Part shown: positions 1 through 64,000 of the stretch, piece by piece
Numbering within the stretch: position 1 is the first letter of the stretch
Layout: each line of letters opens with the position of its first letter
Assembly (NCBI GenBank): GCA_050253415.1
Contig: JBFWJC010000002.1
Coordinates: 288,001 to 352,000, forward strand
DNA from: Pedobacter sp.
Lineage (GTDB): Bacteria > Desulfobacterota > Desulfuromonadia > Desulfuromonadales > Syntrophotaleaceae
Reading direction: 5' to 3'
Length of the DNA stretch: 64,000 nt
The notes under the pieces: generated by a model
What the model saw: only the letters and a program-made list of their open reading frames with translations
Database searches by the model: none
Told to the model about the DNA's origin: nothing
Made by a program: the position numbers and the translations under genes

Positions 1-2
1 GG

Positions 3-410
3 TTTGTCGGCGTTACCGGCCATGAAAACCCGGACATTCTGTTGCAGGCTTTCGACCTGTACGATTTCGACACGGTACTGATGCCGGTCAATCCGGCTGA
101 GCCGGCCTGGGCCAGTTTCCCCGAAAAGGTATTGCCCGAAGCCGAAGTCCGCGGCATGGGTATTGTCGGCATGAAGGTGCTGTGTCGCGGCTTCGGTCTG
201 CAACTGCCCGGTTTGCAGACCCCCGTCCCCTGGTTGCGCTATGCACTCGCGCAGGGCGTTTCGACCATGGTCATAGGCTGCGACGATCCGCTGCAGCTGG
301 AGCAAAATATCGCCGCCTGCAACGAGCCGCCCATGACCGCGAGCGAGTGCCGCAAACTGGAGGCTGCGGTGGCACCTTGGGCGCGGAAACTCATGTACTA
401 TAAACCGTAA
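3..410 (+). CDS. Aldo/keto reductase family protein, C-terminal part (truncated by window start)
   Basis: Frame open from base 3: FVGVTGH...FDTVLMPVN...GMGIVGMK...LRYALAQ...MVIGC, typical AKR C-terminal motifs; stop TAA at 408-410. Confidence 0.8.
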   Translation, partial: FVGVTGHENPDILLQAFDLYDFDTVLMPVNPAEPAWASFPEKVLPEAEVRGMGIVGMKVLCRGFGLQLPGLQTPVPWLRYALAQGVSTMVIGCDDPLQLEQNIAACNEPPMTASECRKLEAAVAPWARKLMYYKP

Positions 411-460
411 GCAAGTTGTCAGCTGTAAGCCGTCAGTCGTCAGCTGGGAGCTGGGAGCTA
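408..460 (+). repeat. Degenerate heptamer array (GTAAGC/GTCAGC/TGGGAGC-type units) directly after stop codon
   Basis: 7-nt periodic units gtcagct gtaagcc gtcagtc gtcagct gggagct gggagct; reverse complement contains the GCTCCCA and GCTTACA units seen at 59777-59902. Confidence 0.65.
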
Positions 461-569
461 AGATATTTCTCGCGCAAGTCGTTAGTTAGTCAGATATATA
501 ACCCCTTCCATCCCCTGGCCAGTCCTGCTAAAATCCGGCTATTCATTTTCATTAACCAAGGGATCAAAA

Positions 570-1235
570 ATGTTCAAGCGTTGGGCGTATCGGATTCTGT
601 GTATCTGTTTTTTGATCTGTATTTTTACCGGGGGATATTGTTGGGCCGCCGAACCAACCCTGCAACGGGATATCGAGGATCTTGAGGCGCGTATCGCTGC
701 GTATGTGCCGGACAGTGCCTACCGGGATGACCGTTTCGGTTTGATCGTGGTTAAGCAAGCTATCGTCAGTCTCAAGGCAGGTTCGGGGGGCATCGGTGCG
801 TGTCTGGTGGATGCCAAAACCGGCAAGGTGGTCGAAAAAGGCCGCAATCGCCAATACAACCCCTATTTTCGCAGCGATATGCATGCGGAAATGGATCTGC
901 TGAACCGCTACGAGGATCGCCTGCGAAAGCAGGGGGGCTCCAATTCCACCAACGATCCGCGTCAGTGCGGTGACCTGATTCTGTTCACTTCCACCGAGCC
1001 CTGTCCCATGTGCCTGACCCGCATTATCAACTCCGGCATCAAGCATATGTATTATCTCAATCCGGACATGGACGGGGGGATGGCGCATCGTATGGAGCAT
1101 TTGCCCAAGTTCTGGCGTGATTTTGCCGCCGATCGCGATTTTCGTCAGGCGGAATGTTCCCCGGCTCTTAAAACAATTGCCGAGGATCTGTTCCGCTATT
1201 CCGTACGTTCCTTTGCCAGAAACAACCCCCACTGA
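570..1235 (+). CDS. Zn-dependent nucleoside/nucleobase deaminase (CDA superfamily) with predicted N-terminal signal peptide
   Basis: HAE (DMHAEM) and PCxxC (EPCPMC) motifs; basic-hydrophobic N-terminus ending CWA|AEP. Confidence 0.85.
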   Translation: MFKRWAYRILCICFLICIFTGGYCWAAEPTLQRDIEDLEARIAAYVPDSAYRDDRFGLIVVKQAIVSLKAGSGGIGACLVDAKTGKVVEKGRNRQYNPYFRSDMHAEMDLLNRYEDRLRKQGGSNSTNDPRQCGDLILFTSTEPCPMCLTRIINSGIKHMYYLNPDMDGGMAHRMEHLPKFWRDFAADRDFRQAECSPALKTIAEDLFRYSVRSFARNNPH

Positions 1236-1483
1236 CGGTTCTCAAGCAAAAAAGGGGGGGGCGGCAACGCCCAGAGTTTTTTCTGCATCCGCGCGTCTTC
1301 CAACTTTTCCGTGTAAACCAAGTGCCTCATCTTTCGTCTAAACTATCAAAAGAACCCGACTTACTTTACTACCCCTGATAATCGGTCCGAATCCCGGTTG
1401 AAATTTACGGATATCGGCCCGAGGGGAAAGCGCAGGTTGCGTGGATAGCACCATTGATGCTGGCACCTGCAGGGAGATAAACC

Positions 1484-2593
1484 ATGAGATGGATGGCACT
1501 GGCATTCACGGTAATGCTGACAACTTTATTCGGGGCAGGGGTGGTCTTCGCACAGACTGTCGCCACTCTGGATGAGCCGGAACAGATGGCCATGTCGGAT
1601 ACTTTGCAATACGCCTTGGAGAATAATCCGAGCAACGAGGTTTCCAACTGGGTGAACCCCGATACCGGCCGTTCCGGGGCGGTGGTGCCGGTGAAGACCT
1701 ATACCAACGAGGCGGGTCTGCCGTGCCGCGAATTTGTCACCACGATCGTTATCGGCGGCAAAGAAGAGCAGGGTTATGGCACCGCCTGCCGTCAACCGGA
1801 TGGCTCGTGGCAGATCGTGACCGATGGGCAGGATACCGTTGCACCGGAACCCCCGGCCAGCGTTTATGTTTATACACCGCCGGAACGCTATGTCTATGTC
1901 TACCCCGACATGTACTACAATTACCCGTCGAGTTTTTATTATCCGTACAATATCTTCCTCAGTTTCAGCTATGTCTATCGCAGCGGGTATGTACATTACG
2001 GTGCCTATTACCTGGATGGCCCGAGTTTCCGCCACCGTTATCCGGTGCATGTGCGTTCGCGGATTTATGTGGGCCCAAGGATATTCTCCCATCATCGCTG
2101 GTTTTATCGTCCCGCGGTGCACTATCGCCATGTTGTGCGGCCGCCGGTTCATCGTGATCGGTATGAATACCGTAACCGGGACGCCACCAGGCCTGTCTAT
2201 CGCGAACGGCAGGAATATCGCCAACGCCAGATTCTTCAACATCAGGATCATATCCGTCAGGACCCGCGCCGACAGCCTGCAACAAATGTAGAACGTCAGC
2301 GCCAGATCCAGCGAAATCAGGACCGGGACCGTCGGGACCAGCGCCGACAACCTGCAGCGAATGTGGAACGTCATCGCCAGGTCCAGCGCGAGCAAAATCG
2401 CGTCCAGGTGCAGCCGCGGCAACAACGGCAACCCGGGGCGAATGTTGAGCGGACGCAGCCCAGGACTTATCAACGTGCTCCTTTGACCCAGACACGTGAA
2501 AGACAACAGGTGAACAGGGAAGCCGGCACGTCTCGTCATGACAGCACGCGGCAGGGACAAGACCACTACGAAGGGAGGCAGCGCAGTCGTTAG
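1484..2593 (+). CDS. Exported protein: 17-kDa surface-antigen-like (RT0821/Lpp0805-like) domain plus Tyr-rich and Arg/Gln-rich low-complexity tail
   Basis: Signal peptide (VFA|QT); WVNPDTG...CREF...GTACRQPDGSWQIV motif; GGAG RBS upstream; RQP..NVER repeats in the tail. Confidence 0.75.
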   Translation: MRWMALAFTVMLTTLFGAGVVFAQTVATLDEPEQMAMSDTLQYALENNPSNEVSNWVNPDTGRSGAVVPVKTYTNEAGLPCREFVTTIVIGGKEEQGYGTACRQPDGSWQIVTDGQDTVAPEPPASVYVYTPPERYVYVYPDMYYNYPSSFYYPYNIFLSFSYVYRSGYVHYGAYYLDGPSFRHRYPVHVRSRIYVGPRIFSHHRWFYRPAVHYRHVVRPPVHRDRYEYRNRDATRPVYRERQEYRQRQILQHQDHIRQDPRRQPATNVERQRQIQRNQDRDRRDQRRQPAANVERHRQVQREQNRVQVQPRQQRQPGANVERTQPRTYQRAPLTQTRERQQVNREAGTSRHDSTRQGQDHYEGRQRSR

Positions 2594-2822
2594 CGGCTGA
2601 CATCCAGCCTGGATCCGTACGCTGAAAACGATCCTCGGATTGAAATCGCCCGACCGGCATGCCCGGTCGGGCGATCTTGTATGGGCTTTGTAACCGGATG
2701 TCTCCCTTCCTGGGTAAATATTTTCATTTTTTTTACACAGTTCCTCCATATTGACATGATATCTCTTTGCCTTAAGAACACTCGCGATCACTAACATCAT
2801 TTATCGTGCTGAGGCATAGACT

Positions 2823-3530
2823 ATGGATAATCCCGCTTTCCATGGAAAGAGTATCTGGGTTCTCGCACACCAGAATCAACCGGACCCGTCCGTCCTGGAA
2901 GATCTGATGGTGGGAGGCTATCAACTGCAACCGGTCGCTATTCGTAAGAGTTCCACATTGCATCCGCCGCTGGGCACCGACTTGGCGCTTTTGGATCTGG
3001 CCGCCTCGACCCAGGACGCCATGACAGCGATTATGCGTCTGCGGGAGGATTATCAAGGACCGCTGGCGGTGCTGGACGAGCACCCTAATGAAAGGCGTCA
3101 TATTCTGGCCCTTGAAATCGGGGCGGACGATTACCTGCAAAAGCCTGTCAGCTCCACTATGCTGTCGGCGCGCATCGAAGCTTTGCTGCGCCGTTACCAG
3201 TTCACGGACGTCGCGCCCCATGCTGTCATTAATCTGGGAGACCTCGCCATCGACGCTGCGCGCAGGGAGGTAACTCACGCAGGGCGGATTATTCCGTTAA
3301 CGACCGTTGAATTCAAACTTCTCTGGCATCTTGCCACGCATGCGGGATCGATTGTCAGTCGTAACGATATCCATATGGCCCTTTACAATCGGGAATATAA
3401 CGGCATCGACCGTTCTGTCGACATGTACATTTCCAGGGTCCGAAAAAAATTGAACGACAATCCCGCCAACCCCAAGCTGCTCAAAACGATACGGGGCGAC
3501 GGTTACCTGCTCGTTTCCTCCGCAACTTGA
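2823..3530 (+). CDS. OmpR/RstA-like response regulator with atypical receiver domain
   Basis: GADDYLQKP, LTTVEFKLL, RSVDMYISRVRKKL, KTIRGDGY winged-helix motifs; lacks N-terminal acidic pair. Confidence 0.85.
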   Translation: MDNPAFHGKSIWVLAHQNQPDPSVLEDLMVGGYQLQPVAIRKSSTLHPPLGTDLALLDLAASTQDAMTAIMRLREDYQGPLAVLDEHPNERRHILALEIGADDYLQKPVSSTMLSARIEALLRRYQFTDVAPHAVINLGDLAIDAARREVTHAGRIIPLTTVEFKLLWHLATHAGSIVSRNDIHMALYNREYNGIDRSVDMYISRVRKKLNDNPANPKLLKTIRGDGYLLVSSAT

Positions 3531-3548
3531 ATGTTTTTTATGGCCAAT

Positions 3549-3578
3549 AAAACAGGGGGCTTTGCGTCCCCCTGTTTT
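3549..3578 (+). terminator. Intrinsic terminator-like hairpin
   Basis: aaaacaggggg-ctttgcgt-ccccctgtttt inverted repeat after the regulator stop. Confidence 0.65.
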
Positions 3579-3740
3579 GGTCTTGTCGCGTCCATACCCA
3601 TCCCGTCTTTGCGCGTCGTTTACCCCTTAAACCTTGCATTTAATTTCCCAGCTGCGCTAGATTAATGCAGGCATTGCCCAGAGATGTTTTCCCTGGCATG
3701 TGACTGTATCTATTCAATTTTCTATGGGGGGGTATCATTT

Positions 3741-5111
3741 ATGCCGATCCGTTGGGATGTCAGGGAACATCTGTCCCTGGGAAAATACGTAACTCGCTGG
3801 TTTCTCATGACTTTGCCGGTCGCAGCCCTGGTGGGATCTGCTGTGGCGCTGTTTTTGTGGCTGCTTCATGAAGCTACGGTGCTGCGCTGGGAGTTCCCCT
3901 GGTTGGTTTACTTTTTACCGTTGGCCGGCATCGCCATCGTTGTGACCTATACCCGCTACGGTAAAAATTCCGAAGGGGGCAACAATCTGGTGATGGAGCA
4001 GATTCACCAACCGGGCGGCGGCATTCCCTTGCGTATGACGCCGCTGGTCCTGCTCGGCACCGTCATCACTCACCTGTTCGGCGGTTCGGCCGGACGAGAA
4101 GGTACCGCAGTCCAGATGGGCGGCAGTATCGCCCAGGTATTCGTTTCTCCGTTCCGACTCAATGAGGGGGATACCCGGATCCTGCTTTCCGCAGGGGTGG
4201 CGGCCGGTTTCGGGGCCGTTTTTGGTACGCCGCTGACCGGTGCGATTTTCGCACTGGAGGTGTTGGCGCTTGGGAGCATGCGTTACAATGCCCTGCTTCC
4301 CTGTCTTATGGCCAGCGTCATGGGGGATTTTTTCTGCACGGCCTGGGGCATCGGTCATACCCAGTATCACATCGGTAATGCGGCTATGCAGATCGTTCTG
4401 CCCGACTTTCATATCGATCCATTGTTGGCGGGCAAAATCATCCTGGCATCGGTGGCGTTCGGTCTGGCAGGTTTCTTTTTCGCCGAGCTTACGCATACCT
4501 TTCAGAGGATCTTCAAGCAGTTGGTCAAAGTCTATTGGCTGCGCCCCGTTGTCGGTGCGGCTCTGGTGCTTGGTATTACCTGGATGCTCGGTACCCGTGA
4601 CTATCTGGGTATCGGAGTGACTACCGCCACGGGCGAGGGCGTCTCCATCGTGAATGCTTTTACCGCCGGTGGGGCAACTTACTGGAGCTGGTTCTGGAAG
4701 CTGTTGTTGACGGCTATTACCTTAAGTGCCGGCTTCAAGGGCGGCGAGGTGACGCCGCTGTTTTTTGTCGGTGCCACCCTCGGTGCGGCGCTGGCGAATT
4801 TACTCGGTGTACCGGTGGATCTGCTGGCCGGGATCGGCTTTATCGCCGTGTTCGCCGGGGCCACCAACACCCCTCTGGCCTGTACCATCATGGGTGTAGA
4901 ACTGTTCGGTTCGCAATACTTGATCTATTTCGCCACCGGTTGCTTCTTTGCTTACCTGTTCAGCGGTCATTCCGGTATTTATCTGTCGCAACGCATCGGC
5001 TTTGCCAAGGGTAATCATTTGGAACACGGCGATGAGAGTTGTCTGCGCAGCATTCGCGAAGATCGGTCGTCGTTGTTTTCAAATCTGTTTAAGCCAAAGG
5101 ATCGTTCATAA
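3741..5111 (+). CDS. CLC family anion transporter, CLC-F (fluoride/H+ antiporter) type
   Basis: GNNLV, GREGT and GEVTP motifs characteristic of the CLC-F clade; multiple TM helices; ATG at 3741 preferred over 3684. Confidence 0.85.
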
Positions 5112-5143
5112 GGTTTTGGGGGAGCTTTTCCCCCAAAAACCTT

Positions 5144-5696
5144 AGTCAAGACCGCGGGGTTGCGCCCCGCCCGTCGCCTTACTCTTTTAAAACGCGTCAA
5201 AAGAGTAAGCAGAAAAGCGCGCCCCTTTCCTTGCCCGCCTGCGGCGGGTGCCCTGTGCTGCGCAACCGTCGGGCGGGCGGAGAAGATTCGCTGCGCTCAG
5301 TCCTCCGCCTGTTTCGCCCGTCGGTCGCTCCGCTCCGGCGGCGTCACAGGGGGAAATCAAAATCAAAAACGAAGACAACCATAAAAGGGTTTATCAAATC
5401 TAGCAACGCCGGTTCCTGCAACAGCTGTGCTGCGAGATGTGCGCATGACCTCTGCTGAAAAATGCGACCTACGAAGATGCGTCGGTTATCATTCGATATT
5501 CCGGTAATTTGACGCAATCAACTTGGCGTCAGACATAACGGCGAAGCCAGATTTTACGTCATTTCTTTGGATACTTTCTTTAGACGGGTAAAGAAAATAT
5601 CCCGGCTGCCGGCCGGGACCGGCGGTGTTGAAGTTAAGGTTTCAAACCCTCCAACAATCAAACACCAACATCAAAACCGCGGGCTCGCACCCCGCG
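5144..5696 (+). repeat. Intergenic structured repeat, copy A (module M1 5144-5356, module M2 ~5389-5640, start of another M1 ~5673-5696)
   Basis: Long near-identical matches to the reverse complement of 11007-11475 and 8536-8843; several internal hairpins. Confidence 0.9.
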
Positions 5697-5813
5697 CAAT
5701 ATAAAGCTTCCCTTCCATCTTTTTGCCCAAAAAACAGGCAATGCCTGTTTTTCAATCTTCGTTATTCTCTCCTCCTTTCATGTAACATGCCGAAAAAACG
5801 CAATATTAAAGGA

Positions 5814-5829
5814 TGGCAGGAGTTTTGCT
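5814..5829 (+). promoter_or_regulatory. Sigma54 (-24/-12) promoter for nifEN
   Basis: TGGCAGGAGTTTTGCT, GG-N10-GC, 55 nt upstream of the nifE ATG. Confidence 0.8.
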
Positions 5830-5884
5830 TTATATAACTCCGTAACATCTGCCCCGTTCTCCCTCCGGGCTTTTTCCCCCTGTC

Positions 5885-7255
5885 ATGAAAAGGAATCAGG
5901 CCTTGGCAAATAAACCGAAAATCCGCGAACTGCTTGATGAGAGTGGTTGTGCACACAACAAGACCAAAACCTCCGGCTGCAATAAGACGGTCCCCGGTGC
6001 CACTACCGGTGGCTGTGCATTTGAGGGGGCGCAGATCTCGTTGTTCCCCTATGCCGATGCCGCTCATCTGGTGCATGGTCCCATAACCTGTGTTGGCGCT
6101 TCCTGGGAAACCCGCTTGACCCGGACCAGTTGGCCGGGCCGCGATTTGACGCAGATGGGGTTTACCACCGGGATCTCCACCAACGACGTGGTGTTTGGCG
6201 GAGAAGAGAAACTGCGGGCATCCATCGACTACATCATCGAGCATTACGCTCCCCAGGCGGTATTTGTCTACAGCACCTGCGTGACCGCCATGATCGGCGA
6301 CGATATCGATGCCGTCTGTCGTCAGGCGCAACAGGACTACGGTATTCCCATGGTACCGGTACATGCGCCGGGGTTTGTCGGCAGCAAGAATCTCGGCAGC
6401 CGTCTGGCCGGCGAAGCGGTGTTGACCAACCTGATCGGCACCCTGGAACCGGAGGTGACGACCCCTTTCGATATCAATCTTATCGGCGACTACAACGTCA
6501 CCGGCGACATGTGGCAGTACACTCCGTTGCTCGATGAACTCGGTATCCGGGTACTGTCCACTCTGAGTGGGGACGGCAGGGTGGCGAATATCCGCACCGC
6601 CCATCGCGCCAAGCTCAATGTGCTGGTCTGCGCCAAGTCGCTGATCTCTTTGCCCCGCAAGTTGCAGGAGAAATACGGTATCCCTTATATCTCGGTATCT
6701 TTCTACGGTAAGCGCGATACCAGTGCCAGTATTCTTGCCATTGCCGAAGCACTGGGCGATGCGGATCTTATCGCTCGTACCCGGCAGTTGATCGCTCGCG
6801 AGGAAGCACGCCTGGAGCAACTGCTCAAGCCTTATGAAGAAGTCTTCCGTGGCAAAAAGGCGGTGTTGAATACCGGCGGCAACAAGTCGTGGTCCATCGC
6901 CTCTGCGTTGCAGGATCTGGGGATCGAGGTGGTGGCGACCTCGGTGAAAAAAGCCACCGAGGCCGACAAGGAAAAGGCCCGTGAATATCTGGGGGATAAT
7001 GGGGTGCTGATGACCAACCCGGGTGCCGAGCAGGCCAAAATTATCGATGAAACCGGTGCCGACTTGCTGCTGGCCGGCGGTCGCAGCCTGTATACGGCCA
7101 TCAAGAAGAAGATCGCGTTTGCCGATGTCAACCAGGAGAAAAAAAAGAGTTACGGCGGTTACGACGGGCTGCTCAACCTGGCCGAAGATTTAAAGAACGC
7201 TTTGGAGAATCAGGTATTTAAAAACGTTGCAAGGAGGGCGCCGTGGGAGAAGTGA
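5885..7255 (+). CDS. nifE: Nitrogenase FeMo-cofactor scaffold subunit NifE
   Basis: GGCAFEGA, HLVHGPITC, YSTCVTAMIGDD, GFVGSKNLG, LNVLVC motifs; ends APWEK. Confidence 0.93.
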   Translation: MKRNQALANKPKIRELLDESGCAHNKTKTSGCNKTVPGATTGGCAFEGAQISLFPYADAAHLVHGPITCVGASWETRLTRTSWPGRDLTQMGFTTGISTNDVVFGGEEKLRASIDYIIEHYAPQAVFVYSTCVTAMIGDDIDAVCRQAQQDYGIPMVPVHAPGFVGSKNLGSRLAGEAVLTNLIGTLEPEVTTPFDINLIGDYNVTGDMWQYTPLLDELGIRVLSTLSGDGRVANIRTAHRAKLNVLVCAKSLISLPRKLQEKYGIPYISVSFYGKRDTSASILAIAEALGDADLIARTRQLIAREEARLEQLLKPYEEVFRGKKAVLNTGGNKSWSIASALQDLGIEVVATSVKKATEADKEKAREYLGDNGVLMTNPGAEQAKIIDETGADLLLAGGRSLYTAIKKKIAFADVNQEKKKSYGGYDGLLNLAEDLKNALENQVFKNVARRAPWEK

Positions 7256-8535
7256 GCCATAAGATCGAAAAACCGCTGCAGGTTAATCCCATCCGGTTGT
7301 CACAGCCCATGGGTGCGGTTCTTGCCTTTCTCGGCATCGACGGCTGCATGCCGCTGATGCATGGCGGGATGGGCTGTACCTCCTTCACCAAGGTGTTTTT
7401 GACCCGCCATTTTTGCGAACCGATCGCCATTCAGACCACGGCGGTTACCGATGTTACCGCGATTCTGGATGGTGGCGACAGCAGCATTGTCGAAGCGGTG
7501 CACAATATCACCAAAAAGGTCACTCCCAGTCTCATCGGCCTGCATACCACCGGTCTTACCGAAACCAAGGGGGATGACATTCGCGGAGCCGCCAAGCAGG
7601 TTGATTTTCCCATCGTTTATGTGAATACCGCCGACTACGAAGGGGGCCTGGAAAGCGGTTGGGGCAAAACGGTCAAGGCCATCATCGAACAACTGGTGGA
7701 AGCCCGTTCGGAGGTTCGGGCCGATAAAGTGGTGCTGTTGCCACATGTTTCCATGCAGCCGATAGAAGTGGAAAAACTCAAGGATTTCATCACTCTGTTC
7801 GGTTTGGAGGTGGTGGCGCTGCCGGACCTGTCCACCTCTCTGGACGGCCACCTGGGGGAGAAGCAGAGTGCCCTGAGCAGCGGCGGCATCAGCGTGGAGG
7901 AAATATGCTCCCTGGGCGATGCGGGTGCGGTGATTTCCATCGGCGCGTCGATGCAATTAAGCGCGGAGGCCTTGCTGAAGAAGAATCCCGCCATGCAGCA
8001 CATCTCGCTTGCCCATGTGCAGGGCTTGGATGCCACCGATACCCTGGTGGAAAAATTGCTGACGTTGACGGGTGCAACACTGCCGCCGCCGAGCGTGGTG
8101 CGCTGGCGCAAACGGTTGCAGGATGTCATGCTGGACAGCCATTTTTCATTGGGACAGACCCGTGTGATGGTAGCCGGGGAACCGGATTTTGTGGCGGGGG
8201 CGTGTCAGTCTTTGTCAGAGGCGGGTGCCCGTATCAGCCTTGTTGTGGCGACGGTGGATTCCCCGCAACTGGAATCCATCGAGGCGGCCAAGGTTATGGT
8301 AGGCGACCTTGAGGATGCTGAAAGGTTGCAGGCCGGATACGATCTTATTATCGGAAATTTTCATACCGAGGCCCTTGCCCACCGGTTCGGTAAGGCTTTG
8401 GTGCTTCGCGGCTTTCCCTGTTGGGAGGTGGTCGGCAACCAATTGAAAAATGATCTGCTGTATGAAGGCGGGGCGTATTTTCTTTGCGAGGCGGCCAATG
8501 CCGCCGAGGCGAAGCGGATGAGCGAGCACGAGTAG
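7243..8535 (+). CDS. nifN: Nitrogenase FeMo-cofactor scaffold subunit NifN
   Basis: NPIRLSQPMGAVLAFLG, HGGMGCTSF, TTGLTETKGDD, DLSTSLDGHL, GDLED motifs; overlaps nifE stop; AAGGAGG RBS. Confidence 0.92.
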   Translation: MGEVSHKIEKPLQVNPIRLSQPMGAVLAFLGIDGCMPLMHGGMGCTSFTKVFLTRHFCEPIAIQTTAVTDVTAILDGGDSSIVEAVHNITKKVTPSLIGLHTTGLTETKGDDIRGAAKQVDFPIVYVNTADYEGGLESGWGKTVKAIIEQLVEARSEVRADKVVLLPHVSMQPIEVEKLKDFITLFGLEVVALPDLSTSLDGHLGEKQSALSSGGISVEEICSLGDAGAVISIGASMQLSAEALLKKNPAMQHISLAHVQGLDATDTLVEKLLTLTGATLPPPSVVRWRKRLQDVMLDSHFSLGQTRVMVAGEPDFVAGACQSLSEAGARISLVVATVDSPQLESIEAAKVMVGDLEDAERLQAGYDLIIGNFHTEALAHRFGKALVLRGFPCWEVVGNQLKNDLLYEGGAYFLCEAANAAEAKRMSEHE

Positions 8536-8843
8536 GGTGGGCAAGGAGTCGGGGAGCCCTCCCCCGGTCTTGAATTTAGGGCTTGAAGCAAGGGCTGACA
8601 TCTCAATACAAAGTTCGCCGGTCCCGGCCGGCAGCCGGGATACTTTCTTTGCCCGTCTAAAGAAAATATCCAAAGAAAGGACGTAAAACCTGGCTTTGCC
8701 GTGATGTCTGGCGCCAGCATTACAACGATAGCTCACCGGAACTGGGAATGACACACGGTTTATCTTCGTAGGTCGCATTTGTCAGCAGAGGTGATGCGCA
8801 TAGCTCGCAGCACAGCTGTTGCAGGAACCGGCGCTGCTGGATT
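8536..8843 (-). repeat. Intergenic structured repeat, copy C (M2 plus truncated M1 start)
   Basis: Reverse complement matches 5397-5625; ends in tcaagaccggggg, similar to the M1 start. Confidence 0.88.
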
Positions 8844-8919
8844 AGGAAAACCGTCTTGTCGCTTGGCTGAAGTCAATGGAACAGCAAATTATCTTATTCG
8901 ATCCCGGAAGGAATGCAAC

Positions 8920-9927
8920 ATGCCCGTATATTCCGAAACCATACGTCGCTGGGCCACCGATACCCGTCGATGCCGTGATTTGATCGATCCGGCCGGTACG
9001 GGGGAGGTAGGTATGGCGCATGGCGAGGCCGGTACTCGGATCGCGGTGCGCTTTACGGTTCAAACGAAAGACCATCGCATCACCGATGTTGGCTACCAGG
9101 TGTTCGGTTGCGGATATTCCATGGCGGCGTGCGCCGCAGCGGCGGAGCTGGCATTTGACCATTCACTCGCGGTGGCCATGACTATCGGTGCCGCAGATGT
9201 GGATAACCTGCTCGGCGGCCTGCCGTCGGAACGCAGTTACTGTGCTGATCTGGCGGTGGAGGCCCTGCATGCGGCTCTCGTCAGTGCCACTGGCAATGCG
9301 CAAACCGTGCAGGCTGCTTATCGTCCCCACGACGAGGAGCATGGCCCTTTGGTCGCGGCGGATAATCCGCTCTACCGGGTATTGATGGACAGCACCGCAC
9401 CCGCCGGTGCCTCGGAAGAGGACCGTCATCTGTTTGCCTGTCTGCTGACCGTGGCCGCCGATGAACCTTATGATACGGCAGCGGCGCTTGGTCTAGAGGC
9501 TGACGAGCTGCTGGATGTGCTTGGCAACTGGTTCCCGGGCTGCAGTCCCGATCTCCTCCAACGCTTCGGAAGTCCCGCCCAGGTTCCGCCGCCCGAGTAC
9601 AACGAAGAAGTCCTGCAGATTCTGCTTGCTCATGTCCCAAAAAATGATGATGGTACCCCCCGGGCGTCTTCCCTCCATCTGGCCCGTATGATCGCTGCGC
9701 GTACCGCTCGACCGGGTCATCTTTGGGTGGCCATGGGATTGTTCGAACGCCCCCAGTTGAGCGCTTCCATTCGTCGCTTGTTGCCATCCCTGGCGGCTGC
9801 CAACAGTCAGAACATGCGCTGGAAACGCTATCTTTTCAAGCAGGTCTGCGATCTCAACGGCGGTACGATGTGCAAATCCCCCAATTGCGGAGAATGCAGC
9901 GATTACGCCATCTGTTTTCCGGAATGA
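8920..9927 (+). CDS. Fusion of NifU/IscU N-terminal scaffold domain and NifQ (Mo donor)
   Basis: N-half: YSETI...GTGEVG...QVFGCG...LGGLPSERSYCADLAVEAL. C-half: HLWVAMGL...NMRWKRYLFKQVC...CKSPNCGECSDYAIC (CX4CX2CX5C). Start moved to ATG 8920 because the upstream extension lies in a repeat. Confidence 0.85.
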   Translation: MPVYSETIRRWATDTRRCRDLIDPAGTGEVGMAHGEAGTRIAVRFTVQTKDHRITDVGYQVFGCGYSMAACAAAAELAFDHSLAVAMTIGAADVDNLLGGLPSERSYCADLAVEALHAALVSATGNAQTVQAAYRPHDEEHGPLVAADNPLYRVLMDSTAPAGASEEDRHLFACLLTVAADEPYDTAAALGLEADELLDVLGNWFPGCSPDLLQRFGSPAQVPPPEYNEEVLQILLAHVPKNDDGTPRASSLHLARMIAARTARPGHLWVAMGLFERPQLSASIRRLLPSLAAANSQNMRWKRYLFKQVCDLNGGTMCKSPNCGECSDYAICFPE

Positions 9928-10113
9928 TCGTGTAAGTGGCAAAATCGTCATTCGTCATTTGTTGATGGTAAGCTTCATACTGAGAACTTACAGCTTATAG
10001 CTGCTTGTCCCCTTCCCTTTGTCTTTTCCCCACCGGCAGGTTATAATCCGCTCCTGCGCAAGCCGGGAGTCCTTTGTCCCCCGGTCCATGGTTCCTGTCC
10101 GGAGGGGGCAAGT

Positions 10114-10998
10114 ATGCAAACTCTCAAGAGTACGTTGAATTACATCCATTCCCTGTTGGAGATGATCGCTTTTTCCCATTCGGTGTTCGCTTTTCCCTTC
10201 GCACTGCTCGGTGCGTTGCTGGCGGTGCAAGCCAGCGGCAGTTGGCCGACAATAGCCCAGATGGGCTGGATCTGTGTGGCCATGGTCGGCGCCCGCTCCG
10301 GTGCCATGGGGATTAACCGTATCGTCGATGCGGGGCTGGATGCCGAAAATCCACGTACGCGCGAGCGTCACATCCCCAGCGGCAAGGTGTCTCGGCGAGC
10401 GGCCTGGCTGTTGGTCGGGGTGTCCTTTGCCGCATTGCTGCTGGCGGCTGGGATGCTCAATCCGCTGTGCCTGGCATTGGCCCCGCTGGCCGTGGCCATG
10501 TTCGTCCTTTACCCGTTCTGCAAGCGCTTTACTTATCTATCCCATATCGTGTTGGGCGCGTGCCTGGGAGCGGCCCCGGTCGGTGCCTGGATCGCCCTGC
10601 GCGGCGATATCCGCTGGCCGGTGCTGTTGTTGGGGATCGCGGTGCTGCTTTGGGTGGCAGGTTTCGATATCCTTTATGCGCTGCAGGATGAAAGTCATGA
10701 TCGGCAGGCCGGACTGCACTCCTTGCCGGTTCGCCTGGGCGCGCGCCGTGCTCTGTTGCTGGCGCGACTGCTGCATGTTCTGATGTTGCTTTTGCTGGTG
10801 GCCGTGGCTGTTGGCGGTGGCCTGGGAGGGATTTTTCTGTTCGGGGTATTGGTGACGACCGGGCTGCTGGCCTGGGAGCATCATCTGGTCAGCCCCGATG
10901 ATCTGAGCTGTTTGGATAAAGCGTTTTTCACCATGAATGGGGTGGTCAGCGTGCTATTGTTTTTATTTGCGTTGGTGGATGTTTTGATCCGGATTTAA
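10114..10998 (+). CDS. ubiA: UbiA-family polyprenyltransferase (MqnP type)
   Basis: HSVFAFPFA, NRIVDAGLDAENPRT, GFDILYALQD motifs; clustered with mqn genes. Confidence 0.9.
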   Translation: MQTLKSTLNYIHSLLEMIAFSHSVFAFPFALLGALLAVQASGSWPTIAQMGWICVAMVGARSGAMGINRIVDAGLDAENPRTRERHIPSGKVSRRAAWLLVGVSFAALLLAAGMLNPLCLALAPLAVAMFVLYPFCKRFTYLSHIVLGACLGAAPVGAWIALRGDIRWPVLLLGIAVLLWVAGFDILYALQDESHDRQAGLHSLPVRLGARRALLLARLLHVLMLLLLVAVAVGGGLGGIFLFGVLVTTGLLAWEHHLVSPDDLSCLDKAFFTMNGVVSVLLFLFALVDVLIRI

Positions 10999-11006
10999 AA
11001 GGGAGT

Positions 11007-11475
11007 TGTTGCCGGAATCGGCGTTGCTGGATTTGATAGATGCTTTTGCATTCGTCGTTGCTTTCCCCCCTATGACGCCGCCGGAGCGGAGCGATCGACG
11101 GGCGAAACAGGCGGAGGACTGAGCGCAGCGAATTTTCTCCGCCCGACCGACGGTTGCGCAGCGCAGGGAACGCGCCGCAGGCGTGACCCCGCGGTCTTGA
11201 CTTTGGTTTGGCTTCTTGAAATCTTAACATCAAGTTCGCCGGTCCCGGCCGGCAGCCGGGATACTTTCTTTACCCGTCTAAAGAAAGTATCCAAAGAAAA
11301 GACGTAAGGTCTGGCTTCGCCGTTATGTCTGACGCCAGGTTGAAAGTGTCGAATTACTGTAGTTGCGAATGGCTAGCGGCGCGTCTGCGTAGGACGCATT
11401 TTTCAGCAGAGGTGATGCGCACAGCTCGCAGCACAGCTGTTGCAGGAACCGGCGCTGCGAGATTTGATAAACGCT
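11007..11475 (-). repeat. Intergenic structured repeat, copy B (M2, then internally deleted M1, then start of M2)
   Basis: Reverse complement matches 5389-5640 and 5144-5160/5236-5356 in permuted order. Confidence 0.9.
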
Positions 11476-11579
11476 TTTGTCTCCGTCTTTGACTATATTT
11501 GCCCCCTGCAATGCCTCTGAAGATGAGCAAATGGTGGGTGAAACAAGCGCAATAAATAAACCGGAGAAGGGAATTTCCG

Positions 11580-12185
11580 ATGCAACATATCCTTGTAGCT
11601 ATGACCGGTGCCTCCGGCGCGGTTTACGGCCTTAGGCTGGTCGAAGAACTGTTGGCCTCCAATTGCCGGGTGACCCTGCTTTTGAGCCGTTCCGGCCGTC
11701 AGGTGCTGGCGCACGAAACCGGCCTGGACTGGCAAGGGGATGTGGCTCAGCGGCTGGCGCAAATGCGGCAGTATTTCCATTGCGGTGAACATCTGACCCA
11801 CTACGACGGGGATGATATATGTGCGCCGCCGGCCAGTGGTTCAGCAGCGCTTTCCGCCATGGTGGTCATGCCTTGTTCAATGGGTACGGCAGGTCGTTTG
11901 GCGTCTGGAATCAGCGGTAATCTCATCGAGCGGGCGGCGGATGTCATGTTGAAGGAAAACCGGCCGTTATTGCTGGTGCCTCGGGAAACACCGTTGTCGG
12001 TTATTCATCTGGAAAATCTGCTGCGCCTGGCGCGGGCCGGAGCGCGTATCGTGCCGGCCATGCCGGCTTTTTACCAAAAGCCCCAGAGTATGGCGGAACT
12101 GGTCGATTTCATGGTCGGCAAGGTTCTTGACGGGCTGGGTATCGAGCACAAACTCTTTCATCGCTGGGGGGAGGACGCATCGTGA
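11580..12185 (+). CDS. ubiX: UbiX-family flavin prenyltransferase
   Basis: VAMTGASGAVYG, ASGS, PCSMGT, RAADVMLKE, PRETP, PAMPAFY motifs. Confidence 0.93.
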   Translation: MQHILVAMTGASGAVYGLRLVEELLASNCRVTLLLSRSGRQVLAHETGLDWQGDVAQRLAQMRQYFHCGEHLTHYDGDDICAPPASGSAALSAMVVMPCSMGTAGRLASGISGNLIERAADVMLKENRPLLLVPRETPLSVIHLENLLRLARAGARIVPAMPAFYQKPQSMAELVDFMVGKVLDGLGIEHKLFHRWGEDAS

Positions 12186-13270
12186 TGTCCCTGCCCGAGA
12201 TTGCCGCCAAGGTTCAAGAGGGTACGCGCCTGAACGAGGATGACGCCGCTTTTCTGTTCCAGTGCCCTGATTTGCTGGCGGTTGGCGAACTGGCGGCTTT
12301 GGCCAATCGTCGTCTGCACGGCGACAAGGTTTATTTCAACGTTAATCGCCACATCAACTACACCAACCTGTGCGTGAATAACTGCGCTTTTTGTGCTTTC
12401 CGACGCGACGAAGGGGACACGGGCGGTTATACCCTGACACTGGATGAGATCGCCGCCCGGGCGGGTGGGGCGGCTGCCGCCGGCGCCACCGAAGTGCATG
12501 TGGTGGGTGGCCTGCACCCCCATTTGCCGCTGGCGTTTTACGAACAGTTGCTCGGCGCCATCCGCCAAGCCGGCCCGGCGCTGCATATCAAGGGTTTCAC
12601 CGCCGTGGAGTTGGAGCATTTTGCCAGCATCAGCGGTTTACCGCTGGAGACGGTCATCCGCCGTTTGCAGGCGGCCGGTTTGCAATCGCTGCCCGGTGGC
12701 GGCGCGGAGATCTTCGCCGAGCGTGCCCGGGCGCAACTCTGCCCGGAAAAGATTTCCGGCAGCCGCTGGCTGGAAGTCATGCGCGTGGTTCATGCAGCCG
12801 GGCTGCGTTCCAACGCCACCATGCTGTTCGGTCATCTGGAGACGCAGGCCGAGCGTATCGACCACCTGGCGGGCCTGCGGGCATTGCAGGATGAAACAGG
12901 CGGCTTTCAGGCGTTTGTCGCACTGCCGTTTCAGCATGTCGCCACCCGTCTGGATGGGTTGCGTGGCCCCGGCGGGGTCGATATCCTGAAAACTCTGGCG
13001 GTGGCGCGCCTGTTCCTCGACAACATCCCCCATATCAAGGCTTACTGGGTGATGCTCGGTGTCAAGCTGGCGCAGGTGGCGCTGGCTTTTGGCGTTAACG
13101 ACCTGGACGGCACGGTTGTGGAAGAGCAGATCGGCCATCAGGCTGGCGCCGCCTCGCCGCAGGCGCTCAGCCGCGAGGGCCTGATGCGCCTGATCCGCAA
13201 GGCTGACCGTACCCCGGTGGAGCGTGACAGCCTGTATCGGGAAATTTGCCGGGAGCAGGGCGTATGTTGA
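12182..13270 (+). CDS. mqnE: Aminofutalosine synthase, radical SAM
   Basis: YFNVNRHINYTNLCVNNCAFC (CX3CX2C), HVVGG, PGGGAEIF, HIKAYWVM, DLDGTVVEE. Start may be 12185. Confidence 0.88.
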   Translation: MMSLPEIAAKVQEGTRLNEDDAAFLFQCPDLLAVGELAALANRRLHGDKVYFNVNRHINYTNLCVNNCAFCAFRRDEGDTGGYTLTLDEIAARAGGAAAAGATEVHVVGGLHPHLPLAFYEQLLGAIRQAGPALHIKGFTAVELEHFASISGLPLETVIRRLQAAGLQSLPGGGAEIFAERARAQLCPEKISGSRWLEVMRVVHAAGLRSNATMLFGHLETQAERIDHLAGLRALQDETGGFQAFVALPFQHVATRLDGLRGPGGVDILKTLAVARLFLDNIPHIKAYWVMLGVKLAQVALAFGVNDLDGTVVEEQIGHQAGAASPQALSREGLMRLIRKADRTPVERDSLYREICREQGVC

Positions 13271-14331
13271 AGTCGATCACTGACAAGCTCGATGCAGGTC
13301 GTGGCCTCGACCGTCAAGACACCCTGTATTTATTGCGGGAAGCCGATCTGTTAGCCCTTGGGCGGTTGGCCGATTCACTACGACGCCGGCTGCATCCGGA
13401 GGGGCGGGTGACGTTCGTGGTTGATCGCAACGTCAACTACACCAACGTCTGCCAGACGGGCTGCTGCTTTTGCGCCTTCTACCGGCAGCCGGGCGCTGCC
13501 GATGCCTATCTGCTGTCCCATGAGCAGATTCTCGACAAGGTCGCCGAACTTGCCGACTGCGGCGGTACCCAGCTGTTGCTGCAGGGCGGTTTGCACCCTG
13601 AGTTGCGCATCGAATGGTTCGAGCAACTGTTTGCTACCCTGCGTCGGCAGTTTCCCGAAGTGCAGATTCATTCGCTGTCACCGGCTGAGATCGTCCATCT
13701 GGCCGCGCAGTCCGACCTTTCGGTGGAGAGCTGTCTGCGACGTCTGCAGGCGGCCGGTCTGGCGTCGCTGCCCGGCGGCGGGGCCGAGATCCTGGTGGAT
13801 CGGGTGCGCCGCCGCATCTCGCCGGACAAGATCGGCTGGCGTCAATGGGTCGAAGTGATGGAGATCGCCCACCGACTGGGTATGCCGGGCACGGCGACCA
13901 TGATGTTCGGCGCCGGCGAAACCGATGAGGATATTGTCACCCATCTGCTGAGGGTGCGGACCCTGCAACAACGCACCGGCGGTTTCAGCGCGTTTATTCC
14001 CTGGTCCTATCAGCCCGGCAACACCGAGCTTGGCGGCGAAGAGGCGACCGGCACCGACTATCTGCGGGTGCTGGCCGTATCCCGGCTGGTGTTGCACAAT
14101 ATTCCCAATATCCAGGCCAGTTGGGTTACCCAGGGGGGCAAGCTTGCCCAGGTGGCACTGTTTTTCGGTGCCAACGATCTGGGTGGCACCATGCTCGAGG
14201 AAAATGTGGTGGCTGCCGCCGGTGCCACTTTCCGTCTTGACCGTGAAGAACTTCTGACGCTGGTGCGCGAGGCCGGCTTTGTGCCTGCCCGGCGCACGAC
14301 GGGTTATGAAATACTGGAAGAATATGTTTGA
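13264..14331 (+). CDS. mqnC: Cyclic dehypoxanthine futalosine synthase, radical SAM
   Basis: TFVVDRNVNYTNVCQTGCCFCAF, LLQGG, NIQASWVTQG, GTMLEENVV. Confidence 0.9.
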   Translation: MLKSITDKLDAGRGLDRQDTLYLLREADLLALGRLADSLRRRLHPEGRVTFVVDRNVNYTNVCQTGCCFCAFYRQPGAADAYLLSHEQILDKVAELADCGGTQLLLQGGLHPELRIEWFEQLFATLRRQFPEVQIHSLSPAEIVHLAAQSDLSVESCLRRLQAAGLASLPGGGAEILVDRVRRRISPDKIGWRQWVEVMEIAHRLGMPGTATMMFGAGETDEDIVTHLLRVRTLQQRTGGFSAFIPWSYQPGNTELGGEEATGTDYLRVLAVSRLVLHNIPNIQASWVTQGGKLAQVALFFGANDLGGTMLEENVVAAAGATFRLDREELLTLVREAGFVPARRTTGYEILEEYV

Positions 14332-14345
14332 GGCAAGAGGGGCAT

Positions 14346-14450
14346 GTGACTGGTGACTGGTGACTGGTGACTGGTGACTGGTGACTGGTGACTGGTGACT
14401 GGTGACTGGTGACTGGTGACTGGTGACTGGTGACTGGTGACTGGTGACTG
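14346..14450 (+). repeat. Perfect heptamer tandem repeat (GTGACTG)x15
   Basis: 105 nt = 15 exact units, 14 nt after the mqnC stop; degenerate inverted units at 14531-14558. Confidence 0.97.
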
Positions 14451-14644
14451 GAAACCCCATTCCTGTCGCGTCGCCGGAATGGAGCGGTTGGCCCCGCACT
14501 CTAGAAGGGCACGGTTTCAGGAGCCTCAACCAATCACTAATCACCAATTACCACCCACTTTCCTTTAAGGTCAACCTTGCACCCGCCTGAAATTTCCTTT
14601 AGGCTGTCAGTTTCAGTCATCAACTTCTTCATGCCGGAGACATC

Positions 14645-15688
14645 ATGAACCCGATGCGCAGAAATATTGCCCAAATGGCCGGTTACGTCCCAGGCTTTCA
14701 GCCTCGCGACGAACATCATTATATCAAGCTCAATACCAACGAAAACCCTTATCCTCCCTCGCCGCGGGTGATCGAGGCGATCCTTGCCGAGGTGGGCGAC
14801 AATCTGCGCAAGTATCCCGATGCCGCCAGTCGTGCGGGCTGCGAAGAGGCGGGGCGACTGTACGGGTTTGATCCCGAGTGGGTCATCATGGCCAACGGTT
14901 CCGATGAGGTACTCAATAACCTGATCCGCGCCTTTGCCGGGGAAGGGGAGGAAATCGCCTACGTGCATCCTTCCTATTCCTATTACAGCACGCTGGCCGA
15001 GGTGCAGGGTGCCAAGGTCAAGACCTTTCTGCTCGACGAGGGTTGGGCGTTGAAGGATTTTCCCGAGCGCTATACCGGCAAGCTGTTCTTTCTGACCAAT
15101 CCCAACGCACCCCTGGGTTTCTGTTATCCCCAGAAATTCATCGAGGAATTGGCCGGTCGGGTCGATGGCATGCTGGTGGTGGATGAAGCCTATGCCGATT
15201 TTGCCAAGGAGAATTCTCTGGATCTGGTGCGGCGTCTGCCCAACGTGGTGGTGACGCGTACCTTTTCCAAAAGCTACTCGCTGGCCGGTATGCGCCTGGG
15301 GTTGGCTATCGCCCGCCCGGAGGTGATTGCCGCTCTGAACAAGATTCGTGATCACTATAACCTCGATCGTCTGGCCCAGGCGGCCTGCGTGGCGGCGCTG
15401 GCGGATCAGGAATATTTCCAGCAATGCGTCGCAAAAATCCGTGAAACGCGCGATTGGTTCAGCGCCGAACTGCGGGTGCTGGGCTGGGAGGTTATCCCTT
15501 CCCACGGCAACTTTGTGTTTGCGTCGCCGCCGGACCGCAACGGCAAGCGCATCTACGAGGGGTTGTACGAGCGGCGCATACTGGTACGTTATTTCAGCGA
15601 TCCGGTGCTGGCCCACGGACTGCGGATCTCCATCGGCACCCGTGAGGAGATGGAAAAGACTCTGGCGGCATTGGTCGAGATCGGTTGA
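14645..15688 (+). CDS. hisC: Histidinol-phosphate aminotransferase
   Basis: [39 protein letters not shown] (PLP lysine). Confidence 0.93.
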
Positions 15689-16779
15689 GCGGACCGGTAA
15701 TGCAACCGTTGCCCTGGCCGGCCGAGGACATGAACCGACGTCTGCTGGCCTGGTATGGCCGGGTCGGCCGCGATCTGCCGTGGCGTCGCACCCGCGATCC
15801 TTACCGCATCTGGCTATCGGAAATCATGCTGCAGCAGACCGGCGTGGTAGCGGTTATCCCCTACTACGAACGTTTTCTGGCGGCGTTTCCTGATGTTGCT
15901 GCGTTGGCTGCCGCGCCGCTGGATCAGGTGTTTGAGCTGTGGGCCGGACTCGGTTATTACCGCCGCGCTCGTTTTCTGCACGAAGCCGCGTGCCGGGTGA
16001 TGTCGGAGCATGGAGGCCGGTTCCCCGAGCAACTCGATACCATTATGAGCTTGCCGGGCATCGGGCGTTCTACAGCCGGTGCCATTGTATCCATCGCCTT
16101 TGATCGTAAAGGTCCCATCCTGGATGGCAATGTGCGGCGCGTGCTGTGCCGCTTGCTGGCCGTATCCGGAGACCCGCGTTCCGGCAAGGTGGAAAAACAG
16201 CTCTGGCAGTTGGCCGAAACCCTCACACCGGAGGATCGGCCCCACGATTACGCCCAGGCGATTATGGATCTGGGGGCTACTGTCTGCACGCCGCGTCGGC
16301 CCGATTGTGCGGCCTGTCCCTTGTCCGGGCTGTGCCAGGCTTTCTGGCAGGGACTGCAGGAGCAGTTGCCGCAGCGCAGCGTTCGCAAAAGCGTACCGTC
16401 GGTGCGCCAGGTGGCATTGCTGATTCGCGATCAGGGCCGTTACTTGGTGTGCAAGCGTCCGTTGGATGGTATGCTGGGCGGCCTGTGGGAGTTTCCATCC
16501 GCGACGGTCCCCGAGGGCGGAGAACCCGAAGATGCGGCCCGTGCGGTGTTGGTCGGTGAGGGGCTTTCCGCCACTCTGGAGGCGCTGGGAACGGTTCGTC
16601 ATGCCTACAGCCACTTTCGCGTCGAACTTTTTCTGTTTGCCTGCCAGGGGAGCGGTGCCGGGTGCGTCGGCGAGGAAGGAAGCCGTTGGCTCACACTGGC
16701 GGAACTGGCCGAATGGCCGCTGCACGGCTCCCATAAAAAAGCCCTCGCCTTGACTCTGGAGCAGGGCTCAAATTGTTGA
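15685..16779 (+). CDS. mutY: A/G-specific adenine glycosylase
   Basis: [34 protein letters not shown] (HhH), DGNVRRV, Fe-S cysteines. Start may be 15700. Confidence 0.95.
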
Positions 16780-16815
16780 TAGATTTTTTTTTCCATAAAG
16801 AACCGAGGAGAACGC

Positions 16816-17943
16816 ATGTCTTTACCCCCCATCCTGGTTGATGATGCTTCCGTGGTCATGCTGGCGCAGGAGCTAAGCGCCGAACACATCATTGCCGTGG
16901 ATCTCGAAGCCGATTCCCTGCATTCCTACCAGGACAAAGTCTGTCTGATACAGATCTCCACGCCAACCCGTACGGTGCTTGTCGACCCCTTGGCCGCTAA
17001 GGATCTCTCCCCTCTCGCACCGGTGTTGGCCAACCCCGCCATCCGTAAGATTTTTCATGCTGCCGATTACGATATCCGGAGTTTGTACCGTGACTTCGGT
17101 ATGGAAATTCGTGGTCTTTTCGATACCATGATAGCCTGCCAGATGCTGGGTGAAGAGCGTGTCGGCCTGGCCGATGTGCTTGGCAAATATATGAATGTCA
17201 CTTTGGATAAACGTTATCAGCGGGCCGACTGGTCGAAGCGTCCGCTTGAGGAGGGCATGGTCCGTTATGCTGCGGAAGATACCTGTCACCTTCACCAATT
17301 GGCGGAAATGCTCGAACAGCGATTGCTTGACATGGGGCGTCTGAGCTGGGCCGAGGAGGAGTTTGCGTTGCTGGAGCAGGTGCGTCCGTCGGAAAATAAC
17401 GGACCGCTGTTTTTGCGTGTCAAGGGGGCCGCGCTGCTGGAGCGCAAACAGCTGGCGGTACTCGATCAATTGTTGCAATGGCGCGATGAGGAAGCCTGCC
17501 GCAGGGATCGTCCTCCGTTTAAAATCGTCGGCAACAAGACCCTGCTCGATCTGGCCAGGATCATGCCTGGCGGTCTTGGGGAGACGAGTAATGTGGAAGG
17601 TTTTTCGCCGCGTCTGGCGGATCGCTACGGACGTGCTCTGCTCGGTGCGGTGCGCAAAGGCATGGCACTGCCCAAGGAGCAATGGCCGGTGTATCCCCGT
17701 GGCGAGCGGCGTGAGCGCGACCCTGCCGTGGAGGAGCGCATGAAGGTGCTTAAAAATGTGCGCAGTGCCATGGCTGAACGGTTGGCCATGGATCCAGGCG
17801 TGCTGGTTAATAATGCCCAGCTCGAAGGTCTGGCCAGAGCCTGCCCCGCCAACCTGCAACAGGTGGCAGAGCTGGGGGTGCTGAAAAACTGGCAGCGGGA
17901 AGTACTCGGTGAAGAGGCGGTGCGCGCATTGGCGCAGGCCTGA
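16816..17943 (+). CDS. rnd: Ribonuclease D (3'-5' exonuclease plus HRDC)
   Basis: AVDLEAD, CLIQIS, HAADYD, FDTMIA, DWSKRPL, YAAED motifs; HRDC region. Confidence 0.88.
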   Translation: MSLPPILVDDASVVMLAQELSAEHIIAVDLEADSLHSYQDKVCLIQISTPTRTVLVDPLAAKDLSPLAPVLANPAIRKIFHAADYDIRSLYRDFGMEIRGLFDTMIACQMLGEERVGLADVLGKYMNVTLDKRYQRADWSKRPLEEGMVRYAAEDTCHLHQLAEMLEQRLLDMGRLSWAEEEFALLEQVRPSENNGPLFLRVKGAALLERKQLAVLDQLLQWRDEEACRRDRPPFKIVGNKTLLDLARIMPGGLGETSNVEGFSPRLADRYGRALLGAVRKGMALPKEQWPVYPRGERRERDPAVEERMKVLKNVRSAMAERLAMDPGVLVNNAQLEGLARACPANLQQVAELGVLKNWQREVLGEEAVRALAQA

Positions 17944-17960
17944 TACGTAAAGGAAAACAG

Positions 17961-17984
17961 CGGCCGGGGCGTGAGCCCCGGCCG
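17961..17984. terminator. Hairpin between convergent rnd and fumC
   Basis: cggccggggc-gtga-gccccggccg perfect inverted repeat. Confidence 0.7.
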
Positions 17985-17994
17985 ACTTTGACTG

Positions 17995-19401
17995 CTAGCG
18001 GGTTTTGCCCGGGATACCGGGCTCGGTCATGGGGCGCGGATCCAGAATGCGCGCCAGTTCCTCGGCCGGTAACACTTTCTGCTCCAGCGCCACTTCACGT
18101 ACGGTGCGACCGGTGGCGAAGGCCTGTTTGGCGATATCCGCAGCCTTGTCGTAGCCGATCACCGGTGCCAGCGCGGTACACATGGCCAGGCTCTGCTCCA
18201 CCAGCGATTCGCAGCGCGTCCGGTCGGCTTCCAGCCCCTGCAGACAGCGCAGGGTGAACTGGGTGGAGGCGTTGCCCAGCAGGGCGATCGATTGCAGCAG
18301 GTTATGGGTCATGACCGGCATCATCACATTCAACTCAAAATTACCGGACAGTCCGCCCAGGGTAATGGCCGCATCGTTGCCGACCACCTGGCTGCATACC
18401 TGCATGAGGCTTTCGGCCATGACCGGATTGACTTTGCCCGGCATGATGGAGCTGCCCGGCTGCACCGGCGGCAACAGCAACTCGCCGATACCGCAGCGCG
18501 GGCCGCTGCCGAGCAGGCGGATATCGTTGGCGATTTTGAACAGCGCGCATGCGGTCCGCTTGAGGGCGCCACTGGTGGCCACCACGGCATCCTTGGATGC
18601 CTGCGCTTCGAAATGGTTGCTGGCCTCGCGAAATTCGAGACCGGTGTGATCACCGATAGCGGCGATGACGCGGGAGGCGAATTGCGGGTGCGCATTGAGG
18701 CCGGTGCCGACCGCAGTGCCGCCCAAGGCCAGTTCCAGCAGGTCGTCCTGGGCGCGTTCGATGCCGCGGATGGCCAGCGCCAGTTGCCGGGCGTAGCCCG
18801 AAAACACCTGGCCGAGGCGTACTGGTGTGGCATCCTGCAGGTGGGTACGGCCGATCTTGATAATGTCGTTGAAAGCCAGGGCCTTTTCACCAAGGGTTTC
18901 CTGCATGTCAAACAGCGCCTTGACCAGCATGTTACGGATTTCAAGGGCTGCGGCGATATGCATGGCGGTGGGGATGACGTCGTTGCTCGACTGGCCGAGG
19001 TTGACATGATCGTTGGGGTGTACCGCCCGGGAGCCAACCGTTTTACCTAATATCTGGGCAGCGCGGTTGGCAATGACTTCGTTGGCGTTCATGTTGGTGC
19101 TGGTGCCGGAGCCGGTCTGAAAGATGTCGAGCACAAAATGCTCGTCAAGCTGGCCGTTCATTACCTCTTCGGCCGCCTGTATGATGGCCGCCGCGCGCTG
19201 CTCATCAAGCATGCCCAGTTCAAGGTTGGCCTGTGCGGCGTAACGCTTGATCAGACCGAGGGCATGAATGAAGGGGCGCGGAAAACGTTGCCCGGAAATA
19301 GGAAAATTTGCCAGTGCCCGCGCAGTCTGGGCGCCGTATAGTGCCGAAGCGGGGACTTCCATGGTGCCCATGGAATCCTTTTCAATTCTGGTCGTGGTCA
19401 T
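17995..19401 (-). CDS. fumC: Class II fumarate hydratase
   Basis: RIEKDSMG, QTGSGTSTNMNANEV, GRTHLQDA, PGSSIMPGKVNP signature. Confidence 0.95.
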   Translation of the reverse strand: MTTTRIEKDSMGTMEVPASALYGAQTARALANFPISGQRFPRPFIHALGLIKRYAAQANLELGMLDEQRAAAIIQAAEEVMNGQLDEHFVLDIFQTGSGTSTNMNANEVIANRAAQILGKTVGSRAVHPNDHVNLGQSSNDVIPTAMHIAAALEIRNMLVKALFDMQETLGEKALAFNDIIKIGRTHLQDATPVRLGQVFSGYARQLALAIRGIERAQDDLLELALGGTAVGTGLNAHPQFASRVIAAIGDHTGLEFREASNHFEAQASKDAVVATSGALKRTACALFKIANDIRLLGSGPRCGIGELLLPPVQPGSSIMPGKVNPVMAESLMQVCSQVVGNDAAITLGGLSGNFELNVMMPVMTHNLLQSIALLGNASTQFTLRCLQGLEADRTRCESLVEQSLAMCTALAPVIGYDKAADIAKQAFATGRTVREVALEQKVLPAEELARILDPRPMTEPGIPGKTR

Positions 19402-19737
19402 AAATATATCTCCATTGCAGGTATATTAGTGGCTGTGTGGTGAATCCTGTCTTTTGATTCTGGCTCTTTTCGGTGCTGCCTGCGTTGCCCTGACTTGACT
19501 TAATGCTCGGTTAGGTTCGCGTTGGTACGCTTTGGCACCACTAAAAATTTCTCGGAATTATGTGACACGACTTCCCCCGCAGGTCACTGGAAAATCCAAA
19601 GGGCAGGACAGTCAAAACACGATTTTGTCGGAAAACTGGATTGAGAATAGACAACCAGCCTCGCTCTGTCAACGGCTCCGAACAACTCCGGAACGTCTGG
19701 CCAAAACTCTGTCGATGCTTTTGCAGCAAGGAATAGC

Positions 19738-20346
19738 ATGAAAAATCTGGCACATTTCTTTTTTGAAGTAGGCATGCTTAAACGGACTCCTCGCACCGGG
19801 TTTCAGTTCCTCGGTTCCGGGGCAGAGTCGGTGGCGGAACACTCGTTTCGCACCGCTGTTATCGGTTTTACCCTGGCGCGTCTCGATGGTCAGGCCGACG
19901 TCGGTCGGGTGCTTCAATTGTGCCTGTTTCACGATATCCCGGAGGCGCGTCTGGGTGATCTCAACTATGTCAACAAAAAGTACGTGCAGGTTGATGAACA
20001 GCGCGCCGTCGATGATCTGGCCGCCACTCTGCCTTTCGGTGACGAGTATCGGCAGACCCTGGCCGAGTTTTCCGGTCGTGAGACCCGCGAGTCGCTTCTG
20101 GCTCATGATGCGGACCAGTTGGAGATGATCCTGGCGTTAAAAGAGTATAAGGATCTTGGCAACCGTTATGCCGACGAATGGTATCCGTTTGCCGTGCGAC
20201 GCCTTAAAACCGAGCTTGCATGCAAGTTGGCCGGGGATATATGGGCTACCGATTCGACACGCTGGTGGTTCGATGAGGACAGCGACTGGTGGGTGAATGG
20301 CTCGCATGGTACAAATCCGGTTGACGGATCTGAAGATAAGTGCTAG
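19738..20346 (+). CDS. HD-domain hydrolase (YfbR/HDDC2-like)
   Basis: LKRTPRTG, ESVAEHSF, LFHDIPE, DADQLE. Confidence 0.85.
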   Translation: MKNLAHFFFEVGMLKRTPRTGFQFLGSGAESVAEHSFRTAVIGFTLARLDGQADVGRVLQLCLFHDIPEARLGDLNYVNKKYVQVDEQRAVDDLAATLPFGDEYRQTLAEFSGRETRESLLAHDADQLEMILALKEYKDLGNRYADEWYPFAVRRLKTELACKLAGDIWATDSTRWWFDEDSDWWVNGSHGTNPVDGSEDKC

Positions 20347-20410
20347 ATAAATAGCCCTTGTCGAGTCACCCATCCGGAGTTTTCGGATATGCCCAAAACG
20401 GGAGAGTTCC

Positions 20411-21682
20411 ATGCTGGATCTTAAATTCGTGCGTGAAAATTTCGCGGAAGCCGAAAGGCGACTGGCGACCCGGGGCGGTGCCATTGACCTTTCCGCCTTT
20501 TCCGACCTGGATACACGCCGGCGTAACCTGCTGGGCGAAACCGAGTCCCTTAAGGCGGAAAAAAATCAGGTCTCGGCACTGATCGGCAAGACCAAGGACA
20601 AAAGTCAGGTGCAGGGCGAAATCGCCCGCATGAAAGAAGTTTCCGCGCGTATCAAGGATCTGGACGACGAGTTGAAACAGGTCGAGGGCGATCTGCGCAA
20701 CCTGTTGATGACTTTGCCCAACCTTCCGCATGAGGATTGCCCCGCGGGTACTTCCGAAGAAGACAATGTCGAGGTCAAGCGCTGGGGACAACTGCCCGAG
20801 TTCTCTTTTGAAGCTCAATCTCACTGGGATATCGGCGAGCGTCTCGATATTCTCGATTTTGAGCGGGCCGGCAAGCTGGCCGGGGCTCGTTTTGCCCTGT
20901 ATAAAGGCGCAGGAGCCAGGCTGGAACGGGCTTTGATAAATTTCATGCTCGACTTGCACACGGATGAGCACAAATATGTTGAAATCCTCCCGCCCCTTAT
21001 GGTAAACAGAGACACCATGACGGGGACGGGACAACTCCCCAAGTTTGAAAGCGATCTTTTTCATCTGGACGATCCGGATTTTTTCCTGATTCCAACCGCC
21101 GAAGTGCCGGTGACCAATATTCACCGTGATGAAATTCTGGCGGATAGCGACCTGCCGATATGCTATGCGGCCTATACACCTTGTTTTCGCAAGGAGGCCG
21201 GCTCGCACGGTCGCGATACCCGAGGGCTGATTCGCATGCACCAGTTCAATAAAGTAGAACTGGTTAAATTTGCACGCCCTGAAGAATCGGATCAGGAACT
21301 GCTTAAATTATTGGACAATGCCGAAGAGGTGTTGCGGCGTCTGAATCTGCCCTATCGGGTGGTCGACCTGTGCACCGGCGATATCGGATTCTCTGCAGCG
21401 CGCACCTTCGACATCGAAGTGTGGTTGCCGGGACAGCAGACGTATCGGGAAATATCTTCCTGTTCCAACTTTCGCGATTTTCAGGCGCGTCGTGCCGCGA
21501 TTCGTTTCCGACGCGAAGAAAAAGGCAAGCCGGAGTTGGTGCACACCCTGAACGGTTCCGGCCTGGCAGTCGGCCGTACCCTGGTGGCGATACTGGAAAA
21601 CTACCAGCAAGAGGACGGTTCGGTGGTGATCCCCGAAGCGTTGCGCCCTTACATGGGCGGCATGGAAAGAATTACCGGATAG
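20411..21682 (+). CDS. serS: Serine--tRNA ligase
   Basis: [48 protein letters not shown]. Confidence 0.97.
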
Positions 21683-21700
21683 GATCAGGACTGAATCCAC

Positions 21701-21786
21701 GGAGGAGTGGCCGAGTGGTTTAAGGCGGCGGTCTTGAAAACCGTTGTACGAAAGTACCGTGGGTTCGAATCCTACCTCCTCCGCCA
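21701..21786 (+). tRNA. tRNA-Ser (TGA)
   Basis: GGAGGAG acceptor, anticodon loop CT-TGA-AA, long variable arm, GTTCGAATC, 3' GCCA. Confidence 0.96.
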
Positions 21787-21856
21787 TATATACATATTGA
21801 ATTTGAAAGTCTGTCGTTTGCGACAGGTCAGCAAGAGCATAATAGAGTAACAAAAC

Positions 21857-21952
<96 letters not shown>

Positions 21953-22033
21953 TTATGCTAAAAAAATGTGCCGATACGGTAAAAAAAGTTGACAAACAAA
22001 ACCAAATCGGCGATAACTGCACCTCTTGAATAC

Positions 22034-22110
<77 letters not shown>

Positions 22111-22129
22111 TTTAAAAAATACCGACCCA

Positions 22130-22648
22130 ATGGATCTTGATGACATGCAAGACAGGGTCTATATGCAGGAGGCCCTGGTGGAGGCCTCAACCGCCGCAAG
22201 GCTGGGTGAGGTTCCTGTCGGGGCTGTTGTCGTTAAGGGCGGCCAGATTATCGGCCGGGGGCATAATTTGCGGGAAACCAGCAATGATCCCACGACCCAC
22301 GCCGAGATGATCGCCATCCGTCAGGCTGCGGCCGCTCTCGGTTCCTGGCGCTTGATCGACTGTACGCTGTACGTTACGTTGGAGCCTTGCGTCATGTGCA
22401 TGGGCGCCATCATCCTGGCTCGCATCCCGCAATTGGTATATGGGTGCCGCGACCCGCGTGTCGGGGCTGTCGGTTCCATTTACGATTTATCGCAGGATGA
22501 CCGTTTCAACCATAGGGTTGCGGTCACCGAAGGTGTCCTCAGGCAACAGTGCAGCGATATGTTGAGCGGCTTTTTCCGGCAGTTGCGGGCCGAAAAAAAA
22601 CAGCGCAAGCTGCAGGCCGCTGATGACAAGGAAAATTTGGAAGAATAG
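22130..22648 (+). CDS. tadA: tRNA adenosine(34) deaminase
   Basis: GEVPVGAVVV, NDPTTHAEM, YVTLEPCVMC, FFRQLR. Start trimmed so that it does not overlap the tRNA. Confidence 0.95.
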   Translation: MDLDDMQDRVYMQEALVEASTAARLGEVPVGAVVVKGGQIIGRGHNLRETSNDPTTHAEMIAIRQAAAALGSWRLIDCTLYVTLEPCVMCMGAIILARIPQLVYGCRDPRVGAVGSIYDLSQDDRFNHRVAVTEGVLRQQCSDMLSGFFRQLRAEKKQRKLQAADDKENLEE

Positions 22649-22660
22649 ACAAATAAAGAC

Positions 22661-22748
22661 GGAGGGGTGTCCGAGAGGTCGAAGGTGACAGACTCGAAAT
22701 CTGTTGTACCGCAAGGTACCGTGGGTTCGAATCCCACCCCCTCCGCCA
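22661..22748 (+). tRNA. tRNA-Ser (CGA)
   Basis: acaga-CT-CGA-AA-tctgt anticodon arm, long variable arm, CCA encoded. Confidence 0.96.
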
Positions 22749-22756
22749 GTAACAAT

Positions 22757-22795
22757 AAGGGCTTAGCCGGCAACGGCTGGGCCCTTTTGTTTTTT
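22757..22795 (+). terminator. Intrinsic terminator after the tRNA cluster
   Basis: aagggcttagccg-gcaa-cggctgggcccttt followed by a T tract. Confidence 0.75.
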
Positions 22796-23085
22796 CGCGA
22801 TCATGCTTATCTGTCTGATTAACGTGACCAGTGGAGACGAAGAATCCAATCGTTAATGTTCTATCTGGGAGTAAAGACATTCGTTGTATCTCTATGCCCC
22901 TGCCTACCGAGGGATGATTGTCGTTGAAAATTCTTTGCAAGTTGTGATAATGCTGGCGCTTTTTGCAGAAATGGGGTACTCTGCAAGATTGTTAAGATCA
23001 GGTGGCGGGTGTGCTGCTGTTTGATATTAATAATCACATTGCTCGCTGTTCCAAGCCTTTCGAGCTTTTTCCAAACAGGTTATCC

Positions 23086-24843
23086 ATGACTGAAGAAACG
23101 TTTACTAGCTTTGCTGAACTATCCCTTGCGCCGGAAATTACTCGTGTCGTAGACGAGATTGGTTATGAAACTCCTTCGCCGATTCAGGCGCGCAGTATTC
23201 CGCCGTTGCTAGAAGGGCGGGACCTTCTCGGGCAGGCGCAGACCGGTACGGGTAAAACCGCCGCTTTTGCTCTGCCTCTGCTGAGCCGGCTTGATTTGTC
23301 TCAGAGGCATACGCAGATTTTGGTGTTAGCCCCGACCAGGGAACTGGCATTACAGGTTGCTGAAGCGATGCAGACCTATGCCCGTTACTTTAAGGGGTTT
23401 CATGTGCTGCCGGTTTATGGCGGTCAGAATATGGGGCAACAGTTACGTCAGTTGGAGCGCGGTGCCCATGTCGTGGTCGGTACTCCGGGTCGAATCCAGG
23501 ATCATTTGCGACGGGGAACCTTGAAGCTGGACCGTTTGTCTGCCGTAGTGGTGGATGAGGCGGACGAAATGCTTAAGATGGGCTTTATCGATGATGTTGA
23601 GCAGATTCTCGATCACACACCGTCGACTCGCCAGACCGCACTGTTTTCCGCTACTATGCCTAACGAAGTGCTGAAGGTTGCCCGTAAGCATCTGCGTGAT
23701 CCTGTCGAGGTGCGCATTCAGGCCAAGACATCCACCGTCGAAACCATAAACCAACGGTTTTGGCAGGTTAAAGGGCTGGCGAAGCTCGATGCCCTGACCA
23801 GGATACTTGAGGCTGAAGATATCGATGCGATGCTCATTTTCGTAAGGACCAAGATAGCAACCGTGGAGCTGGCTGAAAAGCTTGAGGCCCGCGGTTTTTC
23901 CAGTGCGGCCTTGAATGGCGACATGACACAGGCGCTGCGCGAAAAAGCTGTCGAGCGGCTTAAGAACGGCAGTCTTGACATTGTGGTTGCTACCGATGTG
24001 GCGGCACGCGGGCTGGACGTTCAGCGCATCAGCCACGTTGTTAATTACGATATCCCTTATGATACCGAGTCGTACGTTCATCGCATCGGCCGCACCGGTC
24101 GAGCAGGGCGTGAAGGCACGGCGATTTTGTTCGTGGCCCCTCGCGAGAGGCGCATGTTGGCCGCCATCGAACAGGCTACTCGGCAGAAGATCGCTCCTAT
24201 GAAGCTACCGACCCGCCAGGATATTACTGAGCGGCGTGTGGGTCTTTTCAAGGAGCAGATCGCTGCAGCCATGCAGGATCGGGATCTGGATTTCTTCGAG
24301 CAACTCATCGATAGTTGCCAGCAGGAATTCGATAGCGAGCCCAGGAAGATTGCCGCAGCTCTGGCTTATCTGCTCCAGCAGGATCGCCCGCTAATGCCCG
24401 AGGACGACGGTTTGGACGATATCGAGCCGGAAAAGGAAGCGCGTTTTAACTCCGGAAGTCGTGGCTCTTCTGATGAAGGCCTTAGGCGTTATCGTATCGA
24501 AGTGGGTCGTGTTCATGGCGTTGTGCCAGGACATATCGTCGGTGCTATAGCCAACGAAGCCAATATCAACAGTCGTGATATCGGACAGATAAAAATCAGC
24601 CACGACTATAGCCTGGTCGATTTGCCTGAAAACTTGTCGCCGGCTACTTTTCGCCAATTGCAGAAGGTCTGGGTGTGTGGCCAGCAGTTGCAACTCAGTC
24701 TGGATGCCGGTGGTAAACACGATTTCCGGCATGATAAGCCTCCCAGGAGGCGTCCTGCGGGCAAGCCTGCTGAGAGGCGTAAGGGCAAACCTGCGAGGAG
24801 TAATCTTTCTGGGGGAAAGCGTCCGCCCAAGAAGACGCGATAG
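23086..24843 (+). CDS. deaD: DEAD-box RNA helicase (CsdA/DeaD type, with C-terminal DbpA-type RNA-binding domain)
   Basis: AQTGTGKT, PTRELA, DEADEM, SAT, HRIGRTGRAG; YRIEVG...GAIANE domain. Confidence 0.93.
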   Translation: MTEETFTSFAELSLAPEITRVVDEIGYETPSPIQARSIPPLLEGRDLLGQAQTGTGKTAAFALPLLSRLDLSQRHTQILVLAPTRELALQVAEAMQTYARYFKGFHVLPVYGGQNMGQQLRQLERGAHVVVGTPGRIQDHLRRGTLKLDRLSAVVVDEADEMLKMGFIDDVEQILDHTPSTRQTALFSATMPNEVLKVARKHLRDPVEVRIQAKTSTVETINQRFWQVKGLAKLDALTRILEAEDIDAMLIFVRTKIATVELAEKLEARGFSSAALNGDMTQALREKAVERLKNGSLDIVVATDVAARGLDVQRISHVVNYDIPYDTESYVHRIGRTGRAGREGTAILFVAPRERRMLAAIEQATRQKIAPMKLPTRQDITERRVGLFKEQIAAAMQDRDLDFFEQLIDSCQQEFDSEPRKIAAALAYLLQQDRPLMPEDDGLDDIEPEKEARFNSGSRGSSDEGLRRYRIEVGRVHGVVPGHIVGAIANEANINSRDIGQIKISHDYSLVDLPENLSPATFRQLQKVWVCGQQLQLSLDAGGKHDFRHDKPPRRRPAGKPAERRKGKPARSNLSGGKRPPKKTR

Positions 24844-24900
24844 TATCTGCTTATTTCTGCCAAAAGACATCACGTCCAAATTTTCGCAGCGCCTTTGTTT

Positions 24901-24935
24901 AAACAAGCCCGTCCAGTATTGGACGGGCTTGTTTT
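24901..24935 (+). terminator. Intrinsic terminator after deaD
   Basis: aaacaagcccgtcca-gtat-tggacgggcttgtttt. Confidence 0.85.
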
Positions 24936-25493
24936 GTTTATGCCATGCTTCATGGTGGATAGCGGGTTTTCCGGAAGCCGTGGCCATTTCGTAATTGCGA
25001 TTTGGAGACGGAAAGTATGTGAAATGCGTTCTTCAATAAGAGCCATTCCGGTGATCCTTTTTTGGTTTGGGGATTGCCCTATGGGGCTGTAACGTGAAAG
25101 CGCTCGCTTCGTAGTGGTTTGTATGTCTCAATAGGGTAAGGTCTACCGGCACTTGGCTGGTGGGTGGTTACAGATCTGGAGAATTGCCAAGTCAGGAATA
25201 TAAAACATTGGTTGCGTTCGTTTGATCGTATGTGTTTTGTTAGATTTCCCTGGTTTTAAATATCCCCAAAATGGAAATTTCTTGAATCAACCTTTCGTGT
25301 TTCATCTTGCGTTAGCAAAACGATTCCGGATGACAACGTTCTTTTTCGGAACACCTGTCAATGTATATCAAACTAAAATGAGTCTAATGTTTCATGGCCG
25401 TTATCAACATTAGCATTGAGTCTTTTTTGGTGCCCAACTATATTCCCTCATAAAATCAATCTATTGTGACATATATTTCAGCCTGGATCCTGG

Positions 25494-25587
25494 TGACAGG
25501 CTATTTGTCTCAAGATTGATCGTCCTTTATTCTGACGTTTTTCATGGCTGGACATTTGTCTCACATCGACTTATTCGTCTCAAAATT
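25494..25587 (+). promoter_or_regulatory. Candidate AcoR upstream activating sites (three GTCTCA boxes)
   Basis: TGTCTCA at 25506, CTGGACATTTGTCTCA at 25548-25563, GTCTCAAAATT at 25577; same motif upstream of thiC and acoA. Confidence 0.65.
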
Positions 25588-25724
25588 ATCTCTCCTGTAA
25601 CCTCCGTTTTTTTTCCCTCGTTTATTCCCTGTATACATAACTATTTGTGTAAGCATTTTTGTAACCACTGATAAAACAACAGTTTAAAAATAGTTTTTGT
25701 TGAAAAATCTTCGAGGCAGGAGAT

Positions 25725-25741
25725 TTGGTACAACCATTGAA
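25725..25741 (+). promoter_or_regulatory. Candidate sigma54 promoter (variant -12) for the butanediol operon
   Basis: TTGGTACAACCATTGAA (GG-N10-GA), about 140 nt downstream of the GTCTCA boxes. Confidence 0.5.
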
Positions 25742-26058
25742 GATTAGCCTGTACGTTCTGCAGTAAAGAGGTTTGACAGGCAGGGTTCAGTTTGGGAGGT
25801 CTCCAGGAGGCACTGTGACAGCAGTGAGGGCCTGGCCGGTGGAGCAGAGATTATTTTCCATTCGGTGTATTTCACGAAAGGAGGCTTTTTGGGGGGTATC
25901 TCGGGTTGATTGCATGGAGGAGTTTTGTGAGGTCGAGGTAGGCAAAAAGCAGTACTTGATTGGCATGTGTATTTTGATTCGTGCGAGGCTGAAGTTTGGC
26001 GGTTGTGCGTTATGGCGCCCGGTCGCTCCTGTTAACGTCTAGCAAAAGGAAGCTTTAC

Positions 26059-27045
26059 ATGGAACCTTATAGTTTAAATACGATTCTGATGGTTTTCGGT
26101 GGTGGTATTGTGGGGACTGCGCTGGGCGGTCTGTGGGCCGTGGTGTTCTGTGCTCTTTTTGGTTTGATAGGCATCGGTGTAATTCTGAGTGGAGGCACTG
26201 ATTTCGTTCTGTCGCAGATTGCCTTTGGACCGATTTTTGGCCCGCATGTCGGGGGCTTCGGTGCCGGTCTGGCTGCCGCTACCTACGCCGTCTGGAGAAA
26301 AAATCATCCCAGCGGGGCTGCCAAAGATATTCTTACTCCTCTTCTTCATACTTCTTGGGATGTTCTGTTGTTCGGCGGGGTTTACTCGGTTGCAAGCCAT
26401 CTGGCGTTGCAACTGGTTGGCAAGGTGCCCCTGCTGAATCAGACGGACGGTATCGCCTTTGTACTTATCGGCGGGACACTGCTTACCAAACTTATCTTCC
26501 TGCGTGAACTCCCCTGGGGACAAAAAGATTCGATCCAGAAACACGGCTTGATGGGTACTGATAACCATGCCATCTCCTGGGCTGGCTGGCAGTCGCCCTG
26601 GGGCCTGCTTCTGCCCATGAATTTTGGTGCCGGAATTTTTTCCGCAGCCCTGGCCTGGGGCATTAAGATGCAACTCGATCCCATGGTTGCGGCCGGGCAG
26701 ATTTCGGCTCTCGGCGGATTTATAGCGCCACTTCTGGTGGGGTGGTGTACCGCCATCTTAATCCTGATGGCGCTTCAGCTTGGTACCGGTAAAATACAGC
26801 AGGTTCCCATCATGCATTGCCCTTCCATTATCGGAGCCTGGGTGTTCATGTATACTGGATCGATTCTGGCTGCCGGCATCGCAGGTCTGATCGCCGGCGT
26901 GGTTCAGGAGATATCTGCACGCGTTATCTATAATCACGGCACCGCACATATCGATCCGCCGGCCACTGCAATCATGATTTGCACCTTTTTGGTCAATATC
27001 ATCATGAAACCGGAATTTCTCAATTTAGCAGCCCTGTTCAATTAA
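26059..27045 (+). CDS. Uncharacterised polytopic membrane protein; candidate 2,3-butanediol/acetoin permease
   Basis: Gly-rich with about 10 hydrophobic segments; FGPIFGPHVG and HIDPPA motifs; first gene before BDH. Confidence 0.7.
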   Translation: MEPYSLNTILMVFGGGIVGTALGGLWAVVFCALFGLIGIGVILSGGTDFVLSQIAFGPIFGPHVGGFGAGLAAATYAVWRKNHPSGAAKDILTPLLHTSWDVLLFGGVYSVASHLALQLVGKVPLLNQTDGIAFVLIGGTLLTKLIFLRELPWGQKDSIQKHGLMGTDNHAISWAGWQSPWGLLLPMNFGAGIFSAALAWGIKMQLDPMVAAGQISALGGFIAPLLVGWCTAILILMALQLGTGKIQQVPIMHCPSIIGAWVFMYTGSILAAGIAGLIAGVVQEISARVIYNHGTAHIDPPATAIMICTFLVNIIMKPEFLNLAALFN

Positions 27046-27103
27046 AGGGATTTCTACTAAACGTAGCGCTGACGCGCTAATTAACGTCGAAAGGAACAAA
27101 AAA

Positions 27104-28177
27104 ATGGCTCAAACGATGAAAGCAGCAGTATGGCATGGCAAAAAAGACATTCGCGTTGAAGACGTAGCCGTTCCTGCACCGCCCAAGGCAAATGAAGTAC
27201 AGATTGAAGTAGACTACTGTGGCATTTGCGGGTCCGACCTGCACGAATACCTCGCAGGCCCGATCTTTATCCCCACTGAGCCCCATCCTCTGACCGGTCA
27301 CAGCGGCAAGACCATTCTTGGCCACGAGTTCTCCGGTAAGGTCGTTGCTGTTGGCTCCGATGTTACCAACGTGCGGGTCGGTGATCTGGTCGCTCCCGAT
27401 GCTTGTCAGCACTGCGGCGTTTGCGTTACCTGTCGCGAAGGTCGCTACAATGTATGCGAAAAACTGGCTTTTACTGGTCTGATGGCCGATGGCGCTTTTG
27501 CCAAGTACGTTAATGTCCCTTCCAATATCGTTTATGTCCTGCCTGAGGGTGTCACTCAGGAAGATGCAGCCCTGATCGAGCCTATCGCCACCGGGTTTAA
27601 AGCCGTGCGCATGGCTGGGACCATCCTCGGTGAAACCGCCGTGGTATTCGGTGCTGGCACAATCGGTCTCGGTGTCCTGATGTGTGCCAAGGCCGCCGGC
27701 GCTGGCAAGGTTATCGTGGTTGAGATGTCCGCCCGCCGCAAGGAACTGGCCAAAGAGTGTGGTGCCGACGTTATCCTCGACCCCAAAGAATGCGACGTTA
27801 TTGCCGAAATCAAGAAGATGACCGGTGGATCCGGTGCTGACGTTTCCTTTGAATGTATCGGCAATAAGTTCACGGGGCCCCTGGCTATCGACGCCATCCG
27901 TAACAATGGCCGTGCCGTGATCGTCGGTATTTTTGAAGAGCCCAGCTCCTTTAACTTCTTCAGCCTCAGCGCTACCGACAAAAAAGTTATCGGTACTCTG
28001 GCTTACACTTTGGATGATTTCAAAGGCGTAAGTGCTCTGCTGGCCAACGGTGCCATCAAAGCTGCTCCGATGATCACCGGCAAGATCGAGCTGGCTGACA
28101 TCGTGGATAAAGGTTTTGATGAGCTGGTCAACAATAAGGATGCTCATATCAAGATCTTGGTTAAGCCTGCGAAATAA
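27104..28177 (+). CDS. bdhA: Zn-dependent (MDR family) 2,3-butanediol dehydrogenase
   Basis: CGICGSDLHEY, GHEFSG, structural-Zn CQHCGVCVTC...C, GAGTIG; acetoin-catabolism context. Confidence 0.88.
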   Translation: MAQTMKAAVWHGKKDIRVEDVAVPAPPKANEVQIEVDYCGICGSDLHEYLAGPIFIPTEPHPLTGHSGKTILGHEFSGKVVAVGSDVTNVRVGDLVAPDACQHCGVCVTCREGRYNVCEKLAFTGLMADGAFAKYVNVPSNIVYVLPEGVTQEDAALIEPIATGFKAVRMAGTILGETAVVFGAGTIGLGVLMCAKAAGAGKVIVVEMSARRKELAKECGADVILDPKECDVIAEIKKMTGGSGADVSFECIGNKFTGPLAIDAIRNNGRAVIVGIFEEPSSFNFFSLSATDKKVIGTLAYTLDDFKGVSALLANGAIKAAPMITGKIELADIVDKGFDELVNNKDAHIKILVKPAK

Positions 28178-28241
28178 GAAGGACGAAGTCCTCGCCCGGA
28201 TGATATCCGGGCGAGGTTAGCCTCGTAGCGAGCGCCGGGGT

Positions 28242-28628
28242 ATGGGGATTAATGGTATGGCTTTTAAAAAAATGAGAGATCGGGGAATGAATGTCAGGAT
28301 AGATGATGACCTGCTTGGGCGTCTTGTGTCGTACGAGGTTCACGTCAAGAAGCGTTTTGCCCGGGTGGCACAGAGTCGCTGGCTGGATTTTAACGTTGAT
28401 GCGGAGCAGGACTATGAAAAGCTCAAAGAATTGAAAAGCCGCATTACCTCCCTGGTTGATCTGGCTTTCTGCAGGTATGGCGTGGAAAAAGGACTTATGA
28501 AGGCCGGTCGGGATAGCACCGTCTCGGACCTGGATGATGATCTGGAAAGCCTTGCAGGACAGTTGAAAAGAACATCGATGAAAGACCTCAGCCCCTCAAA
28601 GGATAAGAATGTCTCCCATGTGATCTGA
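28242..28628 (+). CDS. Hypothetical protein (start uncertain)
   Basis: ORF fills the gap within the operon on the same strand; no recognisable motif. Confidence 0.55.
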   Translation: MGINGMAFKKMRDRGMNVRIDDDLLGRLVSYEVHVKKRFARVAQSRWLDFNVDAEQDYEKLKELKSRITSLVDLAFCRYGVEKGLMKAGRDSTVSDLDDDLESLAGQLKRTSMKDLSPSKDKNVSHVI

Positions 28629-28687
28629 ACATCCTGTGTGAGTTGTTTACGCGCTCTCGATCGAACCAAGGAAAGGAAGGCCGAAAC

Positions 28688-28990
28688 ATGGCATTGAAGG
28701 CTGCTTTTGTGTTTGTTGCACCTGGCGCTGATCCCGAAAAGGATCGAAGCGTAGTGGCAACACCCGAGGTTGAATTGATTACGGTTGGGGTGCCAGATTA
28801 CGCCAGCGCGGAAAAAATTGCGGTAGCGCTGGTTGCCGAAGGAATCGTTGCTATTGAACTGTGTGGCGGGTTCGGTCACGTCGGCACTGCGCGCGTTGTT
28901 CAGGCCGTGCAGGGCAAAGCCGCTGTCGGGGTGGTTCGATTTGACGTCCATCCCGGGTTGGATGGCAAAAGTGGCGATGAGATCTTTTGA
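28688..28990 (+). CDS. Small conserved protein (DUF6506-like)
   Basis: AAFVFVAP...IELCGGFG...VGVVRFD; GGAAGG RBS. Confidence 0.7.
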   Translation: MALKAAFVFVAPGADPEKDRSVVATPEVELITVGVPDYASAEKIAVALVAEGIVAIELCGGFGHVGTARVVQAVQGKAAVGVVRFDVHPGLDGKSGDEIF

Positions 28991-29075
28991 CCTCTCCATG
29001 AGGCGATCTCGGCAGCCTGGTTGATTCGGTTTTATAGTCGAAAGACGACATGTTTCTAAATGGAAGGAGCTTTTG

Positions 29076-29567
29076 ATGAAACCACTGTTCCAGAAAGTGC
29101 TCCAGATAGCTATGGTCGTAAAGAACTGTGATGCTGCTGTAAAAACCTGGGCCGATGACTACGGTATCGGACCCTGGAATATTTATGAATTTAATCCGGA
29201 TACTGTGAACGACATGATTATCCGGGGCGAAAAGGTCGACTATGCCATGCGTCTTGCCCTGTGTGATGTCGGTGGGGTGCAATGGGAACTGATCGAGCCT
29301 AAAGACGACAAAAGCATATATGCCGAATTCCTCAAGTCCAAAGGGGAAGGTTTACATCATGTCGCTTTTGGTACCGATAATTACAAGGAAACCGTCAAGT
29401 ACTACAAAGACAAAGGCCTGCCTATCTTACAAGGCGGCGAGTGGGAAGGTTTGACTTATACCTATCTTGATTCGCAAAAAGACCTCAACCTTATTGCAGA
29501 AATTTACGACCTTACACCTGATTTCGCTTGGCCTGAACCGCAGGCTGTTTATCCCCCTGCAAAATAG
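29076..29567 (+). CDS. VOC/glyoxalase family protein, methylmalonyl-CoA-epimerase-like
   Basis: LQIAMVV, WELIEP, GEGLHHVAF, IAEIY give a Q/E/H/E metal-ligand set; AAGGAG RBS. Confidence 0.85.
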   Translation: MKPLFQKVLQIAMVVKNCDAAVKTWADDYGIGPWNIYEFNPDTVNDMIIRGEKVDYAMRLALCDVGGVQWELIEPKDDKSIYAEFLKSKGEGLHHVAFGTDNYKETVKYYKDKGLPILQGGEWEGLTYTYLDSQKDLNLIAEIYDLTPDFAWPEPQAVYPPAK

Positions 29568-29699
<132 letters not shown>

Positions 29700-29729
29700 T
29701 GAAATCACCAGATAAAGATGGAGGGAAAA

Positions 29730-30029
29730 ATGGATAAAAATCAGCTGGTAGTCCTTGCCCGATTCAAGGCACGTGAAGGTAAGGAAGATCAGGCCCACAA
29801 CGAGTTAACGGCCCTGGTCGCGCCAACACGTACCGAACCCGGCTGCAAATATTACGCGTGCCATGCGGTGCAGGAGTCGCCCGGCGAATTTGTTTTCTAT
29901 GAAATTTGGGAAACCCGCCAGGCGTTGGATGAGCATATTCAAAAACCTTATTTGCAGGCCATTCTGGGCAAAGCCGAAGAACTTTTTGCCGAGGCCCCGG
30001 ATATACGGTTCCTGGAAAAGTTAGTGTAG
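29730..30029 (+). CDS. ABM / putative quinol monooxygenase family (dimeric alpha-beta barrel)
   Basis: LVAPTRTEPGCKYY, FVFYEIWET, LDEHIQKPY; GGAGGG RBS. Confidence 0.85.
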   Translation: MDKNQLVVLARFKAREGKEDQAHNELTALVAPTRTEPGCKYYACHAVQESPGEFVFYEIWETRQALDEHIQKPYLQAILGKAEELFAEAPDIRFLEKLV

Positions 30030-30108
30030 TGCCCATTTGAAAAGCTGAATCGCATTATTTTGCCTGTTCGTGTCAATGGTATTGAACCCAAAATAAGTGA
30101 GGCTACGT

Positions 30109-30444
30109 ATGAGCATCGAAGGAAAAGGCAAGCTGCTAAGGATTTATCTTAACGAAAACACCAAGCATGAAAATGGTCTTCTGTATGAAGCCATTGTGGA
30201 AACCGCCTTTAAAAAAGGACTGGCCGGATCCATGGTTTTTCGGGGTAATGAGGGGTTTGGCTTTTGTTGTTCGAAATGTCGGACGATTCACGAGGGGATG
30301 ACGATATCCCCGTGTCAGCCGATGGTTATCGAATTTATTGATACTGAGGAAAAAATTATCGCCTTGGTTCCCATCCTGAAAGGCATGCTCAAGACAGGTG
30401 CCATGATTATGCAGGATGCCGATATCTTATTTGACAAATATTGA
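30109..30444 (+). CDS. DUF190 (PII-like) protein with Cys-rich loop
   Basis: KLLRIYLNE, LYEAIV, GLAGSMVFRG..GFG, PMVIEFIDTEEKI. Confidence 0.8.
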   Translation: MSIEGKGKLLRIYLNENTKHENGLLYEAIVETAFKKGLAGSMVFRGNEGFGFCCSKCRTIHEGMTISPCQPMVIEFIDTEEKIIALVPILKGMLKTGAMIMQDADILFDKY

Positions 30445-30592
30445 GAATTTTCGTGGGGGTTTTTCGTTATGTGTCTGTCCATAACAAAGGAGGAATGTCA
30501 GGACTAGACTATTAAAATTTGCATTGCGTCATTACGCTAGGTTAGAGGAGCATATTTTTTGTAACAATTATCAGCGCATTTTTGGAGGTGTT

Positions 30593-31489
30593 ATGGAGAA
30601 GATAAGAAACAAAGCGCTTTTTCTGGTAATGGTAGCGACCTTTTTGCTGGTCGGGGGGTTCTGTAAAGCAACGAACTCTTTCGCGGTCGAAGGTATTATT
30701 CCGTATAGTGTTATCGGTACCAACGAATACAATCTGCCTGTCGGTTTTGATGAGCCGATCAATCTGCTTCTTTCCTACAATGTCTGGACGAACATTAATC
30801 AGAATTGGGATTCAAACGGTAAGGAGACATCGGTTACTCATTCAGATCTCTTCGCTTCGGTCAATAAATTTGCCCGTCTGTTCACCATCGACGGCATTGA
30901 CAATTGGGGCTTTCTGTGGGAAGGCGTCCTCTCCTTCGGTGGCTATACGGACGAAGATGGAAATCATGCTACCGGCCTGCTCGATCCCCAGACCGGTGTC
31001 GTAGCCTGGACCAAGCCCATCCCGAGCTGGACTCTTTGTTTTGAATACTGGCTGTACCTTCCTTTCGGGGACGACTCGCTCACGGGTGGTTCACTCAACC
31101 ACGCCGTTACCTGGATGAACAACCATCAGCTTTTTGATGGCAAAATCGTTGTCGACTGGGACCTCGGTTACAAGATCCGCGGGGACCAGCGGGTAAATGG
31201 TACCAGAGCTAAACAGGGTAACTCGATTTTTACAAACTGGGTTGTCACCTATATGCACAATCCTTATTTCAATCCCAACATCCATTTCGACTATGAAGCG
31301 TCCGAGTCCGGCAGGGATAAGGATACCGACGCAACTATCGCTTCCGGCTCGAATATGCAGGTTGGCATCGGTAACAGCATGAAACTCACCGATCGCCTGC
31401 TGTTCGACGTCTGGTACGCTTATGGTGTTGACGGAAGAAATGCTCCCAAGAGCAATAACGTTTTCACCCGCTTCATCTGGAGCTTCTAG
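30593..31489 (+). CDS. Outer-membrane beta-barrel channel (SphA/phenol meta-pathway type)
   Basis: Signal peptide, GLLDP motif, amphipathic aromatic strands, C-terminal TRFIWSF beta-signal; GGAGG RBS. Confidence 0.75.
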   Translation: MEKIRNKALFLVMVATFLLVGGFCKATNSFAVEGIIPYSVIGTNEYNLPVGFDEPINLLLSYNVWTNINQNWDSNGKETSVTHSDLFASVNKFARLFTIDGIDNWGFLWEGVLSFGGYTDEDGNHATGLLDPQTGVVAWTKPIPSWTLCFEYWLYLPFGDDSLTGGSLNHAVTWMNNHQLFDGKIVVDWDLGYKIRGDQRVNGTRAKQGNSIFTNWVVTYMHNPYFNPNIHFDYEASESGRDKDTDATIASGSNMQVGIGNSMKLTDRLLFDVWYAYGVDGRNAPKSNNVFTRFIWSF

Positions 31490-31514
31490 GTTTTTCGAAG
31501 TTCTGCGCATAATG

Positions 31515-31550
31515 GTAAGCCTCCCCCTGGATCTGCAAGGGGAGGCTTAC
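31515..31550 (+). terminator. Hairpin ending the butanediol operon
   Basis: gtaagcctcccc...ggggaggcttac inverted repeat. Confidence 0.65.
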
Positions 31551-31865
31551 GCTAAAATTTTTCATGGCGGAAGAAATTAATTTGGCATAAAAATCGCCGT
31601 CGGAAGCGGAACAGGTCAGGGCAGGGCAAGTCATCGAATTGCAATTCATGGGTCGACTTGCCGTGACCTGTTTGTTGAGGTTCTTTGCAGAAAAAAACCG
31701 TTGTTATAGGTTGTATTATATAGCGGTGTCTCTGGGTTGAAAGGGGACCCGGTATGGTTAGATTCTCTCTCATAATCACGAGCACAGTTGCCAATGAGAA
31801 AGGAGTTTGATATGCTCAAGGTCGTCGTAAACGAGATAAGTTTTTTGAAGGCTGTATTTCCGTAA

Positions 31866-33938
31866 ATGATTATTCATGAGGTGGAAAGGATGCCTGAACA
31901 GGAATTCAACAGGCATATCCAGCGGATATTTTCCTGTGTTTCCGGCAACAAAGGAAATGACAGAGTTGAAGTCGACACTCCTATTGTTATGTCGTGGGAG
32001 CGTAGTCTTCAGCATTATGGTATCGACCCGAGTCAACCTACTCCGGTGCAGGTCCTTACTGCCTCAGAGTTGCGCGACTACACCCAGCCTATAGAGCGTT
32101 TTTTGCGCATCGCCAAAGCCGGGGTTCAGTACCTGCATCGCCAGGTGGCGGACTTGGGTTATGCGACCCTGCTGTGTGATGCGAACGGTGTTACAGTAGA
32201 CTGGCGGGGAGATGAGCGTTTTTCCCGACAGTGGAAGGATACGGGTCTTTTCCTCGGAGCGGTGTGGAACGAGCATCAGGAGGGAACCTGCGGGGTCGGC
32301 ACCGCGCTTGTGGAGCAGGTGCCACTGACGGTTCACAAGGGTGACCATTTCCGGGCCAAAAACGCCAATCTGACATGCTCCTGCGCTCCGATTATCGGTC
32401 CAGGCGGTAAAGCCATGGGCCTTATCGATGTCTCAGCCCTGCATTCTCCCGATTCCAAAGACAGTCAGCATCTTGCCTTGCAACTTGTCATGCAGTCCGC
32501 GCGCATGATCGAGTCGGCTTATTTCCTCAGTCAGTTCGAAGATCAGTGGGTATTGAGGTTGAGTTCCGAGCGGGAGTTGGCCGAGGTTTCGAGCGAGTTT
32601 CTTATCGCCATAGATGGCGCAGGAAAAATTCTGGCCGTGGACCGTATCGCGCGCCGCCTTCTTGGGCGTGAGGCGGGTGGCGGTAACCTGGTCGGGCGTG
32701 CGGTCGGTGAAGTTTTTGATCTCGATTTTGAAAAGTTACTGGATATCTCCTCCCGCTCCAGCCTGGTACTGCCCATTCGTACCCAGCGAGCCGGAATTCA
32801 GATGTTTGCGTCCCTGCGTTCTCCTCAGGCCATTTCCATCAAACCTGTCAGCCGTGTCGCCGAAGCTGCTCCTCAGAAGAGACGAATCCCGCGTCCCGGC
32901 GAGCCCTTGAGTCTCGATTATCTGGCAGGCTCGGATCGCCAACTTAAAGAAAGCGTGGAGCGCATCAAGCGCGTCATGAATAAGCCCATACCGGTTCTTC
33001 TGAATGGTGAGACCGGAACCGGCAAGGAAATGTTTGCTCAGGCGATCCATAATGCCAGTCGACGCGCGGACAAGCCGTTTGTGGCGGTAAACTGCGCCGC
33101 GATCCCCGAATCCCTGATAGAGAGCGAACTTTTCGGCTATAAAGACGGCGCTTTTACCGGTGCACGCAGCAAGGGGATGCGGGGCAAGATCCTGCAATCG
33201 GATGGAGGTACCCTGTTCCTGGACGAAATCGGGGACATGCCAGCAAGCCTGCAGCCACGGTTGTTGCGGGTTCTGGCGGAGCGCGAGGTTACTCCGCTTG
33301 GAGGCGAGACGCCGATTCCTGTAGATCTGCACGTGATCTGCGCCACTCACCGGAATATCCTGGATATGGTGGCCAGCGGGGAATTCCGGGAAGATCTCTA
33401 CTATCGCCTCAATGGCATTTCCTTTGAGTTGCCGCCGTTGCGGCAGCGCTCGGATATCGCCCGCCTGATCAATGATGTGTTGATCATCGAGGCGGAAACC
33501 AGTCCCGATAAGTTGCACATTGATGACTGTGCCATGCAGGTTCTTACCGAATTCGCCTGGCCTGGCAATATCCGGCAACTGCGCAATGCATTGCGTTATG
33601 CTTTGGCGGTTTGTGACAATGGTGTCATTACCTGTGACGATCTGCCGGTCGATGTCGCGGGAGGTCAGCAACCGTCACGGCGTGTGGCGGCGGCCCTTCC
33701 CGGACCGCTTGAAACCGTGTTGCCGGACCCCCCCGCTGAGACGGAAGGCTCATCCTGTATCCAGGATGTTGTTGCCGGACTCAACGGTATGGAACAGGCC
33801 GAGCGCCAGGTCATCCTCGATTCGCTTAAAAAGCATAAGTGGCAGGTTGCCAGGGCAGTAAAGGAAGTAGGAATAAGCCGGGCCACCATGTATCGAAAAA
33901 TGGAAAAATACGGCATCATTCCACCCAATAAGCGCTGA
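31866..33938 (+). CDS. acoR: Sigma54-dependent activator, AcoR type (GAF-AAA+-Fis HTH)
   Basis: SWERS, GAVWNE...[55 protein letters not shown]. Confidence 0.9.
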   Translation: MIIHEVERMPEQEFNRHIQRIFSCVSGNKGNDRVEVDTPIVMSWERSLQHYGIDPSQPTPVQVLTASELRDYTQPIERFLRIAKAGVQYLHRQVADLGYATLLCDANGVTVDWRGDERFSRQWKDTGLFLGAVWNEHQEGTCGVGTALVEQVPLTVHKGDHFRAKNANLTCSCAPIIGPGGKAMGLIDVSALHSPDSKDSQHLALQLVMQSARMIESAYFLSQFEDQWVLRLSSERELAEVSSEFLIAIDGAGKILAVDRIARRLLGREAGGGNLVGRAVGEVFDLDFEKLLDISSRSSLVLPIRTQRAGIQMFASLRSPQAISIKPVSRVAEAAPQKRRIPRPGEPLSLDYLAGSDRQLKESVERIKRVMNKPIPVLLNGETGTGKEMFAQAIHNASRRADKPFVAVNCAAIPESLIESELFGYKDGAFTGARSKGMRGKILQSDGGTLFLDEIGDMPASLQPRLLRVLAEREVTPLGGETPIPVDLHVICATHRNILDMVASGEFREDLYYRLNGISFELPPLRQRSDIARLINDVLIIEAETSPDKLHIDDCAMQVLTEFAWPGNIRQLRNALRYALAVCDNGVITCDDLPVDVAGGQQPSRRVAAALPGPLETVLPDPPAETEGSSCIQDVVAGLNGMEQAERQVILDSLKKHKWQVARAVKEVGISRATMYRKMEKYGIIPPNKR

Positions 33939-34179
33939 ATTCATTCCTGGTCTGTCGTTGGCGCTGGCCACTAACAGAACACCTTTTGCTCTGGATCCTG
34001 TCGTGCCCGTCGTTGCCATAGGCAACGCTCTCCTGCACTTATGGGCTCGGACTCTGAACCATTAATTCATAATCATATGGCTGTCTCGGCATGATGCCGG
34101 ACAGCCATTTTTATTGGAGGAGGATGCGGTATGTTTCAGTCCGGTCTCTTCCATGGTGTTTATGGTTGTCTCGGGCAGG

Positions 34180-34223
34180 AGGACAGGTGTGTCCGCAAGA
34201 GAGTGAGACAGGTGTCTCAAAAT
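34180..34223 (+). promoter_or_regulatory. Candidate AcoR binding site upstream of thiC
   Basis: Palindrome TGAGACA-GG-TGTCTCA at 34204-34219, preceded by GGACAGGTGTGTCC. Confidence 0.75.
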
Positions 34224-34356
34224 GAAAATTGTTTTGAATTCGAACAAGTTCGGCGCTGTTCGAACGCCCCGGGGTAATAGGGGAGGGAATGACAGAAGTG
34301 CCCACTGGGGGCCTGTCAGCAGCTAAAACGATGTTTCGGCAACAAGAGTAAAAGCT

Positions 34357-34373
34357 TTGGCCTGGAATTTGCG
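34357..34373 (+). promoter_or_regulatory. Sigma54 promoter for the thiC operon
   Basis: TTGGCCTGGAATTTGCG, GG-N10-GC. Confidence 0.7.
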
Positions 34374-34408
34374 CATTGCATATTGAAAAAAAGATTTGCA
34401 AGTAATAA

Positions 34409-36298
<1,890 letters not shown>

Positions 36299-36308
36299 CG
36301 GAGGAGTC

Positions 36309-36512
36309 ATGTCTCAATTGACGGTGAATGGCAAACCCCTGGTTTTGGCTCTTCCGGCGACCGTTCTCGACCTGCTGAATCATCTCGATTTCGATTCTGA
36401 AAAGGTTGCCGTGGAGTTGAACGGCGCCATCGTTCCGCAGGGTGATTTCGATGATACGGAACTGAACCGCAGCGATTGCCTCGAGATCGTGCAATTCGTC
36501 GGTGGGGGCTGA
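36309..36512 (+). CDS. thiS: Sulfur carrier protein
   Basis: 67 aa; VAVELNG; ends VQFVGGG. Confidence 0.93.
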
Positions 36513-36565
36513 ATCCTGCCGTTTGGCCAGCACGTATCTTTTCGCAAACATTAAAGGATATACCC

Positions 36566-37342
36566 ATGGATAATCTCGTCATTGCCGGCCGCAGTTTTTC
36601 CTCCCGCCTGATGGTCGGGACCGGAAAGTTCGCTTCCAACGCCCTGATGGCCGATGCCCTGTCCGCCTCCGGCTCGCAGATCGTCACCGTCGCCTTGCGT
36701 CGCGTCGACATCGAACGGCCCGACGACGACCTGCTGGCCCATATCGACCGCGACAAATACCTGCTGCTGCCCAACACCAGCGGCGCCCGCAACGCCGAAG
36801 AAGCGGTACGCCTGGCACGCCTGGCGCGGGCCGCCGGCTGCGAGCCGTGGGTCAAGCTGGAGGTCACCCCCGATCCCTATTACCTGCTGCCCGATCCCAT
36901 CGAAACCCTCAAGGCCGCCGAGATTCTGGTCAAGGAAGGGTTCGTGGTGCTGCCCTACATCAACGCCGACCCGGTGCTGGCCAAGCACCTGCAGGAAGCC
37001 GGTACCGCCACGGTGATGCCGCTGGGCGCGCCGATCGGTACCAACAAGGGGGTGCGTACCCGCGACAGCATCGCCATCATCATCGAGCAGGCCATCGTGC
37101 CGGTGGTGGTCGACGCCGGTCTGGGCGCGCCGTCCCACGCCGCCGAGGCCATGGAGATGGGGGCCGACGCGGTGCTGGTGAATACCGCCCTGGCCGTCAC
37201 CCCCGATCCAGCCGGCATGGCCCAAGCCTTTCGCCTCGGGGTGGAGGCGGGCCGTCGCGCTTATCTGGCCGGACTGCCTGCGCAACAGCAGCGGGCTGAA
37301 GCCTCCAGCCCCCTGACCGGATTTTTGAGGGACGAAGCGTGA
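36566..37342 (+). CDS. thiG: Thiazole synthase
   Basis: [45 protein letters not shown]. Confidence 0.96.
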
Positions 37343-38460
37343 ACTTTCTAACCGAATTCAATAGTTTTGATCGTGCCGAGCTGGCCGCGCAGATTGCGGC
37401 CTGTCGGGCCAGCGACGTGGAACAGGCGCTGGTGACGGAGCACCTGCGCAACGCCGATTTCATGGCATTGCTGTCGCCGGCAGCCAGGGACTACCTGGAG
37501 CCGCTGGCGCAAAAAGCCCACCGTTTGACCCAGCAGCGTTTCGGCAAGACCATCCAGCTGTATGCGCCGCTGTATTTCTCCAACGAATGCAGCAACGGCT
37601 GCCTGTACTGCGGCTTCAACGCCACCAACAAGGTACCGCGCCGCACCCTTAGCCTGGACGAAGTCGAAGCCGAGGCCCGTATCCTGCGTCAGCGAGGCTT
37701 TCGCCACGTGCAGCTGTTGACCGGCGAAGCGCGTGGGGTGGACAACGACCTGCTGGTGGCGGTGGTAAAGCGGATTCGTCCGCTGTTTGCCTCCATCAGC
37801 CTGGAAGTCTATCCCATGGACGAAGCCGGCTACCGGCAGATGGTGGCGGCCGGGGTGGACAACCTGACGGTCTACCAGGAAACCTACGACCGTGAACTGT
37901 ACGACAAACTGCATCCCTTCGGGCGCAAAAAGGATTTCGACTGGCGGCTGACCACCCCGGATCGCGGCGGCGCGGCGGGTCTGCGCTCCATCGGCGTCGG
38001 CGCTTTGCTGGGTCTGAGCGACTGGCGCATCGAGGGCTTTATCGTGGGGATGCATGCCCGCCACCTGGCGCGCACCTGGTGGCGCAGCCGCGTGAACGTA
38101 TCGTTTCCGCGCATGCGTCCGGCCGGCGGCGGCTTCGAACCGCTGGCGCCGGTGGCCGACAGCGCGCTGGTGCAGTTGATCTGCGCTTTGCGACTGTTGA
38201 TCCCCGATGCGGGGCTCGTGTTATCGACCCGCGAAAGTGCCGAGCTGCGCGATCATCTGCTGCCACTTGGGATTACCCAGCTCAGCGCCGGCTCCAGCAC
38301 CGCACCTGGGGGGTACGGGCAGGAGGGGGACGGCGGTGAGCAGTTCGCCATCGATGATGACCGCGATGCCGAGCAGGTCTGCGCCATGCTGCGTGCCAAA
38401 GGCTATGAGCCGGTGTGGAAGGACTGGGACGGGGCGTTTCTGGAGCGTAAGGCAGGTTAA
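37339..38460 (+). CDS. thiH: 2-iminoacetate synthase (radical SAM)
   Basis: [42 protein letters not shown]. Confidence 0.95.
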
Positions 38461-38514
38461 AGACGATATTCTTTATTTGGTTTTTCGACACCATAGGTAA
38501 GGAGATAGCGAATC

Positions 38515-39597
38515 ATGGCCAGCGAGTCCTTTGAAAATGCGACGATAGGTATCATCGCCAATCCTGCTTCCGGGCGAGATATCCGTCGTTTGGTAAGCGC
38601 CGCTTCCGGTTTCTCCATTGCCGAAAAAGCCAATATCGTTCGCAGGTTGTGCCTTGGTATGCGCGCTATAGGCGTCGAAAAGGTCTGCATGATGCCCGAC
38701 TTTTCCGGGATCGCAGGCAGTGTGTTGCGCAGTAAGGAACAGGGCACTCTGGTACTCGATGAGCATTGGCCTGAAATCGAATTGCTCGAAATTCCCATAC
38801 AAGAAAAAGCCATTGATACGTTGCGCGCTGTCGAGAAGATGGTTGAAATGGGGGTGCGGATCATTATCGTGCTGGGGGGTGACGGTACACACCGGTTGGT
38901 AGCGAATAACTGCGGCAACATCCCCTTGATCGCTTTGTCCACCGGTACCAATAATGCTTTTCCGCATTTTCAGGAGGCAACGGTAGCGGGTATGGCGGCC
39001 GGCCTGGTGGCACGGGGCGCGGTTTCTGTCTGCGAAGCTACTCTCCGTAATAAAGTGCTGCGGGTGGAGATTAACGGCCATTGCCGGGATCTGGCGTTGG
39101 TCGATTTGTGTTTGACCGATGATATGTGGGTCGGCGCACGGGCCATGTGGAAGCCGGAACGCGTCAAGGAGATTTTTGTAACTTATGCCGAATCCGATGC
39201 TATCGGCCTGTCCGCTGTGGCTGGACTGGCCAATCCAATCCCCCGCGACAGCGGCCAAGGGCTTCATCTTACCCTCTGCCCGCCGGGACAGGGCATTCTG
39301 ACCTTGTGCGCACCTATCGCGCCGGGATTGATCGTACCGGTGGGTATATCGGAACTGCGCATCCTTCGTCCGCATGAAAAAACCCCTGTAAGCCTGACAA
39401 CCGGTGTCGTCACCCTGGACGGAGAGCGTGAGTTCGCTTTTCGCGAAGGTGACCAGGTTAATGTCTGGCTCGACCTCGATGGCCCTTTGACCATCGATGT
39501 ACCGCGGGTTCTGCATGTGGCTGCCGAGCGGGGCATCTTTACCTGGCCCTCGCCCTATATCTCTTCAAAAAGTCTTCAACAGGGGGACGTCCAATAG
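38515..39597 (+). CDS. acoX: Acetoin catabolism protein X (NAD-kinase-like fold)
   Basis: GIIANPASGRDIRR, LGGDGT, STGTNNAFP, LDGERE. Confidence 0.88.
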   Translation: MASESFENATIGIIANPASGRDIRRLVSAASGFSIAEKANIVRRLCLGMRAIGVEKVCMMPDFSGIAGSVLRSKEQGTLVLDEHWPEIELLEIPIQEKAIDTLRAVEKMVEMGVRIIIVLGGDGTHRLVANNCGNIPLIALSTGTNNAFPHFQEATVAGMAAGLVARGAVSVCEATLRNKVLRVEINGHCRDLALVDLCLTDDMWVGARAMWKPERVKEIFVTYAESDAIGLSAVAGLANPIPRDSGQGLHLTLCPPGQGILTLCAPIAPGLIVPVGISELRILRPHEKTPVSLTTGVVTLDGEREFAFREGDQVNVWLDLDGPLTIDVPRVLHVAAERGIFTWPSPYISSKSLQQGDVQ

Positions 39598-39661
39598 TAC
39601 GGACATGGGGTTGGAGTGCAGGGCATAATCTTTCCCCGATTCCAAATTATCTTAAAAATCC

Positions 39662-39771
39662 TCCCGCACCCGCTCCTTACAGTCGCTCAAGCCACGAAGA
39701 CACGGAGAAAATCGCTTAGGGCTATCTTGGTGGCTTTGTGGCTTGAGTGAGCAACGCGAACGAGTGCGAGA
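39662..39771. repeat. REP-like long imperfect palindrome
   Basis: cgctcaagccacgaag...ctttgtggcttgagtg arms, plus outer tcccgcacccg/cgagtgcgaga arms. Confidence 0.6.
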
Positions 39772-39801
39772 ACGGTTCTGTTTTTGAATTTAGAGGCTTA
39801 C

Positions 39802-40434
39802 ATGACACGCAAAGACATCTCCGGACTCTATCTGATCACTGAATCCTTGCCCGACATGATGCAGCGGGTGCGTACCGCTCTGGAAAACGGTGTGAAAATC
39901 GTCCAGTATCGCGATAAATCCGAGGATCGAAAGCAGCGGTTCAACCAGGCCTGTGAGCTGCGGACTATGTGCCGGGATTTTGAAGCCCTGTTTATTGTCA
40001 ACAACGATCCGGAGTTGGCGTTAGCTTGCAGGGCTGACGGCGTGCATCTTGGCCAATCGGATGGCTCCGTGGCCCGCGCCAGGAAACTCCTCGGAACCGG
40101 GTCTCTGATAGGGGTATCGACCCATTGCCTCAAAGAGGCGATGGGGGCTCAGCAGCAAGGGGCCGATTATATCGGTTTCGGCTGTTTGTTTCCTTCGGTC
40201 TCCAAGCAGGATACGGTGGCAACCTCCCTTCAAGAGCTGTCTCGTGTCAGGGCTGCGGTGACCGTGCCCATCGTCGCTATCGGCGGTATTCATCTCGGCA
40301 ATGCTGCTCTGGCCATTCGTGCCGGTGCAGATGCCGTGGCGGTCATTTCCGCTGTCATGCAGGCCGACGACGCTGCAGCTGCGGTTTGCGCGTTGCACCG
40401 ACAGGTACAAGAGGGTCGCTCGAACATTCTTTAG
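39802..40434 (+). CDS. thiE: Thiamine-phosphate synthase
   Basis: GLYLIT, VQYRDK, FIVNND, ADGVHLGQSD, IGVSTH, PIVAIGGI. Confidence 0.95.
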   Translation: MTRKDISGLYLITESLPDMMQRVRTALENGVKIVQYRDKSEDRKQRFNQACELRTMCRDFEALFIVNNDPELALACRADGVHLGQSDGSVARARKLLGTGSLIGVSTHCLKEAMGAQQQGADYIGFGCLFPSVSKQDTVATSLQELSRVRAAVTVPIVAIGGIHLGNAALAIRAGADAVAVISAVMQADDAAAAVCALHRQVQEGRSNIL

Positions 40435-40523
40435 ACCGTTCTTCGCAAGCGCCACGAAAAAATCCAGATCGTTGATTTATTCGGCGACCCCATAGGCTCC
40501 CCTCCCACTTTACCTCGTCTTAT

Positions 40524-40587
40524 CTCTCCAGCTCTCAGTTCTCGGCTCCCAGCTCCAAGCTTACAGCTTACAGCTTGCTGTTTGCTG
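40524..40587 (+). repeat. Degenerate heptamer array (GCTCCCA/GCTTACA family)
   Basis: gctctca gttctcg gctccca gctccaa gcttaca gcttaca gcttgct gtttgct. Confidence 0.75.
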
Positions 40588-40604
40588 TTTTTCAACCAAG
40601 GTTA

Positions 40605-40647
40605 TGCGACAGGTGTTTGTCTTGCCGTAAGACACTTGTTTCAAAAT
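40605..40647 (+). promoter_or_regulatory. Candidate AcoR binding site upstream of acoA
   Basis: GACAGGTGT...TAAGACACTTGTTTCAAAAT aligns with GACAGGTGT...TGAGACAGGTGTCTCAAAAT upstream of thiC. Confidence 0.7.
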
Positions 40648-40814
40648 TATCTATACGCCCTGAAACAAACCCTCTGAAATTTACCGAAAGTCATTTTTTT
40701 TAAGATGTTAGGTATATTTTCAAAAATCCTTTTGGAAAAAAATGGTCGTAAAAACAATGTTTTGCAAAGTTGATTAAGGTGGAGGATATGGTTTGCTGTT
40801 TTTGAAGGTCGTCC

Positions 40815-40831
40815 TTGGCACCTGTTGTGCT
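40815..40831 (+). promoter_or_regulatory. Sigma54 promoter for the aco operon
   Basis: TTGGCACCTGTTGTGCT, GG-N10-GC. Confidence 0.8.
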
Positions 40832-41019
40832 CTAACACATAGCCGTGAGACCAAGCGCGACCGTACCATGAACCTGTATTTTGCCGGCCGCAGTTTTTTT
40901 TAGGCGTACCCCTTCCTGTTTAGGTGGGGGCAGGCTGAAGTTGACAAGGTCAGGTTGAAGGACGGTCAATTGTTACTCTATCGTCTTATGTACCACCTAA
41001 TGGAAGAAGGGAGAAACAA

Positions 41020-42000
41020 ATGAAGGCACAACTGTCGAAAGAGGATCTTCTCAAGGCTTATCGTAAGATGCGGGAGATTCGTGAGTTTGAAGATCGCGTT
41101 CATGTTGAGTTCGCGAAGGGAACCCTTCCCGGTTTCGTGCATCTTTACTCCGGTGAAGAAGCAGTAGCCGTCGGTGTTTGTGAACATCTCAACGATCTGG
41201 ACCGCATTGCCAGTACGCACCGTGGCCACGGCCATTGCATTGCCAAGGGCGTTGAGCTTGAGGGCATGATGGCTGAGATTTACGGCAAGAAAACCGGTAC
41301 CTGTGGTGGTAAAGGCGGTTCCATGCATATCGCCGACCTCGACAAGGGCATGATGGGCGCTAACGGTATCGTCGGTGCCGGTCCCCCGCTGATCGCCGGT
41401 GCCGCTCTGGCTTCCAAACTGCGCAAAGACGGCAGCGTCGGCGTGGTCTTCTTCGGCGATGGCGCTTCCAACCAGGGCACCAACTTCGAATCGATGAACT
41501 TCGCCGTGACCCTCGACCTGCCGATGATTTTCGTGCTGGAGAACAATGGTTACGCCGAGTCGACTTCTCCCAAGTACTCCGCCAAGGTCGGTTCCGACAA
41601 CATCGCCGACCGTGCCCGCGGTTTCGGCATGCCTGCGGTGACCGTTGACGGCAACGATTTCTTCGCCGTTTACGAAGCCGCCGGTGAAGCCATTGAGCGC
41701 GCCCGCAAAGGCGGCGGCCCGACCTTTATCGAATGCAAGACCATGCGTTATTTCGGTCACTTCGAAGGTGATGCCCAGACCTACCGTCCCAAGGACGAAG
41801 TTAAGGGCGCCCGTGCAAACGATTGCCCCCTCAAGCGCTTTGCTGCTGCCGTGACCTCCGCCGGTCTGGTGGAAGCCGCCGAACTCGAGGCCATCGACAA
41901 GGACGTTCTGGCTCAGGTCGAGAAGGCCGTCAAGGATGCCGAGGCTGCTCCTCAGCCTGACCTGAGCGCGTTGATGGAAGATGTATACGTCTCTTACTGA
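41020..42000 (+). CDS. acoA: Acetoin dehydrogenase E1 alpha (TPP-dependent)
   Basis: PGFVHLYSGEEA, STHRGHGH, GKGGSMH, GDGASNQG...ENN TPP motif, GHFEGD. Confidence 0.95.
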   Translation: MKAQLSKEDLLKAYRKMREIREFEDRVHVEFAKGTLPGFVHLYSGEEAVAVGVCEHLNDLDRIASTHRGHGHCIAKGVELEGMMAEIYGKKTGTCGGKGGSMHIADLDKGMMGANGIVGAGPPLIAGAALASKLRKDGSVGVVFFGDGASNQGTNFESMNFAVTLDLPMIFVLENNGYAESTSPKYSAKVGSDNIADRARGFGMPAVTVDGNDFFAVYEAAGEAIERARKGGGPTFIECKTMRYFGHFEGDAQTYRPKDEVKGARANDCPLKRFAAAVTSAGLVEAAELEAIDKDVLAQVEKAVKDAEAAPQPDLSALMEDVYVSY

Positions 42001-42041
42001 GCCCTTTTTGACGATTTACAGGTATAGAAAGGAATAAAACG

Positions 42042-43082
42042 ATGGCCAGAAAGATAATGTTCAAGGACGCAATCAACGAAGCGATGCGTTTGGAAATGGA
42101 GCGTGACCAGTCCGTCATCCTCCTGGGTCTGGATGTTGCCGGTGCCGCTGGTACCGACCAGCCCCGCGATGCCTGGGGCGGCGTTCTCGGCGTCAGCAAG
42201 GGGCTTTATCCGCTGTTCCCCGACCGTGTTATCGATACTCCGATTTCCGAGTCCGCCTATATCGGTGCCGCAGTCGGCGCTTCGGCTTGCGGCATGCGTG
42301 CCATCGGCGAACTGATGTTCTCCGACTTCATGGGTGTTTGCTTTGACCAGCTGTACAACCAGGCCGCCAAGTTCCGTTACATGTTCGGTGGCAAGGCTGT
42401 TACTCCGGTAACCATCCGCACCATGATCGGCGCCGGTTTCAGTGCTGCTGCTCAGCATTCCCAGAGCCCCTACTCGATGTTCGCTCATGTGCCGGGTATG
42501 AAGTGCATCATTCCTTCCAATCCTTATGATGCCAAGGGGCTGCTGGCTGCCTCCATCGCTGACGACGACCCCTGTGTGTTCTTTGAGCACAAGGCCCTTT
42601 ACACCATGAAGGGTGAAGTTCCGGAAGAGCACTACACCATTCCTCTGGGTAAGGCGAATGTCGTTCAAGAAGGTAAGGACGTTACCATCGTCGCTCTGGC
42701 CCGCATGGTTCAGTTCGCCGAAAAAGCTGCCAAGAAGCTTGCCAAAGACGGTATCGAATGCACCATCATCGACCCCCGTACCATTTCGCCGATGGATTGG
42801 AACGCCATCTACTCCAGCGTCGAGAAAACCGGTCGCCTGGTGGTTGTTGACGAGAGCTACGACCTTTGCGGTGTTGCTTCCGATGTTTGTGGCCACGTGG
42901 CCCAGAATGTGTTCGGCGCTTTGAAAGCAGCTCCCCAGATGGTGACGGCTCCTTTCGTTCCCACACCTTTTGCATCAAATCTTGAGGCTGCGTATCTCCC
43001 TGATGCCAACAAGATTGAAGCGGCTGTGCGTAAAACCATGGGCGTCTCCAGCCCCGTGAAGATGCAAGCTGCGGTAAATTGA
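42042..43082 (+). CDS. acoB: Acetoin dehydrogenase E1 beta
   Basis: DAWGGVLG, DTPISES, NQAAKFRYMFGG, AAQHSQ, FFEHK. Confidence 0.95.
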   Translation: MARKIMFKDAINEAMRLEMERDQSVILLGLDVAGAAGTDQPRDAWGGVLGVSKGLYPLFPDRVIDTPISESAYIGAAVGASACGMRAIGELMFSDFMGVCFDQLYNQAAKFRYMFGGKAVTPVTIRTMIGAGFSAAAQHSQSPYSMFAHVPGMKCIIPSNPYDAKGLLAASIADDDPCVFFEHKALYTMKGEVPEEHYTIPLGKANVVQEGKDVTIVALARMVQFAEKAAKKLAKDGIECTIIDPRTISPMDWNAIYSSVEKTGRLVVVDESYDLCGVASDVCGHVAQNVFGALKAAPQMVTAPFVPTPFASNLEAAYLPDANKIEAAVRKTMGVSSPVKMQAAVN

Positions 43083-43161
43083 ACCCTTGGGGGCTGTCGG
43101 GCCCGGGAGTGATTCTACTGCGAACCCGACAGCCTTCTTGTAAAACCTTGGAGTTAACGCC

Positions 43162-44526
43162 ATGAGCAACAATAACATTATAGCCCTTACCATGCCTAAA
43201 TGGGGCCTCACCATGGAAGAAGGTACCGTCGCTTCCTGGCTGATGGATGAAGGCGACACTATCGAAATCGGGAGTGAAATTCTCGAAATCGAAACCGACA
43301 AGATCGCGCAGGCTGTAGAAAGTTCTGTTGAAGGAATCCTGCGTCGTAAGATCGGTGAAGAGGGCGAAGAGTACCCTGTTCAAGCTCTGATCGGCATCAT
43401 CGCTGGTGAGGATGTTTCGGAAGATGCCATCGATGCTTTTATCGCCAGCTATGGCAGTGGCGCTGCAGAAGAAGATTCTGAAGACGAGCCTGCAGCACAA
43501 GCAGCTCCTGCCGCTGTGGCCGGGATTCATGAACTGACCATGCCCAAGTGGGGTCTGACTATGGAAGAAGGTACCATCTCTTCCTGGTTGCTCGACGAAG
43601 GTGATGAGATCGAAGTCGGCACCGAAATCATGGAGATCGAAACCGACAAGATCGCTCAACCTGTGGAAAGTACTGTCGCCGGGATTCTGCGTCGCAAGAT
43701 TGGTGAAGAAGGCGAAGAATATCCGGTGAAGGAACTGCTCGGTATCATTGCTGATGCTTCGGTATCTGATGCCGACATCGATGCCTATCTCGCAAGCCGC
43801 GGTGGCGCTGCTGCCCCGGTCGAAGCAGAAGAGGCATCTGCCGCGGCCGCTGCCCCGGCAAAGCCGACCAGCAAGCCGATGTCCCCTATGCGTGCTGCAA
43901 TTTCCAATACGGTGACCAACTCCTGGACGGTTCCTCAGTTCCCGGTTACCATGGGCATCGACATGGGAGCGGCCAAGGAATTCCGGGCCGGTCTCAAGGC
44001 AGCCGGCAAGGCCGTATCCATGAACGATATGGTGGTTAAAGCCTGCGCCAAGGCCATCGAAAAGTATCCGATGGTTAACGCCAACCTGGGTAGCAAGGAG
44101 TACATCCTTAATCCCGAGGTAAACATCGCCGTGGCAGTTGGCCTCGACGATGGCTTGATGATGCCGGTAGTCAAAAGCTGTCAGGCCCTTAGCCTGGAAG
44201 AGGTTTCCAGCGCTTCCCGTGCTTTGATCGACAAGGTCAAGGCCGGTACCTGCGGCCCGGCAGAGATGGCCGGTGGTAACTTCGCCATTTCCAATCTGGG
44301 TATGCTTGGGGTCGATCAGTTCGTGGCCCTGGTACCCCCGGGAATGACCGCTATTCTGGCGGTCGGCGGCATCAAGGAAGAAGTCGTAGTGAAAGACGGC
44401 AACATGGTCCCTGCATCGACGATGAAGGTCACCCTGGTAGCCGATCACCGGGTTGTGGATGGATTGTATTCCGCTCAATACCTGGTTGAATTGAAGCGTC
44501 TTCTGGAAAATCCCGAAGAGCTTTAA
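43162..44526 (+). CDS. acoC: Dihydrolipoamide acetyltransferase E2 with two lipoyl domains
   Basis: Two MPKWGLTMEEG...ETDKI domains; catalytic ADHRVVDG. Confidence 0.95.
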   Translation: MSNNNIIALTMPKWGLTMEEGTVASWLMDEGDTIEIGSEILEIETDKIAQAVESSVEGILRRKIGEEGEEYPVQALIGIIAGEDVSEDAIDAFIASYGSGAAEEDSEDEPAAQAAPAAVAGIHELTMPKWGLTMEEGTISSWLLDEGDEIEVGTEIMEIETDKIAQPVESTVAGILRRKIGEEGEEYPVKELLGIIADASVSDADIDAYLASRGGAAAPVEAEEASAAAAAPAKPTSKPMSPMRAAISNTVTNSWTVPQFPVTMGIDMGAAKEFRAGLKAAGKAVSMNDMVVKACAKAIEKYPMVNANLGSKEYILNPEVNIAVAVGLDDGLMMPVVKSCQALSLEEVSSASRALIDKVKAGTCGPAEMAGGNFAISNLGMLGVDQFVALVPPGMTAILAVGGIKEEVVVKDGNMVPASTMKVTLVADHRVVDGLYSAQYLVELKRLLENPEEL

Positions 44527-44818
44527 AATCAACGCAAAAAAATGCCGGTGCCTTCGGGCGCCGGCATTCAAAAGCTTCCACGGAGCGGTTGCCGGCAAGG
44601 ACCTCTCGGCCGGGCTTCGAAAGAATAATCAGGACCTTCAGCAAAAGTGTCAATCTGACGGTTGTGATCCGGGTCGGCACCGCTTTCCTGGGGCTATTTG
44701 AAAGAGGTAAAGTTTCGCCTGAACAGCGAATGAACTTTCCCGGCTTCGATACCAGCATGTAGGGTGTGGCGTTACCGGGACTTGATGCGGCATTACGGCA
44801 TCGGGTAGATACAGGGGC

Positions 44819-45754
44819 ATGATCATGGAAGTTATGCAGAAAAAACGTGGTGGCGATAAAACGAGTTTGGCGGAAATAGACAGCCAGCAGGTGCTGTCCA
44901 AGCCTTCCTGGATTCGGGCCAAGGCACCGGCCGCACCGGAAGTGGGCAGGTTGACCGGGATTTTACGGGATCACCGTCTGCATACGGTATGCGAGGAAGC
45001 CAGCTGTCCCAATCTTGGCGAATGTTTCAAGCGCGGCACCGCAACTTTCATGATCATGGGTGATGTTTGCACCCGCCGTTGTCCTTTTTGCGACGTTGCT
45101 CATGGTCGCCCTGGCGACCTGGACGCAGCGGAGCCGCAACATCTGGCGGATGCCATTCACGCCATGCAGCTTCAATACGTGGTGATCACTTCCGTTACTC
45201 GTGACGATCTTGAAGACAGCGGCGCGGGACATTTTGCCCGGTGTGTCGCTGAAATTCGTAAAGTGACCAAAGGCGTCAAGGTGGAGATTTTGGTGCCGGA
45301 TTTTCGTGGTCATGTCGATGTCGCCCTCACCAATCTCGGTGATGGTCTGCCTGATGTGTTCAATCATAATCTGGAAACGGTACCGCGGCTTTACGCTGAA
45401 TCCCGCCCCGGTGCCCGATATAACGAGTCCTTATGTTTGCTGCAGCGGTTCAAGGAGGTCTACCCCGGTATTCCAACCAAGTCCGGCCTGATGGTTGGCC
45501 TTGGCGAAACCGATGACGAGATTCTTGAAGTGATGCGGGATCTGCGGGCGCATGGCTGCGATATGCTGACCATAGGTCAATATCTGCGGCCCAGCCGCCA
45601 TCATCTGCCGGTACAACGCTACGTCACGCCTGAACAGTTTGAGGCGTTCCGGGTTGCCGGCCTGGCGATGGGCTTTTCCCAGGTCGCTTCAGGACCCTTG
45701 GTGCGTTCTTCCTATCACGCCGATCTGCAGGCGCAAAACGTTTTGCATAAATGA
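44819..45754 (+). CDS. lipA: Lipoyl synthase (AcoS)
   Basis: [32 protein letters not shown]. Confidence 0.95.
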
Positions 45755-45802
45755 CAAGCAGCGGACAGGGCCCCCGGGCTTTTCCGCATGAGGAGAATAG
45801 TA

Positions 45803-47215
45803 ATGGCTGACGAAAATTTTGATCTCATTGTGTTGGGTGCCGGCCCTGGCGGCTATGTCGGAGCGATTCGCGCTTCTCAGTTGGGCATGAAGGTGGCCGT
45901 AGTGGAAAGCCGTCCGACTCTGGGCGGTGTCTGTCTCAACGAAGGCTGTATTCCTAGTAAGGCATTGCTCGATTCCAGTGAGCATTTCGCCCTGGCACGG
46001 GATAAATTCGACATGCACGGCATCGAAATCCCCGCGCCCAAGCTGAACCTGGCCAAAATGATGGAACGTAAGGAAGGAGTCGTCAGCGACCTTACCGGCG
46101 GCATCGCTTTCCTTTTCAAAAAGAATAAAGTTACCTGGATCAAGGGTACCGGTAAACTGCTGGGTGCCGGTGCCGATGGCCTGCAGCAGGTTGAAGTCAC
46201 CGGTAAAAACGCCGGCGTGGTCAAGGGCAAGCATATTCTGCTCGCTACGGGCGGCAAGGTGGCACAGGTGCCTGGTATCACCGTTGACAACGATGTGATC
46301 ATCGACAATGTTGGTGCTCTGAGCCTCAATCAGGTCCCCGAACATCTTATGATTATCGGTGCCGGTTATATCGGCCTGGAGCTTGGGTCCGTCTGGCTGC
46401 GCCTTGGGTCCAAAGTAACCGTGGTCGAGATGCTTCCCAAAATGCTGCCTAAATCAGATGGCGACACCACCCAGGCTCTGCAGCGCTCCCTGAAAAAACA
46501 GGGTATGACCTTCAACATGGGCACCTGCGTCGGCGGTATTGAAGTTGCCGGCGGGAAGGCGACTGTGAAGCTGGTCAAAGGCGATAAAGTAACGGAAGTG
46601 GTCTGCGACAAGGTCCTCATGTCGATCGGTCGCAAACCCAATATCGATGGTCTCGGTCTGGCCGAAGTTGGCGTGGAGATGGGCGAACGCGGCTGTATCA
46701 AGGTTGACGAAAATTATGCGACCAGCGTACCCGGCATCTATGCCATCGGTGACTTGATCCCCGGTCCGATGCTGGCGCACAAGGCCTCTGAAGAAGCGGT
46801 GGTGTTTGTTGAGCGCCTGGTCGGTAAAAACTCCGAGGTGCACTACGACACCATTCCCGGCGTTTGCTACACCTGGCCTGAAGTTGCTTCCGTCGGCAAG
46901 ACCGAAGAGCAGTTGCAGGAAGCCGGCGTGCCCGTCAAGGTCGGTAAATTTAACTTTGTCGGTAACGGTCGCGCCCGGGCTATGGCGGAGACCGAAGGTT
47001 TCGTCAAAATCATTGCCAACGCGGATAACGGTCAGGTGCTGGGCGTGCATATCTTCGGCCCGCGCGCTTCCGACATGATCGCGGAAGCGGTCGCCGTCAT
47101 GAGTTACGGCGGGACCGCTCACGACATCGGCGCCATGTTCCATGGCCATCCGACCCTGTCCGAAGCGGTCAAGGAAGCAGCGTTGGATGTCGACGGTGCA
47201 GCGGTTCACTGCTAA
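45803..47215 (+). CDS. lpdA: Dihydrolipoamide dehydrogenase E3 (AcoL)
   Basis: GAGPGGY, GGVCLNEGCIPSK, GAGYIGLE, HPTLSE; AGGAG RBS. Confidence 0.95.
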   Translation: MADENFDLIVLGAGPGGYVGAIRASQLGMKVAVVESRPTLGGVCLNEGCIPSKALLDSSEHFALARDKFDMHGIEIPAPKLNLAKMMERKEGVVSDLTGGIAFLFKKNKVTWIKGTGKLLGAGADGLQQVEVTGKNAGVVKGKHILLATGGKVAQVPGITVDNDVIIDNVGALSLNQVPEHLMIIGAGYIGLELGSVWLRLGSKVTVVEMLPKMLPKSDGDTTQALQRSLKKQGMTFNMGTCVGGIEVAGGKATVKLVKGDKVTEVVCDKVLMSIGRKPNIDGLGLAEVGVEMGERGCIKVDENYATSVPGIYAIGDLIPGPMLAHKASEEAVVFVERLVGKNSEVHYDTIPGVCYTWPEVASVGKTEEQLQEAGVPVKVGKFNFVGNGRARAMAETEGFVKIIANADNGQVLGVHIFGPRASDMIAEAVAVMSYGGTAHDIGAMFHGHPTLSEAVKEAALDVDGAAVHC

Positions 47216-47276
47216 GTTCCAGATTTTTTAAGACGCTAAAGACTTTTAGGCTAGTCCTGCGAGGGCTGACCTGTTT

Positions 47277-47408
47277 GCCGGGGGGCGGACCTCCTAGCCT
47301 CCTCCCGGCATTTTTTACCGATTTTTGAATTTTGAACCAGTTTTTCCTTCCTAATCCTCCTGTTCCAAGTGGAAACGATTCGGGTCCGTTTCCACTTGGG
47401 TTTTTTTT
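47277..47408 (+). terminator. Two tandem terminator-like hairpins after lpdA
   Basis: gccggg...cccggc plus T6 (47277-47316); ccaagtggaaacg...cgtttccacttgg plus T tract (47365-47408). Confidence 0.7.
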
Positions 47409-47482
47409 ACGGGGGTTAGTCGGGTTGCCGGGGTATGGTTCGGTTGTTGCGGAGGTTGTAGATTCAGCTATATGGGGGTACC

Positions 47483-48310
47483 ATGAAGCAGTTTCATGTG
47501 GATAAATCGCGCTGCATCCAGTGCGGCGAATGTGCCAAGGATTGCGTTTTTGGATTGATCGCCATGGAACAGGGGTATCCGGTATTGCCGGCCGATAAGG
47601 AGGCCGTATGTATTGAATGCCAGCACTGCATGGCAGTGTGCAAGCCTGCCGCGTTAAGCATTCTTGGTTTGACTCCAGATGACAGCATGCCCTTGGCAGG
47701 AAAATTCCCCAATCAACGTCAGATGGAAACCTTGATCAAAGGGCGCCGCTCCATACGGCGCTATCTTCCCACTGCCCTTGCCAGCGAAACCATTGATGAA
47801 CTGCTAAAGATAACGTCCCATGCACCTACCGGTGTCAATGCTCGCGGAGTGGAGTTTATTGTCGTCGAGGACCCGGGTACCATGTCGGCCATCCGTCAGG
47901 AAACCCTGGAGGCGCTACAGGATCTGGCTCGCAGAGATGCGATTCCGGATAACCTGTGTATTATGAAAGCCCTTGTCCCTATGATGGAAGAAGGGCTTGA
48001 TCCGATTTTTCGAAACGCTCCGCACTTGCTGATCGCTTCTGCGGCTAATGACGTTCCCTGCCGGGAAGCGGATGTGTTTATCGCTCTGAGCTATTTCGAA
48101 TTGCTGGCCGCCAGTGCCGGGATCGGGACTACCTGGTGCGGTCTCGGAAAATGGGCTATGGTCGATCTGGCTCCGCAACTGCTGCAGTCGCTCGGTGTGC
48201 CTGAAAACCATGACGTGGTGTACCTGATGCTGTTCGGTACGCCTGACGTTGAGTACTATCGTACGGTCCAGCGGGATCAGGATGCCCGTATCCGGCGGTT
48301 GGTGAAATAG
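47483..48310 (+). CDS. Nitroreductase family protein with N-terminal 2x[4Fe-4S] ferredoxin domain
   Basis: CIQCGECAKDC and CIECQHCMAVC; RRSIRRY, APTGVN, GIGTTWCG. Confidence 0.88.
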   Translation: MKQFHVDKSRCIQCGECAKDCVFGLIAMEQGYPVLPADKEAVCIECQHCMAVCKPAALSILGLTPDDSMPLAGKFPNQRQMETLIKGRRSIRRYLPTALASETIDELLKITSHAPTGVNARGVEFIVVEDPGTMSAIRQETLEALQDLARRDAIPDNLCIMKALVPMMEEGLDPIFRNAPHLLIASAANDVPCREADVFIALSYFELLAASAGIGTTWCGLGKWAMVDLAPQLLQSLGVPENHDVVYLMLFGTPDVEYYRTVQRDQDARIRRLVK

Positions 48311-48348
48311 TTCGAACGCACGGTGGACCGGGAAAGAAGTGAGTCCGT

Positions 48349-48984
48349 ATGAAGGTTGTAGATCTTGGAGTAATGGCTTACTCCGAAGCGTATGCGCTGC
48401 AGGAACGTCTTGTCGGGGATATCCATTCCGGCGTGGAACCCGAAACGTTGCTGCTGGTCGAGCACCCGCCGGTTTATACCCTCGGTCGCAGCGGGCATAT
48501 GAGTAATGTCCTCGATGCGGGCGTTGAAGTGGTCAGCATCAATCGCGGAGGGGATATCACATACCACGCTCCGGGACAGTTAGTCGGTTATCCGCTGTTG
48601 AACCTGGCCGAACGTGGCAAGGATTTGCGCCATTATCTGCGGTTTCTCGAGGAGGTGCTGATTTGTGCAGTGGCCGATATCGGAGTGACCGGGGTGCGCC
48701 GTGACGGCAAGACCGGCGTCTGGACCGAGCAGGGCAAGTTGGCCTCCATTGGGGCAGGGGCCCGTCGCTGGATCAGTATGCACGGTTTCGCTCTTAACGT
48801 ATCTCTTGACCTGAGTGGGTTTTCCCGCATTCATCCGTGTGGGATCGTCGGATGTCCCATGACCTCTCTGTCCCAGATCACCGGGCGTCCTATCGAAATG
48901 GACCTGATCAAGCAACGTGTCGTTAATCACTTCGAGTCGTTGCTTGAAAGCTGGTTGCCTCTTCAAGAAAACCTGATTGCCTGA
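48349..48984 (+). CDS. lipB: Octanoyltransferase
   Basis: EHPPVYTLG, RGGDITYHAPGQLVGYP, KLASIG, HGFALN, PCG. Confidence 0.95.
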   Translation: MKVVDLGVMAYSEAYALQERLVGDIHSGVEPETLLLVEHPPVYTLGRSGHMSNVLDAGVEVVSINRGGDITYHAPGQLVGYPLLNLAERGKDLRHYLRFLEEVLICAVADIGVTGVRRDGKTGVWTEQGKLASIGAGARRWISMHGFALNVSLDLSGFSRIHPCGIVGCPMTSLSQITGRPIEMDLIKQRVVNHFESLLESWLPLQENLIA

Positions 48985-48985
48985 T

Positions 48986-49786
48986 ATGTCTATACCTGTA
49001 ACACTCCATTACGAAGTGTTGGGCGAGGGGCCCGATCTGGTTATCCTCCACGGGCTTTTTGGTTCCCTGGACAATTGGCGCGGGCCGGCACGCCTGCTGG
49101 CCAGGAATTTTCGGGTGTGGTTGGTGGATCAACGCAACCATGGTCTTTCCCCACACAGTTCGGAGTTCCATTATGGGGCCATGGCGGAAGACCTGCATGC
49201 CCTGCTGAATCTCCTTGCGTTGGAGCGTGTGCATCTACTCGGGCATTCCATGGGGGGCAAGACCGCCATGCTGTATGCGGCCCTGCATCCCGACCGGGTA
49301 GACCGCTTGATTGTTGAGGATATGGGGCCCGGCGGATATGGTCCCCATCATGATGAGGTATTCAGGGGGTTGCTCACTTTGCCTTTGGGGCAACTGCAAA
49401 GTCGCAGTGAGGCGGATAAGCTCTTGCAGGACGCAATACCCGTTGACGGGGTGCGCAGGTTCTTACTGAAAAACCTTTACCGGCAAGCGGATGGAACCTG
49501 GGCATGGCGTTGTAATCTCTCTGTTCTGTTCGGCAGTTACCGTCATCTTCTGTCGGCGTTGCCGCTGGATGCGCCACTGCTTTGTCCGACTCTGTTCGTC
49601 AAAGGGGAACTCTCCGACTACCTCGATCCGTCCCGCAATGACACGCTGCTTGAACTGTTCGTCCAGCGCAGGTATGTAACCATTCAAGGTGCTGGCCATT
49701 GGGTCCATGCAGAGCAGCCTGCTGCTTTTTTACAGGCTGTGCAGGCCTTCCTGCTTGAAGGTGTCACGAAGCCGGTGGCGATTTGA
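48986..49786 (+). CDS. Alpha/beta hydrolase, YbfF-like esterase
   Basis: LHGLFGS, DQRNHG, GHSMGG nucleophile elbow, AGHWVHAE. Confidence 0.88.
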   Translation: MSIPVTLHYEVLGEGPDLVILHGLFGSLDNWRGPARLLARNFRVWLVDQRNHGLSPHSSEFHYGAMAEDLHALLNLLALERVHLLGHSMGGKTAMLYAALHPDRVDRLIVEDMGPGGYGPHHDEVFRGLLTLPLGQLQSRSEADKLLQDAIPVDGVRRFLLKNLYRQADGTWAWRCNLSVLFGSYRHLLSALPLDAPLLCPTLFVKGELSDYLDPSRNDTLLELFVQRRYVTIQGAGHWVHAEQPAAFLQAVQAFLLEGVTKPVAI

Positions 49787-49826
49787 AAGCGCTGGTTGGC
49801 TATTGTTTTCATTGTGCTTTGCGGTA

Positions 49827-50096
49827 TCACCCTTCCCAGAACAGATAGTGGGGATTGTCGGCCAAAAAGGCCAGACATTCTTCCAGATTGCCGGTGAAGT
49901 TGATATATTCCCAGCGTTCCAGGTTGTGAAAATACGCCATGCGCCACAGCTTGGGTTGATCGGTGGCAATCAGACGGGCAAAACAATCCCCCTCCTTGCA
50001 TAAGTGCAACTCGTTGCCTTCAATATGAATATCGAACTGAGATAGATGTGGGTCTGCCAGGGCAATCCGTTTGGCTGTTTCGAGCATCTCATTCAT
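49827..50096 (-). CDS. Hypothetical protein
   Basis: 89 aa with GGGAGG RBS; same strand as and downstream of the permease. Confidence 0.6.
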   Translation of the reverse strand: MNEMLETAKRIALADPHLSQFDIHIEGNELHLCKEGDCFARLIATDQPKLWRMAYFHNLERWEYINFTGNLEECLAFLADNPHYLFWEG

Positions 50097-50157
50097 GATT
50101 TCCTCCCGATGCTGGTCGTAACGTTAAACAGAGTTTCTGTCGTCTGAGCATGAGTGG

Positions 50158-51216
50158 TTAGTGTCCAGGGCGTTTGTTAAGCATGCTTTTCAGGATAAGA
50201 GCCAGCAATAGTAGTGCGCTGACAATGGCAAACGGATTAGCGACTTCCGTTTCGCTCACCGATACCCATTGTTTGATATCGACGGCCAGCAGGGCATACA
50301 GCCGGTTAAGCAGCCAACCGATCAGCAAAGAGATGCAGGCGATGGTGGCCAGATAGATAACGGTAACTTTTTTGCCCCAGAATTTGCTGATGACGGTTAT
50401 GGTTGCGGCGTTGGTTGCCGGGCCCGCCAGTAAGAATACCAGGGCCGCGCCGGGCGAGAGACCTTTGAGAACCATGGCCGCGGCAATGGGGGTAGATGCG
50501 CTTGCGCAGATGTACAGGGGGATGCCGACTACCAGCATGACCACCAGTGAGGAAAATTCACCCTGCAGATGCTGCTGGAAAAACGATGCCGGCAGCAGGT
50601 AGGAGATTACGCCGCTGATCAGAATGCCGATCAGCAGCCATTTTCCGATATCCCCCAGCAGTTCGCCAAAGGCGAAGCGCATGCCGCTGCGCAGTTTATG
50701 TCTCATGGAGGAATCGTGCGTGTGTTGATGTCCCTTGCAGCAGGAATCCTCGCACGTTCCGTCTTTTTCGGCCTCGACGTAGGCCGGGATGCTGACGCCT
50801 TCCTCGGGCAACAGATTGATAAACAGCCCGGTAATGGTTGCTGTAATCAAGGCTGCAACAGGGCGAGCTATGGTCATGATGGGATCAAGAAGCGCCCAGG
50901 TGATGGCGATGGAGTCAACGCCCGATTCCGGGGTTGAGATCAGAAAAGCCGCGGATGCCCCCTTGCTGGCACCTTGTTTGCGCAGACCGATGGCGGCTGG
51001 GATGACCCCGCAGGAACATAAAGGCAAGGGGATTCCCAGCAGGGAGGCCTTGATGACGGAACCGCTGGTGCTGTGACCAAGGTGCCGCGCAACAAAATTC
51101 TCGGGGATGAGGGCTTTTAATAGCCCTGCGGCTAAAAATCCAAAAAGAACAAATGGCGCTGCTTCGACCAGCAGTTTCCAGCTTTCGGTGAGGATGCCTG
51201 TAGCAAATGCGATCAT
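50158..51216 (-). CDS. SO_0444-like (DUF318/ArsP family) metal permease
   Basis: GIPLPLCSCGVIP, AFLISTPESGVDS, PLYICASASTP, LLAGPATN; Cys/His-rich central loop. Confidence 0.85.
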   Translation of the reverse strand: MIAFATGILTESWKLLVEAAPFVLFGFLAAGLLKALIPENFVARHLGHSTSGSVIKASLLGIPLPLCSCGVIPAAIGLRKQGASKGASAAFLISTPESGVDSIAITWALLDPIMTIARPVAALITATITGLFINLLPEEGVSIPAYVEAEKDGTCEDSCCKGHQHTHDSSMRHKLRSGMRFAFGELLGDIGKWLLIGILISGVISYLLPASFFQQHLQGEFSSLVVMLVVGIPLYICASASTPIAAAMVLKGLSPGAALVFLLAGPATNAATITVISKFWGKKVTVIYLATIACISLLIGWLLNRLYALLAVDIKQWVSVSETEVANPFAIVSALLLLALILKSMLNKRPGH

Positions 51217-51995
51217 ATGATGCTCTTTTCCGAAAAGGGGCTAATGCCAGGTTGTCGTATTCCAGTTTGGTGCTTCCCTTTACATTATAGTATCTGGTGC
51301 TGCAACGCCAAGGGGGCTTTTATGTGCAGCCTGATCAATGCGCTGTGAGTGGAGGTTGCTTGCGTGCTGTCTTGGCCTGTTAAACTGTTGCGGAACCGTA
51401 CTTTACAGGATCCGCCATAGACCTCGGACGGTTTCGTTGGCGTTCCAGGGAAGCCATCAGGGGAAGATTTCCATGCTTGTGGGGATGTGAATTAAGGGTT
51501 GCGCCGAAAAAAAAACGGGCGTAAAATGGCCAATTAGGCTTTTGCTTGAGGTGTTATTCAGCGTCGCTGAATCAACACAGGTGTATTAAGAATCCCTTCC
51601 TGCAAGGAAATCGGCTATTGAAAAGTTGACTTTTTGTAATCATTGTACTAAGGGTTAAAGATTGATTTTGATCCTGTTAGGAGCTGATTATAAAAGGCCG
51701 GACCCCACGCGATTCATTGTGCCCATTCAATTTATGGGTTAACTGAGTTTTGCCGGGGTTGCTTTTTTGTGAGGTCGTTCCCCGCAGGTCAGGTGTTTTG
51801 GAAAAGTGCAGACTGTGCCAAATCCATGCTGGGAAGGTATTGGATAGCTTTAGATTGGTACGTTGGTTGCATTTAATTTGATGGAAATAGTAGCTTTGTT
51901 TGTGACGGGCGGTGCCGTCCGTCACGATCAGATTATATACGCATGAAAGCGTCTGGATATTTGTTGTGAAGTACACTACAGGAGGCATTGGTCCA

Positions 51996-54083
51996 TTGAA
52001 CGTCATTCGGCAGCTGAACTCTGGGGTGCATACGGCTGATGGGCTGGATGATGGTATCGAGCGCGCCATCGACTGGCTTGCCTATAACCAGGAAGAAGAG
52101 GGTTTCTGGGCCGGTAAACTGGAATCCAACTCGTGTATCGAAGCTGAGTGGATTCTGGCCATGCATTTCCTCGGGGTCAAGGACGATTCCAAATACGACA
52201 AGGTTGTGCAAGCGGTACTTAATGAGCAGCGTAAAGACGGTTCATGGGCTGTCTACCACGATGCTCCGGCAGGTGATATCAATGCCACTGTTGAAGCCTA
52301 TGCAGCGTTGCGAACAGCCGGATACGGACCTGATCACGAACGTCTTGTAAGGGCTCGCCGCTGGATTTTCGAACATGGCGGTCTGAAAAATGTGCGAGTG
52401 TTTACTCGTTACTGGCTTGCCTTGATCGGTGAGTGGCCATGGGAAGAAACCCCGGCGCTCGCGGCGGAGATTATCTATCTGCCCTCGTGGTGCCCGCTTA
52501 ATATCTATGATTTCGCTTGTTGGGCACGGGCTACTCTGGTGCCGTTGAGTATCCTTTCGGTGCGACGACCGGTAAAACAGCTTCCTCCTGAAAGCCGCCT
52601 CGACGAGTTGTTCCCTGAGGGGCGGGAAAATGCGGATTACAGCCTTCCTGAGAGTGAAAAGGGTCTGGCTGAGCGCTTTTTCCTGGTCGTGGATTGGTTC
52701 CTTAAAAAATACAATCGCCTGCCGGTGCAGTTTGGGCGCGAAAAAGCCATCCGGCTGTGTCTGGAGTGGATTGTCAAGCATCAGGATTATGATGGGGGTT
52801 GGGGCGGTATTCAGCCACCGTTGATCTATTCGCTGATTGCACTCCATGTTGAAGGCTATGCGCTCAACCACCCCGTCGTCAGCAAAGGGCTGGATGCATT
52901 TAATCCCCCCTGGGCTTATGAAAAGAACGGCGGGATCTATCTGCAGTGCAGTGAATCTCCGGTGTGGGATACTCTGTTTACGATGCTGGCCCTGTTTGAA
53001 AGCGGTTGTACCTTCGAGAATACGCCAATGATGCGTCCTGCTCTTGACTGGATTCTCAGCAAGCAGATCACCAGTTGGGGCGACTGGCAGGTTAAGATTC
53101 GTGGGGTGCGTCCGGGCGGCTGGGCCTTTGAACGGGCCAATACGGCTTATCCCGATGTGGACGATACGGCTCTGGCATTGGTGGTGCTGGCTGAAGCCCG
53201 TCGCCACCTGGAAGATCCCTCCGCTGTCGACAGGGCTCTTGAGCGTGCTGAAGAGTGGATTCTTGGTCTGCAGTGTAAAAACGGTGGCTGGGCGGCTTTC
53301 GATCGTGATAATAACAGCGTAATCGTCACCAAGATCCCTTTCTGTGATTTTGGGGAGGTTCTCGACCCGCCAAGTGTCGATGTTACCGCGCATGTGGTGG
53401 AAGCTCTTGCCGCCGTTGGCCGTGATAAGCATGATCCGGTGGTGGCCAAGGCTCTGAAGTATATCCGGAGCGAACAGGAACCTGAAGGCAGTTGGTTCGG
53501 GCGCTGGGGTGTTAATCATATCTATGGTACCGGCGCCGTGTTGCCCGCCCTGGCAGCTATTGGCGAGGATATGAGTGCTCCCTATGTTCTGCGCGCTGCC
53601 GACTGGCTGGTCGATCATCAGAATCCGGATGGCGGCTGGGGTGAAAGCTGCGCTTCCTATATGGATGACAGTTGGCGTGGCAAGGGGCCGAGTACCGCTT
53701 CCCAGACCGGATGGGCTTTGATGGCGCTGGTGTCGGTGGGCAGTGATGCTTATGAAGCCGCCATTCGCCGGGGGCTCGACTACCTGCTGACCCATCAGAA
53801 GTCCGGCACCTGGGATGAGCCGCAGTATACCGGAACCGGTTTTCCCGGCTATGGTGTGGGGGAACGCACCAACCTCAAGGAGGCCGGTGCCACCCTTGAC
53901 CAGGGTTGTGAGCTGGCTCGCGGCTTTATGATTAATTACAACATGTATCGGCATTATTTCCCTCTGATCGCCATGGCGCGGGCGCGTCGTCATCTCGGAC
54001 TGGCCGTGAATCCGCATGGCCGGGATTTTTCCGAGGAGATGCCTGTCCTCTCTGAAATTTTGCCCGGCAGAGCCTGCGGGTAG
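51996..54083 (+). CDS. shc: Squalene-hopene cyclase
   Basis: YPDVDDTA (DXDD), QW repeats (QRKDGSW, QDYDGGW, QCKNGGW, QEPEGSW, QNPDGGW), RVFTRYWLAL. TTG start after AGGAGG chosen. Confidence 0.95.
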   Translation: MNVIRQLNSGVHTADGLDDGIERAIDWLAYNQEEEGFWAGKLESNSCIEAEWILAMHFLGVKDDSKYDKVVQAVLNEQRKDGSWAVYHDAPAGDINATVEAYAALRTAGYGPDHERLVRARRWIFEHGGLKNVRVFTRYWLALIGEWPWEETPALAAEIIYLPSWCPLNIYDFACWARATLVPLSILSVRRPVKQLPPESRLDELFPEGRENADYSLPESEKGLAERFFLVVDWFLKKYNRLPVQFGREKAIRLCLEWIVKHQDYDGGWGGIQPPLIYSLIALHVEGYALNHPVVSKGLDAFNPPWAYEKNGGIYLQCSESPVWDTLFTMLALFESGCTFENTPMMRPALDWILSKQITSWGDWQVKIRGVRPGGWAFERANTAYPDVDDTALALVVLAEARRHLEDPSAVDRALERAEEWILGLQCKNGGWAAFDRDNNSVIVTKIPFCDFGEVLDPPSVDVTAHVVEALAAVGRDKHDPVVAKALKYIRSEQEPEGSWFGRWGVNHIYGTGAVLPALAAIGEDMSAPYVLRAADWLVDHQNPDGGWGESCASYMDDSWRGKGPSTASQTGWALMALVSVGSDAYEAAIRRGLDYLLTHQKSGTWDEPQYTGTGFPGYGVGERTNLKEAGATLDQGCELARGFMINYNMYRHYFPLIAMARARRHLGLAVNPHGRDFSEEMPVLSEILPGRACG

Positions 54084-54115
54084 TTATTCTGGTCGGTTTC
54101 AATAAGGGTATCCTC

Positions 54116-54148
54116 AAAGCCGTTCGCGTTTATGCGAACGGCTTTTTT
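54116..54148 (+). terminator. Intrinsic terminator after shc
   Basis: aaagccgttcgc-gtttat-gcgaacggc-tttttt. Confidence 0.85.
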
Positions 54149-54362
54149 GTTAACATCGAGATGCCCGGAAAACAGCTTGCGAATGAACGATCTCCTGATT
54201 ACATTGGAAATAAAATGATTTTACCGTAGTACATGGGTCGTTCCAACTTATCGAAATGATATATGGAAGAGTCTGGAAGCGCTCCCTTTTCTCCGTTTGG
54301 CGTAGGGGTGAAGCCCGGATGTGAAGGTTCTGTGCTCCGCAATAAGCAAGGAGTTAGTAATC

Positions 54363-55841
54363 ATGAAGGAGTCCAGTCAGGAACAAGATTATGGTTCCCT
54401 TCCTGTCCCGGCGCCTGACCTGGTCCTTGCCGAGGGCCCTGGCGAGCATTGGCAGGTGCGGGCCATGTCGGGTTCGTTGGCCGGGCGACTGGGGCTCGAT
54501 GCAGTCCTGGCTGTCGGGCGCTTCGTTGACCATGTGTTGCCTGCTGCCGTGCCATCCTTGGCGGCGGTGGCCAGCGATGCTGTATGTGCCGGGCGTGCCT
54601 TGCTGAATATTCGGGTCCGGCTAACAGCTCGTGGAGAATTGTGGTCCGTCGATGTGCGCCCTTTAGGTTTGGGCGAGGACTTTCGTGGCCGCGAAGTGGC
54701 GCTCGTGTTCCGAGCTCTGGATGTGGCCGCCAGAGAAGAGCCGATTTCGCTATACGGTATGGTTGGCAACAGCCCGGCGATTCGCGAAGTGTTCCGCAAG
54801 ATCGGGCTATTCGCTCCCTCAGACGCTGCGGTGGTGATTACCGGTGAAACCGGTACCGGTAAGGAGCTGGTTGCGCGTGCCCTGCACGACCAGAGCCTGC
54901 GCCCAGATGGGCCTTTCGTTGCGGTCAACTGTTCAGCGATCTCGGAGGAATTGCTTGAATCGGAATTATTCGGCCACGAAAAAGGGGCGTTTACCGGAGC
55001 CGTGCGTACCCACCGGGGGCGTTTTGAGCGGGCGGATGGCGGCACCTTGTTTCTGGATGAGATAGGCGATATGCCCCTCGGTACCCAGGCAAAATTGCTG
55101 CGGGTTCTGGAGGAGGGGAAGATCGAGCGGGTTGGGGCGGAAAGGGAGCAGAGAGTCGATGTGCGCATCGTCGCCGCAACCAATGTGCCGTTGGAGCAGG
55201 CTGTTGGTATGGGGCGATTCCGGCCCGACCTTTACCACCGCATCTCCGTATTGCGCATTCACTTGCCGCCATTGCGCGAGCGTGTCGAGGATATCCCTTA
55301 TCTGGTGGAGCATTTTTTGAATCTGTTTGCGCGCAAGTACGGTCGCCGTATTTACCGTCTGACGCCGGAAGCGGTCGGCTTGCTGCAATCGTATCTATGG
55401 CCGGGCAATATTCGTGAATTGCGTAATGTGCTGGAACGGGTGTTTATCGAAACCCGGGCCGATGTTATCGGCGCGCGGGCTTTTGGCGAATGGATACGGG
55501 AGCGCCAGGACTTTTTGGCGCAGTCCCGTGATGGTCGGGGCCAGAGGCAGTCATCTTTGCCGGCGGTAGTGCTTCCCCGGAGTGTGGAGCGCAGCGCGGA
55601 GACGGATGCCGGTTCAGGGTCTGCGGTACTGGAGGCTGAATTCTATTCCACCGCGGAGCATGTTCGTTCCACGCGCCCGGTCAATCTGACGGCAGAGGAG
55701 ATTCTTCGCGCCTATGGCGATGCTCACGGCAATCTGGCCGATGCGGCTCGCCGGCTTGGGGTGCATCGCGCCACTCTTTATCGTTATATGCAAAAACTCG
55801 GACTGTCGCGCACGGTCCTTGATGAAAGTGGGGGCACGTGA
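54363..55841 (+). CDS. Sigma54-dependent activator (degenerate PAS-like N-terminus, AAA+, Fis HTH)
   Basis: [53 protein letters not shown]; no receiver domain. Confidence 0.92.
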
Positions 55842-55842
55842 G

Positions 55843-55926
55843 TGTCGCAAGCTGTTTATCTGCAAGCTTGTGACGTTGCAAATGAAACTTGCGACATAGA
55901 GGTGCGACGTCGCAAGCTTGTGTAAC
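55843..55926 (+). promoter_or_regulatory. Candidate enhancer (repeated TGCGAC/GTCGCA half-sites)
   Basis: TGTCGCAAG (55843) and its exact inverse CTTGCGACA (55888); palindrome TGCGACGTCGCA (55903). Confidence 0.65.
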
Positions 55927-55983
55927 TTTATGTTTGTTTTCTTAAGTACCCGAAAATATTGACTCTATTGTGGTTTGAAGAAG

Positions 55984-56000
55984 TTGGCACGATGGTTGTT
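55984..56000 (+). promoter_or_regulatory. Sigma54-type promoter for hsp20-hsp20-clpB
   Basis: TTGGCACGATGGTTGTT: consensus -24 box; -12 is TTGT instead of TTGC. Confidence 0.65.
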
Positions 56001-56061
56001 ATACTGAATAACCGGAAAGCGAACAAAAGATAGTCCGATAACAAACCACAAGGAGGACGAT

Positions 56062-56508
56062 ATGGCTAACTGGAACATTTACAAGGAAATGGAAAATCTC
56101 CGCCATGAGATCGATGAGGCTTTTCGGGGCTTCGGTGGGCGGGGTCTGTTCGGGCCGGCTTTTCATGCCGGGAGAGGCTTCCGCAGGCAGCCCCCGATCA
56201 ACCTCTACGGAGATGCGGAAAATCTTTATGTCGAAGTCCTGGTACCCGGCATGGAAGCGGATCAACTCGATCTTACAGTGCAGCAAAACGTTCTGACCGT
56301 CTCCGGCGAACGCAAGTTGGTCGAGGATAAAGACCGCACCTGGCATCGTCGCGAACGGGAAAACGGCAAGTTCGTCCGCACCCTTGAATTGCCGGTCGAT
56401 GTCGAAGCCGAGCAGGTCAAGGCCAGCTGTCGTAATGGTTTGCTGACCGTCACTTTGCCCAAGGCGGCCGCAGCTCGACCAAAAAAAATCAGTGTGGATG
56501 TAGCCTGA
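56062..56508 (+). CDS. Small heat-shock protein (Hsp20)
   Basis: PPINLY, LTVSGER, RRERENGKFVR, NGLLTVTLPK; AAGGAGG RBS. Confidence 0.93.
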   Translation: MANWNIYKEMENLRHEIDEAFRGFGGRGLFGPAFHAGRGFRRQPPINLYGDAENLYVEVLVPGMEADQLDLTVQQNVLTVSGERKLVEDKDRTWHRRERENGKFVRTLELPVDVEAEQVKASCRNGLLTVTLPKAAAARPKKISVDVA

Positions 56509-56558
56509 CGGTGCCTGGACAGACGACTATTGACGAGCCGACATAAAGGAGTAAAGCC

Positions 56559-56966
56559 ATGACGGATAAAAATTATGCAGTAAACAATGCAGAGGATAAA
56601 AAAACCGATCTCAGCCGTGAAGAAACCCGTGCCCCGGAGCGTTATGCGGTGCCGGCTGTCGATATTCTTGAAGGCGCCGATGGGCTGACCATGGTCATCG
56701 ATTTGCCGGGAGTGGAGCGTGATGATCTGACCATCGATCTGCACGAGGGGATTCTGACCATCGAAGGGCGGATTAAGTCTCATTCTCCGGCCGATGATAT
56801 CTATCGGGAGTTCACTCTGGCCAATTTCTATCGGCAGTTCAGGATTCCTGAAGGCATCGACCAGGAGAAGGTCAGTGCGGCCTATGCCAACGGGGTGCTT
56901 AACCTGCTGTTGCCGAGAGCCGCTGCGGCCAAGCCGCGACGCATCGAAATCACCTCGGGTGAATAA
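56559..56966 (+). CDS. Small heat-shock protein (Hsp20)
   Basis: PAVDI, DLPGV, FYRQF, NGVLNLLLP, PRRIEI. Confidence 0.93.
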   Translation: MTDKNYAVNNAEDKKTDLSREETRAPERYAVPAVDILEGADGLTMVIDLPGVERDDLTIDLHEGILTIEGRIKSHSPADDIYREFTLANFYRQFRIPEGIDQEKVSAAYANGVLNLLLPRAAAAKPRRIEITSGE

Positions 56967-57075
56967 AGAAAAACCTCTTACGGGACACTGGTGCAAACGG
57001 CCGGCAGGGTGACTCAACAGTAAATAGCAAACCCGGACCAGTCGGTCCGGGTTGAAGGAAGGAGTTGTACTTTTT

Positions 57076-59688
57076 ATGGATCTTAACAAGATGACTCAAA
57101 AAACCCAGGAGGCACTGCAGGCAGCGCAGGACATTGCTCTGAAACGCGGCCATGTGGAAGTCGACGGGGAACATTTACTGGCGGCCCTGCTGGAACAGGA
57201 AGGTGGCCTTGTGCCGCGCCTTCTGCAAAAGATGGATGTACAGGTCGATAAGCTGACGACGGTTGCTAAAAAGGAGTTGGATCGTCGGGCCAGCGTATCG
57301 GGGCCAGGGGTTGAGGGGGGCAAAATCTATGTCACCCAACGGCTCAACCGTCTGTTGCTCAAAGCTGAAGAAGAGGCCAAGCATCTGCGGGACGATTATG
57401 TCAGTGTCGAGCATCTGGTGTTGGCGCTGGTCGAGGAAGGGGAATCAACCGCTGCCGGCAAACTGTTCAAGCAGTTCAATATCACTCGCGACCGCTTGCT
57501 GGGGGCCTTGACGGCCATTCGCGGTAACCAGAGGGTGACCAGCCCCGATCCGGAAAACACCTATGAGGCTTTGGAAAAGTATGGCCGCGATCTGGTGCAG
57601 GAGGTAAAGAAAGGCAAGCTCGATCCGGTTATCGGCCGCGATGCGGAAATCCGGCGGGTGATCCGCATTCTGTCGCGCAAAACCAAGAACAATCCGGTGC
57701 TGATTGGCGAACCGGGGGTCGGCAAGACCGCCATCGTCGAAGGCCTGGCCCATCGCATCGTGCGGGGCGACGTGCCGGAAGGGCTTAAGAACAAGACCGT
57801 ATTCGCCCTGGACATGGGGGCTCTGGTGGCCGGCGCCAAATTTCGTGGCGAATTCGAGGAGCGCCTGAAGGCGGTGCTGAACGAAATCCGTTCCAGCGAA
57901 GGGCGTATCCTGCTGTTCATCGACGAGTTGCATACCATCGTCGGGGCCGGCAAGGCCGAGGGCTCCATGGATACCGGCAACATGCTCAAGCCGATGCTGG
58001 CGCGCGGTGAGCTGCACTGCGTCGGTGCCACCACCTTGGATGAATACCGCAAATACATCGAAAAGGATGCGGCTCTCGAGCGTCGGTTCCAGCCGGTGCT
58101 GGTGGAACAGCCGACCGTAGAGGATACCATCAGTATCCTGCGCGGACTCAAGGAACGTTTCGAGGTTTTTCACGGGGTGCGTATTCAGGATAACTCCCTG
58201 GTGGCGGCGGCCACGCTGAGCAACCGCTACATCTCCGACCGGTTTTTGCCTGACAAGGCCATCGACCTGGTGGATGAGGCCTGTGCCACCATCCGCACCG
58301 AGATCGATTCTTTGCCGGCAGAACTGGACGAGGTCACGCGGCGTGTCATGCAGCTGGAGATCGAAGAAGCGGCGCTGAAAAAGGAAAAGGACTCGGCCAG
58401 CAAGGCGCGCCTGGAAACGTTGCGCAAGGAACTGGCCGATCTCAAGCATCAGGCCGACGTGTTGACGGCCCAGTGGGACAGGGAAAAGGGCGCGATCAAA
58501 GGCGTGCAGGGTCTGCGTGAGCAGATCGAGCAGGTGCGTCAGCAGATCGAAGTTGCCGAGCGCAATTACGATCTCAACCGCGCGGCCGAGCTCAAGCACG
58601 GCCAACTGCCCGAACTGGAGCGACGTCTGCGCGAGCAGGAGCAAGGCTCGGCCGAAGAAGGCGGCGGCGCGCGGTTGCTGCGCGAGGAAGTCACGGAAGA
58701 GGAAATTGCCGAGATCGTTTCGCGTTGGACCGGTATTCCGGTCACGCGACTGGTCGAAGGCGAACGGGAAAAATTGCTGAAACTTGACGAGGTGCTGCAC
58801 CGTCGGGTGGTCGGCCAGGACGAGGCGGTGCAGTTGGTGGCCGACGCCGTGATTCGCGCACGCGCCGGCATCAAGGATCCGCGTCGCCCCATCGGTTCGT
58901 TTATCTTCCTGGGACCGACGGGGGTTGGCAAGACCGAGCTGGCCCGCACTCTGGCGGAAGCCCTGTTCGACAGCGAAGACAACATGGTGCGCATCGACAT
59001 GTCGGAATACATGGAAAAACACACTGTCAGTCGCCTGATCGGCGCGCCTCCCGGTTATGTCGGCTACGAAGAGGGTGGGCAGCTCACCGAAGCGGTACGC
59101 CGCAAACCCTACTCGGTCATCCTCTTCGACGAGATCGAAAAGGCCCATCACGATGTGTTTAACGTGTTGTTGCAGATTCTCGATGACGGGCGAGTGACCG
59201 ACGCACAGGGGCGCACGGTTGATTTCAAGAACACGGTTATCATCCTGACCTCCAATATCGGGTCGCAATATCTGCTGGAGGGGGTCAGCTCCGAAGGGGA
59301 GATCCGCGAAGAAGCCGGCAAGGCGGTTATGGCCGAATTGCGACATCACTTCCGGCCGGAGTTTCTCAACCGCGTGGATGATATCGTGTTGTTCAAGCCT
59401 CTGTCGCGCGAGGAGATCAAGCGCATCATCTCTCTGCTGGCAACCGACCTGCGCAAGCGACTGGCCGATCGGCGCATCGGTCTTGAACTTACCGAGGCCG
59501 CCTGCGACTTCATTGCCCGCGAAGCCTATGATCCGGTTTATGGCGCACGGCCCTTGAAGCGCTACCTGCAGCATCATCTGGAAACCCGCATCGGTCGCGC
59601 CCTGATTGGCGGCGATATTCACGAAGGAGCCACCATTAAGGTTGATGAGCAGGGTGGGGAATTGGTGGTTACGCCGATGAATCCTTAG
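57076..59688 (+). CDS. clpB: ATP-dependent disaggregase ClpB
   Basis: Two AAA+ modules ([16 protein letters not shown]), coiled-coil middle domain, [19 protein letters not shown]. Confidence 0.97.
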
Positions 59689-59722
59689 GTGTGATGTAAA
59701 ATTCGAACGCTAGATCGATAAG

Positions 59723-59755
59723 AAAAAATCCCCGCCTCATCAGCGGGGATTTTTT
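59723..59755. terminator. Bidirectional intrinsic terminator
   Basis: aaaaaatccccgc-ctcatca-gcggggatttttt between convergent clpB and the response regulator. Confidence 0.85.
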
Positions 59756-59776
59756 GTTGGTGTTCGGTGACTATGT

Positions 59777-59902
59777 GCTCCCAGCTCCCAGCTCCCAGCT
59801 CCCAGCTCCCAGCTCCCAGCTCCCAGCTCCCAGCTCCCAGCTCCCAGCTCCCAGCTTACAGCTTACAGCTTACAGCTTACAGCTTACAGCTTACAGCTTA
59901 CA
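59777..59902 (+). repeat. Compound heptamer array (GCTCCCA)x11 then (GCTTACA)x7
   Basis: Exact units counted: 59777-59853 and 59854-59902; the last unit contains the stop codon of the minus-strand gene. Confidence 0.97.
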
Positions 59903-60593
59903 GCCCTGTTTCCGCCGGTTCATATTTATATCCAACGCTATAGACAGAGCGAATCAGGTCTTCGCCGGGAGCAGCTACGTCGATTTTTTTGCGAAGTTTT
60001 TTGATGTGGCTATCGATAGTACGGTCGGAGACGATGCGGCGGTCGGTATAAATGCGATCCATGAGTTGTTCGCGGGAAAAGATGCGCCCAGGGTGGGCCG
60101 CCAGGTGTTGCAGCAGCTTGAATTCAACCGCGGTCAGGTCCAGCTTTTGGCCATGGAGGGTGGCGTGCAGGCTGGCCTCCTCCAACACCAGTCCCTGCTC
60201 GTGCAGGGTTGTCTGGCTACCGCTTCGTCGCAATACTGCTTTGACGCGGGCCACCACTTCTCGGGTGCTGAAGGGTTTGCAGATGTAGTCGTCGGCCCCC
60301 AGTTCCAATCCCAACAGCCGATCGATTTCCTCTATGCGGGCAGTCACCATGATGATCGGCACCTCGGAAAAGCTACGGATTTCCTTGCAGATCTCCATGC
60401 CGTCACGTCCCGGTAGCATCAGATCGAGAAGGATCAGCGCCGGATGATTTTCTCTTACCCAGGGCACTGCGGCCAGACCGTCGCCCAGAATGTGAGGTTC
60501 AAAGTTTGACTGCCGCAGGTAGTCTGCCATCAATGCTGCCAAGCGGGATTCGTCTTCGACAATCAGTATCCGATTATTCATGGTTTTATCCAT
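59898..60593 (-). CDS. baeR: OmpR-family response regulator, BaeR-like
   Basis: ILIVEDE, LLDLMLPG, EEIDRLLGLELGADDYICKPFS, DRTIDSHIKKLR. Confidence 0.85.
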   Translation of the reverse strand: MDKTMNNRILIVEDESRLAALMADYLRQSNFEPHILGDGLAAVPWVRENHPALILLDLMLPGRDGMEICKEIRSFSEVPIIMVTARIEEIDRLLGLELGADDYICKPFSTREVVARVKAVLRRSGSQTTLHEQGLVLEEASLHATLHGQKLDLTAVEFKLLQHLAAHPGRIFSREQLMDRIYTDRRIVSDRTIDSHIKKLRKKIDVAAPGEDLIRSVYSVGYKYEPAETGL

Positions 60594-62034
60594 TTAATGG
60601 CAGGGTTATGGCAATCCATAGACCGCCCAGGGGGGAGGGGCGCGCATCGATAGTGCCGTCATGCGCCTCGACAATGTTTTTGCACAGAGCCAGGCCGAGT
60701 CCGGCACCGCCATGTTCACGGCTACGAGAACTTTCCACCCGGTAAAGGCGGTCAAACAGTTTATCCAGGGAATCCTCCGGCACACCCGGCGCCGAATCCT
60801 GAAAATTCAATTGCACCCTGGCGTCCCGCGCAGCGACGGAAATCTGCAATTGCCCGCCCGGATTTGTATATCGCAGGGTGTTCTTCAGGAGATTGGAGAA
60901 AAGCTGACTCAAACGTTCGGGGTCGCCAAGGATGGGCACTGTTGAAGGTACATCCCGCAGGGGGAGCAGGGTCAGCCCTCTGTCCGCGAATTGAGCGCGG
61001 TGGGCGTCAAGGGACTGCCGCAAAATCTCCACCAGGTTTACATCCGTTTTTCTGTATTGCATGGCGCCGATGTCGCTCATGGATAATTCATAAAGATCCC
61101 CGACCAGGCGTTCCAGTCGCAAAACCTCACCATGCAGGGTGTCCAGCGTTTGCGGGGAGAGTTTGCGCACGCCGTCCTGGACGGCTTCGATTTCTCCTCT
61201 GAGAACTGCCAGCGGTGTGCGCAGTTCGTGCGAAATATCAGCTACCCAGCGGCGGCGGAGTTGTTCGTTGCTTTCAAGTGTTTGCGCCAGGGAATTGAAA
61301 TCCCGCGCCAGTTGTCCCAGTTCGTCGCCGGCCACGGCGTTTACCCGGATGTCGTAGCGACCTTTTGTCAGGCGGTGGGTCGCTGCCGCAAGGGTGGTGA
61401 TGCGTTGCACCATGCGTCGCGACAAGGGAAACGAAAGCAGTGCCGCCGCGCCCGCTACAATGAGGGAGATTATGACCATGGAACGGCGCTGTTCGGCGGC
61501 AAATCGTTGCTGGTGGGTATCGATAATAATCTTGGGCGGTATTAATCCCAGGTAGCCGACGGTTTGGTTATGGAGGATAAGGGTGCGGTAGGCGACCTTG
61601 TTTGCGGGATCGCGTGGGGAAATGATCGGTTGCCGGCCAGCATCCAGCAGACTGATCCGCCATTCGAACATCTGGTGTCTGGGAAGTGGCCCTTTGGGTG
61701 GCGGTGGCGGCAGGATTCTGGGTGAATCCTCGTTCATCCACCGTTCCGTTTCATTGGGGTCCATGGCCGGCAGATTCTGTTGGTGGCGACTGGTGGCTAC
61801 CAAGTGCATCCAGTTGAGCGGGTTGTCACGTAAAAAGTCCCAATTACCATGCTGTTCGTAGGAATCCTTGAGCAATGCTTCCAAGCGTGCGAGGTGTTCT
61901 TGCTCGGTGGTATTGACGTAGCGCAGCAGGCTGCGTTCAAAACTGAACTTGGTGATCGCGAACATGCTTACGACCACAAGCACGGTTGCAGCAAAAAATG
62001 AGAGAAATAAGCGATGTTTGATGCGTAATTTCAT
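60586..62034 (-). CDS. baeS: Sensor histidine kinase, BaeS-like
   Basis: Two TM segments, HAMP (DELGQLARDFN), ADISHELRTPL, NTLRYT, DSAPGV, GAGLGL. Confidence 0.85.
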   Translation of the reverse strand: MKLRIKHRLFLSFFAATVLVVVSMFAITKFSFERSLLRYVNTTEQEHLARLEALLKDSYEQHGNWDFLRDNPLNWMHLVATSRHQQNLPAMDPNETERWMNEDSPRILPPPPPKGPLPRHQMFEWRISLLDAGRQPIISPRDPANKVAYRTLILHNQTVGYLGLIPPKIIIDTHQQRFAAEQRRSMVIISLIVAGAAALLSFPLSRRMVQRITTLAAATHRLTKGRYDIRVNAVAGDELGQLARDFNSLAQTLESNEQLRRRWVADISHELRTPLAVLRGEIEAVQDGVRKLSPQTLDTLHGEVLRLERLVGDLYELSMSDIGAMQYRKTDVNLVEILRQSLDAHRAQFADRGLTLLPLRDVPSTVPILGDPERLSQLFSNLLKNTLRYTNPGGQLQISVAARDARVQLNFQDSAPGVPEDSLDKLFDRLYRVESSRSREHGGAGLGLALCKNIVEAHDGTIDARPSPLGGLWIAITLPLNG

Positions 62035-62237
62035 GGATTGCCCTTATGGTTTTCGCGGCGGTTTTTCCTTCTAATACCATAACTTTTGTTAGGCAGGCTA
62101 GCTGGATGCGGGATGCTTTGTGTATTTCCGCATTTCTTGCATATTTTCTTCAATTTATCAGCATAAGCTTGCAACCGTAAACCAGTTGAGGATCTGCTGG
62201 CCGGTGCGCGGATCATTTTGCCGACAAGGAGAAAGCT

Positions 62238-62513
62238 ATGCGTCGAAAACGGTTGAGATATTTTTTATCGGGTTTGTTGTTGCTTGCACTGTTGCCGTCT
62301 GTGGGGTTGGCCTTCGGTGGGTCGGACAACGGGAAACGTCCTCCTGAGCCTCCTCCGGAAGCTTATGCAGCCTGTAAGGGTAAAGAGGATGGCGACAATG
62401 TTGTGCTGAAGGGGCCTCATGGCGAAACCATGAAGGCGGTGTGTCGTGAGCAAGGCAATCGTCTGGTTGCGGTGCCGTCAGGTCGGCCACCTGCGCCGGG
62501 GAATCAACCGTAG
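62238..62513 (+). CDS. Small exported Pro-rich protein
   Basis: Signal peptide; PPPEAYAACKGK...C motif; AAGGAG RBS. Confidence 0.7.
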   Translation: MRRKRLRYFLSGLLLLALLPSVGLAFGGSDNGKRPPEPPPEAYAACKGKEDGDNVVLKGPHGETMKAVCREQGNRLVAVPSGRPPAPGNQP

Positions 62514-62565
62514 CGATAGTGCAACAAAGCCCGAAAAATGGAAACAAGGCTGAAAGGAGCCTGAA

Positions 62566-63117
62566 ATGAAAAAACAGATGATACTGACAGCAATGTGCGC
62601 AACACTTTTGCTGGGTGGTGGGATGGCGGTCCAGGCGCAATCAGGTCCGGCACAGAGCAGAGAGTTTGATGGAATATCCCGGCAGGGATTGATGTGTCCG
62701 CAGGGGGATTCTGTTCCGAAGCATCGGTTTCCAATGCTTGATCGTCTTGATTTGAGCGAGGTCCAGCAAAAAGAGGTTCAGGCGTTGCTGGATGGCAGCA
62801 TCGCGCGGTCAACCAAGCTGCATGGCAAGATGCGCGAAGTAGGTCGTCAGTTGCGTCAAGCTATGGAACCGGGCAAGTTCGATGAAAAAGCCCTACGGAA
62901 ATTGACGTCGGAAAAATCAGCGATTGAGACCGAACTCATGGTCGAGCGTGCCAAAACCCATAGCCGCATATATGGGCTGCTCACGCCTGAACAGAAAGAA
63001 TTGGCCGACCTTGCAAGTAAGCTGCGTCGCTTGCAGGGTCATGGGCCCATAAACCCTGAAAGACACATGCCACGCCCCATGTGTATGGAACCCACGGAAG
63101 AGGGACCGGCCATCTAG
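62566..63117 (+). CDS. Spy/CpxP family periplasmic chaperone
   Basis: Signal peptide; LDLSEVQ and LLTPEQ (LTxxQ) motifs. Confidence 0.85.
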   Translation: MKKQMILTAMCATLLLGGGMAVQAQSGPAQSREFDGISRQGLMCPQGDSVPKHRFPMLDRLDLSEVQQKEVQALLDGSIARSTKLHGKMREVGRQLRQAMEPGKFDEKALRKLTSEKSAIETELMVERAKTHSRIYGLLTPEQKELADLASKLRRLQGHGPINPERHMPRPMCMEPTEEGPAI

Positions 63118-63248
63118 TGGAAAAAATGCTGTGTTTCACACAGGCGGTTCCGCAGCGTGTTGCGAAACCGCCTGTTGAGTTTTGGGTAAGTCGAACCTGT
63201 TAACGTCCTTTTTGCGGTGTAAGGCGGGCAAAAAGCTGGGGATCAATC

Positions 63249-64000
63249 ATGTGTATTCGTGGATCATATTTCGATAGTTTGCTGTTGCTCGGAATAGTGT
63301 TGGTTATTGTGCTGACGTTGTCTTTGGAGGCGAAGGCATCTGAGCAGGGCACCACATTGACCCTGGATCAGGCCATGGCCGCAGCTCTGAAGTATAGCCA
63401 GGGTTTGCGACTGACAAAGGATCAGGTGTTTTTGCAAGAGATAGCGTTGCAGCAGAAAAAAGATAATTTTTTGCCCGAGGTCAACGCCGATGGATCGGTC
63501 GCATTTAGCCACGATCAAGGAGCTACCGGTTCTGCGCGCGATTACCAGTCTCTGTCAGCTGAGGTTTCCGCCAGTGTGAATCTGTTTAACGGTTTCGGCG
63601 ATCGGGCCGCATTGGAGCAGGCCAGCCAGACTTTGGCGGCTCAACAAGAAACCTTGACCCGTCAGCAGCAGACGCTGGTGTTCGATACCGTCAGCGCCTA
63701 TCTGGACGCGGTGAAAAATCTGGAGCAAATTCAGGTGGCGCAGCAGACTCTGGAGGATAATCAACGGCAATTGGCGGATATTGAGGCCTACTATCGAGTC
63801 GGCCGCCGTCCGGTAACCGATGTTTATAAGCAAAAGGCCGAAACGGCCCAGGCGCGTTCCGAGTTGCTTGCCGCGCAACGGGATTATCAGGTGAGTAAAC
63901 TGACCCTGATGCAGACCCTGGGCATTGTAACAACCACGCAGTTCGAGGTTGTCATACCAAAACATGCGGCTCTTAGCGATACGCCGGCAACCGACATCAC
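63249..64000 (+). CDS. TolC-family outer-membrane efflux protein (runs off window end)
   Basis: Manual translation: signal peptide, TLTLDQAMAAAL, FLPEV, SVNLFNG; no stop before 64000, so absent from the ORF track. Confidence 0.85.
   Translation, partial: MCIRGSYFDSLLLLGIVLVIVLTLSLEAKASEQGTTLTLDQAMAAALKYSQGLRLTKDQVFLQEIALQQKKDNFLPEVNADGSVAFSHDQGATGSARDYQSLSAEVSASVNLFNGFGDRAALEQASQTLAAQQETLTRQQQTLVFDTVSAYLDAVKNLEQIQVAQQTLEDNQRQLADIEAYYRVGRRPVTDVYKQKAETAQARSELLAAQRDYQVSKLTLMQTLGIVTTTQFEVVIPKHAALSDTPATDI

Follow-up and report, generated by a model that had tools for sequence, protein, structure and literature searches.

The gene at 29076..29567 (+) of the window, by which we mean the whole 64,000-nucleotide stretch of DNA analysed here, encodes a VOC-family protein that, judged from sequence and surroundings, is most likely a metal-dependent isomerase and an accessory part of anaerobic acetoin-catabolic clusters. 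This candidate would most likely convert (R)- and (S)-acetoin into one another (EC 5.1.2.4), and perhaps related acyloins as well. We tentatively read the protein as a metal-dependent acetoin (acyloin) racemase acting through a chelated cis-enediolate, with chances somewhat short of even. New here is the observation that VOC homologues of at least 54% identity co-occur with acetoin genes, including those of Thermococci and a Peptococcaceae MAG.

EC 5.1.2.4 is a class defined by activity alone, and acetoin racemase has figured among the listed enzyme activities since 1960. In agreement with the initial annotation, the full-text literature searched, with subscription journals outside its scope, assigns no gene or sequence to it. 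Models of butanediol stereoisomer formation nevertheless invoke the enzyme, as given in the part of PMC4709696 cited here.

The VOC gene lies in a butanediol and acetoin gene cluster

The VOC gene belongs to a single plus-strand cluster that also contains an MDR butanediol dehydrogenase (BDH), AcoR and acoABCSL and extends over about C2:314000-337800 in the genome. Its ortholog in Pelobacter carbinolicus is Pcar_0333, and its open reading frame runs from an ATG at 29076, 6 nucleotides past GGAAGGAG, to a TAG ending at 29567. The cluster comprises the following features:

25996..27045, +, multi-pass membrane protein without a Pfam family; Pcar_0329 type, putative acetoin/butanediol permease
27104..28177, +, MDR zinc-type 2,3-butanediol dehydrogenase (budX type; ADH_N, ADH_zinc_N)
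28242..28628, +, 128-residue ORF without a family, kept in L001-L003, L014 and L020
28688..28990, +, DUF6506 protein (PF20116, 122.8 bits), 100 residues from its ATG; longest ORF from 28643
29076..29567, +, VOC gene (candidate acetoin racemase), 163 residues
29583..29702, +, C-terminal remnant of a BudC-type SDR gene, 39 codons plus stop, directly after the VOC gene
29718..30029, +, ABM-domain protein, 103 residues (PF03992, 60 bits), kept in L001-L003, L014, L016 and L020
30097..30444, +, DUF190 protein (Pfam)
30524..31489, +, outer-membrane channel-like (porin-like) protein, Phenol_MetA_deg family (Pfam)
31866..33938, +, AcoR-type sigma-54-dependent activator, with 46-95% identity to copies from related clusters
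38515..39597, +, AcoX (NAD-kinase-like protein of acetoin clusters), 36-49% identical to archaeal and Firmicute copies
41020..47215, +, acoABCSL (acoA 41020-42000, acoB 42042-43082, acoC 43162-44526, acoS 44819-45754, acoL 45788-47215)

Thiamine genes, likewise on the plus strand, are found between AcoR and AcoX/acoABCSL. The same-strand row of membrane protein, BDH, DUF6506, VOC and ABM protein, with AcoR, AcoX and acoABCSL further along, bears out the initial placement of the VOC gene inside a butanediol operon, and a simple scan lists no terminator-like sites on the plus strand between 26141 and 30678. The membrane protein gene is kept 5' of BDH in L001-L003, L014 and L020, and the MDR BDH is 71-91% identical to copies in related clusters. 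We know of no such VOC gene in classical aerobic aco operons.

The SDR remnant is in frame with the VOC gene, behind its TAG, and its sole in-frame start codon would give 27 codons. In NCBIfam its 39 residues best match (S)-acetoin-forming diacetyl reductase and acetoin reductase, over the final ca. 25 residues of these, and a full-length SDR (ca. 244 residues) occupies its position in L003, L014, L016 and L020, which agrees with the deleted BudC-type gene proposed initially. The remnant has already been published as Pcar_3424 (PMC3543383, in the sections cited here). Two intact VOC copies with 82% identity and a dN/dS of ca. 0.05 (dS saturated) are present in the genome; the SDR gene adjoining each of them has decayed, as has the DUF6506 gene of the second copy.

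The VOC protein combines a two-module fold with a conserved metal site

The VOC protein matches Glyoxalase_4 (PF13669) with 63 bits against a cut-off of 27, which places it in the VOC superfamily (Pfam), and its nearest named model is TIGR03081 for methylmalonyl-CoA epimerase (MCE), the family to which it was first likened. The strand and helix order of the AF2 model (pLDDT 96.5) corresponds to two modules and, combined with Foldseek results and ligand columns, indicates paired beta-alpha-beta-beta-beta modules with a single metal site. Foldseek searches with this model return VOC enzymes only. The top match and best solved relative is PDB 3GM5, a putative MCE from Thermoanaerobacter tengcongensis determined by structural genomics (TM 0.77, profile E 1e-31, 28% identity), whose aligned ligand columns read Q, E, HH and E but which falls outside the aco-linked group by identity and lacks the C-terminal tail of the VOC protein. 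MCEs follow at 17-24% identity (S. coelicolor 6WF6, P. shermanii 1JC5 and human MCEE; TM 0.60-0.67).

In an alignment of 41 VOC family sequences, E71, H94, H95 and E142 do not vary and Q10 is present in at least 90%; the tetrad Q10/E71/H94-H95/E142 is found in 25 of 25 homologues of at least 54% identity. Profile alignments place these columns on H7, Q60, H83/H84 and E134 of S. coelicolor MCE, and the Q/E/H/E ligand set named at the outset is right because the columns coincide. We take H7 and Q60 to be ligands of the S. coelicolor enzyme, consistent with the title of a Q60A entry. The invariant tetrad and the dN/dS of the two copies show this putative metalloenzyme to be a working one maintained by selection. 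The ligand set and its invariance also led us to reject two other readings, those of a dioxygenase and of a bleomycin-binding protein. For extradiol dioxygenase/HPPD, the TIGR01263 score is 23.5 bits as against 277 and the Q/E/H/E ligands do not form a 2-His-1-carboxylate iron site; the hosts, which we take to be anaerobes, are a further point against membership.

With MCE the VOC protein shares the single-chain two-module fold, a metal site on the same four columns, a 'GEG-HH-AFG' motif and, as proposed for the VOC protein, proton abstraction alpha to a metal-bound carbonyl, chemistry put forward in the initial annotation that we judge sound. One alternative is that the protein is an (R)- to (S)-3-hydroxybutanoyl-CoA epimerase, a published guess, or a true MCE. 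The cited sections of PMC3543383 name Pcar_0333 an "MCE family protein" with a guessed role as 3-hydroxybutyryl-CoA epimerase (section 9, Fig. 3 legend), in a scheme where 3-hydroxybutanoyl-CoA arises from accidental aldol addition in acetoin dehydrogenase. MCE is indeed the nearest model of known function and MCEs are the nearest solved enzymes, but the TIGR03081 score of 46.5 bits lies under the cut-off of 114.95, with the same outcome in the genome scan. By alignment, the ligands are Q/E/H/E and not the H/Q/H/E of the MCE chain, the first being Gln where MCE has His and the second Glu where MCE has Gln. The non-ligand catalytic Glu43 of MCE is not conserved: its column (D46 of the VOC protein), in a loop where the alignment is of moderate reliability only, holds D in 16, N in 5, Q in 3 and E in 1 of 25 close homologues. 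The VOC protein additionally carries ca. 20 C-terminal residues with a conserved PDFxWPEPxAVYP motif. Methylmalonyl-CoA mutase (PF01642) was not found in the genome of the window, which is 100% complete, whereas the control matched in 8 of 14 genomes. The 3-hydroxyacyl-CoA dehydrogenase needed by the published scheme is encoded outside the cluster (3HCDH genes at C2:230908 and C2:700234), and no 3HCDH domain occurs among the Pfam-scanned ORFs of related loci, scans that covered 79 of 128 and 58 of 127 ORFs. Failing four tested features, the VOC protein is, on these predicted properties, not a methylmalonyl-CoA epimerase, and we consider either epimerase role highly improbable. Whatever the exact reaction, this corrects the 'methylmalonyl-CoA epimerase' labels that subfamily members carry in the sources.

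Glyoxalase I (human GLO1, E. coli GloA) belongs to the same superfamily; it shifts a proton on a metal-chelated enediolate, using the ligand glutamates as bases, and accepts both substrate configurations. In the human enzyme the ligands are Gln33/Glu99/His126/Glu172 and both Glu act as bases on the enediolate. The glyoxalase I pattern of two Glu and one His plus Gln or His is present in the VOC protein as Q10/E71/H95/E142, equivalent to the Gln/Glu/His/Glu set of human GLO1, with Glu for both carboxylate ligands in the two proteins alike. This comparison fits a further alternative, in which the protein's substrate within acetoin catabolism is a different small alpha-hydroxy- or alpha-oxo-carbonyl compound, for example in a glyoxalase-I-like step on a thiol hemithioacetal of methylglyoxal, in acetol/lactaldehyde isomerization or in the removal of E1/E2 ThDP or lipoyl side products. 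The aco context, tight as it is, does not name a substrate, and a sister clade (44-53% identity) contains a member adjoining a ThDP enzyme (L038) and several adjoining SDR/MDR oxidoreductases outside aco clusters, neighbours that point to acyloins and diols in general more than to acetoin alone. However, the VOC protein has no match to the glyox_I model TIGR00068 at E<=0.01 and stays below the cut-off of Pfam Glyoxalase PF00903 (16.7 vs 20.6), the only TIGR00068 match in the genome being C1:791162-791527 (77.5 bits). Its modules pair within the monomer as in MCE, its context is acetoin and not methylglyoxal, for which acetoin cleavage offers no obvious source, and diacetyl lacks a proton that a 1,2-shift could move. 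We regard action on another carbonyl compound as quite unlikely. Detoxification of diacetyl or methylglyoxal, the alternative offered initially, is weakened in its glyoxalase I part, by the lack of a TIGR00068 match and the better GlxI-like gene elsewhere. Taken together, the predicted features define a distinct, conserved VOC subfamily that is neither MCE nor glyoxalase I.

Close homologues of the VOC protein co-occur with acetoin genes

We scored 94 loci with VOC homologues, 4 of 98 having been dropped for a best HSP shorter than 130 residues. At identities of at least 54% (25 loci), aco/bdh genes are found within 8 kb in 21 loci and absent from three, with one locus too short; below 54% identity they are found in 2 of 69. 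The acetoin genes at the 21 loci are E1ab, E2, AcoX, AcoR, BDH and DUF6506. On a maximum-likelihood tree the aco label changes 7 times as against 21.5 when shuffled, and none of 500 shuffles is as low. The three loci without nearby acetoin genes are from Crenarchaeota, each genome having an AcoA homologue (54-55% identity) elsewhere. Co-occurrence of close homologues with aco/bdh genes, suggested initially as a check, is thus clearly positive and spans two domains of life. It supplies a genetic linkage to acetoin metabolism, a property expected of EC 5.1.2.4 without defining it.

The context in Desulfuromonadales is BDH-DUF6506-VOC-SDR-...-AcoR. Six Thermococci loci have the order E1a-E1b-VOC, continued in five by a permease-like gene and then DUF6506, with E2, Lin0512, AcoX and LplA on the opposite strand; butanediol dehydrogenase was not found within these loci. 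The order in the Peptococcaceae MAG is Lin0512-VOC-E1a-E1b. An acetoin context for the VOC gene is also seen on metagenome contigs, L025, L026 and L028 among them. DUF6506 lies beside or near the VOC gene in 17 related loci, and a search of the window's own genome for Lin0512 returned no homologue. The contig of L031 carries an enoyl-CoA hydratase-family gene. Neighbouring ORFs were called by a greedy longest-ORF rule that fails in some high-GC metagenome contigs, and the neighbours of L033, L035, L037 and L041 are poorly described for this reason. Acetoin dehydrogenase clusters of Thermococci, Crenarchaeota, Firmicutes and Desulfuromonadales have accessory genes of unassigned function in common.

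Across 151 genomes of the order, VOC orthologues (at least 81% identity) occur in eight, all among the 15 that have an AcoA orthologue of at least 72% identity. Since 7 of the 15 aco-positive genomes sampled in the order give no match at E<=1e-30, the VOC gene is dispensable for aco clusters. In the VOC-negative genome G062 (same genus, 99% complete) the cluster reads BDH-DUF6506-SDR-AcoR.

The VOC protein is a candidate acetoin racemase

In an acetoin racemase of this type, acetoin would chelate the metal via its carbonyl and hydroxyl oxygens, the metal being held by Gln10, Glu71, His95 (or His94) and Glu142, and abstraction of the C3 proton by a ligand glutamate would leave a metal-bound cis-enediolate. 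If the second glutamate then returned a proton to C3 from the opposite face, the other enantiomer would result. Alternatively, the proton could return on the same face at C2, which is possible because the mirror plane of the acetoin cis-enediol bisects C2=C3; a suprafacial 1,2-proton shift of the glyoxalase I type would thus lead to the enantiomer, for which a single base would suffice. A mechanistic precedent is provided by ketose 3-epimerases (D-psicose/D-tagatose), which epimerize the carbon beside a ketone via a metal-bound cis-enediolate with two ligand glutamates on opposite faces, although these have an unrelated TIM-barrel fold and sugar substrates. The role of the VOC protein would be to turn whichever enantiomer comes from the stereospecific MDR/SDR butanediol dehydrogenases or the environment into feed for an enantioselective acetoin dehydrogenase E1, and the need for a racemase would arise from this stereoselectivity of E1. 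The spontaneous enolization of acetoin, which speeds up at the temperatures where Thermococci grow, counts against the racemase reading. The acetoin dehydrogenase stereospecificity is given as undetermined in the cited sections of PMC3543383, which counts against the need for one.

It is also conceivable, though unlikely, that no dedicated racemase is needed and that the VOC protein serves some function so far unthought of, for instance together with DUF6506 or Lin0512; inversion would then proceed via meso-butanediol, or E1 would accept both enantiomers, and any racemase could be DUF6506. The gene content of G062, with DUF6506 and SDR and no VOC gene, favors this, as does the proposal in PMC3543383, in the sections cited, that BudX (MDR) and BudZ (SDR) interconvert the enantiomers via meso-butanediol. 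That route has the same net outcome, (R)-acetoin to (S)-acetoin and the reverse, and concerns the same group of organisms and their clusters, but works by two NAD-dependent redox steps instead of one isomerization, and it requires both dehydrogenase types, while several VOC-bearing clusters lack both in the sequence seen. In P. putida, a mutant devoid of all three butanediol-oxidizing enzymes grows normally on racemic acetoin, and both enantiomers are drawn as substrates of the complex (PMC8427195, as far as cited here). Against the absence of a racemase stand the selection evident from the tetrad and dN/dS, the Thermococci clusters with a VOC gene and no butanediol dehydrogenase, and, with regard to DUF6506, VOC orthologues without it in L008 and L024-L026. 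If a racemase exists, other conserved cluster proteins (DUF6506, Lin0512, AcoX, ABM) could equally be that enzyme.

C59, D86 and H88 of DUF6506 are invariant. The location of C59 at a strand-to-helix junction and a weak fold likeness to racemase-type enzymes favor a racemase role for DUF6506, but many unrelated Rossmann-like lobes match the fold equally well. Foldseek gives no match at E<=0.001, the best, weak hits being arylmalonate decarboxylases (E about 1e-2), and a wide VIA search gives Z values of 6.0-6.6 for hydantoin racemase, maleate isomerase, AMDase and allantoin racemase, level with those lobes (Z <8). These enzymes belong to the Asp/Glu-racemase superfamily. A profile search of PDB sequences yielded one weak arginase match (E 0.0044) over 'GG..G...VGVV.FD.HP', which is a lead only. 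The predicted VOC-DUF6506 complex scored 0.00, which carries no weight either way.

The acetoin racemase reading of the VOC protein, already advanced in the initial annotation, gains from its context and from the weakening of the MCE and glyoxalase I alternatives, and is held back by the 7 of 15 aco-positive genomes without the gene and by the published BudX/BudZ route. A wider version, which we rate a little less likely, is that the VOC subfamily would be the missing EC 5.1.2.4, working by a glyoxalase-I-like shift via a symmetric metal-chelated cis-enediolate, and would have moved with acoAB between anaerobic Bacteria and Archaea in an unrecognized accessory set (VOC, DUF6506, Lin0512, AcoX). 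If true, a gene for acetoin racemase would end the orphan status of an EC number, account for the use of all acetoin and butanediol stereoisomers by anaerobes with stereospecific dehydrogenases, and provide a tool, or a deletion target, in making optically pure acetoin and 2,3-butanediol.

Shared upstream elements precede the budX-VOC row and acoA

A 28-gene cluster is described as mostly upregulated on acetoin in the cited sections of PMC3543383. Contigs from a marine sediment RNA library (two runs of one study) are identical or nearly identical to 29099-29356 and to neighbouring genes; as these are contigs only, with possible DNA carry-over, strand and level cannot be read from them, and uncovered stretches such as 27616-28231 are uninformative. 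Four elements lie upstream of the two operons:

25580..25591, +, 12-mer TCAAAATTATCT, copy 1; candidate AcoR site, common with the acoA promoter region
25726..25740, +, sigma-54-like -24/-12 element TGGTAC-N5-TTGA, 5' of the budX-VOC row; 2 mismatches to the consensus
40641..40652, +, 12-mer TCAAAATTATCT, copy 2; acoA promoter region
40816..40830, +, sigma-54-like promoter TGGCACCTGTTGTGC, 5' of acoA; 1 mismatch

The window shows no enrichment of the sigma-54 pattern (8 matches vs 6.4 expected), and of the sigma-54-like sites we used only those 5' of the two operons, both of which are accompanied by the shared 12-mer. The motif TTYGTCTCA occurs three times within 25504-25582 (at 25504, 25555 and 25574). 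TCAAAATTATCT is present in exactly two copies in the window (25580 and 40641) and in none of 100 shuffles. The sigma-54-like element at 25726..25740 is weak alone; its spacing from the 12-mer mirrors that of the acoA promoter region, so that the same 12-mer and a sigma-54-like element precede both the budX-VOC row and acoA.

The VOC gene stands in a butanediol and acetoin gene row
The initial annotation had described a VOC protein with a Q/E/H/E metal-ligand set, inside the butanediol operon and directly before a deleted BudC-type gene, and this observation is correct in all details. The VOC open reading frame begins with an ATG 6 bases behind GGAAGGAG, ends with a TAG stop and encodes 163 residues. 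It belongs to a gene row running from a membrane protein gene through lipB and shares its strand with the MDR-type butanediol dehydrogenase (BDH), AcoR and acoABCSL.

Genes of the row in the window
25996-27045, +, multi-pass membrane protein without a family
27104-28177, +, MDR zinc-type butanediol dehydrogenase
between butanediol dehydrogenase and DUF6506, +, 128-aa ORF
28688-28990, +, DUF6506 protein
29076-29567, +, VOC protein (Glyoxalase_4)
29583-29699, +, SDR tail of 39 codons with C-terminal matches to SDR models
29718-30029, +, ABM-domain protein, behind the SDR remnant
behind the ABM gene, +, DUF190 protein, then porin-like protein
31866-33938, +, AcoR-type sigma-54 activator
between AcoR and acoA, +, thiC, thiG, thiH, AcoX and thiE
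41020-47215, +, acoA, acoB, acoC, acoS and acoL, with lipB next

In NCBIfam, the SDR tail best matches the C-terminal ends of (S)-acetoin-forming diacetyl reductase and of acetoin reductase; a full-length SDR occupies its position in four related loci (L003, L014, L016 and L020). The window's row corresponds to the acetoin cluster of Pelobacter carbinolicus, which has 28 genes and is reportedly mostly upregulated on acetoin (PMC3543383). There the SDR tail is in print as Pcar_3424, and the VOC gene, Pcar_0333, is named 'methylmalonyl-CoA epimerase family protein' with the guess that it epimerises 3-hydroxybutanoyl-CoA from an accidental aldol reaction (PMC3543383). Within the literature searched, Pcar_0333 is mentioned in that paper only. 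Both 3-hydroxyacyl-CoA dehydrogenase genes of the window's genome (G000) lie outside the acetoin cluster. The ABM gene is kept in six related loci and is absent from the P. carbinolicus cluster table (PMC3543383, Table S2).

The VOC protein is set apart from methylmalonyl-CoA epimerase and glyoxalase I
In profile scans the protein matches Pfam Glyoxalase_4 at 63 bits (cut-off 27), and its top NCBIfam match, methylmalonyl-CoA epimerase (MCE, TIGR03081), reaches 46.5 bits where the curated cut-off is 114.95. Searching 5.8 billion clusters yielded 333 candidates, with 323 proteins at E ≤ 0.001. The top 120 of these 323 are of near-equal length (116-224 aa, most 160-175) and bear automatic names only, such as VOC family protein, methylmalonyl-CoA/ethylmalonyl-CoA epimerase or hypothetical protein. 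The 41 aligned homologues show no variation at E71, H94, H95 and E142, nor at Y29, W34, F39, Y82 and Y130, and at least 90% of them have Q10; the tetrad Q10, E71, H94/H95 and E142 is present in all 25 close homologues. Human glyoxalase I has the same Gln, Glu, His, Glu set.

AlphaFold2 with the family alignment gave a confident two-module VOC fold (pLDDT 96.5). The nearest solved relative is 3GM5 (28% identity, TM 0.77), a structural-genomics protein of unknown function, followed by MCEs (17-24% identity) and then by HPPDs and a clostridial glyoxalase I. In profile alignments the tetrad falls on H7, Q60, H83/H84 and E134 of Streptomyces coelicolor MCE, which thus has His and Gln where the VOC protein has Q10 and E71. 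The catalytic E43 of MCE aligns on D46, a variable column in the 25 close homologues (D 16, N 5, Q 3, E 1). A TIGR03081 scan of genome G000 found no protein above the MCE cut-off, nor was a methylmalonyl-CoA mutase found there. The protein did not pass the tests for MCE or those for glyoxalase I, and another gene of the genome is a better match to glyoxalase I. Because of these fold, ligand, cut-off and genome results, the protein is predicted to be a VOC metalloenzyme that is neither MCE nor glyoxalase I by the tests run, and the group is a VOC subfamily with a probable new substrate.

Close homologues occur with acetoin genes in bacteria and archaea
The initial annotation had proposed an acetoin racemase (EC 5.1.2.4), for which gene context elsewhere is the decisive computational test. 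We collected 17 loci from a one-genome-per-species scan, the best 80 of 553 from a metagenome scan and the paralogue in G000. Of these 98 loci, 94 were scored; L015, L016, L027 and L051 were dropped (best HSP below 130 residues), the first three visibly in aco-type context. Where the homologue was at least 54% identical, 21 of 25 loci had acetoin genes within 8 kb, in line with the expected co-occurrence with aco and bdh genes; one locus was too short to judge and only three lacked such genes nearby, so that the closest homologues do not sit in unrelated contexts. These three are Crenarchaeota, each with an AcoA homologue (54-55% identity) elsewhere in its genome. Below 54% identity, acetoin genes were found at 2 of 69. 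The aco-linked sequences group together on a maximum-likelihood tree (92 rows), with 7 label changes against 21.5 when shuffled (0 of 500 shuffles as low), figures inflated by kinship. The window's group (22 rows, support 83/73) comprises 18 aco-linked, three crenarchaeal and one short locus. Layouts vary among VOC-bearing acetoin loci; gene content agrees.

Gene layouts at VOC-bearing acetoin loci
Desulfuromonadales: BDH-(128 aa)-DUF6506-VOC-SDR-ABM-DUF190-porin-AcoR, or BDH...VOC-DUF6506-AcoR
Six Thermococci loci: E1alpha-E1beta-VOC, in five with a permease-like protein, then DUF6506
Thermococci loci, opposite strand: E2, Lin0512, AcoX, lipoate ligase
Peptococcaceae MAG: Lin0512-VOC-E1alpha-E1beta
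L025 (metagenome contig): AcoA-AcoB-AcoC-AcoL-VOC-SDR-AcoR
L026 (metagenome contig): AcoL-AcoS-AcoA-AcoB-VOC-SDR-AcoX-AcoC
L028 (metagenome contig): AcoR-BDH-VOC-DUF6506-AcoA-AcoB-AcoX-AcoC-AcoL-Lin0512

Compared with the window's proteins, the thermococcal E1 subunits are 51-55% and AcoX 39-40% identical. Lin0512_fam (PF09585) and AcoX recur in VOC-bearing archaeal and Firmicute acetoin clusters (L006, L009, L011 and L013 of Thermococci; L005, L008, L028); a Lin0512 homologue was not found in G000. Multi-pass membrane proteins without a Pfam family stand beside VOC in Thermococci and a Geobacteraceae MAG (L006:8568-9596, L013:8518-9582, L010:2030-3064, L004:6196-7338). They are possibly acetoin permeases and show no relation to the window's 25996-27045 protein at the tblastn level. 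In the sister clade (46% identity), a ThDP enzyme with acetolactate synthase-type N, M and C domains lies directly behind the VOC homologue (L038:683-2296), another link of the wider VOC family to acyloin chemistry.

Within the window's order, VOC orthologues (at least 81% identity) occur in 8 of 151 genomes, one cut by a contig end, and all eight fall among the 15 with an AcoA orthologue of at least 72%. For 7 of these 15 no VOC match was found at E ≤ 1e-30; one of them is the same-genus genome G062 (99% complete), which has porin-membrane protein-BDH-DUF6506-SDR-AcoR. This locus (L102, G062:C14:4252-11213) encodes a full-length SDR, no VOC and a permease-like protein of the L004 rather than the window's type.

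An enediolate proton shift would racemise acetoin
In glyoxalase I two Glu ligands flank the chelated substrate and move a proton on an enediolate, both substrate configurations being accepted; ketose 3-epimerases perform the same chemistry at the carbon adjoining the ketone. With its two-Glu VOC site, glyoxalase I is the model for the chemistry proposed here. Acetoin, the smallest alpha-hydroxyketone, would be chelated by both oxygens and pass to a cis-enediolate with a mirror plane across C2=C3. The enantiomer could then arise in two ways: the proton comes back to C3 from the opposite face, or it is placed on the same face of C2. Given this symmetry, a glyoxalase-type 1,2-shift would already racemise acetoin. 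An acetoin racemase acting in this way fits fold, ligands and context best, and we put it forward as a tentative candidate, with odds somewhat against it. The initial proposal is partly supported: it withstood the genomic co-occurrence check that might have refuted it, and the activity itself is a candidate one. Full-text search of the literature, with most subscription journals outside, agreed that EC 5.1.2.4 lacks an assigned gene: the four papers that mention acetoin racemase assign none, and its synonyms led to no paper. One of the four, PMC4709696, recounts that a racemase once postulated for Klebsiella was not confirmed. The racemase reading of the VOC protein is new relative to this literature.

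Several points count against it. Acetoin racemises chemically, many aco clusters have no VOC, and the acetoin clusters contain other conserved proteins without annotated function. P. putida deprived of its butanediol dehydrogenases by mutation grew normally on racemic acetoin (PMC8427195). Stereo-inversion has an existing alternative in the MDR/SDR butanediol route: for P. carbinolicus, interconversion of the enantiomers by BudX and BudZ via meso-butanediol was proposed, and no racemase (PMC3543383).

A second intact VOC gene in G000 (C2:216443-216931, -) is 82% identical to the first, with dN/dS about 0.05 at saturated dS. It lies outside the window in a decayed module (L019, C2:213570-217190), all on the minus strand, together with the C-terminal half of DUF6506, frame-shifted N-terminal SDR fragments and a second AcoR gene, likewise intact and 63% identical to the first. 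VOC is retained beside a decayed SDR at both G000 loci; intact SDR dehydrogenases lie elsewhere (C1:122396-123124, C3:110544-111248). Because the SDR decayed beside both VOC copies and G062 keeps its SDR without VOC, partial redundancy of a racemase with the MDR/SDR route fits these three loci.

In acetoin clusters of both Bacteria and Archaea, DUF6506 accompanies VOC (L003-L006, L009-L011, L013, L014, L020, L021, L027, L028) and occurs without it in G062. This protein of roughly 100 aa has invariant C59, D86 and H88 and invariant motifs IELCGGFG and VRFDxHPGL, and is predicted to form a small Rossmann-like lobe (pLDDT 88). Foldseek, fold and profile searches gave no clear structural relative; the Foldseek lead is arylmalonate decarboxylase (E about 1e-2), and a profile search gave a weak arginase motif match (E 0.0044). 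That DUF6506 rather than VOC is the racemase is a weak alternative: it weakly resembles hydantoin racemase, allantoin racemase and maleate isomerase (Z 6.0-6.6), but these likenesses sit among many unrelated lobes. DUF6506 has no mention in the literature searched, most subscription journals being outside.

The budX-VOC row and acoA share putative promoter elements
The window has just two copies of the 12-mer TCAAAATTATCT (25580-25591 and 40641-40652), and 100 shuffles produced none. Ahead of the budX-VOC row, the first copy precedes a sigma-54-like TGGTAC-N5-TTGA (25726-25740) by 146 bp; ahead of acoA, the second precedes a sigma-54-like TGGCAC-N5-GTGC (40816-40830) by 175 bp. These shared elements suggest joint AcoR control of the budX-VOC row and acoA, with TCAAAATTATCT and the TTYGTCTCA repeats at 25504-25582 as candidate AcoR binding sites. 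Contigs from a marine-sediment RNA library match 29099-29356 with one difference and neighbouring genes with none; as contigs, they give no reading of strand, level or even transcription. Elsewhere in the window, a perfect tandem heptamer GTGACTG (15.1 copies, 14346-14451) lies between two + strand genes.
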